Below are positions 1-44,341 of a stretch of 44,341 nt of DNA, piece after piece. The stretch spans positions 195,834-240,174 of the forward strand of contig JBNKBE010000009.1 of NCBI GenBank assembly GCA_050287085.1, written 5' to 3'. Numbering within the stretch: the first letter of the stretch is position 1; each line of letters starts with the position of its first letter. A program made the position numbers and the translations under genes. The notes below the pieces were generated by a model, which worked only from the letters and a program-made list of their open reading frames with translations, had not been told where the DNA came from and ran no database searches. This DNA comes from Polyangiaceae bacterium. GTDB lineage: Bacteria; Myxococcota_A; Polyangia; Polyangiales; Polyangiaceae.

Positions 1-91
1 TCTCGCGGTCATGGTCTCGCGGTCATGGTCTCGCGGTCATGGTCTCGCGGTCATGGTCTCGCGGTCATGGTCTCGCGGTCATGGTCTCGCG
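1..91. repeat. 14-bp tandem repeat (TCTCGCGGTCATGG), 6 perfect copies plus a 7-bp partial, truncated by the window start
   Basis: Units read directly at 1-14, 15-28, 29-42, 43-56, 57-70, 71-84, partial 85-91; no spacers. Confidence 0.97.
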
Positions 92-395
92 CTCCCGGCA
101 CACGCGATGGCTTCCGGTGGATGGGCTTTCCAACGTGATAACGAGCGCATCGCTCGTGGCTGTCCACACCTGCTGCGCCCGTAGCAGCGGTGGGGGGTCT
201 CCCCCAGATCACCTTCGACTGTCCACCGGCTGGCCTGCTGAGCCGTCACGGCGCGGCAGGGACCGGTGACGAGGCCGCTGCAGAATACGGAGGACGTCCA
301 CGAAATGCTGAAAATTTCTTGCAGTATGGTGGCCGACCAGGACCATGTCGCAGTCTCTGACTGAGTCTGCGATTGAGATGAGTAATGATAGGAAG

Positions 396-1502
396 ATGCG
401 CCCCAGCGAGCTCGGTACCCGCGTGTTCTGGAGCTTGCTCTGCCTGCCCCTGACAGCTTGCGTATTTGATCTCGCGCCGTTGGAGCGGCTCGGCAATTCG
501 GGTGGTGGCGGCGGCCACGCAGGCGCGCCCCCAGACGCTTCTACGGGCGGTCAAGGTGGCGACGGAGACGAATGCCCGGGGCAGAAACGCTGCGGCGACC
601 AATGCGTCGACGTGAGTGTGGCGTGCCCCGACGCATGCGCGGAGAGCTGCGAGCTGCCCAACGCTCGCGCTGAATGCACCCAAGACGGTCGCTGCGAACT
701 CGTCGAATGCAACGACGGCTATGTCGATTGCGACGGTGACCCCGCCAACGGCTGCGAGGCGGATTTTCGCTTTCAGGCCTTGGCTGAGCCCGATGCTCCC
801 CCCGCTGAGGCTCCCGCTCTGCTCGTGCCTGAGCTCAAGCTCGAAGGCAGCCTGTCATGGTTCCAGGACGACGTCTGGCGGAACATACCCCTCGTTGCTC
901 TGAGCCAGCCCTGCATCGACTGCGATCCGGTAGACGGCGAAACGTTGCCGCAGCCTACGCTGCTCCGAAATCAGCCCCCCAGCAGCGCTGAAGACCTTCA
1001 GGCAGGGTTCGCTCTGGCTTGGTACGGTCCAGACCTATACCTCCGCGTATTGCTGAGAGACGACGAGCGCGTCGAAAGTGCTCCAGACGGGACGCCCGAT
1101 CCGCGTGGCGTGGACAATCTGGAATTCCTCTTCGACAGCGTTCGAAGCAGCCAAGGTGATGATCGCCATCTTTTCGTCGATCTTTCGGGCCGAAGCTACG
1201 TGAGGGCCGGCGGCACGACCTCCGGTGATGGTACCGAGTTCCATGTTCAGACCGCAGGCACCTGCACTCAGCTAACCGGACGCTTGACGGGTCAGTTCCT
1301 GAGTCGCGGCGACGGGGAGCCACTCCCCCTGGCCTCCGGCGAAACCTACGACTTTGACCTCGCCGTCAACGACTACGATTGGTCTCCCAACTCGCTGGAT
1401 GGTGGGCTGGAACGACAGCGGCAGACGCACCTCTTCTATCGAGATCCCGGCAACGCTTATTGGTACGGCAGTCGTGTATTGCCGCCGTTGACACTCGAGT
1501 AG
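396..1502 (+). CDS. Lipoprotein with Cys-rich repeat and C-terminal CBM9/DOMON-like sugar-binding domain
   Basis: ORF 345..1502; ATG 396 gives a signal peptide ending LPLTAC, a Gly-rich linker, a myxobacterial-type Cys repeat (C..GYVDCDGDPANGCE) and CBM9-like motifs (LAWYGPDLYLRV..RDD, DNLEFLFD, FDLAVND). Confidence 0.65.
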   Translation: MRPSELGTRVFWSLLCLPLTACVFDLAPLERLGNSGGGGGHAGAPPDASTGGQGGDGDECPGQKRCGDQCVDVSVACPDACAESCELPNARAECTQDGRCELVECNDGYVDCDGDPANGCEADFRFQALAEPDAPPAEAPALLVPELKLEGSLSWFQDDVWRNIPLVALSQPCIDCDPVDGETLPQPTLLRNQPPSSAEDLQAGFALAWYGPDLYLRVLLRDDERVESAPDGTPDPRGVDNLEFLFDSVRSSQGDDRHLFVDLSGRSYVRAGGTTSGDGTEFHVQTAGTCTQLTGRLTGQFLSRGDGEPLPLASGETYDFDLAVNDYDWSPNSLDGGLERQRQTHLFYRDPGNAYWYGSRVLPPLTLE

Positions 1503-1511
1503 CGTCTCAAC

Positions 1512-3062
1512 ATGCGCCGCATCCCTCCGAGCGTCGCAGGTCTGCTCGCCTTGGCGTGCGCGTCAGCAGCGCCGCCTAGGGTGGCGAGCGATCACAAGCT
1601 CACGCCTGACGCGCCACCGCCGTCTCGTCTCGCCCCCCGTGTCGAGGGGCCCAAGCTCAACCTACCTACCGAGCTTCCTGACGGCTATGGCCAAGCGGCA
1701 CCGACGCTACTCATCTCGAGCTCACCCACCGGTAGCTGGCTGGTCGCCTGCCAAGCGCGCACAGATAGCGACGGCAACGGCTTGCTTCAGGTTTTGCTCG
1801 GACCCCACGGAGAGCTCGGCGGCGACCAGCTTGTTCCCTATTTCTTGGGGTCGGCAGGTCAGGAGCTAGAACTGGATCGCTACCTGGGACACGACCCAAC
1901 AGGACGCTACCTAGCGCTCCAAACCGGAGGTCGCGTACTGCTACTGGATAGCCACCTGGGCACGAGCGAGGATCTCAGCGCCATAGGGGCAGACCACCGC
2001 GCCGACTCCCTGCGCTATCTGCCCCATCGGAGCTTCGCTTTTTCCCCTGATGGGCAAGTCCTCGCGTACGTTCGTCGACAAGGACCCCGCGACTGGGTGG
2101 TGCTCCGCGAGCTGCACTCCGGGCTGGAACAGCTGCTCGATCCTCAGGCGCCGATTGTATGGCGCCTCAGATTCGAAAGCGGGGGTCACTGGTTGCGGAT
2201 TGATACGGCCACGGAAGACACCAACCAGAATGGCCACATCGGTTGGGGTAGTCCGCCGGCGCCCGAAGGCGATTCCGGTTGCCCAAGCCCGATTCCGAGC
2301 TTCCCCGTGCCCGCATTTCCGAGCGACGCCACGCAAGTAGCGCTCTACGACAGGGTCAGTAGTACCCTGCGCTACCTTCCAGATTTCGTGGCGGCCGCGG
2401 GCGAAACCTATATCGAACGGAGCGAAGCGGGCGAGCTCTGGCAGGCCGATTTCACAGGCTGGCGGCAGCTGGTGAGCAGCGAGGTCTGCCAAGGCCGCGT
2501 GCTGGCCTTTCACGCTAGGAGCAGCGCTGTGCTCTTTGGCTGCAGCGGTGGATACGGCCAGCGGCGAGACATGTTCCTGCGGACGCGTACGCAGCGAAAG
2601 GCATTGGGTATCGAGCTTGCGCCTTTTGAAGTCGACGAGCCCCTCGAACTCGCTGGCGATACGCTGATTCTCAATCCCAAGAACGCGGCCCTGGTGCTTG
2701 ATTTCAACACTACCACCCTCACTACTCTCACCGACGGCACCACGATGCTGTCCGGATATGGCGCGACGTTGCTGGCTGAACGAAACGGCCGACTGTATTG
2801 GGTCAGTGCTGGCGGCACGGAAACGGCAGTAGGAATGCGACGCCCCACGCTCGGGTCCATCCTGCGCAGAGGCCCTTGGGTTGCACTCGGTCCTCAGCTG
2901 CTAAATCTGGAAAGCCGCCGCAGTGGGGGCGTCTTTCCAGAGCCTCCCTTGGCTCTGAGCGAAGCGGGGCAAGGCTTGTTACCTGCCAGTGTCGACGAAT
3001 TGATTCCCCTGGGTCCTCTGCGCTGGGTACCGCCCTTACCCGAGCCCGAACCCCAGCGCTGA
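1512..3062 (+). CDS. Hypothetical lipoprotein with TolB-like beta-propeller features
   Basis: 516-aa ORF 9 bp after the upstream gene; LLALAC lipobox-like signal; FAFSPDGQVLAYV propeller motif; two DxD/NxNG Ca-binding-like loops. Confidence 0.6.
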   Translation: MRRIPPSVAGLLALACASAAPPRVASDHKLTPDAPPPSRLAPRVEGPKLNLPTELPDGYGQAAPTLLISSSPTGSWLVACQARTDSDGNGLLQVLLGPHGELGGDQLVPYFLGSAGQELELDRYLGHDPTGRYLALQTGGRVLLLDSHLGTSEDLSAIGADHRADSLRYLPHRSFAFSPDGQVLAYVRRQGPRDWVVLRELHSGLEQLLDPQAPIVWRLRFESGGHWLRIDTATEDTNQNGHIGWGSPPAPEGDSGCPSPIPSFPVPAFPSDATQVALYDRVSSTLRYLPDFVAAAGETYIERSEAGELWQADFTGWRQLVSSEVCQGRVLAFHARSSAVLFGCSGGYGQRRDMFLRTRTQRKALGIELAPFEVDEPLELAGDTLILNPKNAALVLDFNTTTLTTLTDGTTMLSGYGATLLAERNGRLYWVSAGGTETAVGMRRPTLGSILRRGPWVALGPQLLNLESRRSGGVFPEPPLALSEAGQGLLPASVDELIPLGPLRWVPPLPEPEPQR

Positions 3063-3137
3063 TCCGGCGCCTCGCTCGCAGCGGCGACTTGGACGTGGAC
3101 AAGCAAGGACCGCTCACGCGGTCGACGCCACAAAGCA

Positions 3138-3205
3138 GAAACGGCCACCCGAAGGTGGCCGTTTCATCGCATTTTACGCCGCGGCTGAGAGCTTCAGCCG
3201 CGGCG
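3138..3205 (-). terminator. Two tandem 12-bp perfect hairpins between convergent genes, likely the terminator of the giant Ig-like gene
   Basis: GAAACGGCCACC-cgaa-GGTGGCCGTTTC (3138-3165; UUCG loop on the minus strand, followed by TGCTTTG) and CGCCGCGGCTGA-gagct-TCAGCCGCGGCG (3177-3205). Confidence 0.8.
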
Positions 3206-3213
3206 GTGTGTCC

Positions 3214-6200
3214 TTACTGGACGATCGTGACCTCGGCTACCGCCTTGACCACGCTCTCATTGAGAATCGGCGTTCCCGCGTCATCAGCAATGGTGTCCAC
3301 CGGAGCCGTGACGAGCACGGCTACGTAGAACTTGTCGCCGACCGCACTCAGAGCGAGGTCGGGCAACACAACGCTGCCGTTTGCCTGCGCCGTAGCGCCG
3401 TGGGTACCACCGGTGGGGTTGGTCTGACAGTCTACGCCGTTGGTACCACACACGTCGTCGTAGTTAGCCGGGTTTGTTACCCCAGCCGCCGTGAGTTCGT
3501 TCGTGCTGAGCACGCCGTCCCCATCGACAATCCACTTAACGCGTGACAGGTCGTCGGTCACCTCGATCACCGTGTTGTCAGCCAGGGTAGCAAACGCCTG
3601 GAACTGAATCGTCTCACCCGTATACAGCGCGTTTACGCTGACCGGGCTGATGGCGATCGACTTGATGACCGAACCGGAAACCACCACGTTCTGGAACACC
3701 TCGATGCCGCCCACGGTAGCCGACAAAGAGTCGGTGCCCGCAGCCAGTGCCGAGACGATGCCGCTTGCACTGACGGTGGCAACCGTGCCGCCGCCGTTGG
3801 CCCAAGCCGCGTTATCCGAAACGCAGTACCAGGTGGCATTTCCACCCGCGAGGAACGAGCCCTCGGCGAATAGGTTTGCCGTCTGACCGGGAGCCATCTC
3901 CTGATCACCGTTATTGCCCTGGGCGTTTAGGGTGACAACCTGGGTGAGGCTACCAGCAACGGTGTTAACGTTGATGGTGGCGTCAGTCAGGCCGGTGGCA
4001 CTGGCCGTAACAACCAGGCTTTCGGTGGCTGCACCGGAGGTGAGCATGCCCGCCTGCGATACCGTGGCTCCTGCCGCAGCGCCGCCAACCCGCGTAACCG
4101 CGAGGCTGTAGCCGCTGCTGAGAACCGCGTTCGAACCGTCCGAGTACGCACCGACAACACGCACGCGCGTCTTGTAGCCGTTGATCGGAAGTTGCGGGGT
4201 GCCCGTTGTCCAGCCGAAAGCGCCGAGCGCCGTGGAGCCAACGAACTCGCAACTCGTGGTGCTCGGCGCGCTGGCGCCGCCTGCGATCTCGGGGTCGAAG
4301 ACCTGGAGTTCAATACCCGTGAGTACCGCCGACGTAACCGTTACCGGTGTGCTGTCAGCCAGGGTGGCCTGGCTGGCGCCGCCGAGGTCCGTGATGAACG
4401 AAGCCTCGAGCGAGGTGGTGCCCAGGGCGTCGCCTCGAACCAAGCCGTCGTCGTCGCCTACCTCCGCCAACACGCTGGTGTTGGCGATGGTCCACGTTGC
4501 GTAGGCCGCAACGTCGAAGGTACCCGCGGCGTACGAGGCGTTAGCCTTGTACTGACGCTCACTGCCGAGGGGCAGCGCACCCTGGTCCGTCGAAGTTACC
4601 ACGAGGTCCGTAGCAACCTGGTCGACTACGGTGTAGGCGAGCTTGACGGTGGTATCCAGGTCAGGGCACTGGTTTGCGACGGGTGCGAAATCCCCCACAA
4701 CCACCTCGGCAGCACTGCCGGTGGTGACGTGGCTGTCTGCATTGCTTACCGTCATAGTGCTCAGCGCTGCGAACTCAGTGTCCTGATCGGACAAGCGTCC
4801 TTGCAGCTGGAACTCCACCGGAACTTCACCCGGTACAGTTCGCCCTGCCGTCGCGTTGCCGGAGAGATCCACGATGCGGAGCTCTTCGACACACGGTGCC
4901 ACCACGTTGACCGCAATGATCTCGGTGGAAGCGCCGATCTGCGCGGTCAGCTGAGCCCCCGTCGTCGTTGGGCCGGTCACCGTCATGTTGCCGGCTACGA
5001 CGGCAAACGACGGAGAGTTATCCGACCAGGTGACGACTGAGGTGACGTCGACCGTGGGACCTACGTCGAGGACGCAGGTTGCCTTCAGGCCGATAGCCTC
5101 GCCGATGCTCGCATTGAGAGACGTGAGTGCCACCGTGCTTGGCGGCCGCGTGATCTCGATCGAGTTCTGAACACAAGCCGCACACTGCGGGCGCACCTGG
5201 ACCTTGGTGTCCGGAGTGGTCAGCGAGTGGTCAGCGGTGACCTCCGCCAGCGCCTCGGTGCAATCCGTATCGGTTGCAGCCGCGAGCAGGCGAACGTTGC
5301 CGTTCTTGGTCAGCGTCATCTCGGTCGGAGCAGAGCTGCTCCAGTTGACGATGTCAGTGACGTTGTAGGTCGCCGCGTTGCCGTTGAGACCAACGGTAGC
5401 GCGTGCGTAGAGGGTGACCGGCAGCCCCGAGTTCTGGAACATCGGGAGCGTCACTTCACCCGTAACGGGCGCTCCATCAGCGTCGAGAACAGCCACCGCG
5501 AAGGTTGCGCCCTGGACGGCCTGGAAGTTGACCACGTTACTCTGCACGCCCGAATACGTCGCCTGGAGGCTCTGTAGTGCGGTGGTGGCAGAAGATACGG
5601 TGAAGGGGATGTAGGTCTTCGTGCCGAGCGTCTGCTTGGCAAGAACGTTCACAACCGAGCCGGTGGCACCGGGCGTGATCGTCACCTGATCCGTTACGTC
5701 CGCGGGCTCACCCGAGCTGAACTGCGCTGTCGCAGTACAATAGCCGCGAACACCGACCGGGAGGTCGAGGGCGGTATTGTCGTTGTCCAGGTTCTGGAGA
5801 GAGAGCCCCGTGAAGTTCGGTGCTCCGTCGTCGAAGGACGTGGACGAGCCCTCGCAGTCGAGGACCACGGCCGTGACCGTCTGCTGCACGTCGATGAGCG
5901 CGGCTTCAGCAGCAACGCTGGCGACGACGGTGCCGTCACAAGCGCTGACCGGCTGGTTTGGCAGCGTCTCGTTGTAGAAGACCATCATCTTCACGTCGTT
6001 GGCCACGTGCCCGCCCCGGACTTCGACCTGGGTCCCGGCGGAGTTGGCGCAGATCCACCCCTCCAGATCCAGACCCGCAATCGTGGGACAAGTGGTGGGC
6101 GTGGCGCCCGCGAAGAGGACGTCCTCGACGGTCTCCAAAGCCCAGGTCATGGTGGACCCGGTGCTCTGGAAGGTTGCCGCGTTCGACATCGTGCCCGTTA

Positions 6201-9200
6201 CGGTCATGATGGCGCCCGTGGTGCTACCCTCGAGCAGGGTTACCGTCGCGGGAGCAATCTTGAGCGAAGCGAGGCAAGCGTCAACAACGTTGATGCTGAC
6301 CACGTCTTGGTCCGCGCCGAGGGTTGCGCTCACGTCGATCGAATCGCTAGCGACTGCGTCGTTGGCGATGGTGACGAGACCGCTCTGGGTGACGGTTGCC
6401 TTGGCGCCCGTATTCAGACCCCAGGTGACCACCTCGGTACCCTCACAAGAGGTGCCACCGGCGTAGCTGATCTGAGCTCCGAGCTGGATATTGGCCCCAG
6501 CCGGGAGGGTGGGATCCGCCGTAACCACAGAGCCCTCGGCGTCGGTGATCTCGATTTGCGTTACGTCACGCACCACGACGTCGAGTTCGAGGGAGCCAGA
6601 AGTTCCGCTCGAAACAGGACCGAGGGCAGACGGTGCGGTCGCCGAAAGCGTGACCGTACCGGCACCCGTTGTGGTGAGTGTGCTACCCGCGAGGGTCGCG
6701 CCCGTGCCCGAAAGCGTCGGGGTGACGTCGGGCAGAATAGCCGCTGCGCCGTCCGAGAAGAGACCCACGACAACCAGAGGAACTTCGAGCCCCGCGGAGA
6801 ACGCCGTGGCGCTACCGGTGAGGTAGCTGACGGGGGTTCCGAAGGTGCCCTGAGACGCGCTGGTCGTGTAGTCCGCACATTGATCGAACGACGAGGCGAT
6901 ACCTACGTAGACCGATTCCAAAGTACGGCCGCTTGCAGACATGGCGAGGGTGCCGGTCTGTCCTTCGTACAACGCCGAGATGATCGACTCACCGGCGCTC
7001 GAACCGCTGACCACGCCGGTGCCGTTCACGGCAACGTGGTTATTGTTGCTGTCCCAGCTTGCGTTGCCGGCGACCGGCCACGGGGTGATCGAGTCGTCTG
7101 CGAAGCTGGCAACAGCGCTGAGCTGAATGCCCGTCTCGCCCACACCGATGGTGGTGCGGTTACCCGGAGCGGTCACGGTCACAGCCGTTACCGGTGTATC
7201 AACCGTGGTGACGCTGAACTCCGCGGGCTCAACCGCGGCGCAATAGCGATAGACGTTGGAACCCACGGTAACCGTCTGGTTCGGAACACCCGAAACGCGA
7301 ACCGCCACGGTGCCTTCGTTTTCGTCGCCGTTGGTGGTGATGAAACCACTGGCTGCAACGTCGAGGGCCGTGAAGGGATCCTCGGTACCCACGATCGGAT
7401 CACCCGCAGAGTCGAGAATCTGGTGGTTAACGTTGCTGGCGTCCGTCAGCACGACGGGGTCGAGCCCCTCCACGCTGAAGCTACCCGTAACGGTGGTATC
7501 CTGAACGAAGCTCGGAGAGCTTCCGGTCTGCGGAATGGGCATCCGCGCGCTGATCGCCGGAGCGGCGGTCAGAGCGTTGATACACGCCTCGCGGAGGACG
7601 ACTTCACCCGTGCGAGTGAAGGAGTTGGTGCCACTGACGTAACGTGCGGTCAGCGTGATGGCCAGACCCGGCGAAGAACCGATGTCCGGCCATGCGGTTA
7701 CCGGAACGCTCGGCGTAGCCGATGCCGTTACGTCACCCGTGCTGTTCACACTAGCAGAGCCCGGAATGCTCGAAGTCCAGCTCACGCCGGAGGAGAGATT
7801 CACGGTGCCGCAGCCGCCGTTGGTATCAACCAGTGCAGCCAATGCGCGCGACGAAGCGCCCAGGGGCAGCACTCTGTACGGTCCGTCCTGAACGAAGCTG
7901 GTCAGCACAACCGACAGATTGTCGAATACGCAGTCCTGAACGCTTACGGTCACCGAGTTGGCCGTGAAGTCCGCCGTGGCGTTGGCCGGCTTAACTGCCG
8001 TGATGACCGTGCCGCCCGCTACGAGACCCGTCAGGGTATCGAGGGTGTTGTCAATGGCAGCAACCCCTGGGGCGGTGCCCGTGAAGGAGATGATGTCTTG
8101 GCAATTCTCAACGACGATGCCGTCTTCGTAGGTGCAATCCGCAACCAGGTTGAGGGCTTCGCCTACCGGTAGAACCGGCGTATTGGACGTCTTGCTGAGA
8201 GCGTCGTCCAATACGTAAACAGCGACCGATTGGATCCGGTCGCTGGTCACAGCCATCTGCACGGGCGTGCTGGTGACTTGATCTGCGGCCGTGGTGTACT
8301 TGGCGGTGATGGTGGCGTAACGCACCTCGAGGCCGCCCTCACCCACGCTAGCCACCGTTATCTGGTTGGCCGAGGCAAGACCCTCGGTACCGGGCTGGTT
8401 GGAGATCGTGACCCAAAGGTTGGTCGCGATAGGCGGACAGGTCGAACAACTCGGCTGAACTACCGACCACTCCACGAGCTCGGTGACGTCGATGGACGAG
8501 CCGTCCTCGAACACACCGGTCGCCGTAAACTGGCGGGTCTGCCCCTTGGGAACGTCGACCTTGACGGGGGTAACCGTCAAGCTGGTGAGGGCAACGGCAG
8601 AAACCGTGACCGTCGCAGAACCCGTCTTGCCGCCCTGGGCGGCCGTGATGTCGACCGTGCCGGCGGCAACGCCGGTCACTACCGCAACGCCGTTTTGCTC
8701 AACTACAGTTGCAGTAGCCGCGCTCGCGCTGCTCCAGGTAGCGGTGCTCGTAACATCGAGAGTCGAGCCATCGGTGAGAGTTGCGATCGCAACGTAGTCG
8801 AGGGTGAAGTTCACCGGAACCGTCGACGTATTGCCTACGGGCTGAACGGTGATGGTGTCGATGACAGCCGGATTAACCGTGACCACCGAGGTGGCGCTGA
8901 CGCCGTTGCTCCACGTGGCCGTGATGGTCGCCGTGGTGGACGTTGCGTCCGGAGCTACCGAAACCAAGCCGTCCTGGCTTACGGTCACGTCGCTTGCGCT
9001 GCTGGTCCAGGTCAGGCCGGGATCAGCGGTGAGATCGGTACCGAACGTGCCGGCAGCTTCATCGCTGAAGGTGGCCAGCGCCGTCAACTGACGGGTGGTT
9101 CCTACGGGTACCGAAGGCGCCGCCGGGCTCAGAGCAAGCTCGGTCACAACCGCTGCGGTTACCGTAACCGGTACCTGCAACTGTACGCCGTCGAGCTGAA

Positions 9201-11202
9201 CGAGAACGGTCGCTGTGCCGGCTGCTACACCGGTGACAACACCCCCAGCCACCGTGGCCACGGTCGTATCGTCCGAGGTGTAGGTCGCAGAGGACGTGAC
9301 GTTGACGTTGGGTCCAGCGCTATAAGACGCCTCGATGGACAAGGTTTCGGTCTGTCCCTGAGCCACGCTGACGGTGCCCGGGGTAGAAACCAGCGATACG
9401 ACTACAGCGTCGCTGACCGAGAGGCCGAAGGTATCTTCGACGCCCTGATAAGCAGCCTTGATCGTGCCAAGCCCCTGAGAAAGCGGGGTCACGAGGCCAC
9501 CATCGACACTGACGATCGCGGGGGTCTCTGAGCTCCACGTAACCACCGAGGTGATATCCTGGTTGCTGCCGTCGGAGTACTGGCCTTCGGCCATGAGCTG
9601 AACCGTGACACCCACATTGGTGCTATTGGTCGGCCCGGAGATGACGATCGCGTCGAGGGTCGCATCGGTGACTTCGAAGTCAGCCGTGCCATCCACGCCG
9701 CCCATGCTCGCGCTGACGGTCACGTTGCCCGGTGCAACACCGGTTACAACGCCGCCATCAGCGGCAGTCGCGACGGCGCTATCGTCGGTCGACCAGTTGG
9801 CGTCGTCGGTGATGTCCGCTTGGTCGCCGTTGTTGTAAACGGCCACTGCCGTGAACTGCGCGTCGGTGCCTGCCGCGGCTGAAGCCGGACCGGATACCTG
9901 GATGCTGGCGATGGCCACGTCCTCGACGGTGATCATCGCTGGATCCGACTCTACGCCCATGTACGTCGCGGTGACGTCAGCTTGACCGGCGCCTTCAGCC
10001 GTAACCTCACCAGCGTCATCAACGCTAGCAACGTCTACGGTGTCGGAGCTCCAGTCCGCCATGTCGGTGACGTCCATTTCGGTGCCGTCGGCCATCGTCG
10101 CGGTAGCGGTGATGGAAACGGTTTCGCCAACGTAGAGGCTCGCCTCGCTGATGCTGAGCTCAACCGAGCTCACCGCGTTGGCAACGGTTACCGTGATGGT
10201 CACGGTGGTATCGCCAATCTTGCCGGTGATGGTAGCCTCACCGGTGCCAACACCCGTGACAACTCCGTCCTGATCAACGGTGGCTACGTCCTCATTGTCC
10301 GAAGACCACTCGATGTCGCCGGTCACGTCCTGGGTGTCGCCGCTGGGCAGCGTCACGGTCGCCGAGAGCTGCGAAGTGCCCCCGGGAACGAGCGCGTCGC
10401 CTGAAAGCACAACTTCGATATCGCCTTCGCTGGGGTATACCGAAACCTCAACCTCAGTCGTCAGGTCACCCACGGTGATGCTCACCGTGCCGGTGCCTAC
10501 GCCGATGCCCGTGACGTTGCCGTCGCTGTCGACGGTGATGAACTCGTCGCCGCTCACGACCTCAAACGTCGCGTCGCCCGTTACGTCTTCGACGACGTTT
10601 CCGTCGGCGTCGATGGACTGAACCGTCAACGCTGACTCAGAGTTGAGCAGGAGGTCCAAGCCGCCGCTCTCGAGAGCTGCCATCAGATCGTCTGCCGCAG
10701 CAACGACCTCAATGGTCACGTCAGCCGAGATCGGCTCGTAATCTTCGCTATCAGCTTCGCCTTCTTCGGGCGCAACGGTCACGGTGATCGTAACGTCGCC
10801 CACTTCAGCGCCCGTAGCGACTACGGCGTCACCAGAACCGCTGATGTCGACGCCGTTCGCGGGTGAAGCCGTCCACTCGAGCGCCTCAACAGCCGCGACG
10901 ATGTCCGCGCGCTGCGTCTCGGTGATGTTGCCGTCCTCAACCTCGGTATCGAGCGCTTCTTCGCTCAAGCCCGAAAGCTCAACTTGTTGATTGCCAATGG
11001 TCGCCGTAGCACCGGTGACCGAAATGTCGGCCTCTTCGCCGACCTTGATAGACTCCGAGCTCGCTGAGAGCGTTAGAGCCGTCAGCTTCGCTGTCTCGGG
11101 CGGCGTATCATCATCGCCGCAGGCTGTTAACCCGCTGGCGACTACGCCCAAGAGCAGCACGAGTAAGACTCGCTGTATTTGCTGCCACCAATAGGATTTC
11201 AT
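3214..11202 (-). CDS. Giant surface lipoprotein (~2,660 aa) with many bacterial Ig-like (Big_2, Lig/invasin-type) repeats
   Basis: ORF 3214..11247; ATG 11202 is preceded by AGGGG and gives a signal ending SGLTAC; recurring motif DVT..v.WSS....VATV...G.VTGV..G...ITA. Confidence 0.88.
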   Translation of the reverse strand: MKSYWWQQIQRVLLVLLLGVVASGLTACGDDDTPPETAKLTALTLSASSESIKVGEEADISVTGATATIGNQQVELSGLSEEALDTEVEDGNITETQRADIVAAVEALEWTASPANGVDISGSGDAVVATGAEVGDVTITVTVAPEEGEADSEDYEPISADVTIEVVAAADDLMAALESGGLDLLLNSESALTVQSIDADGNVVEDVTGDATFEVVSGDEFITVDSDGNVTGIGVGTGTVSITVGDLTTEVEVSVYPSEGDIEVVLSGDALVPGGTSQLSATVTLPSGDTQDVTGDIEWSSDNEDVATVDQDGVVTGVGTGEATITGKIGDTTVTITVTVANAVSSVELSISEASLYVGETVSITATATMADGTEMDVTDMADWSSDTVDVASVDDAGEVTAEGAGQADVTATYMGVESDPAMITVEDVAIASIQVSGPASAAAGTDAQFTAVAVYNNGDQADITDDANWSTDDSAVATAADGGVVTGVAPGNVTVSASMGGVDGTADFEVTDATLDAIVISGPTNSTNVGVTVQLMAEGQYSDGSNQDITSVVTWSSETPAIVSVDGGLVTPLSQGLGTIKAAYQGVEDTFGLSVSDAVVVSLVSTPGTVSVAQGQTETLSIEASYSAGPNVNVTSSATYTSDDTTVATVAGGVVTGVAAGTATVLVQLDGVQLQVPVTVTAAVVTELALSPAAPSVPVGTTRQLTALATFSDEAAGTFGTDLTADPGLTWTSSASDVTVSQDGLVSVAPDATSTTATITATWSNGVSATSVVTVNPAVIDTITVQPVGNTSTVPVNFTLDYVAIATLTDGSTLDVTSTATWSSASAATATVVEQNGVAVVTGVAAGTVDITAAQGGKTGSATVTVSAVALTSLTVTPVKVDVPKGQTRQFTATGVFEDGSSIDVTELVEWSVVQPSCSTCPPIATNLWVTISNQPGTEGLASANQITVASVGEGGLEVRYATITAKYTTAADQVTSTPVQMAVTSDRIQSVAVYVLDDALSKTSNTPVLPVGEALNLVADCTYEDGIVVENCQDIISFTGTAPGVAAIDNTLDTLTGLVAGGTVITAVKPANATADFTANSVTVSVQDCVFDNLSVVLTSFVQDGPYRVLPLGASSRALAALVDTNGGCGTVNLSSGVSWTSSIPGSASVNSTGDVTASATPSVPVTAWPDIGSSPGLAITLTARYVSGTNSFTRTGEVVLREACINALTAAPAISARMPIPQTGSSPSFVQDTTVTGSFSVEGLDPVVLTDASNVNHQILDSAGDPIVGTEDPFTALDVAASGFITTNGDENEGTVAVRVSGVPNQTVTVGSNVYRYCAAVEPAEFSVTTVDTPVTAVTVTAPGNRTTIGVGETGIQLSAVASFADDSITPWPVAGNASWDSNNNHVAVNGTGVVSGSSAGESIISALYEGQTGTLAMSASGRTLESVYVGIASSFDQCADYTTSASQGTFGTPVSYLTGSATAFSAGLEVPLVVVGLFSDGAAAILPDVTPTLSGTGATLAGSTLTTTGAGTVTLSATAPSALGPVSSGTSGSLELDVVVRDVTQIEITDAEGSVVTADPTLPAGANIQLGAQISYAGGTSCEGTEVVTWGLNTGAKATVTQSGLVTIANDAVASDSIDVSATLGADQDVVSINVVDACLASLKIAPATVTLLEGSTTGAIMTVTGTMSNAATFQSTGSTMTWALETVEDVLFAGATPTTCPTIAGLDLEGWICANSAGTQVEVRGGHVANDVKMMVFYNETLPNQPVSACDGTVVASVAAEAALIDVQQTVTAVVLDCEGSSTSFDDGAPNFTGLSLQNLDNDNTALDLPVGVRGYCTATAQFSSGEPADVTDQVTITPGATGSVVNVLAKQTLGTKTYIPFTVSSATTALQSLQATYSGVQSNVVNFQAVQGATFAVAVLDADGAPVTGEVTLPMFQNSGLPVTLYARATVGLNGNAATYNVTDIVNWSSSAPTEMTLTKNGNVRLLAAATDTDCTEALAEVTADHSLTTPDTKVQVRPQCAACVQNSIEITRPPSTVALTSLNASIGEAIGLKATCVLDVGPTVDVTSVVTWSDNSPSFAVVAGNMTVTGPTTTGAQLTAQIGASTEIIAVNVVAPCVEELRIVDLSGNATAGRTVPGEVPVEFQLQGRLSDQDTEFAALSTMTVSNADSHVTTGSAAEVVVGDFAPVANQCPDLDTTVKLAYTVVDQVATDLVVTSTDQGALPLGSERQYKANASYAAGTFDVAAYATWTIANTSVLAEVGDDDGLVRGDALGTTSLEASFITDLGGASQATLADSTPVTVTSAVLTGIELQVFDPEIAGGASAPSTTSCEFVGSTALGAFGWTTGTPQLPINGYKTRVRVVGAYSDGSNAVLSSGYSLAVTRVGGAAAGATVSQAGMLTSGAATESLVVTASATGLTDATINVNTVAGSLTQVVTLNAQGNNGDQEMAPGQTANLFAEGSFLAGGNATWYCVSDNAAWANGGGTVATVSASGIVSALAAGTDSLSATVGGIEVFQNVVVSGSVIKSIAISPVSVNALYTGETIQFQAFATLADNTVIEVTDDLSRVKWIVDGDGVLSTNELTAAGVTNPANYDDVCGTNGVDCQTNPTGGTHGATAQANGSVVLPDLALSAVGDKFYVAVLVTAPVDTIADDAGTPILNESVVKAVAEVTIVQ

Positions 11203-12180
11203 TCGGTATCCCCTATGTTTCTGATTCCGATTCGGCGGGGCGCACAAGTACGCCCACGCTATTCAAGCCGATGGGTTCTAGCTCATGGCCAGAATGGCTC
11301 GCAAGCAAAGGTGATGAGATTTCGGGCGGTTAAACATCGGCCGAACCGCCCAGTGCCCGTCGCGGCCAAAGCGCCGATTTTGCTAACTGAATGAAAGGTG
11401 GTTCCAATCCCCACATGTGCACCAAGGCGGTGGATTTCGTCAAAACTGGAAACCCTGACCGCAAGCACCCGACAACGTGACTTTTCGGGGTGCACCCCCC
11501 TTCGGATGCGCTAGCCTGTGCGGTTTCGCAGGGGCATGAAGGAGCGAGCGGCGCGCAAAAGCCGCGGGAAATTGGCGTATTTACAATAGGTTACAGAGTT
11601 TACCTCGTTCCATCAAAACCGGACAACAGGCCTGCAATGAGGTGTGCCCTTGGACGGAGTGGTCCTCTCGTTACAGCCGTTAACCTATATCTACCTACAC
11701 GACGCGCAGAAGACGTGCGCGTGCGGCCAGCCCCGCTGCACAAGCCTGGATAGTCAGAAATTCCCTGTCTCACCGCTCCAGGGATAGCTGGCCCAGCGGC
11801 TGTTCCACCGACGCTCACCCGCCGTGGACATCGCGATTTCGATGGCCGAATCTATCCCCTGACCGCGAGCTCGCTTCGCTCGCTGATGTCCCCGCACCAC
11901 GACGCTTCCTCCACGCGACAGAAAATGCACGGGCCCCAGCGCCCGGACTCCGGCAGGGCGATAACACGCCCCAGGGCTGACCGTCCAGCCCCAGACCCAC
12001 GTCGAAGCCCAGGCCACGTCCAAGCCCCGATCTAGGCCCAGACCACACTGTGCCTTGGTCAATCGCCGACGTCGTCATGAGGCAGCCGACAGCGCTTCCG
12101 CGCCCGCTCACCCAGTCACTTGGCGGTGCTCGGGAGATAGCTCACAGATGGCGAGCTATCTCCGCATCTTGGGCGCGCGC

Positions 12181-14205
12181 CTAGCGAGCGACGGGAGGAG
12201 GGTAAATCCCCTTGGTCCGTGCGTAGTCACACCCGCGTTGAACGCCCGTCATCCCGTCCTCCGTTTTCACAACCTTGAAGTCGACGCGGCGGTTCTTCTC
12301 CCAGGCCGCCACGCTATGGGCCGGATCCAAAGGGCAATACTCCCCGTAGCCTTGAGATACCAAGCGCTCTTTGCCAATGCCCTGCGCCACCAGCGCATCG
12401 ACGACCGCGGCAGCCCGCTCCTTGGTCAACCTCAAGTTGTGCTCGTCTGAAGACCGCTCGTCAGCGTGGCCAGAGACCTCAACCACCAAGAACTCGGGGT
12501 GATGCTTCAGCGTGGCGACCACGGCCCGTATGATCTCCCGTGACTCGGGCCGGATGTTGGCCTTGTTGGTCTCGAACTGGATCTTCTCCAGAATGACGAT
12601 ATCGCTGCCGTCGATGATCACGTTGCCCTTGTCCGGGCAACCATCTTCATCCTCGTGACCGTTGTAGGTCTCCGGCTCGTTGGGGCATTTGTCGTCGACG
12701 TCTAGGATTTGATCCCGGTCGTTATCAGGATCTGGGCAACCGTCCTCGTCCTCGAAACCGTCTTTGTCCTCGGGGTCCATGGGGCAAGCGTCGTCAACAT
12801 CGAGAATGCCGTCCTTGTCGTTGTCGGGATCTGGACAGCCATCGTCGTCTTCAAAGCCATCGCGGTCTTCTGGCTCGTCCGGACACTGGTCAACCGGATC
12901 GAGAATACCGTCTCCGTCCCGGTCCGAATCTCTATCGGCCTCAGGGCAGCCATCCAGGTCCTCGTCTCCGTCTTTGTCCTCCGGAATGAGGGGACAGCTA
13001 TCCTCGAGGTCCACGATGCCGTCTTTGTCGTTGTCGAGCTCCGGACAACCGTCCTCGTCCTCGAAGTCGTCCCAGTCCTCGGGGTCGTCCGGGCATTCGT
13101 CTACGTCATCCTTGTATCCGTCACCGTCGCGGTCGCCGATCGAAGGCTCGAAAATGAACCCTAAGAATAGGCGCAAGTCCGCGGACTGAAAGCCTGTGGC
13201 GTTGAGGCGTCGGCCGCCGCCCATGACCAAGTAGCTGTTGTCCTCGACAAAGAACTTGAGCGCCCCCACGTACTCTTGGCTAAATTTCTGCGCGTTGGCA
13301 GAGGTGTCGTCGAGCAGGTAGCTGCCGTAGGTTTCCGCCAGCAACTCGGTAGAATCCGAAAAACGCCAAGCAATACCGCCGGAGAACGTCCCGAGATCGC
13401 CGTAGGTGACGTTGCCTTCGTCTAAGGTCCCAGAGCCGAAGCTTGCATTCTCGCCCGTGTGGCCGCGGTAGCCAGCATTGAGTCCGAGACGAAGCTTCCC
13501 CGCCCCCAGACGATGCTCAACAGCCAACTGCGGCCAGAACCAGAGCCCTGGATCGCCGCCCAAGTTCTTGTTGGCGTCGCCCAGGGGAATACCCGCCTGA
13601 GCCACAAGAGCCAAGCCCAGGGTCTTCTCCACCCGGGTGAGGCGCAACTTGCCGTTGAGTGCCACGGTGCTGATGCTCTGCTCGTTGAGCGCCAGCGCGT
13701 TGTAGTTGCCCGCTCCCTCTGGAGCCTGACCGACGTTGTACGCGGGATCCCCCGTCATCAACACAACCGGGACGGCAACACCCACCGAGGCGACGTTGCC
13801 CAGCCCATAGTTGAAGGAAAAGGTGCCCTGAAAGCTGTTGTCCACAAGCCCTCGCACCCCGTGTCCGTCCGCCGCCGGTAGCCCATTTGCGCCATCGCAG
13901 ACGCCCCGAGCACACCCTTCGGGGTCCTGTTTGCTGTTTGTCCGCAGCAGGCTCTGCCCGTAGTCGAGCACTAGACCAAACGCCACGTCACCGTGCCCGA
14001 GGATGTCGGTCCCGTTCTGGGTGACGAATCCCTTGGAGTCAACGGCCGGACGAAAGAGGTGGGTGTCCATGCCACCCGCTTGGCCACCGGCCCGCGTTTG
14101 CTCCTGGGCCAACGCCTCCGGAGACAGACAAAGTGTGGCTAGAGCACCGATAATTCCGTACCCCAGCAAGCTGAACCAACAACGCCGCATAGTCTGCTGC
14201 TCCAA
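12181..14205 (-). CDS. OmpA-family outer-membrane protein with thrombospondin type-3 repeats (TraB-like architecture)
   Basis: Signal peptide, beta-barrel-like N-terminus, several D.D.DGI.D..D.CP..PED.DGFED.DGCP repeats, C-terminal OmpA domain (IQFETNKA, GHAD, NLRL..ERA, NRRVDF); start may be ATG 14190. Confidence 0.9.
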   Translation of the reverse strand: MEQQTMRRCWFSLLGYGIIGALATLCLSPEALAQEQTRAGGQAGGMDTHLFRPAVDSKGFVTQNGTDILGHGDVAFGLVLDYGQSLLRTNSKQDPEGCARGVCDGANGLPAADGHGVRGLVDNSFQGTFSFNYGLGNVASVGVAVPVVLMTGDPAYNVGQAPEGAGNYNALALNEQSISTVALNGKLRLTRVEKTLGLALVAQAGIPLGDANKNLGGDPGLWFWPQLAVEHRLGAGKLRLGLNAGYRGHTGENASFGSGTLDEGNVTYGDLGTFSGGIAWRFSDSTELLAETYGSYLLDDTSANAQKFSQEYVGALKFFVEDNSYLVMGGGRRLNATGFQSADLRLFLGFIFEPSIGDRDGDGYKDDVDECPDDPEDWDDFEDEDGCPELDNDKDGIVDLEDSCPLIPEDKDGDEDLDGCPEADRDSDRDGDGILDPVDQCPDEPEDRDGFEDDDGCPDPDNDKDGILDVDDACPMDPEDKDGFEDEDGCPDPDNDRDQILDVDDKCPNEPETYNGHEDEDGCPDKGNVIIDGSDIVILEKIQFETNKANIRPESREIIRAVVATLKHHPEFLVVEVSGHADERSSDEHNLRLTKERAAAVVDALVAQGIGKERLVSQGYGEYCPLDPAHSVAAWEKNRRVDFKVVKTEDGMTGVQRGCDYARTKGIYPPPVAR

Positions 14206-14496
14206 GAGCCCCCGCTAGGAGGACCCAAATCACAAGTTGTCCCCAATCGGGACCCACACGGAAGATCCCCCTAGTGGATCCCCATGCGCAAGCGCGTGGA
14301 CGCTACCACTCGGACTCCGGAGCCGTCAATTATCGGGACTCTACGGGGTTCACGAGCGACCGAAAGCCAAGAGCGCCCCCAGTCCAGTCCAGCTTGTGCG
14401 TTCATCCGGTTATGGGAGGGGCCAAGCAGGGAGAGCTCGGCCGCGGCCCCGGAACGCAGAGCCTTGACCCGCCCTGCCGCATCCAGGCCGCCTACT

Positions 14497-14532
14497 CATC
14501 ACCGGGCCGTCCCATCACCGGGCCGTCCCATC
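14497..14532. repeat. Short direct repeat CATCACCGGGCCGTCC x2.25
   Basis: Units at 14497-14512 and 14513-14528, plus CATC. Confidence 0.8.
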
Positions 14533-14595
14533 GACGCGCCGAATGAATCGACGAATAGGCCAAGGAGCAGCGGTCTGATATGGTGTGAAACCGTA

Positions 14596-15603
14596 ATGCT
14601 GCGGTGCTTCCGCCCTTTCCGTCTACGCTCGCCCGAGCCCCGGTGCCGCACCCGCGGTGCGTTGCGAGTCTCATCGCTGTCAGTCTCATCGCCGTGGCTG
14701 TTGCCCCTAGGGGCATTGTATTGGCTCGTGCCGGCCACAACACTCGCGGCCAGCGATCTAGACGGAACCTGGAACGCTTCGGCAGCACGCACGCAGTGGC
14801 GTCTGGGCAACTGGCCTGACGCGTGCGGCAAGCCGCCCACAGGCCACGACAGCCCAGGGGGTAGCGCGGAAGTGCATCGCGTCGGGAGCGAACTTGAACT
14901 TAGAGGCCCGGGCTTGGTGCACACGACTGGGGTGTGCCCGCAACGCAAGCGCCCGCTGGAGCGAGCGAGCCATGCCTCCGGTGCCCAGGCATGGACCACT
15001 CAGTGTCGACGAGGCCCTCCTGACGAAATGTGGCTTCGCACGCAGGTCAGTGCCACGCCAGATCAAATTCGGGTCGACGAAACGGGCAAATACCGCTTCG
15101 CTCGGGGTGGCAAGAGCTGCACGGCGAGCTCTCGGAGGGTACAGGTGTTGAGTCGGACAACGCCTATCGCGGCGGTCCCCGTCAGCAGCACCCAGAAGGG
15201 CCTGAACGGCCCGGGCGTGGCGAAGGCCGCGAAGCGTGAAGGTTTCGATTTCGGCCTCGCCGTGGAAGACCCAGTCGAAGCGGAGGCAGCCGGTACGCCG
15301 CAGGCGGCAAAGACCACGTCCGGAACCCAACAAGCCCCTGCAGCAGCCCCGGCTTCCGCACAGGTGCAGGGGCTGGCAGATGTCCGTCCCACAGGCTCGG
15401 CTCCCATCGTCACCACTGAACCCACAAGTGTGGTCGGGTCGGCTCCCGCCCTCGGCCCGGACACAACAGCAACGCGGCGACGAAACTTCTTGCTGCTTGC
15501 GTCGTCTATTGCGTTGCTGCTCGGAGCGCTGGGAGTCTTCCAGCTTCGACGCAGCGCTACCGCAAGGCGGTTAGACGCAAGTCGTTCGCCGCAGAACTCC
15601 TGA
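14596..15603 (+). CDS. Hypothetical exported protein with C-terminal membrane anchor
   Basis: ORF 14284..15603, start uncertain (ATG 14596 chosen); hydrophobic signal-like segment, Cys-containing beta domain, Ala/Pro/Thr linker, C-terminal TM followed by RR. Confidence 0.55.
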   Translation: MLRCFRPFRLRSPEPRCRTRGALRVSSLSVSSPWLLPLGALYWLVPATTLAASDLDGTWNASAARTQWRLGNWPDACGKPPTGHDSPGGSAEVHRVGSELELRGPGLVHTTGVCPQRKRPLERASHASGAQAWTTQCRRGPPDEMWLRTQVSATPDQIRVDETGKYRFARGGKSCTASSRRVQVLSRTTPIAAVPVSSTQKGLNGPGVAKAAKREGFDFGLAVEDPVEAEAAGTPQAAKTTSGTQQAPAAAPASAQVQGLADVRPTGSAPIVTTEPTSVVGSAPALGPDTTATRRRNFLLLASSIALLLGALGVFQLRRSATARRLDASRSPQNS

Positions 15604-15742
15604 CCGCGTTTGCCAGTCGTCAAACGCGCTCTCGGCAAATCTACTCCAAACCCCCGCCCATTTGTGGCAATGAAAGCAGCCAGCTGCGGCCTTTGGCCCC
15701 CTCAGGACCGCAACAGCCTCGAATAAAGGAGCCGCTCGATCA

Positions 15743-17362
15743 ATGAGGATTACCTGCAACGCATGCACCGCACAGTACAACCTACCGGACGAGAAGGTAC
15801 GCGGACGTCGGGTCAAGGTTCGCTGCAAGCGTTGTTCCGAGGGAATCATCGTCGACGGTACTCAGCTGGAGGCTCCGCCCTCGGCGCGTGAGTTCGAGGA
15901 GGAGGCGACGCGCGTCATGGCTCCGCCAAGCGAGGCCGCCGCCATGTGGACGGTCAACCTCAGCGACGACGAGCAGGGGGATATGACCGAGGAGGAGTTG
16001 ATCGCCGGGTGGCAGGCGGGCATCGTCACCGAGGACGCATACGTCTGGCGAGAGGGGATGGACGACTGGGCCGCCTTGCTCGACGTACCGGAGCTAGCTT
16101 CACTCTTGGCCAGCGTACCCCACCCGGAGCCGACCCAAGGCGCGCCGGTGGCCCCAGCCGCGGCCCAAGCTGAGGCGCCCGCGCCCGCAGTGGAAACCCC
16201 GGTGGCGCCCAAAGTGGCCACCGCGTTCGCTTCGCCGCCGCGAGCCGCTACGGCTCGGTCCACCTCCAGCCCGGCGCCTTCTCCATTTGACAATGTCTTT
16301 GCCCCACCGTCGGCCGCGCGTCGTGAGAAGCCCAGGACCGCTGCCGCCACGGCGCGCGAAGAAAACTCGGTCTTGTTTTCGCTGGACGCCCTGAAGCGGG
16401 CTGCCGAAACCACACCGTCAGGCGAGCGAGCCGACATAGCGGCAGTCAGCGGCCGCGCGAGCGAAGACATCCTGACCATGGGCAGCCCAGCGCTGGGCGG
16501 GGGTAACCACGCGCCCCTCATCGACATCGAAGCGCCCGCTCCCGTGGCTGCGCCGACGTTTGCCCAGGCTTCCGTTCCCGCAGCTAGCGGGGCCCCGCCC
16601 GAGAAGAGCCGCGGCGGCCTATTTGCCATCATTGCCCTCACCGCGCTCGTCGCCGGCGGGGGCGCGGTGGCCGCAACACAACTCATGGGCACCAAAGAAA
16701 GCCCGAGTGCCGCGACTTCCGCCAGCGCAGAGCGTGTGGGAGCCAGCGCGGAGCCAAGCGCAGCCGCATCCGAGACGAGCGAGAGCGACGAGAAGAAGCC
16801 CGTCGCAGACGAGGCAGCAAACGACGACGAAAACACTGCTGCAGAGGATGCCAAGGAAGCCACCCCGGCGAACGAGCCCAAGTCGGCAGGGGACGCCGAC
16901 AAGGGGAAGGAGGAGTCGAGCGCACAGGCCACAGCCCCGTCGCGAGCGGCAGCGCCTTCACACCAAACGAGCCCAAGTCAACCCTCGACGCCAAGTCGCA
17001 CCACGACATCAAGCGGCTCCGGCTCGACTCAATCGGAATCTGACTCCAACAAGAGCTCAAAGGAAGCAGCCACGAAGGCGCCCCCGCCTCCATTCAGCAC
17101 CGCGGCCGCCAAGGCCTCCCTCTCGTCGGCCGCCAGCAGCGCAAAGGGGTGTGCGAGCGCGGGTGGGCCAAGCGGTCGCGGCAAGGTGCAGGTCACTTTT
17201 GCCACGAGCGGACGCGTAACGAGCGCCAATGTGGTCTCAGGCCCATTTGGTGGCACCTCGGTGGGCGGCTGCGTCGCACGCAAGTTCAGAGGAGCCCGTG
17301 TCCCTGCGTTCTCGGGCGGTCCGGTCACTGTCGCCAAGAGCTTCTCTATTCCCCAGAAGTAG
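15743..17362 (+). CDS. Zinc-ribbon + GYF_2 + TM + TonB-C-like protein (GltJ/AgmX-like architecture)
   Basis: N-terminal C..C...Y.LPDEKV....VKVRC..C zinc ribbon; YVWREGMDDW GYF_2 motif; REENSVLFSL motif; one TM; C-terminal domain GKVQVTF..SG.V...C. Confidence 0.8.
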   Translation: MRITCNACTAQYNLPDEKVRGRRVKVRCKRCSEGIIVDGTQLEAPPSAREFEEEATRVMAPPSEAAAMWTVNLSDDEQGDMTEEELIAGWQAGIVTEDAYVWREGMDDWAALLDVPELASLLASVPHPEPTQGAPVAPAAAQAEAPAPAVETPVAPKVATAFASPPRAATARSTSSPAPSPFDNVFAPPSAARREKPRTAAATAREENSVLFSLDALKRAAETTPSGERADIAAVSGRASEDILTMGSPALGGGNHAPLIDIEAPAPVAAPTFAQASVPAASGAPPEKSRGGLFAIIALTALVAGGGAVAATQLMGTKESPSAATSASAERVGASAEPSAAASETSESDEKKPVADEAANDDENTAAEDAKEATPANEPKSAGDADKGKEESSAQATAPSRAAAPSHQTSPSQPSTPSRTTTSSGSGSTQSESDSNKSSKEAATKAPPPPFSTAAAKASLSSAASSAKGCASAGGPSGRGKVQVTFATSGRVTSANVVSGPFGGTSVGGCVARKFRGARVPAFSGGPVTVAKSFSIPQK

Positions 17363-17453
17363 AGGGAGGACGTCGACAAGCGACGGGCGAGGCATGCATC
17401 AAGGGCAGCCATGCCTCGCCGCCGCTCCTGCGGCGGCACGTCGTGGACGGGCG

Positions 17454-19601
17454 CTAACCCCTCAGCCGACGCGCCAGCCCCGAGTAGCGCTCCTCTTTCT
17501 TGAGTTCGCTCAGCGCCAAGCGAATGGCTCGCGGATCGCCTATCAGCACGCAGATCTGACGGGCCCGGGTGATCGCCGTGTACAGCAAGTTCCGGGATAA
17601 CATCACGAAGTGAGACATCAGGAAGGGCACAACCACCACCGGATACTCGCTGCCCTGACTCTTGTGGATGGTCGTTGCATACGCCAGTGTGAGGGCGTCG
17701 AGTTCAGCCCCGGCGTAGGCGACTTCGCGCTCGTCAAACGCAACCTTCAGCGCGTTGTCTTCAACCGCACGGACCGTGCCCAGATCGCCGTTGAACACCT
17801 CGCGCTCATAGTCGTTCTTTAGCTGCATGACGCGATCGCCGATGCGAAATCGCCGGCCGCTTCGCATGTGCTCCCGCGTGAGCGTCTCGCTCTTGTCCGG
17901 GTTCAATCGCGCCTGCAATGCCTCGTTGAGAGCCTCCGTTCCTGCCGGCCCACGGTGCATGGGACACAAGACTTGAACGTCCCTCAGTGGATCGTACCCA
18001 AAGCGCGCTGGAATGCGCTGGGCCACCACCTCGATGATCGTATCGGCCGCCGCCTGCGGCGCGCGGCGCTCAATCACGAAGAAGTCCGTGTCAGAGCCTG
18101 CCCTCGGATCGGCCTCCGGAGAGCGGCCCGCCAATACTCTATGGGCATTGACGACGATGGCGCTCTGCTCCGCTTGGCGAAATATGTGTTCCAACACAAC
18201 CACCGGCACGGCCCCGCTGTCGATCAGGTCTTTCAGCACCGCCCCGGCTCCAACCGAGGGCAACTGGTTGTGATCGCCCACTAGAACGAGGCGCGTCGCG
18301 GGTCCCAGGGCCCCCAGCAACGCCTCAGCCAAGAACACGTCCAACATCGACACCTCATCGACGATGACAGCCCCGACGTTGAGCGGGTTGCTCGCATTTC
18401 GTGCAAAGGCGGCCTTCTGCGGCTCGTATTCCAACAAGCGGTGAATCGTCCCCGCCCCGGCCCCCGTCGCCTGGGCCATGCGTTTGGCGGCTCGCCCCGT
18501 TGGAGCCGCCAGCGCGGTTACGAGGCGCGCTCGCTCGAACACTCGCAGGATAGCTCGAACGATGGTCGTCTTGCCGACGCCCGGTCCCCCCGTGATCACG
18601 ACGAGTGAGTGCTCAGCCGCACTCTGCACGGCCCGCTTCTGTTCCGGCGCCAAGGCGAAGCCGAGCTCCTTCTCAAACTCGACCAGGGCGTCGTCTGCGC
18701 CCGAGAGCGGCAGGGCCGGAGCCGCTAGCAGCCCTCCGATACTCTCCGCAACCGCGACTTCAGCTGCATGCGAAGTGCGCAGATATACGTCGCCGGCCTC
18801 CACCGTGATGCGTCCGGCAGCCCACAGCCCGTCGATCGCGGCCTCTACGAAGCTCGCTTCGATCTGGAGCAGGGTGGCCGTCTTGGTGGCAAGCTCCGCG
18901 CGCGGTAGATAGACGTGTCCCGAATCGCGCGCCTCTATCAGTACGGTCAGAGTGCCTGCACTGCAACGCTCCGGATGTTCACGAGCTATCCCCACAGACG
19001 CCGCGATAGCATCCGCGGTCTTGAAGCCCACGCCACGCACTTCGAGAGCAAGGCGATACGGCGCCGTCTGAACGATCTCCGCGGCCCGCTCCTGATAGCG
19101 CTCCGTAACAGCCCGAGCCACCGCGCCACTAATGCCGTGGGTTTGCAGCACTACCAGCGCGTTGGCCGCAGCCCGCTGCTCCGCCCAGGCGCGCACCAGC
19201 GTCTGTCGACGCTTGAGCCCAAGGCCCGGGACATCTCGCAGTCGCCCCGGGTCGTGATCAAGGACAGCAAGGGTTTCGGCGCCGAAGCATTCGACGATCT
19301 TCTTCGCGAAGCCGGCCCCCACCCCCGGCAGTACCCCCGACGACAAATAGCGTTCGATCCCCTCCAGGGTCTGCGGCTCGATCACCATCAGCGATTCAGC
19401 CCGAAACTGATCACCGTACTTGCCGTCACTTATCCTGCGCCCACTGAACCGGACCTCCGCCCCCGCCCCCACGAACTGAAAGCGTCCGACCACGGTCAGC
19501 TCCGCCCCCTCATGCAGCTTGACCTTGAGCACGCGGAAGCCACTCTGCTCGTTCTCGAACGTCACGCGCTGCACAACGCCGCTGAGCGTTTCCGAACTCA
19601 C
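17454..19601 (-). CDS. recD2: ATP-dependent RecD2-family (RecD-like) DNA helicase
   Basis: N-terminal OB/HhH region, Walker A GGPGVGKT, APTGRAAKR, IVDE.SM, GD..QLPSVG, NGDLG, YA.TIHKSQGSE, LLYTAITRA. Confidence 0.95.
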   Translation of the reverse strand: MSSETLSGVVQRVTFENEQSGFRVLKVKLHEGAELTVVGRFQFVGAGAEVRFSGRRISDGKYGDQFRAESLMVIEPQTLEGIERYLSSGVLPGVGAGFAKKIVECFGAETLAVLDHDPGRLRDVPGLGLKRRQTLVRAWAEQRAAANALVVLQTHGISGAVARAVTERYQERAAEIVQTAPYRLALEVRGVGFKTADAIAASVGIAREHPERCSAGTLTVLIEARDSGHVYLPRAELATKTATLLQIEASFVEAAIDGLWAAGRITVEAGDVYLRTSHAAEVAVAESIGGLLAAPALPLSGADDALVEFEKELGFALAPEQKRAVQSAAEHSLVVITGGPGVGKTTIVRAILRVFERARLVTALAAPTGRAAKRMAQATGAGAGTIHRLLEYEPQKAAFARNASNPLNVGAVIVDEVSMLDVFLAEALLGALGPATRLVLVGDHNQLPSVGAGAVLKDLIDSGAVPVVVLEHIFRQAEQSAIVVNAHRVLAGRSPEADPRAGSDTDFFVIERRAPQAAADTIIEVVAQRIPARFGYDPLRDVQVLCPMHRGPAGTEALNEALQARLNPDKSETLTREHMRSGRRFRIGDRVMQLKNDYEREVFNGDLGTVRAVEDNALKVAFDEREVAYAGAELDALTLAYATTIHKSQGSEYPVVVVPFLMSHFVMLSRNLLYTAITRARQICVLIGDPRAIRLALSELKKEERYSGLARRLRG

Positions 19602-19729
19602 AGGGCCACCCTATCCGGCTACGGGGCTCTCGCAAACCGGAAACATACTCCGTCGGCTTGCGTCCACGACTGGCCTTGACAAGCGGAGGAGGCTTGCTCG
19701 CCAACGTCCCTCAGGCTATCGCTCTACCC

Positions 19730-22273
19730 ATGCCTCACTCGAGACACGCCTGCTGTGCGGGTGCTATACGAGGTGCGTTCGCACTGCCCGGCACCGAGCG
19801 CCAATACGAGCGGCCCCTCCCTTTTACGGTCGAGCACCTAGCGCTTGATCTGCACCTAGACGAGACCCGACGCCAAGTGGAAGGCACAGCGGTGCTGCAC
19901 GTGGAGCGCTTGACCGAGGGAGCCAGCGACCTGCTCGTTGACGCCGTCGACTTCGAGCTGCGCGCCGTCGAAGTCGACTACGGCGCGGGGTTTGATCCGG
20001 CGCGCTACGACTACGACGAACGCGTGTTGCAGGTGGCCGTGCGCAAGTCGGCTCGGAACTTCTGCCTGCGGGTTCGCTACGTGGCGTATCCGAAACGAGG
20101 GCTCTACTTCTTGGCGCCGGACGAATTCGTCCCAGAGCGCCCCGTCCAGGTGTGGAGCCAGTGCCAAGACGAAGACGCCCGCCACTGGATCCCCTGCATC
20201 GACAAGCCCCACGTCAAACAGACGCTCAAACTCAGTGTAACGGCAGCTCAGAACCGAGCGGTGCTCAGCAACGGTCATCAGGAGACCGCGCCACTGCGCA
20301 GCGGACGACGCGGCGCCAGTTCCGAGCTCGTCCACACATTCCGTCTCGAGCAGCCGCTACCGAGTTACCTCATCACGCTCGTAATTGGCGACTTCACGCT
20401 GGTGTCCGATCGCTCCGCCAAGTTGCCTTCAGGTCGAGAAGTGCCGATTCGCTATCTCGTCCCCCCCGGCAGCGAGGCAGACGCGCGACGTGCTTTCTCC
20501 GGCACCCCGCGCATGGTCGAACTCTTCAGTCGTTTGACCGGTGTTGAGTACCCGTACGAGCTCTATACACAAATCGTGGTGAGCGACTTCATCTTCGGTG
20601 GCATGGAGAACACGACGGCAACCACCATGTATGAACACGTCCTGTTGGACGAACGGGCCGCCATCGATATCGAAAGCCACGATTTGGTCGCTCACGAGCT
20701 GGCTCATCAGTGGTTTGGCGACTGGGTTACCTGCAAAGACTGGACACACGCCTGGCTCAACGAGGGCTTTGCTACCTTCTTTGAGATTCTCGAAGCCGAA
20801 GACCGCCTCGGTCGCGACGAGTACCTACTCGGAGTCGAACGCGCGCTCAAAACCTACCTGACCGAGTCTGGGGGACGTTACGATCGCCCTATTGTGTGCC
20901 GCGACTACCAGGCGCCGATCGACCTATTCGATCGCCACCTGTACGAGAAGGGCGGATTGGTGCTGCACATGCTGCGCACTCGTCTCGGCGACGAGACGTT
21001 CTGGACGGGGGTGCGGCTTTATCTCGAGCGCTTCGGGCGCGCCCACGTTCAAACGCGCGATCTTCAAGCCTGCCTAGAGCAGGCTGCCGGACGCACCCTG
21101 GAGCGCTTCTTTGACGAATGGGTCCACCGCCCTGGGCACCCACAGCTCAAAGTCAAGCTCACCTGGAAGGATAAGGCGGTCGTGCTTGAGCTAATCCAGG
21201 AGCAGACGCATCCCTTCGAGCTTGAATTCGAGCTCGAGATCATGACGAGCAAAGGACACATCAAGCGGGTCCCGCTCCGCACTTGCCAGAGCCGTGAGGT
21301 ATTCAACGTAGCGCTGCCCGCACGTCCTCGTTATGTCGCGTTCGACCCCGAGTGGAGCACCGTCGGCCAGATCACCCTCGAAACCGACGCCGCTTTCGCC
21401 CGCGACCAACTCCTTCATGGCCAAAGCGCGCGGGTGCGACGTCAGGCGGCCAATTGGTTGGCTGGAAGAGTTGACGAACAGACGCGGCAGGCGTTGGCCA
21501 GCACCCTGCAAGACGACAGCACTCACTACAGCGTGCGTACCAGCGCAGCAGACGCCATCTCCAAGAGCCACTTCGTGGACGGCCACGCCGTTCTCTGCCA
21601 GGCCTTGGGCGCAAGAGACGCCCGCGTGCGGGCGAGCGCAGCCACCGCACTGGGAGCGTACCGCTTGAGCGCCGTGCATGAAGCGCTCAAGCGACGGCTC
21701 AGCCGCGAACGCTCCTATCTCGTGCGAGCCGCCATCCTGAAAGCCTTGGGGCGCAGCGAGTCGCCGGAAGCGACGGCCCTCATCAAGCCCGAACTTAGCG
21801 CCCCTTCCTGGGGCAGCGTAGTCGCCTCCGCCGGGGTCGAAGGGCTGGTAGCACTCAACGCTGGCGAAGAGGCAAAAACCGTGGCGCAACTTGCGCAATA
21901 CGGCAACCCAGCCGCCCTGCGGCGAACCGCGATCAGCCAACTGCCCCAGCTAGCGAGCACCAAAGAGACAGTCCGAGTGTTAGGAAAACTACTGCGTGAT
22001 CCAGACCCTCACGTTCGGGCCAGCGTAGTGGCCGCGCTCGGACGGGCGGGAGGGCGCAGCGCCAAACAGTTGCTCAGTGAGCACCAGCCGCTGGAGACCG
22101 ATGGGCGGGTGGCTCGTCGTCTGGGAGAAGCACTGCGCAGCCTCCGCACTGTGCGCAGCGAACGCGACGCCCTGCAGCGCATAGAAACGCTCGAGCGCGA
22201 TGTGCAGGAACTGAAGAGCCAATTGGCCCACGCCGAGGCCAATGCGAGTCGCACTCCAAACCGCCGGAAGTGA
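19730..22273 (+). CDS. M1-family aminopeptidase with C-terminal HEAT repeats
   Basis: GGMEN, HELAHQWFG...WLNEG, YEKGG motifs; HEAT-like repeats and coiled-coil tail; ATG 19730 preferred over 19658. Confidence 0.92.
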   Translation: MPHSRHACCAGAIRGAFALPGTERQYERPLPFTVEHLALDLHLDETRRQVEGTAVLHVERLTEGASDLLVDAVDFELRAVEVDYGAGFDPARYDYDERVLQVAVRKSARNFCLRVRYVAYPKRGLYFLAPDEFVPERPVQVWSQCQDEDARHWIPCIDKPHVKQTLKLSVTAAQNRAVLSNGHQETAPLRSGRRGASSELVHTFRLEQPLPSYLITLVIGDFTLVSDRSAKLPSGREVPIRYLVPPGSEADARRAFSGTPRMVELFSRLTGVEYPYELYTQIVVSDFIFGGMENTTATTMYEHVLLDERAAIDIESHDLVAHELAHQWFGDWVTCKDWTHAWLNEGFATFFEILEAEDRLGRDEYLLGVERALKTYLTESGGRYDRPIVCRDYQAPIDLFDRHLYEKGGLVLHMLRTRLGDETFWTGVRLYLERFGRAHVQTRDLQACLEQAAGRTLERFFDEWVHRPGHPQLKVKLTWKDKAVVLELIQEQTHPFELEFELEIMTSKGHIKRVPLRTCQSREVFNVALPARPRYVAFDPEWSTVGQITLETDAAFARDQLLHGQSARVRRQAANWLAGRVDEQTRQALASTLQDDSTHYSVRTSAADAISKSHFVDGHAVLCQALGARDARVRASAATALGAYRLSAVHEALKRRLSRERSYLVRAAILKALGRSESPEATALIKPELSAPSWGSVVASAGVEGLVALNAGEEAKTVAQLAQYGNPAALRRTAISQLPQLASTKETVRVLGKLLRDPDPHVRASVVAALGRAGGRSAKQLLSEHQPLETDGRVARRLGEALRSLRTVRSERDALQRIETLERDVQELKSQLAHAEANASRTPNRRK

Positions 22274-22311
22274 GTTCCACCGGCTGAAATGTCGCTGGAC
22301 CAGGACGCCCC

Positions 22312-22920
22312 CTAGCCCGCGTCTCCTGCATGCTCGCCACTCCCGCCTCGGATGGGAATGGCGCGCGCAGCCGCGATGCGCTCCAACGTGCGCCGCAGCG
22401 TCGGAAGATTGGCCACAACCGGCAAGAAGGCTCGGCGCCCATCCCAAAGGTCGAGGGCTACGGTAGTCTTGAGATCGAGCACGATACACTCGACCTGCAT
22501 CCATCGATAGCGCCGAACCCGCGGGATCAAGAAACTGCGAATCTCTCGCGTCTCGAGTCCGTCCGCATACACGCGAACCCCCTTCATATTGGCTCGAACC
22601 ACCGAAGCAAGGCTGGCTATCCCAAGCAGGATTGAAAAGGTGCGAGCCCCCACCATGCGCCCAACATCCTCCGTCACCACGTAGCGAAAGAGCGAGCTGG
22701 AAACCGGGCTGTTCTCCCCGACCACAACTAGAATGGCCACCGCTATGGCCACCATGAGCAGCGCCAATGACGGGGCGCGGTCGAGCCATCGTGCGGGAAA
22801 GACACTCACCTCGGGCCGGTAGGACATCTCAAAGTCGGCGGTGGCAGCGGTGGGAAGCGGCTGCGGGCCGTTGGAAGACGGGGTCGCCATGGCGAAAGGC
22901 ATTGTAGTGTGCTCCGACAC
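22312..22920 (-). CDS. Hypothetical membrane protein (2 TM + bacterial PH-like domain)
   Basis: Two hydrophobic helices followed by GVRVYADGL...RRYRW..V, typical of bPH-type domains. Confidence 0.55.
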   Translation of the reverse strand: MSEHTTMPFAMATPSSNGPQPLPTAATADFEMSYRPEVSVFPARWLDRAPSLALLMVAIAVAILVVVGENSPVSSSLFRYVVTEDVGRMVGARTFSILLGIASLASVVRANMKGVRVYADGLETREIRSFLIPRVRRYRWMQVECIVLDLKTTVALDLWDGRRAFLPVVANLPTLRRTLERIAAARAIPIRGGSGEHAGDAG

Positions 22921-23013
22921 TCATGCGCCCGTCCACCGTGGGTAGATTTCCCACGCAAGGGGTCGTTTGCGCCGTCGCTGTACATTGCCAGACGCTGTGG
23001 TAGAGGACGGGGG

Positions 23014-23475
23014 ATGGCGGTTCTCATTGCCCGGCGCGCCCCGGGTTCTCCTGCGTTGCCCAATCGCCGGGTTTTGACATTCGCGCGAAGGATGCTCGAA
23101 GCGTTGCAGATCCCAGACGCCGAGCTGAGTCTGCTGCTGGCCGACGATCCAACGGTTCACGCGCTCAACCTCGAACATCGGGGCAAGGACCAACCGACCG
23201 ACGTTCTGGCCTTCCCGATGATGGACCCGGATGACGAACAGCTGGCCACGCTGGCGGGCGGCCCGCTCGGCGATGTGGTCATTTCCCTCGACACCGCCCA
23301 ACGACAAGCCTCGCGGCGCGGGGTGGATCTGAGCGACGAGGTCTGTGTCCTACTCGCCCACGGCCTGCTGCACCTGCTCGGCTACGATCATCAGACCGAC
23401 GAGGAAGAAGCCGAGATGAACGCGGCCACCGAACGCCTGGTAGGCGCCGCCCAGAAGCGGGCGCGAGTCTCCTGA
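23014..23475 (+). CDS. ybeY: rRNA maturation endoribonuclease YbeY
   Basis: LN..HRGKD.PTDVLAFP, LGDVVIS, HGLLHLLGYDH; ATG 23014 follows a GGGGG RBS. Confidence 0.95.
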   Translation: MAVLIARRAPGSPALPNRRVLTFARRMLEALQIPDAELSLLLADDPTVHALNLEHRGKDQPTDVLAFPMMDPDDEQLATLAGGPLGDVVISLDTAQRQASRRGVDLSDEVCVLLAHGLLHLLGYDHQTDEEEAEMNAATERLVGAAQKRARVS

Positions 23476-23845
23476 GGGGCGCACCGCTCTCGGCCACGGG
23501 GCCCACCAGGCTTCGCCTAGCTGCTCTGCGTCATGCGCAACCGGGCCGTTGACCGCACTCAAGTAGCTGAATCCGCGCCGATTCGCGCCCGGTTTCGCTT
23601 GAAAGCCAAAAACCGCCCTGATAGTCGTGCCTCACACAACCAAGAGACGCGCAGGGCAGGCGCCACAAGCACCTGGCTTTTCTGAGCAGCCGAGTTCGTT
23701 TCACGAGGAACTCGACTGGGTGGACATGGTAGCTGGAACGACGGACACCGGGCAGACCGACTGAACTCGGACCCCTCGTAAGCCGGCGGCAGAGCCCGAC
23801 GAGCGCAGCCGAACTCAAAGCGAAGGAAAGATCGGGAGGAAATCG

Positions 23846-24160
23846 ATGGCCACAAAGCGAATGACCAAAGCCCAAGTCACTGCCGAGCTCGCAAACCTGA
23901 CGCAGCTCGACAAGAAGACCGTCAACGATGTGATGGATGCGCTCAGCACGTTGATCACCCAGCAACTCAAAGGCCCTGAAACCGCCGGCGAGTTCGTCAT
24001 CCCGGGGCTTGTGAAGCTCCGGGTTGTTGAGAAGCCAGCAACCGAAGAGCGGCAGGGAATTAACCCCCATACCCGCGAACCCATGACCATTCCGGCCAAA
24101 CCCGCGTCGCGCACCGTGCGTGCGACCGCGCTCAAGGCCCTAAAAGACACACTGCAGTAG
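23846..24160 (+). CDS. HU-family histone-like DNA-binding protein
   Basis: MTKAQV..ELA, F.IPGLVKL, R.GINP.T.EP..IPAKPA; GGAGG RBS. Confidence 0.93.
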   Translation: MATKRMTKAQVTAELANLTQLDKKTVNDVMDALSTLITQQLKGPETAGEFVIPGLVKLRVVEKPATEERQGINPHTREPMTIPAKPASRTVRATALKALKDTLQ

Positions 24161-24221
24161 CGCTTGATGCGCAGGCACTCCCCGCCGCACTCATTGCGAC
24201 GGGGCGGCCCCAGGGACCCAG

Positions 24222-24256
24222 ACGGGAAGACCAGCGGTGCAGCGCAGTCTTCCCGT
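24222..24256 (+). terminator. Hairpin downstream of the HU gene, possible terminator
   Basis: ACGGGAAGAC(24222-24231)...GTCTTCCCGT(24247-24256), followed by TGTCCGTT (weak U-tract). Confidence 0.45.
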
Positions 24257-24386
24257 TGTCCGTTGTGCACATCTCGCTTGCCCCCTATGCCGCCACGGCG
24301 GACACCTTCCTCCCCGCTCCCAGCGCCTTGTCATCCACACCGTGGGCCTAGCGTGAAGGTGCGGATAGCTTCTCGCTCTTGTACCC

Positions 24387-25592
24387 ATGACCGTCATCGA
24401 CTCCACGGATGCACTGCGCTCCGCGCGCGGCTTTCTCTATCCCAACTACCGTCAACCGGACCTCGTCTTGACCCATGGCCGTGGGTGTTGGGTCTGGGAC
24501 GAGCAGGGCCGCGAATACCTGGACTTCGCCGCGGGGATCGCGGTCAATAGTTTGGGCCATGCCCATCCCGCATGGGTCCATGCCGTAAGCGAACAGGCAG
24601 GCAAGCTCGCCCACGTCTCCAACTATTTTTACAACGCGCCCAATCTGCGGCTGGCGGAGCGCCTGTGCAGCGTCACCGGAATGGACCGCGCGTTGTTCTG
24701 CAACTCCGGCACGGAAGCAGTCGAAGCCAGCCTCAAACTGGCACGACGCTACTTCTTCGACCGCGGGGAGCCCGAGCGCCACCGCGTCGTCGCGTTTAGC
24801 AATTCCTTCCACGGCCGCACCCTCGGCTCCCTCGCCGCAACGGGCCAGTCCAGCTATCGGGACGGCTTCGGGCCCCTCAGCGTCGTCACACATGTCCCCT
24901 TTGGCGATCTGAGCGCGGTGAGCGCCACGCTGGGAGACGATGTCGCGGCAATCCTGGTCGAGCCGATCCAAGGCGAAGGGGGCGTCCGGCCGGCGACGCG
25001 GGAGTTCCTGCAGGGGCTTCGGCGCTTGGCAGATGAATCGGGCTGCTTGCTCCTGGCGGACGAAATCCAAACCGGCATCGGACGCACTGGGACCTTCCTC
25101 GCGCTCGAACACGCTGGGGTGCGCGCCGACGTGGTGGCTGTCGCCAAAGGTCTTGGGGGCGGTTTTCCAATCGGGGCGATGTTGTGCGTCGAAGCCTACG
25201 CACAGGTGCTGCAACCTGGCAGTCACGGCACGACCTTCGGCGGCAACCCTCTGGCAAGCCGGGCCGCACTAGCTGTCCTCGAGACCCTCGAGGCCGACGG
25301 ACTCGTAGCCGCCGCGGCCGAACGCGGCGCGCAGCTCGAAACCGGCCTGAAGGCGCTCCAGACGCGTTTTCCACAACACGTCGTCGACGTGCGAGGTCGA
25401 GGGCTGATGCAAGCGCTGGAACTGGCGCCCACGGTGGAGCTTGGAAAGATGCTGGAGCAGCTGCGCGCAAATGGGTTATTGCTCACCGCAGCAGGTGGCA
25501 GTGCGCTGCGCTTCACCCCACCTCTCATTGTTTCCGAGGCCGACATCGTTCGAGCCGTCGACTGTCTTGCCCGCGCGCTGGAGCAGCTCTGA
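24387..25592 (+). CDS. argD: Acetylornithine aminotransferase
   Basis: YLDF.AGIAVNSLGH, FCNSGTEA, FHGRT, EPIQGEGG, DEIQTG.GRTG, AKGLGGG.P.GA, HGTTFGGNP; coupled to argF. Confidence 0.93.
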   Translation: MTVIDSTDALRSARGFLYPNYRQPDLVLTHGRGCWVWDEQGREYLDFAAGIAVNSLGHAHPAWVHAVSEQAGKLAHVSNYFYNAPNLRLAERLCSVTGMDRALFCNSGTEAVEASLKLARRYFFDRGEPERHRVVAFSNSFHGRTLGSLAATGQSSYRDGFGPLSVVTHVPFGDLSAVSATLGDDVAAILVEPIQGEGGVRPATREFLQGLRRLADESGCLLLADEIQTGIGRTGTFLALEHAGVRADVVAVAKGLGGGFPIGAMLCVEAYAQVLQPGSHGTTFGGNPLASRAALAVLETLEADGLVAAAAERGAQLETGLKALQTRFPQHVVDVRGRGLMQALELAPTVELGKMLEQLRANGLLLTAAGGSALRFTPPLIVSEADIVRAVDCLARALEQL

Positions 25593-26509
25593 TGAATCAC
25601 CTCCTATCCCTTTCAGACATCGGTGCCGCGGAGCTAGGAATCGTCCTGGACGCGGCTGACCGCTTCAAAGCCGAGCGCGGCATGGCCGAGCACCGGCACC
25701 TGCTCACCGGCAAATCCGTTGCGCTGGTATTCGAAAAGGCCTCCACACGTACGCGTCTCTCGCTAGAAATCGCGGTAACGGAGCTCGGAGGTTGCCCGCT
25801 TGTGCTCACCGGGGCCCAATCCCAGCTCGGCCGCGGTGAACCGCTCGAAGACACGGCGCGGGTAATGTCACGCATGGTGCATGCCATCACCTACCGCACC
25901 TTCTCCCAAGACGCACTGCAGCGGCTCGCTGAACATGCGACCGTCCCCGTTCTCAACGCGTTGACGGATGCGGGCCATCCCATGCAGGTGCTCGCCGATC
26001 TGCAGACGGTACGACGCGAGTTCAAGACGCTATCGGGCCTCAAATATGCCTGGATAGGTGACGGCAACAACATGGCCAATTCTTGGATAGAAGCCGCCGG
26101 TCTGCTGCAGTTTGAGCTCGTCGTGGCGAGTCCCAAAGGCTACGAGCCCTCGCCGGAGCGAGTGGCGCAAGCCAACGCGCGAGGCGGGAAGGTATCCGTG
26201 GTCAACGATGCCCGTGAAGCGGCTCGGGGCGCGCATGTCCTCAACACCGACGTCTTTACCAGCATGGGGCAAGAGGCCGAGACAAGTGTCCGTCTGGCCG
26301 CATTTCGAGGCATGTGCGTGAGCGAGGAGTTGGTCGCGCTGGCCGCCAAGGACGCGATCGTGCTGCATTGCTTGCCCGCCCACCGCGGCGAGGAAATCGA
26401 AGCTTCCGTTCTGGAGGGACCCCACAGCCGGGTCTGGGACCAAGCGGAAGCGCGGCTGCACACATCCAAGGCAGCGTTGTGCTGGGCCCTCGATGTCCCA
26501 ATGGCCTGA
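25592..26509 (+). CDS. argF: Ornithine carbamoyltransferase
   Basis: FEKASTRTR, HPMQ.LAD, GDGNN, DVFTSMGQE, HCLPAHRG; ATG overlaps the argD stop (TGATG). Confidence 0.95.
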   Translation: MNHLLSLSDIGAAELGIVLDAADRFKAERGMAEHRHLLTGKSVALVFEKASTRTRLSLEIAVTELGGCPLVLTGAQSQLGRGEPLEDTARVMSRMVHAITYRTFSQDALQRLAEHATVPVLNALTDAGHPMQVLADLQTVRREFKTLSGLKYAWIGDGNNMANSWIEAAGLLQFELVVASPKGYEPSPERVAQANARGGKVSVVNDAREAARGAHVLNTDVFTSMGQEAETSVRLAAFRGMCVSEELVALAAKDAIVLHCLPAHRGEEIEASVLEGPHSRVWDQAEARLHTSKAALCWALDVPMA

Positions 26510-28739
26510 TCCCCCCTGCCAGATCGCCGACGACGGCGAGCATCACTGCGCCACCTGTGGAGTGCCGCTCGATCCCTTGCGTGCGGGTAGCGTTCGCCTA
26601 TTCGAGGACAGCTTTCGGTTCTTCTGTTCCGCGCAGTGCAGCGCTGAGTACGAACCGGAGACCAACGCGGAGACCATGGCGCAGCACCCGCGACCGCGGC
26701 GGGCCGCATTGAGCGACGACGCAGTGTCGACGCTCGACGGGGATGAGCGCCCGAGGCCGCCTGGGGCTCGAGCCCAGGGCGAGCCGCAGGCAGCGCAAAC
26801 ACCACGCCCCCTGTCCGAAGTCGAGGCGGCCACCAATGCTAAGCCAAAGCCGGAGTCCCAGCGCGTTATTCCAAGCGCGGCGACCGCGGCGGGGCCGCTG
26901 GGGTCACGCTGGCCACTGACGAGCATTGCGCTGGGCTCAGCGGGCCTGTCGCTAGCGTTGCTGCTTGCCTTGGAAAGCCGTACCACGCTCTTGTTGCGCA
27001 GCGCCTTGGCGCTGCTTGGCGCGCTCTCGCTCGCCCTCGAGCATCCTGACGCGTTTCAAGCGCGACAGCGTGTTATACTGTGGCTTTGTCGAGCTCTTCC
27101 CGCGGCAACGGCGCTGCTCTCGCTGCTCTACGCTCTGCTCTCCCTGGACGCCGCGTCTTCGGCAGCGTCCCTGGCGGGCACGGTCTTGCTGCTCTACGCG
27201 ACGGCGTCTGCCCTGCTGCAGAAGCTCGCCAAGCCGCTGCTCGCTGAACAACAGCGACAGCTCACCTTTGCCGCAACGCCCCACGAAGGGCCGCAGCCCG
27301 GCGAACGAATCGTATTGCACGCCGGTGACGTCGTCATGGCCGACGTTACCGTCGCCTCCGGAACAGCGGAAGTCCTGGCATGGCCGGATGCGGAAACACC
27401 CCAGCATGTCACCGTGGAGGACAATCTCTTCGCTGGAGCCCGACTGCTCAGCGGACAGCTGCAAGCGACGGTACGTTGGACCGGGCCAGACCGACGTTGG
27501 CTTCGTCTAACACAGGACCCCCAGCGCAGGGTTGACCTGCACGCACCTGTCGTCGGTTTCGCCAAACGGGTCGCCACGCGCGGAGCACTGTTGGGCGCCG
27601 CGCTCGGCATCGGGCTTGCCGTTGGAACTCACAGCGACGCCGGCCATGCCGCGCTGCGTTTGCTCGCGATACTGAGCGTATTCGGCAACCCCGCCCTCGT
27701 GGAATTGCCTGCCCTGCTCACGCAAAACCTCGCCCTCCGGGCGGCTCGGAAGGGTATTGCCTTCCGCTCTGCGGGCGCTTTGGACGAAGCGGGCAAGGTC
27801 TCCATGCTGGTGTTCTGTGCGCGCGGCACACTGTTGCTCGGCGAACCCGAGCTGTCGAGCGTCGACACCTTCGGACGACTGTCCCAAGATGAAGTTCTGG
27901 CGCTCGTAGCCGGGGTCGAACAAGGGCGAAGCAGCCCAAGCGCCCTCGCTATCGCGCGCGCCGCACGCGCGCGCGACGTGCAGCCCGACGCCATTCGCAG
28001 CCCGGAACGCGAACCTGGACGCGGTACGCGAGCCATCGCATCAAGCGGCGCCCCACTCGTCATTGGGACCCGAGGCTTGATGCTCAGCGAGCATATCAGC
28101 GTGGCACGCGCTGAAGCGCGCATCACGGAGCTGGAGGCCGTTGGACGGGAGGCCATTTTGGTCGCTCTGGGCGGACACCTGGTCGGGATCTTGGCGCTCC
28201 AAGACGGGCTGGCATCGGGTGCTCGCGCGGCGGTCCAACACTTGCTCGATGCGAATGTAGAGCCCGTTTTGATCTCCGGAGACGCACGCCAAACGTGCGA
28301 GGCCCTCGGCCGCACCATCGACATTGACCATATTCGTCCCGAGATCTTGCCCGCGGCCCGCGGCGAAGAGATTCAGCGACTCCAGTCAGGCGGAGCCACC
28401 GTGGCGGTGGTGGGCCGCACCCCCACCGACGATCTGGCCCTCAGCCAGGCGGCGGTTTCAGTCGTGCTGCCAAGTCCCGGTTTCAGTGCCAGCGACTTTG
28501 ACATCGAGCTCGCAGACAATAGCGTGCAAGCGGCCGCGCTGAGCATTGGCATGGCGCAGCGGGGACGTCGCGCCGCTTACGCCGCGCTAGGCACGGTTGG
28601 CGTCGGCAGTGCCTTCGCTCTGATATTGCTCGGCTTGTCACTCTCTTCCGCGGTGGCTCCCCTCGCCGCATGTGTCGCTACCCTCGTCGGCGGATTTCGC
28701 GCCAGCGAGCGCTTCGCCGACGAAGAGGCCCGACGCTAG
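26493..28739 (+). CDS. P1B-type ATPase homolog with YHS/TRASH-like domain and replaced catalytic motifs (probable pseudoenzyme)
   Basis: N-terminal C..C...FFCS..C; TM helices; P/N-domain context retained (AARKGI.F, GTL..GEP, PGRG, SGD), but DKTGT reads CARGT and GDG.ND reads GRTPTD. Confidence 0.8.
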   Translation: MSQWPDPPCQIADDGEHHCATCGVPLDPLRAGSVRLFEDSFRFFCSAQCSAEYEPETNAETMAQHPRPRRAALSDDAVSTLDGDERPRPPGARAQGEPQAAQTPRPLSEVEAATNAKPKPESQRVIPSAATAAGPLGSRWPLTSIALGSAGLSLALLLALESRTTLLLRSALALLGALSLALEHPDAFQARQRVILWLCRALPAATALLSLLYALLSLDAASSAASLAGTVLLLYATASALLQKLAKPLLAEQQRQLTFAATPHEGPQPGERIVLHAGDVVMADVTVASGTAEVLAWPDAETPQHVTVEDNLFAGARLLSGQLQATVRWTGPDRRWLRLTQDPQRRVDLHAPVVGFAKRVATRGALLGAALGIGLAVGTHSDAGHAALRLLAILSVFGNPALVELPALLTQNLALRAARKGIAFRSAGALDEAGKVSMLVFCARGTLLLGEPELSSVDTFGRLSQDEVLALVAGVEQGRSSPSALAIARAARARDVQPDAIRSPEREPGRGTRAIASSGAPLVIGTRGLMLSEHISVARAEARITELEAVGREAILVALGGHLVGILALQDGLASGARAAVQHLLDANVEPVLISGDARQTCEALGRTIDIDHIRPEILPAARGEEIQRLQSGGATVAVVGRTPTDDLALSQAAVSVVLPSPGFSASDFDIELADNSVQAAALSIGMAQRGRRAAYAALGTVGVGSAFALILLGLSLSSAVAPLAACVATLVGGFRASERFADEEARR

Positions 28740-28750
28740 CGGCACTGGGC

Positions 28751-28780
28751 TTGACCCGATTGGATCGCGGTGCCTACAAC
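28751..28780 (+). promoter_or_regulatory. Candidate sigma70-type promoter for fur
   Basis: TTGACC-18 bp-TACAAC, ending 6 bp before ATG 28787; no RBS. Confidence 0.4.
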
Positions 28781-28786
28781 GGCGCC

Positions 28787-29290
28787 ATGAGTGGCTCCCC
28801 GCAAGAAGACGAGGTCCAACACAATCGCTTACGTGAGCAGCTCAAGAGCTACATGGAGGAGCAAGGACTGCGCTCCACCGGGCAGCGCCGGCACATCGTC
28901 GAAATCTTCTTCGATTGCGGCCGTCACGTTACGATCGACGAGTTGCTCGAGCTAGTGCGCAAGCGCGATCCAGGAATCGGCTACGCCACGGTGTACCGAA
29001 CGATGAAGATGCTGACGGCAGGAGGCGTCGCCCATGAACACAAGTTTTCCGATGGGATGACGCGCTACGAGCTGGCCGACGAAGGGGCTCATCACGATCA
29101 TCTGATCTGTGTTCGCTGTGGTCGCATTCAAGAGTTTGAAGAACCCTTGATCGAAGAGCTGCAACAGCGGATCGCCTCACACTACAACTTCGCGCTAGTC
29201 GATCACAAACACGAGCTCTACGGCGTATGCCAGGGTGGTAAGTGCGACGGCAAGGGTTGGACTTCCCGAATGCCCGAGCACGAGGACTGA
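28787..29290 (+). CDS. fur: Fur-family transcriptional repressor
   Basis: GLRST.QR, H.TIDEL, IGYATVYRT, HHDHLIC..CG.I.EF, H..ELYGVC. Confidence 0.92.
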   Translation: MSGSPQEDEVQHNRLREQLKSYMEEQGLRSTGQRRHIVEIFFDCGRHVTIDELLELVRKRDPGIGYATVYRTMKMLTAGGVAHEHKFSDGMTRYELADEGAHHDHLICVRCGRIQEFEEPLIEELQQRIASHYNFALVDHKHELYGVCQGGKCDGKGWTSRMPEHED

Positions 29291-29307
29291 GCGCGCTTCC
29301 GCCGAAC

Positions 29308-29907
29308 TCACTCGACGAGCTCTACCGGCTGGGTACGCAGCTCCGTGACCAGCCACTCACAGCGTGCGTCGTGAGGCTCCACCGGAACCGGCATGATCTC
29401 TTCGTCAAATAGAACGATCGCGCGCTGCGCCGACGGGGCAAAACGGGGCAGAACGCGGTCGTAGAAGCCCGCGCCATATCCCAATCGATACCCCGCCTGG
29501 GAAGCTGCAAGCGCCGGCACCAATATCCAGTCGAGCGCTTCTGGAGACGGCGCGGGCAACGGCTGACGAAAGCCGCGCGTCGTCACTACCAGCTCTGCTT
29601 CACTGTGGACGCGTCCGAAGCCGTTCTCCCCAGTGTCGGACATGAACGGGAAGTAGACAGGCAAGCCGCGCCCGAGAAGCTCTCCGCAAAGCGGTGAGAT
29701 ATCAAGCTCACCGTGTTTCAACATCGGCCAGAACAGCGCAACGCTGCGCGCTCCGACGAGCAGCGCCGACAATCTAGCCGTCACGTCGCGGCTGCAAGCA
29801 GCACGCTCCTCCGCAGAGCGCTCGAGCCGCTTGGCTCGCAGCCGCTCGCGCAATGCGCGTTTGGCTCGCTTCCCGCCTTCCGTCTCGCTCTTGATTCCGA
29901 TGCCCAT
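29308..29907 (-). CDS. 5-formyltetrahydrofolate cyclo-ligase
   Basis: K..LR..LR N-terminus, LD.ILVPAL, GYRLGYGAGFYDR, EPHD. Confidence 0.92.
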   Translation of the reverse strand: MGIGIKSETEGGKRAKRALRERLRAKRLERSAEERAACSRDVTARLSALLVGARSVALFWPMLKHGELDISPLCGELLGRGLPVYFPFMSDTGENGFGRVHSEAELVVTTRGFRQPLPAPSPEALDWILVPALAASQAGYRLGYGAGFYDRVLPRFAPSAQRAIVLFDEEIMPVPVEPHDARCEWLVTELRTQPVELVE

Positions 29908-30164
29908 CTTGCGCCCCTATGAAAGCCTTCAGTCCTTCGTGGACCGCCGCAACGGTACAGACTTTGTTGTGGAAGGCGCCACGGGCGCAAGGCTTGAGAG
30001 CCGCCCGCCCCGCTCGCCCCGCGCGCATTGTGCGGCCAATTTGGGCCCCGGGGTCGGGCGCCATGAGACGGGACGCAAGCCGACAACGGGCCCACGGCGG
30101 CCCCGCTACGGACGTCTCGGGTCTTGCGCCTGCCGAGCGATTGTGGAATCAAGCAAACGCGCCA

Positions 30165-30854
30165 ATGGGGATCTCGCTGAAGAGCGCCTGGCTTGGATAT
30201 AGCGGGCAGTCGGTACTGCGGGGCTGCACCCTCGATGTCGGCCGCGGCGATAGCGTGGTCGTCACAGGAGCCAACGGCGCAGGCAAGTCGACCCTGCTTT
30301 TTGCGTGTGCCGGCCTCGTCGACCTCGACAGCGGAACGGCCAAGCTCGGGGGACAACCGGCAGCGCCCGCACGCAGCGGAGAGTTGTTTCGAAGCGGTGT
30401 TCGTTGTGGATTCGTCTTCCAGGAGGGCGGGCTCATGGCGAATATGAGCGCCGTCGCAAACGTGGGGTTGGCCCTACGCTACCACGCTGACGTTCTTGGC
30501 CTAACGCTCGAAGAGGTCGAGCGACGCTCGAAGCTTGCCCTTGAACGAGTGCGCATCCGCGCCAGCGACTACTACGCACTCCCGGCGCACCTATCCTTTG
30601 GGGTACGCAAGCGCCTCGCCCTGGCCCGGGCCATCGCGCTCGAACCCAACTATTTCTTCTTCGACGACCCGGACGTCGGTCTCGATCCCGAAACCGCCGC
30701 ACTGGTCCACGAGATTCTCTGTTCCTACCGAGACGACCCCGACGTAACCATGGTTGTAGCTACCAACCGTGATCTGCTGATCGATCGCCTCAAGGTACGC
30801 GGTCTCGAGCTGGCTCGGGGTGTACTGGCCAAGCACAAGAGCAGTCAGTACTAG
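30165..30854 (+). CDS. ABC ATP-binding protein (MlaF-like), orphan, with atypical Walker B/H-loop
   Basis: Walker A GANGAGKS, Q-loop GFVFQ, signature LSFGVRKR, FFFDDPDVGLDP; ATG 30165 preferred over 29919. Confidence 0.85.
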   Translation: MGISLKSAWLGYSGQSVLRGCTLDVGRGDSVVVTGANGAGKSTLLFACAGLVDLDSGTAKLGGQPAAPARSGELFRSGVRCGFVFQEGGLMANMSAVANVGLALRYHADVLGLTLEEVERRSKLALERVRIRASDYYALPAHLSFGVRKRLALARAIALEPNYFFFDDPDVGLDPETAALVHEILCSYRDDPDVTMVVATNRDLLIDRLKVRGLELARGVLAKHKSSQY

Positions 30855-31114
30855 CGGCCGCCGCAAGGCTTGCGCCTGCGCTCCGCAATTTTCGCCGGCT
30901 CCGTCTTCGAAAACACGATGCCGGCGGACTCCCATGGGCAGCGAACACGCGCTCGCCTGTGCCCGGCATAGAGCAGAGAAGGCTCATTGTACACGGCAGT
31001 ACCTTCCTCGGATACATAGCTTCAGAAAACCAGGAAGATAGGCGACAATGACCATTTCGACCACGTCATCGAAGTGTCGTTGTCTCAACCGCGGGTTCCT
31101 GACATAGCGAGTCA

Positions 31115-34100
31115 ATGTCGCTCCTACGGTATGCATCGCGGTTTCTGAGGACTAGCGTCTTCCTGGGAGCCGAGTGGCTCGCGCTGGGCTGCAGTTCGAC
31201 GAGCAAGGAGCCGCCCGCGATAGAACTCCGTTCGCGCGGAGCGGCCCTGCAAGAAAGTAGTCTAGAAGTCTGGGCTCGAGTTGAAGCGCCTGACGATGCG
31301 GCCTGGGTCAAGCCACGAATCTATGTAAAGAATAGGGGAACAACGCCTCTCTCGAGCTTCCTTGTCGATTTCTATTTCACGGAACCGCCAACGGCATCAC
31401 CCGTTGTGGAGGACTGGCACACACCAGCAAGCACTCCACAGATTGAAGTGCTCGGCGACAACCAGTACCGACTGGTCTACGACTACGCAAACGTCACGCT
31501 CGCACCCGGAGCCGTCGTCCCAGACTCAGCCGGCTCTGTCGTAGGCCTTCATCATTCAGACTACAGCGACTGGTTCAAGGCCGACGACTATTCCTACCAG
31601 GGACTTACCAGCTCCTTTTCACTTGCAGAAAATATCGTGGTGCGGGGACAAGATGGCACCGTCTTATATGGAGCCCCCCCCCCAATGCCTCAGGGGTCGA
31701 CGCCTGACGGCAACGGGGCGTCGGGCAGTGGTGGGACTCCGGGCGCGGCAGAGCCAAGCATAGGGTTCTACGTCCAATGGCCATCCGAGCATAGTCTCGA
31801 TCAATTGGTCTTCGGAAGCAACGAGATGCTCCAGATACGCGACGGCGTACAGCTCGAGTCCTCCGTCGGCAGCTCGAGACCGATCGCGGCAAACCTCGGA
31901 GCGGGCCTTCTCGAGGTCGGTCAGCAGGCACAGACCGGGACGCTCTTCGGCGCTGGAAATGTGACGACGCTGCGGGGAGCCCAAGTGCACGGCGATATCA
32001 TCGCTACGGGCTCCTACACTGCACAGACGGGGACTGCAGTGAGCGGCACTTACCCGCCCCCGAATCGCGTTTTCGAAACCAGTCGCACCCACTTCAGGGT
32101 GACATTCCCCGCGGAGAAAGCAGCGGTGAGCATGGATAGGCTGGTCGCCCTGGTACCGGGCGCATACAGCGCGCTCAGTATCACCAACGGTCAAGAAGTT
32201 ACCCTGACGGGACCGGGTCGCTATTACTTTGACACCCTTGGAATCGAGCCAGAAGGTACGTTGCGGCTGCGGAATTCGGCAGGCGGCATTGAGATATTCG
32301 TTCGGAGCGGGGATAGCTTCGTACGTGGCGACTGGAAGCTGGATGAGCCCCGTCAAGCCAACATACTCCTCGCACACGCCGGAGAGGGAAATGTTAGCGT
32401 GGCACGCCCCTTTAGGGGAACCTTGGTCGCCCCCTGGGCTAACGTGGAACTAGCTACTCTCAGCGCTGGGGAGTGGCACGAGGGTTCGTTCTTTGCGCGT
32501 ACCATAGTTCAGCACCCGCATACGGCTGTCCGTTTGCGGCCTTACGTGGCCGACTGCAGCTGGTTCGCAAGTACCTGTTCCGAAACCTTGGGCTGCTCGT
32601 TGCCCGACGCGGACTCGGATAGCTTGTCTGATTGCCAAGAGCAGGGTGATGGAAGCCCTTGGACGGATCCCCAAGTCCCAAACGGCATCCGCATGCGATG
32701 GGACGACGAGTGCAGCTTTTCGACGAACGAGATATGTCCGGCCATCGACACCCCGAGCGAGGTGAATGCGTGCCTCGGACCCCAGCCCCAGGAGGAAGTT
32801 GACGCCACTGCCGGGTTTTCGTGGCACGACGTAACAACGACCAGCATCTGTGATGTGGGCTACGGCTTCATCCCTCCGTTCTCGAGTTGCAGTGATACCT
32901 GGACCTTGCACGCACAGGGTTTTCTTTGGGTGCCCCAAGACGGCTACGAATGCTTTAGTGTCGCCGGTGATGACCAAACGTCGTGTGGGGCGCTATTCCT
33001 CGCTGAGCAACCCGAAGCGTTGCTCAGCGGGGCTGGCTCCACCTGCTATTGGTTGACACAAGGAGCGCATGAGATTCGCTGGTTCCGCGCTGCCGCTCCA
33101 GGGAGCACTGGAGACTTCGGGGTAGATCACTGCTCCGGCGGCGCTGAACCGTGCGAGCCCACGAGCACCATTCGCATAGACGTGCTGCGTCCCGAACGCT
33201 GCGGCGCAGGTGAATGCACTTCTTATTGTCCTTGTGGCGAGGGCGGCGGCGCCTGCGCCCGCGATGCCGACTGTACGGAAGGCCTCGTCTGCACCGCGGG
33301 GTTAGCAACTCAAAACGGTCTCCCCGAAGGCTCGTCAACGTGCCTTTTGCCCCTATGCACGACCGATCCGACCGATCCTCGGTGTCATAAGCGGCCCCCA
33401 AGTTGCGAAACTAATTCCGACTGTACACGTGGAAAGTGTCTGGACGCCGGATACAAATATGGCTTCGCCGCCGGGGGGAAGCTGTGCTTTGACGACGACT
33501 TCTGTAGCAGCTCCGCTGGAGCCGACTATTGCGGCGCCGCAGACGCTCTCTGCGGCCTGTGCGAATGTGCCCCGGACTGTTCTGGAAAGGCCTGCGGCGA
33601 CGACCCATCTGACGGCTGCGGGGGCTACTGTCCCGAGATATGTGGCCCAGGTGAACAAGGCTGTACGCACAGCGCATCCTGCTCCGGCGACGAGCTCTGC
33701 CTGCAAGGACAATGTCTCCCCCCCATCTGCGGCACGACTGATTGCAATGACGCGGAGTGCGGAAGCAGTTGCGATACCTGTACGCCGCTGTGCCTCGGAC
33801 GAGTTTGTGGGATCGACCTCCGCTGCGGGGTATCGTGTGGAACGTGTGGCGAGGGGAGTTCGTGCTTCAATGGGATCTGCAAGCTCAGTCCATCGGCTCC
33901 TCGCACCGACGTGCCAGACTCTCCAACCGCTGGCAGAAAGGTTACACCCGCCATCGGGAGTATTCCCGGTACTCTCACTGTCTCGCCAACCGGTGAGGCA
34001 CGCTACCACGTTCCCATAGCCCTACCGCCCGCGCGAAACGGGCACTCTCCTGATCTCGCCTTGGTCTACGCCGGGAACCGTGCTCCCGGTATCGCCGGAG

Positions 34101-37100
34101 TCGGCTGGACCGTGAGCGGATTGTCCGCCATCGCGCGCTGCGCAAAAACGACTGCTATTGACGGCTGGCCCGAGCCCGTCCGGGGCGACGACGCAACGGA
34201 CGCCTATTGTCTCGACGGCCAGCGCCTCGTGCTCACTAGCGGAAGCGCTGGCTCCGACGGGGCCACGTATAGGACACGAACCGAAGCCTTCGTCGACGTA
34301 ACCTACCACCGCTTGGAAGGTGCCAATGGCTTCCAGAATACCTATTGGACCATGCGAACCAAGTCAGGTGAATTCCGTGAGTACGGGAAGCGTTATCGGA
34401 CCTACATGGGTCTTGCCGGGGCCACCGCAGTACCCCGCGTCTGGCCCGTCGATCGGGTGGTCGCACGCGACGGAGCTGCAAGAACCTACGAGTATCAATG
34501 TGATGGCTTGACGACGTTGGGGGGTGGCTATTGTGTCGTAGAGCTCCTACCACGTGCCATCCACTACGGCGGTTTCGCTCCGTATACTGAACAAGGTCTT
34601 GCGACTGAAGCAACGCACAGTTCGACACATACCATCGAGTTCAGCTACGAGCCGCGACAGAATCGGCAGATGTTCGTGGTCGGACCAGAAGCCTATTCAT
34701 CACTTGAGCGGCGTCTGCAACATGTGCGTGTTCGCCACGGAGGCTCAACGATGCTCGGCTACTGGTTGAGCTACTCTGAATCCACGCGCGGGTATGGAGA
34801 CCTACTCGGATCCGTTGAACAGTGTGCAATCCTCGACGGCGAGATCTACGAGGAGACGTGCATGCCTCCGCTTCTATTCGAATACGAAGATGATGCGGGC
34901 CCCACCTTTGAGGAGCCAATTAGTGCGCTCAACCCTTTTTGGGGAGACGACTTTGGCGGGGGCTTCTCAGTCCTTGATGTCAAGGTGCGCGAAGAACAGA
35001 AGAACATCAAACCCACAATCATGCTGGACCTAAATGGTGACAGCACCCCAGACTTCGTGCACCCCGGTCCTGCTGGTGCTTGGTGGGTGACGCTGGGGAA
35101 TAATTACGACGAGCATCCCCCTGTCAGGGCCGAGCGCGTAGAAGGCAAAATGAAGTGTATAGGGCCTGCGTCTGTCGCCGCCTTTGCCGACTTTGCCAGC
35201 GAAGGCAACCAGGCGCTTGTCGACACCTGTACCATCCACCCAAGCGGCGAGGTGAACTACTACGAACTCAACCCCCATCGAACCACGGGACCGCTACTCG
35301 AACGCCGGCTCTACCTTCCTGGCATTTTGGACAAGCACGTAGAGCAGGTGCTCCCAATCGATATCAACTTGGACGGCGATACTGAACTCATTGCGTGCGA
35401 TGTCAACGGTCCTGTGATGATCTGGACACGCAAGCAGCCCGGTTCAGCGTACCAAGGTTACCCGATCCCGCCTGTTCCCCGTCACGGCCGATGGCACAGC
35501 GCCAACGCGTGCAATTGGAACAACAATCAACTCGAACGCCCTTCCCCTCTGTTCATGGATACGGACGGGGACGGCACGCCCGATCTCCAAATCCAGGCTC
35601 CCCAAGGTTCGCAGGCCTTGCACTTTCGCTACCAAGACGATGAGCTCGTCGCGGAGTGGACACACGTAGGGCTGGACGTCGAGAGCGATGCCCCAACGTC
35701 GCTATTGGCGGGGCCCTTCCGTGCTATGGATGTCAACGGCGACGGCCTTCAGGATATTCTGGAACATCGAGCCTTTTTGCTTGGCCCCCAAAAAGACAGC
35801 GATGGCCTCGAAATTCGTGTAAAAAGCACTGATGCTGACCATCTCGGCATTGATGTCTACGCCTGGATGAATCGAGCTGGCTCCTTCTCGGATCTGTACT
35901 CGAATCTTCCGGCTGTCGAACTCGGCTACGACCACATTGAACCCACAGCCCCCCAAGGCTCTCCTTGGTGGCGCGGGGTCACAGCAAAGTTCTTCGAGAT
36001 CTCGCGAATCGCAGATCTGAACTTGAGCGGGCGCGGCGGCATCATCAGCTTCGTCCAAGAACAAGCTCACCGTGGCTGGCACTATGTGACCGCTGACAGC
36101 GTATTTGACCCAAGGCAACGGAAGCTGCTTTGGCGCGCCGAACGAATTCCCAGTCTTCCTTCCGAGGAGACTTGGACGACCAGCGCCATGGTCCCAATGT
36201 TTGCGGACTTCAACGGGGATGGCGTAACAGATGCACTGCTGCAACGAGGCTACACAAGCCAGCGGGATTTCAACGTCCGACTCTACCTCGGTCGTAACCC
36301 CCTGAGACGATTGCTCAAGAAAGTCACCGACGGTCTGGGCAATCAGACACTGATCACCCATTCGGTCTACAAGGACTATCTGGTCAATACCGAATGTGGG
36401 CCCCTACCGTATACGCGCTGCGCTGCGAGAGGTGGCAGCGTTGTGACCAGGCTCCTCACCAAGAACGCAAGCCAAGTGGACGACGCTACGGCCGAAGAAG
36501 GACATACCTTCTTTTCCTACTACGATCGGCGCGCCGCACGAGGAGGAGGCGGAAGCCTCGGATTCGGAAAGCGAATACAAAGCGACTACCAGCCAGGTCT
36601 TTCGCTGCCCATACGAACGGTAACCGAGACCTACGACAATGGATCGACAGGGCCCGCACCCGAATTTCCCTTTGCCGGGCGGCTGCTCCGACGCGTCACG
36701 GAAACAGCAGATGAGACCAATGGACTATCCGATCTCAACGCGCCAACCAGCGCGACGTCCAGGCCGATCACGCGCTTCAGAACAATCGAGTCTTTTACCT
36801 ATCAAGAGATGACCTCGGATGCGGGGCGCCCTTTTGTTGTGCTGACGGAACAAGAAGAGAGGCGCTATCAAGTCATTGGGGGAGAGCAACATGAGCTTTC
36901 TCGCACTATAGAGCGGTTTCACGATGCGACGGGAGCCAACGGCTTTGATTCGTACGGAAATCTCCACTACCGCAACAAGCAAACAACAGCGCCCTCCACA
37001 GACGGAACAACGGCAAGAGTCATCGTGACCGTTGAAGAGCACACTCAATACTATCCCAACGGAAAGCGCTCATCTGATGGCCCTACTGTTCCGACTCGCT

Positions 37101-40100
37101 GGGATCCTGGGCTCGTACAACAGCATTCTGTTACTAGCGGCGGAATAACGCGCAAGTACGATTTCGAATACACCGAGAGCTATGGCCTGCGGAGGAGCTC
37201 AAGCCGATTGGTCAACGGCGAGCTTCACCGCATCTCTTCCGAGTACGACAACGTAAACAACCTCCGACGAGTCATCGAAGAGGGTTCCGGCACGGTTCGT
37301 CAGTCCACCATTGAATACGACGAGGCTCAACTCCGACCGGTTCGTGCAACCGGCCCTACCGGAATGGTGGCCGCAGTTGAACTCGATACTGCGACAGGGC
37401 AACTGCGCAGCGAAGTAGATGCCAATGGGGTCGGCGCGGTTCATGTATACGACCTATTTGGGCGCAGAATACAGACGATATCAGCCACAGGAATCGAGAC
37501 GGTCACACTGACGGCGTCGACCGAGCCGACCGGCTTGTATCAGGTTACCAATACCATCACCGATGGACTCAGCACCCAGTCGACGACCACACACTTCGAC
37601 TCCCGCGGCCACGACGTACTCACACGAAGCCTAGGACTCGACGGTGTATGGCTGACCCAGGCCAAGGTCTATGATGCCCTCGGAAGACTGCGACTCAAGG
37701 AGCTACCACACCCTGAAGGCGACGAAGCCGCCACCGGCGTCACACAATACCACTATACCCCTCTCGGTAGCCTCGAACGAGTATCCGCTCCCGGAGACAA
37801 GGGGAAGGCTCCAGTAATAGAGAGGTACGAGTACGCAACTCGCTATACGAGCGATGTATCAGACGTACCAGTACTGTCCCCGGACAGTGTATTGACCTAC
37901 GTCGCGAGGAAGATTGACGCGGACGGAAAAGTCAACACAACCTATAGCGGGCCCCTTCAAGAGCCTTTGGTCCGGCGCCAAGGCGAAGGCGAAGAAGCCA
38001 TCAACACGCGCATAGCTTATGGTGCCTTCGGCGACATGACGCGCTACCAGACTAGCAACAATACCTTAACGGTGGCGCATGACACCTGGGGTCGCGCTAC
38101 GTCGGTATCTGATAGTGATGTAGGTACCATCAGGTACAGCTATGACGCCCTAGATCGGCTGCTGACGATGGTCGAGGCAGAGGGCCACCACTCGCGCTAC
38201 GAGTACGATGCGTTGGATCGAGTCATCAACGCGTCTCATTGGGATGCGGATGGTGCGCTCGAGGCCAGCGAAGAATTCGTATTCGACTGCGACCCAACAC
38301 AGCGAGACGCCAACGGGAGATGCGTCGCGGACGCCCAAAACAGCCTTGGGAGACTGATTCAGGCAACGCGTTCACAGGTAGGTTCACCCTCCACCACCGA
38401 ACGCGTATTCTACGAAGCACCGCCATCCGACGGCGACTACTTGAAGAATCGCGCCCTAGTTGAACGTATACAGCTGCAGACAGCCGATCGCACGTTGGAA
38501 AGCAGCTACGAATACTATAACGGCAGCAACCGAGTTGCTGTGCAACACTACCCGCCCACGGCAAGTGGGCAGTTGATTGGCGTCCAGTATTGCTACGATG
38601 ACTTGGGAACGAAGACCCACGCGTTTCCGCTGGAAGCGATCACACCATGCGACGCGCCAGAATCCGCAAGCGAAGAGCCCTACTGGAAACGAACGGGTAC
38701 CCAGAAGGGCATCGCTGCGAACAGCTATCAGCTCGGCAACGGAGTGAATGTCACTCTAGATCTTGATCCCGTCACCTTCCGCCTCAGTGGGCATCAGGTA
38801 GAAGGCCCGGCGGGCGGCAGCGGGCCCACCCTCACCTTCCAGTACGATTATGAACCAGGCGGTCGACTTAAGTCGTCTACGAGAAGTTCGGGCGGATCTG
38901 AAACGACAAAGGCGTTCAACTACCGAAAGAGCGGAGTGCTCGATTCGATCGTCACAAACAACCAGCCAACCCACGTCCCGGGATACGACGAAGCTTGGCG
39001 CCTTGCCGGAACGGAAAAACTCGGAACCTTCCACTACGACGACGGCGACGACGACCCCGGGAACAACCGTCTCAAGTCGGTAACTCCGCCGGGAGCCGCC
39101 GGACCAACGACCTTCTTCGAATACGACGGCCGCGGCAACCAGCGGCGACGCACAGGTGAGCACATCCCAGGCGGCGAGCAGGTAATCACATACAACACGT
39201 TCAATCTGCCCAGCACCATCAACTACTTCGAAAGCGGCGAAGCACGCCGAGTAGCCTTCGACTATAGCGCCAGCGGGGAGCGCGTTCACACTGAACGCTC
39301 TGACCGTGAAATCTGGCACTTTGGAGGCATCTACGAGCATGAGGAGCGCACAGGCGATCCGGATCTAAGCGAAGAGGACCGCTATTGGATCTTCGCAGAC
39401 GGGAAGCGCATTGCTCAGATCAACCGCAGCCGACGGGCCGAAGAGCCCTGGTCCGAAAGCATCTGGTACTACCACGTTGATCGCCTGGGCAGCGTCGTCG
39501 CCTTGAGCGACAACACCGGAAACACCACTCACGAGTTTGAGTACGACACCTACGGCACCCCTCTCCAAGAGCTGCCTATTCCTTACGGCTACACCGGCCA
39601 CCGCCATGAGCAATACCTGGGCCTCATCGACATGGGTGCTCGCTTCTACGACCCTGTCTTCGCGACCTTCCTGAGCCCTGACCCTGAGAGCCCTCTCTCC
39701 GGCGGTTCGCCCAGAATGAACCGATACGGGTATGTCGGATACGACCCCATCAATTTCGTAGATCCAAACGGGCGATTTGTTTTCCTCGCCCCGGCACTCG
39801 CTGCCTTCGGCATCTCCCTGATCGTTAACACTACCGTCGGCCTTATCGACGGCGATTGGGACAGCAACGACACTGCTCGCCTGCTCATGGGCGGAATCGC
39901 TGCTTTCGCTGGTGGTGCTGTGTCCGGATTGCTACTTCAGTTCAGCTACGCTTCCGCCGTTGAAGCCGCCGTCGCGGCTTCCGCCATCGGCGGCGCCACC
40001 TATGGCCTCGGGGCTGGAGTCCGGAGCGGCGCTAGCTGGGACCAGGTCGTGGGTTCCGCCCTACAGGGCGGCGTCATTGGAGCCCTATCGAGCGCCTTTG

Positions 40101-40954
40101 GCGCTAGCGGCAACGCTGGCATAGTCGCACTCGATGTCTTTGAAAGCCGCTACGCACTCGCTGCCTCGGAGCTCCTCCTCACCTCGGGCGCAAGCGCCGG
40201 TGTCTCTGCCCTCTCCGGAGGCGACGTCGACTGGGGCTCCCTCTCCGTTCAACTGGCCGTCTCTACCGTCGGCGCCTTCCACTCCGCATACGAGCTAACC
40301 CAGGCAGATATCGACAGAAACCACCAGACTGCCCAGGGCGCCGGTAGAGCCGCAAAAGCCGCATCCGACCGGGCCGACGCCGCTGCACGGGCCCGGCATA
40401 TCAACGCTTTTCTCGCCAGCGCCTCCACCGCAGCTGGCTCCAGCGCGAGCCTCCTCGATCGCTATCCCAACGCAATCGCTTGCTTGTACTGCGAAGCCAT
40501 CGGCATGAACATCTACGACCCCCAGCAGTTCCCGAAGAACTATGCTAGAACTCAGGGACTCGGTGCCGCGGCTAGTCTCTTCTTTCTTACCGGCGCCGCT
40601 CTCTTGCCCGTTGAGGTCGCCGGATACGCCGCTTGGTTCGCCGCAAGGGGGGCGCCGAAGCTTCTAGAAGCAGGGAAACTGGCGAAGCACCACTTGTTTC
40701 CCCAGCAATTCAGGAAGTTCTTCTCCAGTCGCGGCATCAATATTGATCAGTTCACCGTAACGCTGGGGCACAACACCTCGCACCTGAAAGGCGTCCATGG
40801 GAAAGGACTGGGCAACATGCCTGGAGGTTGGAACAAGCGTTGGGCTGACTTCATCGAAGCAAACCCCAACGCGACAGCGAAGGATATCTACCAGTTTGGA
40901 GGGAAGCTTATGGACGAGTTTGGACTCAGCCATATCCCGATACAACCGTACTAG
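31115..40954 (+). CDS. Giant Rhs/YD-repeat polymorphic toxin: possible lipoprotein signal, CBM3-like, PA14, Cys-rich, SpvB, FG-GAP, YD shell, Rhs core, HH-motif (DUF2380-like) C-terminal tip
   Basis: 3,279-aa ORF; SpvB start (G.L.VSPTGEARY.VPI.LPP...P.LAL.Y); D.NGDG..D repeats; YD..GR repeats; YYH.D.LGS, YTGH, ARFYDP, DPINFVDPNG core; tip KHHLFPQ.F..FF...GI.ID...WN..W..F. Confidence 0.92.
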   Translation: MSLLRYASRFLRTSVFLGAEWLALGCSSTSKEPPAIELRSRGAALQESSLEVWARVEAPDDAAWVKPRIYVKNRGTTPLSSFLVDFYFTEPPTASPVVEDWHTPASTPQIEVLGDNQYRLVYDYANVTLAPGAVVPDSAGSVVGLHHSDYSDWFKADDYSYQGLTSSFSLAENIVVRGQDGTVLYGAPPPMPQGSTPDGNGASGSGGTPGAAEPSIGFYVQWPSEHSLDQLVFGSNEMLQIRDGVQLESSVGSSRPIAANLGAGLLEVGQQAQTGTLFGAGNVTTLRGAQVHGDIIATGSYTAQTGTAVSGTYPPPNRVFETSRTHFRVTFPAEKAAVSMDRLVALVPGAYSALSITNGQEVTLTGPGRYYFDTLGIEPEGTLRLRNSAGGIEIFVRSGDSFVRGDWKLDEPRQANILLAHAGEGNVSVARPFRGTLVAPWANVELATLSAGEWHEGSFFARTIVQHPHTAVRLRPYVADCSWFASTCSETLGCSLPDADSDSLSDCQEQGDGSPWTDPQVPNGIRMRWDDECSFSTNEICPAIDTPSEVNACLGPQPQEEVDATAGFSWHDVTTTSICDVGYGFIPPFSSCSDTWTLHAQGFLWVPQDGYECFSVAGDDQTSCGALFLAEQPEALLSGAGSTCYWLTQGAHEIRWFRAAAPGSTGDFGVDHCSGGAEPCEPTSTIRIDVLRPERCGAGECTSYCPCGEGGGACARDADCTEGLVCTAGLATQNGLPEGSSTCLLPLCTTDPTDPRCHKRPPSCETNSDCTRGKCLDAGYKYGFAAGGKLCFDDDFCSSSAGADYCGAADALCGLCECAPDCSGKACGDDPSDGCGGYCPEICGPGEQGCTHSASCSGDELCLQGQCLPPICGTTDCNDAECGSSCDTCTPLCLGRVCGIDLRCGVSCGTCGEGSSCFNGICKLSPSAPRTDVPDSPTAGRKVTPAIGSIPGTLTVSPTGEARYHVPIALPPARNGHSPDLALVYAGNRAPGIAGVGWTVSGLSAIARCAKTTAIDGWPEPVRGDDATDAYCLDGQRLVLTSGSAGSDGATYRTRTEAFVDVTYHRLEGANGFQNTYWTMRTKSGEFREYGKRYRTYMGLAGATAVPRVWPVDRVVARDGAARTYEYQCDGLTTLGGGYCVVELLPRAIHYGGFAPYTEQGLATEATHSSTHTIEFSYEPRQNRQMFVVGPEAYSSLERRLQHVRVRHGGSTMLGYWLSYSESTRGYGDLLGSVEQCAILDGEIYEETCMPPLLFEYEDDAGPTFEEPISALNPFWGDDFGGGFSVLDVKVREEQKNIKPTIMLDLNGDSTPDFVHPGPAGAWWVTLGNNYDEHPPVRAERVEGKMKCIGPASVAAFADFASEGNQALVDTCTIHPSGEVNYYELNPHRTTGPLLERRLYLPGILDKHVEQVLPIDINLDGDTELIACDVNGPVMIWTRKQPGSAYQGYPIPPVPRHGRWHSANACNWNNNQLERPSPLFMDTDGDGTPDLQIQAPQGSQALHFRYQDDELVAEWTHVGLDVESDAPTSLLAGPFRAMDVNGDGLQDILEHRAFLLGPQKDSDGLEIRVKSTDADHLGIDVYAWMNRAGSFSDLYSNLPAVELGYDHIEPTAPQGSPWWRGVTAKFFEISRIADLNLSGRGGIISFVQEQAHRGWHYVTADSVFDPRQRKLLWRAERIPSLPSEETWTTSAMVPMFADFNGDGVTDALLQRGYTSQRDFNVRLYLGRNPLRRLLKKVTDGLGNQTLITHSVYKDYLVNTECGPLPYTRCAARGGSVVTRLLTKNASQVDDATAEEGHTFFSYYDRRAARGGGGSLGFGKRIQSDYQPGLSLPIRTVTETYDNGSTGPAPEFPFAGRLLRRVTETADETNGLSDLNAPTSATSRPITRFRTIESFTYQEMTSDAGRPFVVLTEQEERRYQVIGGEQHELSRTIERFHDATGANGFDSYGNLHYRNKQTTAPSTDGTTARVIVTVEEHTQYYPNGKRSSDGPTVPTRWDPGLVQQHSVTSGGITRKYDFEYTESYGLRRSSSRLVNGELHRISSEYDNVNNLRRVIEEGSGTVRQSTIEYDEAQLRPVRATGPTGMVAAVELDTATGQLRSEVDANGVGAVHVYDLFGRRIQTISATGIETVTLTASTEPTGLYQVTNTITDGLSTQSTTTHFDSRGHDVLTRSLGLDGVWLTQAKVYDALGRLRLKELPHPEGDEAATGVTQYHYTPLGSLERVSAPGDKGKAPVIERYEYATRYTSDVSDVPVLSPDSVLTYVARKIDADGKVNTTYSGPLQEPLVRRQGEGEEAINTRIAYGAFGDMTRYQTSNNTLTVAHDTWGRATSVSDSDVGTIRYSYDALDRLLTMVEAEGHHSRYEYDALDRVINASHWDADGALEASEEFVFDCDPTQRDANGRCVADAQNSLGRLIQATRSQVGSPSTTERVFYEAPPSDGDYLKNRALVERIQLQTADRTLESSYEYYNGSNRVAVQHYPPTASGQLIGVQYCYDDLGTKTHAFPLEAITPCDAPESASEEPYWKRTGTQKGIAANSYQLGNGVNVTLDLDPVTFRLSGHQVEGPAGGSGPTLTFQYDYEPGGRLKSSTRSSGGSETTKAFNYRKSGVLDSIVTNNQPTHVPGYDEAWRLAGTEKLGTFHYDDGDDDPGNNRLKSVTPPGAAGPTTFFEYDGRGNQRRRTGEHIPGGEQVITYNTFNLPSTINYFESGEARRVAFDYSASGERVHTERSDREIWHFGGIYEHEERTGDPDLSEEDRYWIFADGKRIAQINRSRRAEEPWSESIWYYHVDRLGSVVALSDNTGNTTHEFEYDTYGTPLQELPIPYGYTGHRHEQYLGLIDMGARFYDPVFATFLSPDPESPLSGGSPRMNRYGYVGYDPINFVDPNGRFVFLAPALAAFGISLIVNTTVGLIDGDWDSNDTARLLMGGIAAFAGGAVSGLLLQFSYASAVEAAVAASAIGGATYGLGAGVRSGASWDQVVGSALQGGVIGALSSAFGASGNAGIVALDVFESRYALAASELLLTSGASAGVSALSGGDVDWGSLSVQLAVSTVGAFHSAYELTQADIDRNHQTAQGAGRAAKAASDRADAAARARHINAFLASASTAAGSSASLLDRYPNAIACLYCEAIGMNIYDPQQFPKNYARTQGLGAAASLFFLTGAALLPVEVAGYAAWFAARGAPKLLEAGKLAKHHLFPQQFRKFFSSRGINIDQFTVTLGHNTSHLKGVHGKGLGNMPGGWNKRWADFIEANPNATAKDIYQFGGKLMDEFGLSHIPIQPY

Positions 40955-40970
40955 TGGCAGGAGATAGAAG

Positions 40971-41270
40971 ATGGTGAAGATACCGCCATTCAGGCTCAGG
41001 CGTGAACCTCTAGATGATGAAGCCCGGCAACTTCCGCCGTTCAAATGGGCCGCCGACGAGGTCGGAAATCGACATCGGCTCGGTGGGCTGCCGGAGCGCG
41101 ACGTAAGTCCCGAAGACTGGCCAAAGTGTCCAGACTGCAACGAGCCCATGACCTTCTATGGTCAGCTTGATTCATTGAACGATGCGATTTGCATTGCCGA
41201 TGCCGGTCTCATCTACGTCTACGTTTGCTTGGACTGCAACGAGGTCAGGGCGGAGATTGATTCGGCCTAG
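40971..41270 (+). CDS. Candidate immunity protein, small double-CxxC protein (YwqG/DUF1963-like)
   Basis: 99 aa, 16 bp after the toxin stop, AGGAG RBS; RLGG.P...WP.CPDC..PM.F..QLD...D.G.IYV.VC..C. Confidence 0.7.
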   Translation: MVKIPPFRLRREPLDDEARQLPPFKWAADEVGNRHRLGGLPERDVSPEDWPKCPDCNEPMTFYGQLDSLNDAICIADAGLIYVYVCLDCNEVRAEIDSA

Positions 41271-41300
41271 GCATGTAGTGCCCGAATGGGCGGCCTCACA

Positions 41301-41331
41301 ACTCGCGCGGCGGGCGTGGCGCCGCGCGAGT
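41301..41331. repeat. 12-bp perfect GC-rich hairpin after the immunity gene
   Basis: ACTCGCGCGGCG-ggcgtgg-CGCCGCGCGAGT. Confidence 0.75.
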
Positions 41332-41386
41332 GATCCGTTTGAGCGCCGTGCCCGTGCAATGTGCCCGCCGCTCCGCGGAGCCCCCG

Positions 41387-41501
41387 ACCTAATGGCTGAG
41401 TTAAGCTGCAAGGCGCGTAGCTGCGATTCGGCGTGACGGACAAGGCGAGTGATGGTCGTAGATGACCGCACTCGCCTTGTCAGCTTCAGCGACCATTAGG
41501 A
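41387..41501. other. attC-like integron recombination-site element with AAT/ATT cores
   Basis: ACCTAAT-GGCTG-AGTTAAGC...GCTTCAG-CGACC-ATTAGGA has R-5bp-L...L-5bp-R spacing; arms pair (CCTAATGG/CCATTAGG; AAGCTG-CAAGGCG/CGCCTTG-T-CAGCTT) with unpaired extra bases. Confidence 0.55.
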
Positions 41502-41631
41502 CGGGGCCAGCGACGCGGAGGGGTGCAGCCGTACAGAGCGTGCCGTCGTCCCTTGTTGTTGATCAAGCAAACAGATCCGTCCATAGCCGCTACGAGCTCT
41601 TAGCGGCTGATTGCGTTTTAGTTGCTGTGAG

Positions 41632-42015
41632 TCACTGTGCTTGCTGCGTAAGTCGGTGCTTTTCCAGGTAAGTATCGATGATGCGGAGCACTTCGCGTCG
41701 GTCTTTCAGCGGCAGCTCCTCGAGCTGTTGCAGACGACGGTAGAGGTGCTGATTGGTCTTCGAGCGTACTTCGGCTTTGCTGGGAGGCTTGTTGCCAACG
41801 AGAGCGTCGACGGATGTGCTGAGCGCGTCAGCGAACGCCGTGAGGACGTGTCCGGGCGGTAGTGCTTCGCGTCCCTCGTAGTAGGCGATCATCCGTTGGG
41901 ACACGCCTGAGATTTCGGCGAGCTGGCGTTGCGAGAAGCCGGCCCTTTGCCGAACGTCAGCGAGGCGCTCGCCAAAGGCGGGGTGTTGAGCGACGGGTGG
42001 GCTTTTGCGGGGCAT
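41632..42015 (-). CDS. XRE-family helix-turn-helix transcriptional regulator
   Basis: FGERL..VR...GFSQ.QLAE.SGVSQ.MIAYYE...P....L...ADAL..SVD.LVG; ATG 42015 preferred. Confidence 0.9.
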   Translation of the reverse strand: MPRKSPPVAQHPAFGERLADVRQRAGFSQRQLAEISGVSQRMIAYYEGREALPPGHVLTAFADALSTSVDALVGNKPPSKAEVRSKTNQHLYRRLQQLEELPLKDRREVLRIIDTYLEKHRLTQQAQ

Positions 42016-42093
42016 GGACAATCCCAGGGGCTTGGTGAGTGAGCCCAAGGTAACCCCGTGATCTGAGGGGGAGTCCGAATTGCCTTGCACACC

Positions 42094-42110
42094 GATACAT
42101 TAAATGTATC
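42094..42110. promoter_or_regulatory. Perfect palindrome, candidate operator between the divergent XRE and primase genes
   Basis: GATACATT-A-AATGTATC; AT-rich in a GC-rich context; TTGACA hexamers nearby on both strands (minus 42118-42123, plus 42145-42150). Confidence 0.65.
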
Positions 42111-42175
42111 TCTCCGTGTGTCAATGAAATGGCTCAGATACTGCTTGACAGCTGATTTGCAGAGTGGAGGCGATG

Positions 42176-44341
42176 ATGGCGCGGATACCGGAGGCAGAAG
42201 TAGAGAGAATCAAAGAGGAAGTGTCTCTCGTCCGTGTGGTCGAAGGGGCGGGCATCGAGCTGAAGGCGCACGGTAAGGACCTGGTGGGTCGTTGCCCGTT
42301 TCACGAGGACAAGACGCCGTCCTTGGTCATCACCCCCGACAAGAACCTGTGGCACTGCCTGGGGGCGTGTCAGACGGGGGGGAGCGTGGTGGACTGGGTG
42401 ATGAAGGCGGAGGCGGTGAGCTTCCGGCACGCGGTGGAGCTGCTTCGGGAGCGTCACTTTCCTTCTTTAGTCGCCGAGCCGAAGCGGGGGCGCCCGGCGA
42501 CGGACGGGCGCAGTTACCCGAAGACGTCATCAGCGAAGAAGCTGCCGGAGTTTGCGGAGGCGGCGGAGAGCGACGCAGTGCTGCTGGGGCGGGTGATTTC
42601 GTACTACCACGAGCAGTTGAAGCAGAGCCCGGAGGCGCAGGAGTATCTGAGGAGCCGCGGGCTCGGAAGCGCGGAGCTGGTGGAGCGCTTTCAGCTGGGC
42701 TTCGCGAACCGCACCCTTGCCTACCGGCTGCCGCCGAAGCAGGTGAAGGCGGGCGAAGAGCTGCGGGGCCGTTTGCAGGCGCTCGGTGTTTTGCGCAAGA
42801 GCGGCCACGAGCACCTGAACGGCAGCATCATCTTCCCCATCACGGACGCGCGCGGCGAGGTGGTGGAAGTGTATGGCCGGAAGATAACGCAGGGGCTGCG
42901 CAAGGGGACGCCGCTGCATTTGTACTTGCCGGGTCCGCACCGCGGCGTCTGGAATCTCTCCGCTCTCGAGGCCAGCAAAGAGCTCATCCTGTGCGAGTCC
43001 ATCATCGACGCGGCGACGTTTTGGTGCGCAGGCTTCCGGAACGTGACGTGCAGCTACGGCGTGGGCGGCTTCACGGATGATCACGTAGCGGCCTTCGAGG
43101 CGCACGGCACGGAGCGCGTGATGATCGCGTACGACCGGGACGAGGCCGGTGACAAGGCAGCGGAGGCGCTAGGCAAGCGCCTGAACGCGCTCGGCATCGA
43201 GACGGCGCGGGTGTTGTTTCCGAAAGGCATGGACGCGAACGAGTACGCGCAGAAGGTGGGGCCAGCGGAGAAGAGCTTGCGTCTCGCCCTCCAGAACGCA
43301 GTGTGGACCGGCAAGGGGCGAACCGTGTCCCCGGCTGCAACCCCTGCCGACGCCGCCGTCTCCTCACCGAGCCCCACCCCACCAGCAACGTCAGTGGGCT
43401 ACGAGACAGCTGGTGACGTCATCTCACAGACACCTGAAGCGTCGAAAGAGGAGAGTTTTTCTCATTTAGCTGCTGAAGGAGACGTGTCCGATGAAGTGGG
43501 CGCTAGCCATTGCGAGGGCGAGGAAAAACTCTCCTCTTTAGCCGCTGAACAAGGCCCGGAGACGTTGGAGGAGAGCAAGGCGGAGACTGGCCGCGTTAGC
43601 CGCGAGAGCGCAAAGCCGGACGAGCTCATCCTGACGTTTGGCGATCGGCGCTGGCGCATCCGAGGCCTGAGCAAGAACACTGCGCTCTCTGCGCTGCGCG
43701 TGAACATCCTCGTATCGCGCGGAGAGTCGTTCCACGTCGACAGCCTGGAGCTGTATAGCGCGCGGCAGCGGACGGCTTTCATCGGGCAGGCGCGCGAGGA
43801 GCTGGGGGTCGAGGAGCGAGTGATCAAGGGGGACCTCGGGCGAGTACTGTTGAAGCTGGAGGAGCTCCAGGAGCGGCAGCTGAAGGAGGACAAGAGCCCA
43901 GCGAGCAAGACGGTGACGCTGAGCGATGCGGAGCAGCGGGAGGCGCTGGCCTTGCTGAAGTCGCCGCGACTTCTCGACCGCATCTTGGAGGACTTCGAGC
44001 GCAGCGGTGTGATTGGAGAGCGGACCAACAAGCTCGTCGGTTATCTCGCTGCGACGAGCCGGAAGCTGGAGCGTCCGCTTGCTGTTGTGGTCCAGAGCAC
44101 GAGTGCGGCGGGCAAGTCTTCGCTGATGGAGGCAGTGCTGTCGTTTATCCCGGAGGAGGAGCTTTGCCAGTACTCGGCGATGACGGAGCGGAGCTTGTTT
44201 TACATGGGCGGGCAGGACCTCAAGCACAAGGTGCTGGCGATAGCTGAAGAGGAAGGCGCTCGCGAAGCGTCGTACGCCTTGAAGCTGCTTCAGAGCGAAG
44301 GCCGTGTGAAGATAGCGTCAACGGGCAAGGACGCGCGGACG
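42176..44341 (+). CDS. CHC2 zinc-finger / TOPRIM DNA primase fused to a P-loop NTPase (3'-truncated by the window end)
   Basis: Absent from the ORF track because it has no stop in the window. GGAGG RBS; translation MARIPEAEVERIK...CPFHEDKTPS...WHCLGAC, LCESIIDA, IAYDRDEAG, GMDANE, QSTSAAGKS, VLAIAEEEG. Confidence 0.92.
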   Translation, partial: MARIPEAEVERIKEEVSLVRVVEGAGIELKAHGKDLVGRCPFHEDKTPSLVITPDKNLWHCLGACQTGGSVVDWVMKAEAVSFRHAVELLRERHFPSLVAEPKRGRPATDGRSYPKTSSAKKLPEFAEAAESDAVLLGRVISYYHEQLKQSPEAQEYLRSRGLGSAELVERFQLGFANRTLAYRLPPKQVKAGEELRGRLQALGVLRKSGHEHLNGSIIFPITDARGEVVEVYGRKITQGLRKGTPLHLYLPGPHRGVWNLSALEASKELILCESIIDAATFWCAGFRNVTCSYGVGGFTDDHVAAFEAHGTERVMIAYDRDEAGDKAAEALGKRLNALGIETARVLFPKGMDANEYAQKVGPAEKSLRLALQNAVWTGKGRTVSPAATPADAAVSSPSPTPPATSVGYETAGDVISQTPEASKEESFSHLAAEGDVSDEVGASHCEGEEKLSSLAAEQGPETLEESKAETGRVSRESAKPDELILTFGDRRWRIRGLSKNTALSALRVNILVSRGESFHVDSLELYSARQRTAFIGQAREELGVEERVIKGDLGRVLLKLEELQERQLKEDKSPASKTVTLSDAEQREALALLKSPRLLDRILEDFERSGVIGERTNKLVGYLAATSRKLERPLAVVVQSTSAAGKSSLMEAVLSFIPEEELCQYSAMTERSLFYMGGQDLKHKVLAIAEEEGAREASYALKLLQSEGRVKIASTGKDART

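Follow-up and report, generated by a model that had tools for sequence, protein, structure and literature searches.

A putative integrative element carrying a toxin tip, an immunity gene, a primase-helicase and a XerC-like recombinase at the 3′ end of an Rhs gene

The 3′ end of a large Rhs gene in a Polyangiaceae genome (assembly GCA_050287085.1) is probably occupied by an integrative element of 6–9 kb, whose target is the 3′ portion of polymorphic toxin genes and whose cargo is a toxin tip with its immunity gene. The window, by which we mean the whole 44,341-nt stretch of DNA analysed, ends together with its contig at 44341. A sequence-only reading had described in it a toxin gene, a small CxxC gene, two hairpins, an XRE repressor gene, a palindrome and a CHC2–TOPRIM–NTPase gene, and all of these were recovered in that order (Table 1). 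Its interpretation, that toxin tip/immunity cassettes are mobilised here, is supported by the data presented below. It had also named three findings that would speak against mobilisation, namely the absence of a downstream recombinase, a lack of Rhs enrichment near primase homologs, and identical tips in relatives with and without the element; none of them was made.

Table 1. Features at the right-hand end of the window (window coordinates)
Feature	Position	Strand	Remarks
Rhs/YD-repeat toxin carrier ORF	31115-40954	+	3279 aa
Rhs-associated core end	39542-39772	+	terminates in DPNG at 39761-39772
Exchange junction	40640-40652	+	codon 3176 (AARG)
Toxin tip, DUF2380 (aa 3186-3272)	40640-40954	+	104 aa; 2x chromosomal depth
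CxxC gene (probable immunity gene)	40971-41270	+	99 aa, two CxxC motifs
Hairpin 1, G+C-rich	41301-41331	.	perfect 12-bp arms; repeats behind other immunity genes of the same genome
Hairpin 2, attC-like	41387-41501	.	115 nt; non-canonical AAT/ATT core
XRE repressor gene, RstR-like	41632-42090	-	likely start 42015 (comparison with relatives)
17-bp palindrome (predicted operator)	42094-42110	.	8-bp arms; between divergent XRE and primase genes
CHC2-TOPRIM-NTPase ORF	42164-44341	+	MARIP at 42176; truncated where contig and window stop
Pyrimidine-tract-TTTAGC(C/T)GC motif	43465-43545	+	two copies

The Rhs ORF has the features of an Rhs/YD-repeat polymorphic toxin: a core with DPNG, a DUF2380 tip and a small 3′ gene. 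About 940 residues at its N-terminus have no Pfam match and are followed by SpvB (aa 957–1130), FG-GAP, TcdB-midN, RHS repeat/core, a pre-toxin region and the toxin tip. The Rhs-associated core scored 61.2 bits against TIGR03696 (cut-off 32.5), and related Rhs carriers bear other tips. Judged by family and position, the DUF2380 tip would be toxic and its activity neutralised by the product of the 3′ gene. The toxin domain of SitA6, to which the tip is related, is an AHH nuclease according to PMC8546572. The tip was not assigned to the SitA6 lipoprotein toxins themselves, as TIGR02269 gave 58.1 bits, below its cut-off of 85.75, and only the C-terminal half of that model was matched. The CxxC gene gave no Pfam or NCBIfam match; its location and its co-travel with the tip indicate that it is probably the immunity gene. 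The atlas neighbours of its product are DUF1963-like, which is a lead only.

The XRE gene and the primase gene are divergent, and the palindrome in their spacer is probably an operator. Its 17-bp word is unique relative to shuffled sequences (a test of the word, not of its palindromy), and palindromes with arms of at least 6 occur in 28 of 65 related spacers, a raw count without a shuffled control. The product of the primase ORF combines, in one chain, a DnaG-type primase (CHC2, TOPRIM) with an MCM-like AAA+ NTPase whose Walker A motif lies at 44096–44119; full-length relatives measure about 1000–1100 aa. By fold, the helicase half resembles MCM (best E 3.6e-10); a PDB sequence search with the primase returned DnaG primases only, with the NTPase half unmatched, and among 50,697 phage records the primase had no match at E 1e-60. 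The TTTAGC(C/T)GC motif is enriched along the element in relatives and is possibly a primase or origin signal. Between 40900 and 42250 no Rfam family matched (E up to 1). A sigma-70 promoter scan found none, and terminator-like sites numbered one, equal to the shuffle expectation.

The remainder of the element was located on another contig of the same genome, C66, which carries a XerC-like recombinase, a toxin–antitoxin-like pair and a right end fused in frame to the same DUF2380 tip. From 40640 onward the window matches the terminal sequence of C66 exactly, over 77 nt, in frame and at a codon boundary. The last 104 Rhs codons, the immunity gene and the XRE gene exist in two copies, one belonging to the carrier and the other following the recombinase and right end. 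Raised coverage had been named as a thing to look for, and from 40640 read depth increases about twofold, from 14.8 to 31.2 over the tip and immunity gene and 30.2 over the XRE gene; it reaches 38–51 over the primase gene, which has two variant sites (depths are per contig, and the reads are a large mixed data set, probably the assembly's own source). About 1.5 kb between the primase gene and C66 is missing from the assembly, and no contig with an overlap of at least 40 nt was found for the end at 44341 or for the opposite end of C66. Synteny identifies C11 as the right flank of the locus. A tandem copy in the chromosome is a likelier arrangement here than a free circle, and the tandem array probably terminates on C11. 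The toxin-like gene of C66 had no Pfam match and its antitoxin-like neighbour a weak one (E 0.0085); from general likeness and gene position in annotated relatives, the pair is putatively of the ParE/RelE kind.

Of the XerC/XerD-like genes that the sequence-only reading had expected downstream, one XerC-like recombinase was found and no XerC/XerD pair. The best-fitting family of this recombinase is PRK01287/NF002331, at 428–433 bits (cut-off 371). The element recombinase scored 238–243 bits against TIGR02224 (cut-off 335) and 228–237 bits against TIGR02225 (cut-off 330). With both XerC/XerD equivalogs below cut-off and a single gene in place of a pair, identity with the chromosomal XerCD/dif system was rejected. 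A Gamma-Mobile-Trio (GMT) island, which is defined by the recombinase GmtY together with GmtZ and GmtX, was rejected as well on its recombinase, the GmtY model giving 24–29 bits against a cut-off of 340.

Allele pairs in E. coli, where the element is present in 56 of 5,426 complete genomes, bear on the exchange point. In two natural pairs of empty and filled alleles the unit is present or absent precisely at the right-end junction. In the filled alleles the carrier ends in a new tip, in frame; the previous tip, with its immunity gene, lies intact behind the recombinase and right end, and only about 15 bp are common at the crossover. In the first pair, the unit is 7,928 bp long and 12,935 bp from the junction onward are 100% identical to the empty allele; the primase gene of the filled strain is frameshifted. 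The second pair changes at the same base, with an exact run of 1,354 bp. Such pairs fit insertion or precise excision alike. Searches in E. coli with two more orphan tips yielded no empty allele (one matched region each). Tip replacement after DPNG had been suggested; tips do differ between E. coli alleles with and without the element. In the Polyangiaceae gene the exchange point is not DPNG (codons 2883–2886) but lies 290 codons past this motif.

The module of XRE gene, primase/MCM-like helicase gene and one recombinase gene recurs across phyla. Among the related loci, several of which come from one genome, the XRE gene keeps its place in 64 of 65 and the recombinase gene in 60 of 62, the other two having no adjacent recombinase. 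The tyrosine recombinase that the sequence-only reading had named as a frequent follower of such primases is the rule in relatives, as on C66. The predicted association of Rhs genes with primase homologs was also borne out: an Rhs core end lies upstream of the module in 25 of 32 loci, always on the same strand, compared with 4 of 991 six-kb windows of the source genome. Of the Rhs matches near modules, 74 share the strand of the element and 2 lie on the opposite one; a match is missing upstream in 7/32 loci and downstream in 12/27. The module was also found behind CdiA-type toxins, within tandem arrays and on small circular records, and a Leptospira region and a Leptospira circle had no Rhs matches. 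Three same-genus genomes (drafts, 93–96% complete) showed no primase or recombinase of the element type, and the same-genus genome G014 has a related Rhs gene with another tip.

Right ends were scanned over 400 nt with a leave-one-out model. Of 13 ends, 10 have a conserved box that terminates 109–114 nt ahead of the junction at which toxin-gene sequence starts, and 7 have a second box 10–13 nt ahead of it; the scan located the first box in the source genome. The distance from the second box to the start of host-like sequence is 11–14 nt in 11 of 15 ends (7–16 nt in all 15), a figure that is partly circular because the box model was trained near the junction; the sequence continues in frame in 12 of 15. 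A bipartite box model with a fixed threshold was discarded, as it missed the source genome's own ends and produced 12 scattered matches there. The idea that the Rhs core contains one conserved att site was likewise rejected, given that junctions lie at many places across lineages; the junction-to-box distance is fixed despite these lineage-specific target sites. In the source genome, a 13-bp core resembling the junction opens the tips of other cassettes. In some lineages, including the source, the right end is predicted to encode an in-frame, signal-peptide-like leader, which could allow a displaced tip to leave the cell as a small toxin in its own right. A shared leader stands ahead of different tips in 20 proteins, 18 of them outside the source genome; relatives were retrieved via protein search only, and an HMM built from the five own copies matched no other locus among those examined.

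Two circular plasmid records, of 11.3 kb and 8.8 kb, carry element genes without a typed replicon, and the smaller has the same proteins as the tandem unit of another strain. Exact terminal repeats occur on 5 of 75 contigs; such repeats and the small circular records may be collapsed tandem arrays. Loci L026 and L125 contain exact tandem units that begin at the junction. No relaxase or transfer genes are annotated in the circular records viewed, which are typed as non-mobilizable. The protein fold and the circular records suggest that the element may be self-replicating.

We propose that a complete unit would consist of the tip, the immunity gene, the XRE gene (reverse), the primase/helicase gene, the XerC-like recombinase gene, the toxin–antitoxin pair and the right end. 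The recombinase would exchange strands, via a circle, within a 13–15-bp core common to the junction and the toxin gene, while the primase-helicase would replicate the circle or generate tandem arrays. XRE would repress the element and the toxin–antitoxin pair would stabilise it. Successive events could then assemble orphan arrays in which every former immunity gene is retained. We infer recombinase catalysis, replication and the direction of exchange.

Alternatively, host homologous recombination between core remnants would swap the tips (Jackson 2009, Koskiniemi 2014), and the primase–recombinase module would be a selfish passenger that at some time inserted into toxin loci and now moves along within the unit that recombines. 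Many remnants retain 90–250 codons of core, sufficient for RecA, and the orphan arrays on contigs C50, C29, C55 and C57 of the source genome are free of the module, the cassettes on C50 and C29 beginning within the Rhs core-end stretch. Tips also vary in same-genus relatives in which no module was detected, and duplication with recombination has been demonstrated in Salmonella (PMC3967940). In E. coli, homology-aided exchange is possible because the core past the 15-bp stretch is still similar between tips. However, at this locus no sequence upstream of 40640 is common to carrier and right end, and cassettes have just 13–21 bp in common past it, both E. coli pairs switch exactly at the right-end junction, and the spacing between junction and boxes is constant though the target differs by lineage. 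We regard homologous recombination as a rather unlikely source of the tip changes.

A further possibility is that the element captures and amplifies the tip and immunity gene already in place, its right end being joined to an upstream site; here it would have raised immunity dosage and delivered no tip. This would account for the near-exact doubling of read depth and for a recombinase-side tip equal to the carrier's tip, as seen here, in 4 of 21 units and at locus L125. In 15 of the 21 units, nevertheless, the first tip past the recombinase is not the one found upstream (2 were uncalled), displacement is seen in the E. coli pairs, and a tandem dimer is also expected from a second insertion or from replication of the unit. 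We consider capture improbable.

In an integron-like route, a host integron integrase would move the cassettes, with the attC-like hairpins as its recombination sites. The folding z-score of hairpin 2 is −6.9 (equalled by none of 200 shuffles; −2.6 and 6 of 200 for hairpin 1, and −1.3, within chance, for a third short palindrome at 41584–41609), and it has attC-type folded geometry, with paired outer and inner boxes and a variable terminal structure. Pairing is kept in 8 near-full copies, with compensatory change in 7 of 39 pairs, and in the source genome the hairpin occurs solely behind immunity genes of tip cassettes. Locus L050 has an AAC/GTT version at the equivalent place, and contig C15 encodes a true IntI (440 bits, cut-off 265). 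The outer core in the window is nevertheless AAT/ATT, an RYYYAAC ... GTTRRRY pair being absent from both strands of 41271–41640, and no attC-like hairpin was found near the C15 IntI gene. The hairpin model matched only 4 of 81 related loci (E < 0.01), all myxobacteria-like, and the mapped junctions are those of the right end, the distance to the hairpin being 750 nt in the window. Finally, the element recombinase scored 116–121 bits against the integron integrase model TIGR02249 (full-length relatives; 65 bits for the C66 fragment), far below the cut-off of 265. The hairpin has the attC geometry that the sequence-only reading had noted; it is not the exchange site but part of the moved unit, restricted among the searched relatives to myxobacterial ones. 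As an explanation of tip swapping, the integron-like route is largely refuted, and we consider it very improbable. Equally improbable, in our view, is an origin of the C66 join in misassembly or in a second strain of the sample, as a short-read draft with collapsed repeats, foreign-looking small contigs and a large mixed read set might suggest: two assembly graphs break at one base (the unitig graph of an independent assembly of the same reads at 40640–40669), the excess depth amounts to one chromosome, and L026, L050, L125 and complete genomes show the same topology.

Returning to the integrative element, we lean, on balance, toward an undescribed, cross-phylum class of replicating integrative elements that target the 3′ ends of Rhs and CdiA/TpsA toxin genes, whose recombinase swaps tips at a 13–15-bp core and archives old tips with their immunity genes, with lineage-specific sites and, in some cases, a leader encoded by the right end. 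No description of such an element was found in the literature searched, mainly open-access main texts; the words 'primase' and 'Rhs' are both absent from PMC8138268, and the accessible parts of PMC8987985 and PMC3032704 contained nothing relevant. Additional File 1 of PMC3482391 may list such neighbourhoods. How Rhs and CDI systems gain tips without losing old immunity has been a question since 2009–2011, and the prevailing answer has been chance homologous recombination via an unseen circle. If our reading is true, the element is the episomal tip carrier foreseen in 2009 and could explain the renewal of bacterial toxin arsenals. Mapped ends and E. coli empty/filled alleles make the question testable in a model organism. 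A role is also provided for the recombinases annotated 'xerC' (PRK01287) near many toxin loci, and the data indicate a bacterial element combining a DnaG primase–MCM-like helicase fusion with a recombinase whose target core is seemingly lineage-specific.

Integrons combine an IntI recombinase, attC sites and cassette arrays. The element shares cassette arrays and, in this lineage, an attC-like hairpin with them, but its recombinase is not IntI, its junction lies off the hairpin and it has its own replication gene. Islands at tRNA sites and phage satellites use a tyrosine recombinase, a repressor, a primase-helicase and a short core, and restore the 3′ end of their target; in the element, what is restored at the 3′ end is another functional toxin domain. 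Gamma-Mobile-Trio islands have a tyrosine recombinase, occur in a circular form, transfer replicatively and carry T6SS effectors as cargo (bioRxiv 10.1101/2023.03.28.534373); as far as the accessible text goes, they differ in core proteins, use inverted-repeat insertion sites and carry whole effectors, with no tip replacement. Zhang et al. 2012 (PMC3482391) noted a Xer-family recombinase beside immunity arrays and suggested that it aids their accumulation, and the accessible text on these polyimmunity loci mentions no primase and defines neither tip exchange nor ends. Orphan tip/immunity modules in tandem behind full-length rhs/cdiA genes are described in PMC3150448, PMC3967940 and PMC4927057; Ruhe 2016 (PMC4927057) found integrase/transposase genes amid orphans and proposed integration of new modules, and the Salmonella case (PMC3967940) involved 522 bp of homology following a chance duplication. 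In their accessible parts, these three papers define no element, end or replication gene. A close precedent is the model of Jackson et al. 2009 (PMC2935791), in which a newly arriving tip pushes the resident one downstream by way of a circular intermediate and an episomal tip pool was predicted, its machinery not being known. As far as that text was accessible, the element agrees with the model in displacement, circle, variable-length remnants and episomal pool, and differs in that its unit holds a recombinase, a primase-helicase, a repressor and a toxin–antitoxin pair and its junction is fixed to the element end.

All of the parts that the sequence-only reading had listed, from the Rhs gene through to the CHC2-TOPRIM-NTPase (primase) gene, were found in the window, which closes inside the primase gene at the end of contig C9. 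Of the two hairpins, the attC-like one lies well above chance (z -6.9, equalled in 0/200 shuffles), whereas hairpin 1 shows a modest excess (6/200). The N-terminal 940 aa of the Rhs product (31115-33930) gave no match in a Pfam search; a possible lipobox, Cys-rich repeats and weak similarity to proteins of contigs C37 and C1 were seen there. Apart from this locus, the minus strand at 3214-11247 encodes a protein of 2677 aa that contains Ig-like (Big_2) repeats and has a weak match to a hyaluronate-lyase N-terminal domain.

Features of the Rhs locus and their positions in the window
Feature	Position	Remarks
Rhs gene, 3279 aa	31115-40954	C-terminal DUF2380 domain
Small CxxC gene, 99 aa		after the Rhs gene
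attC-like hairpin	41387-41501	attC-type pairing, kept in 8 near-full copies
XRE gene		reverse orientation, after the two hairpins
Palindrome, 17-bp		between the XRE gene and the CHC2-TOPRIM-NTPase gene
Pyrimidine tract + TTAGC(C/T/A)GC	43465, 43537	

The recombinase anticipated beyond the contig end is present in the source genome on the 1,607-bp contig C66, in the form of a tyrosine recombinase fragment (125 aa from the C-terminus). Two further features are encoded there: a pair of small genes similar to an antitoxin and a ParE/RelE toxin (family matches weak or none), and a leader of 74 codons, hydrophobic at its N-terminus, which reads in frame into the toxin tip of the window. C66 closes with 77 nt identical to window 40640-40716, and nothing upstream of 40640 matches. 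This junction is the first base of codon 3176, 10 codons before the DUF2380 match. Replacement of tips after the DPNG motif had been proposed; exchange of tips is supported but not at DPNG itself; the junction lies 290 codons later.

Sequencing run X1, the only run with this DNA and probably the source of the assembly, was available as contigs only. A unitig at depth 14.8 spans the Rhs gene until 40669 and one at depth 31.2 begins at 40640; XRE has a depth of 30.2. The listed pieces of the primase stand at 38-51; they show two variant sites and an additional sequence upstream. Unitig depth in X1 is not a copy number but, read with care, these values point to two copies of the tip, immunity gene and XRE and about three of the primase, a multiplicity that would explain why the assembly is broken. 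At 42144, X1 reads hold a near-identical primase copy with a different upstream sequence, absent from the assembly.

Copies of the C66 leader also stand before other tips on C56 (two copies, one frameshifted), C73, C11 and C21; these tips include Ntox24, paired with Imm53, and a Tse2-like ADP-ribosyltransferase that is accompanied by an ankyrin protein. In 3/3 same-genus genomes the window's ABC ATPase (29919-30854) has a permease as its neighbour, and orthologues of this permease (G000:C11:3426-5485) sit just behind the cassette that heads C11, so that C11 is probably the right flank of the window locus; ATPase and permease are split here by the Rhs island. We take this permease to be MlaE-like. 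The ATPase points away from the adjoining cyclo-ligase gene, an orientation that differs in same-genus relatives. Cassettes on C50, C29, C55, C57, C59, C60 and more begin inside the Rhs core end and have no adjacent machinery. M15 peptidase-tipped cassettes (C50:3-4810, C29:3-905, C15:3900-4450) meet a divergent right end at another site, directly before the toxin domain, and a recombinase relic adjoins the one on C15. Before every right end (C56, C75, C66, C21:1-3790) lies a differing small antitoxin/toxin-like pair, three consecutively on C21; flanked by conserved repeats, this pair is a second variable slot of the element. Several small contigs (e.g. C70, C71, C72, C82) resemble plant retrotransposon pieces and are probably assembly contamination.

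Natural alleles in E. coli, where 56/5,426 complete genomes carry the element at a median of four places, show displacement of a tip. Strains 21F61 and JNEC-KY177 lack the element at the ansP-yddH Rhs locus, where their carrier ends with tip B. JNE120442, with the same flanks, has a carrier with tip A, followed by immunity gene, orphan, SymE, XRE, primase, xerC and right end; behind this come tip B with its immunity gene, and then 12,935 bp identical to 21F61. Thus the carrier tip differs with and without the element, as had been expected. The 7,928-bp unit starts and ends at one base inside the TDPIG codons, with 15 bp common at the crossover (one mismatch). The change falls on the same base in a second pair (JNE151685 empty; SCU-113 and S10 filled), which has 14-15 bp in common there and an exact run of 1,354 bp. 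Among 21 units with both tips visible, the tip behind the recombinase differed from the upstream one in 15 and equalled it in 4, with 2 units left unassigned; at the window locus it is the same as the carrier tip. SymE genes flank orphan tips at ansP-yddH (L143-L151), element-free strains included, and may mark earlier copies of the element.

Past the recombinase lie two similar boxes ~100 nt apart. In a leave-one-out scan of 400 nt around 13 junctions, each placed purely from DNA repeats, a match ranking in the top four ended 109-114 nt before the junction in 10/13 and 10-13 nt before it in 7/13; as the scan seed came from locus L045, two of these ends lack independence. From the end of the first box to the junction the distance is 113 nt in JNE120442 and 114 in the window's element. 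With the second box positioned by hand, host-like sequence starts 11-14 nt past it in 11/15 ends, in frame with the box in 12/15. The place of the junction varies by lineage, from ~250 codons inside the core up to the toxin-domain start, and is constant among the source genome's leader cassettes and among the E. coli ends examined. Twenty database proteins (two from this genome) contain the leader, nearly all of them with different C-terminal domains. Hydrophobic leaders are likewise encoded at one end from Enterobacter and at another myxobacterial one, and in several other right ends the frame is closed.

The module recurs across many phyla. A primase search of GTDB genomes gave 491 related stretches, the best 80 of which yielded 75 loci, several from one genome, so that counts are not independent. 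Where flanks sufficed, XRE preceded the primase in 64/65 and a single recombinase followed it in 60/62. An Rhs core end on the same strand lay upstream in 25/32 and downstream in 15/27, against 4/991 six-kb windows of the source genome, which agrees with the proposed neighbourhood enrichment; 74 Rhs matches ran with the element and 2 opposite. Among plasmid records, those of Enterobacter (three tandem units) and P. aeruginosa have the module behind toxins of the CdiA/TpsA type. In Leptospira plasmids L141 and L142 and loci L011 and L012 it lacks a nearby Rhs match or an adjoining recombinase, and may use other targets or act as a plain replicon. Three same-genus drafts yielded no machinery of this element; one has a related carrier with a different tip, and one has the leader. 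The primase C-terminal half (full-length L052; predicted from a 55-sequence alignment, mean pLDDT 79) most resembles MCM helicases (E 3.6e-10, TM about 0.4) and also matches PF27228 clusters in the atlas. In L001-L075 the tabulated pyrimidine-tract motif, picked after inspection, has a density of 1.0-1.3 per kb within the primase gene and in the stretches that follow XRE and the recombinase, against 0.24 per kb elsewhere in the loci; it is possibly a primase or origin signal.

We favour an integrative element in which the recombinase would link the right end to a short stretch of matching core in the 3' part of a toxin gene. Insertion would give the carrier a new in-frame tip and leave the old tip, with its immunity gene, behind the right end; the primase-helicase would maintain or amplify a circle, and leader fusions might be exported. 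What the sequences establish is the order of genes, the junction, the duplicated segment at this locus and the displaced tips in E. coli, from which catalysis, replication and the direction of the event are inferred. Two records deposited as circular, from Lonsdalea (11.3 kb) and Shigella (8.8 kb), hold element genes and tips with no typed replicon. Exact repeats are present at the ends of 5/75 contigs (6.3-8.4 kb), and L026 consists of a tandem dimer beginning within the Rhs core; all of these could be collapsed tandem arrays. RecA does not exchange strands efficiently over only 15 bp. Since similarity passes the 15-bp common stretch and many core remnants are long, host recombination probably also takes part.

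The attC-like hairpin was rejected as the place of tip exchange, the mapped junction being elsewhere (40640). Its core reads AAT/ATT instead of AAC/GTT, and a covariance model found it in the source genome only behind immunity genes of tip cassettes (150/904 candidates scored) and in 4/81 related loci at E below 0.01. A true integron integrase (G000:C15:169027-169968, 440 bits, within a 588-593-codon frame) has no attC-like site near it in a hairpin scan. The hairpin could be an integron-cassette remnant or offer a second point of entry.

Jackson et al. 2009 (PMC2935791) had predicted an episomal pool of tips, with displacement of the resident tip by way of a circular intermediate. Zhang 2012 (PMC3482391) and Ruhe 2016 (PMC4927057) mention recombinase or integrase genes adjoining immunity and orphan arrays. 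Searches among open-access papers gave no account of the element; an earlier description in subscription papers or supplements is possible. The recombinase belongs to family PRK01287 (428-433 bits, cut-off 371) and scores under the cut-offs of XerC, XerD, IntI and GmtY, and the element failed the defining tests of integrons, XerCD systems and GMTs. It behaves like an integrative island of the kind by which the target gene is restored.
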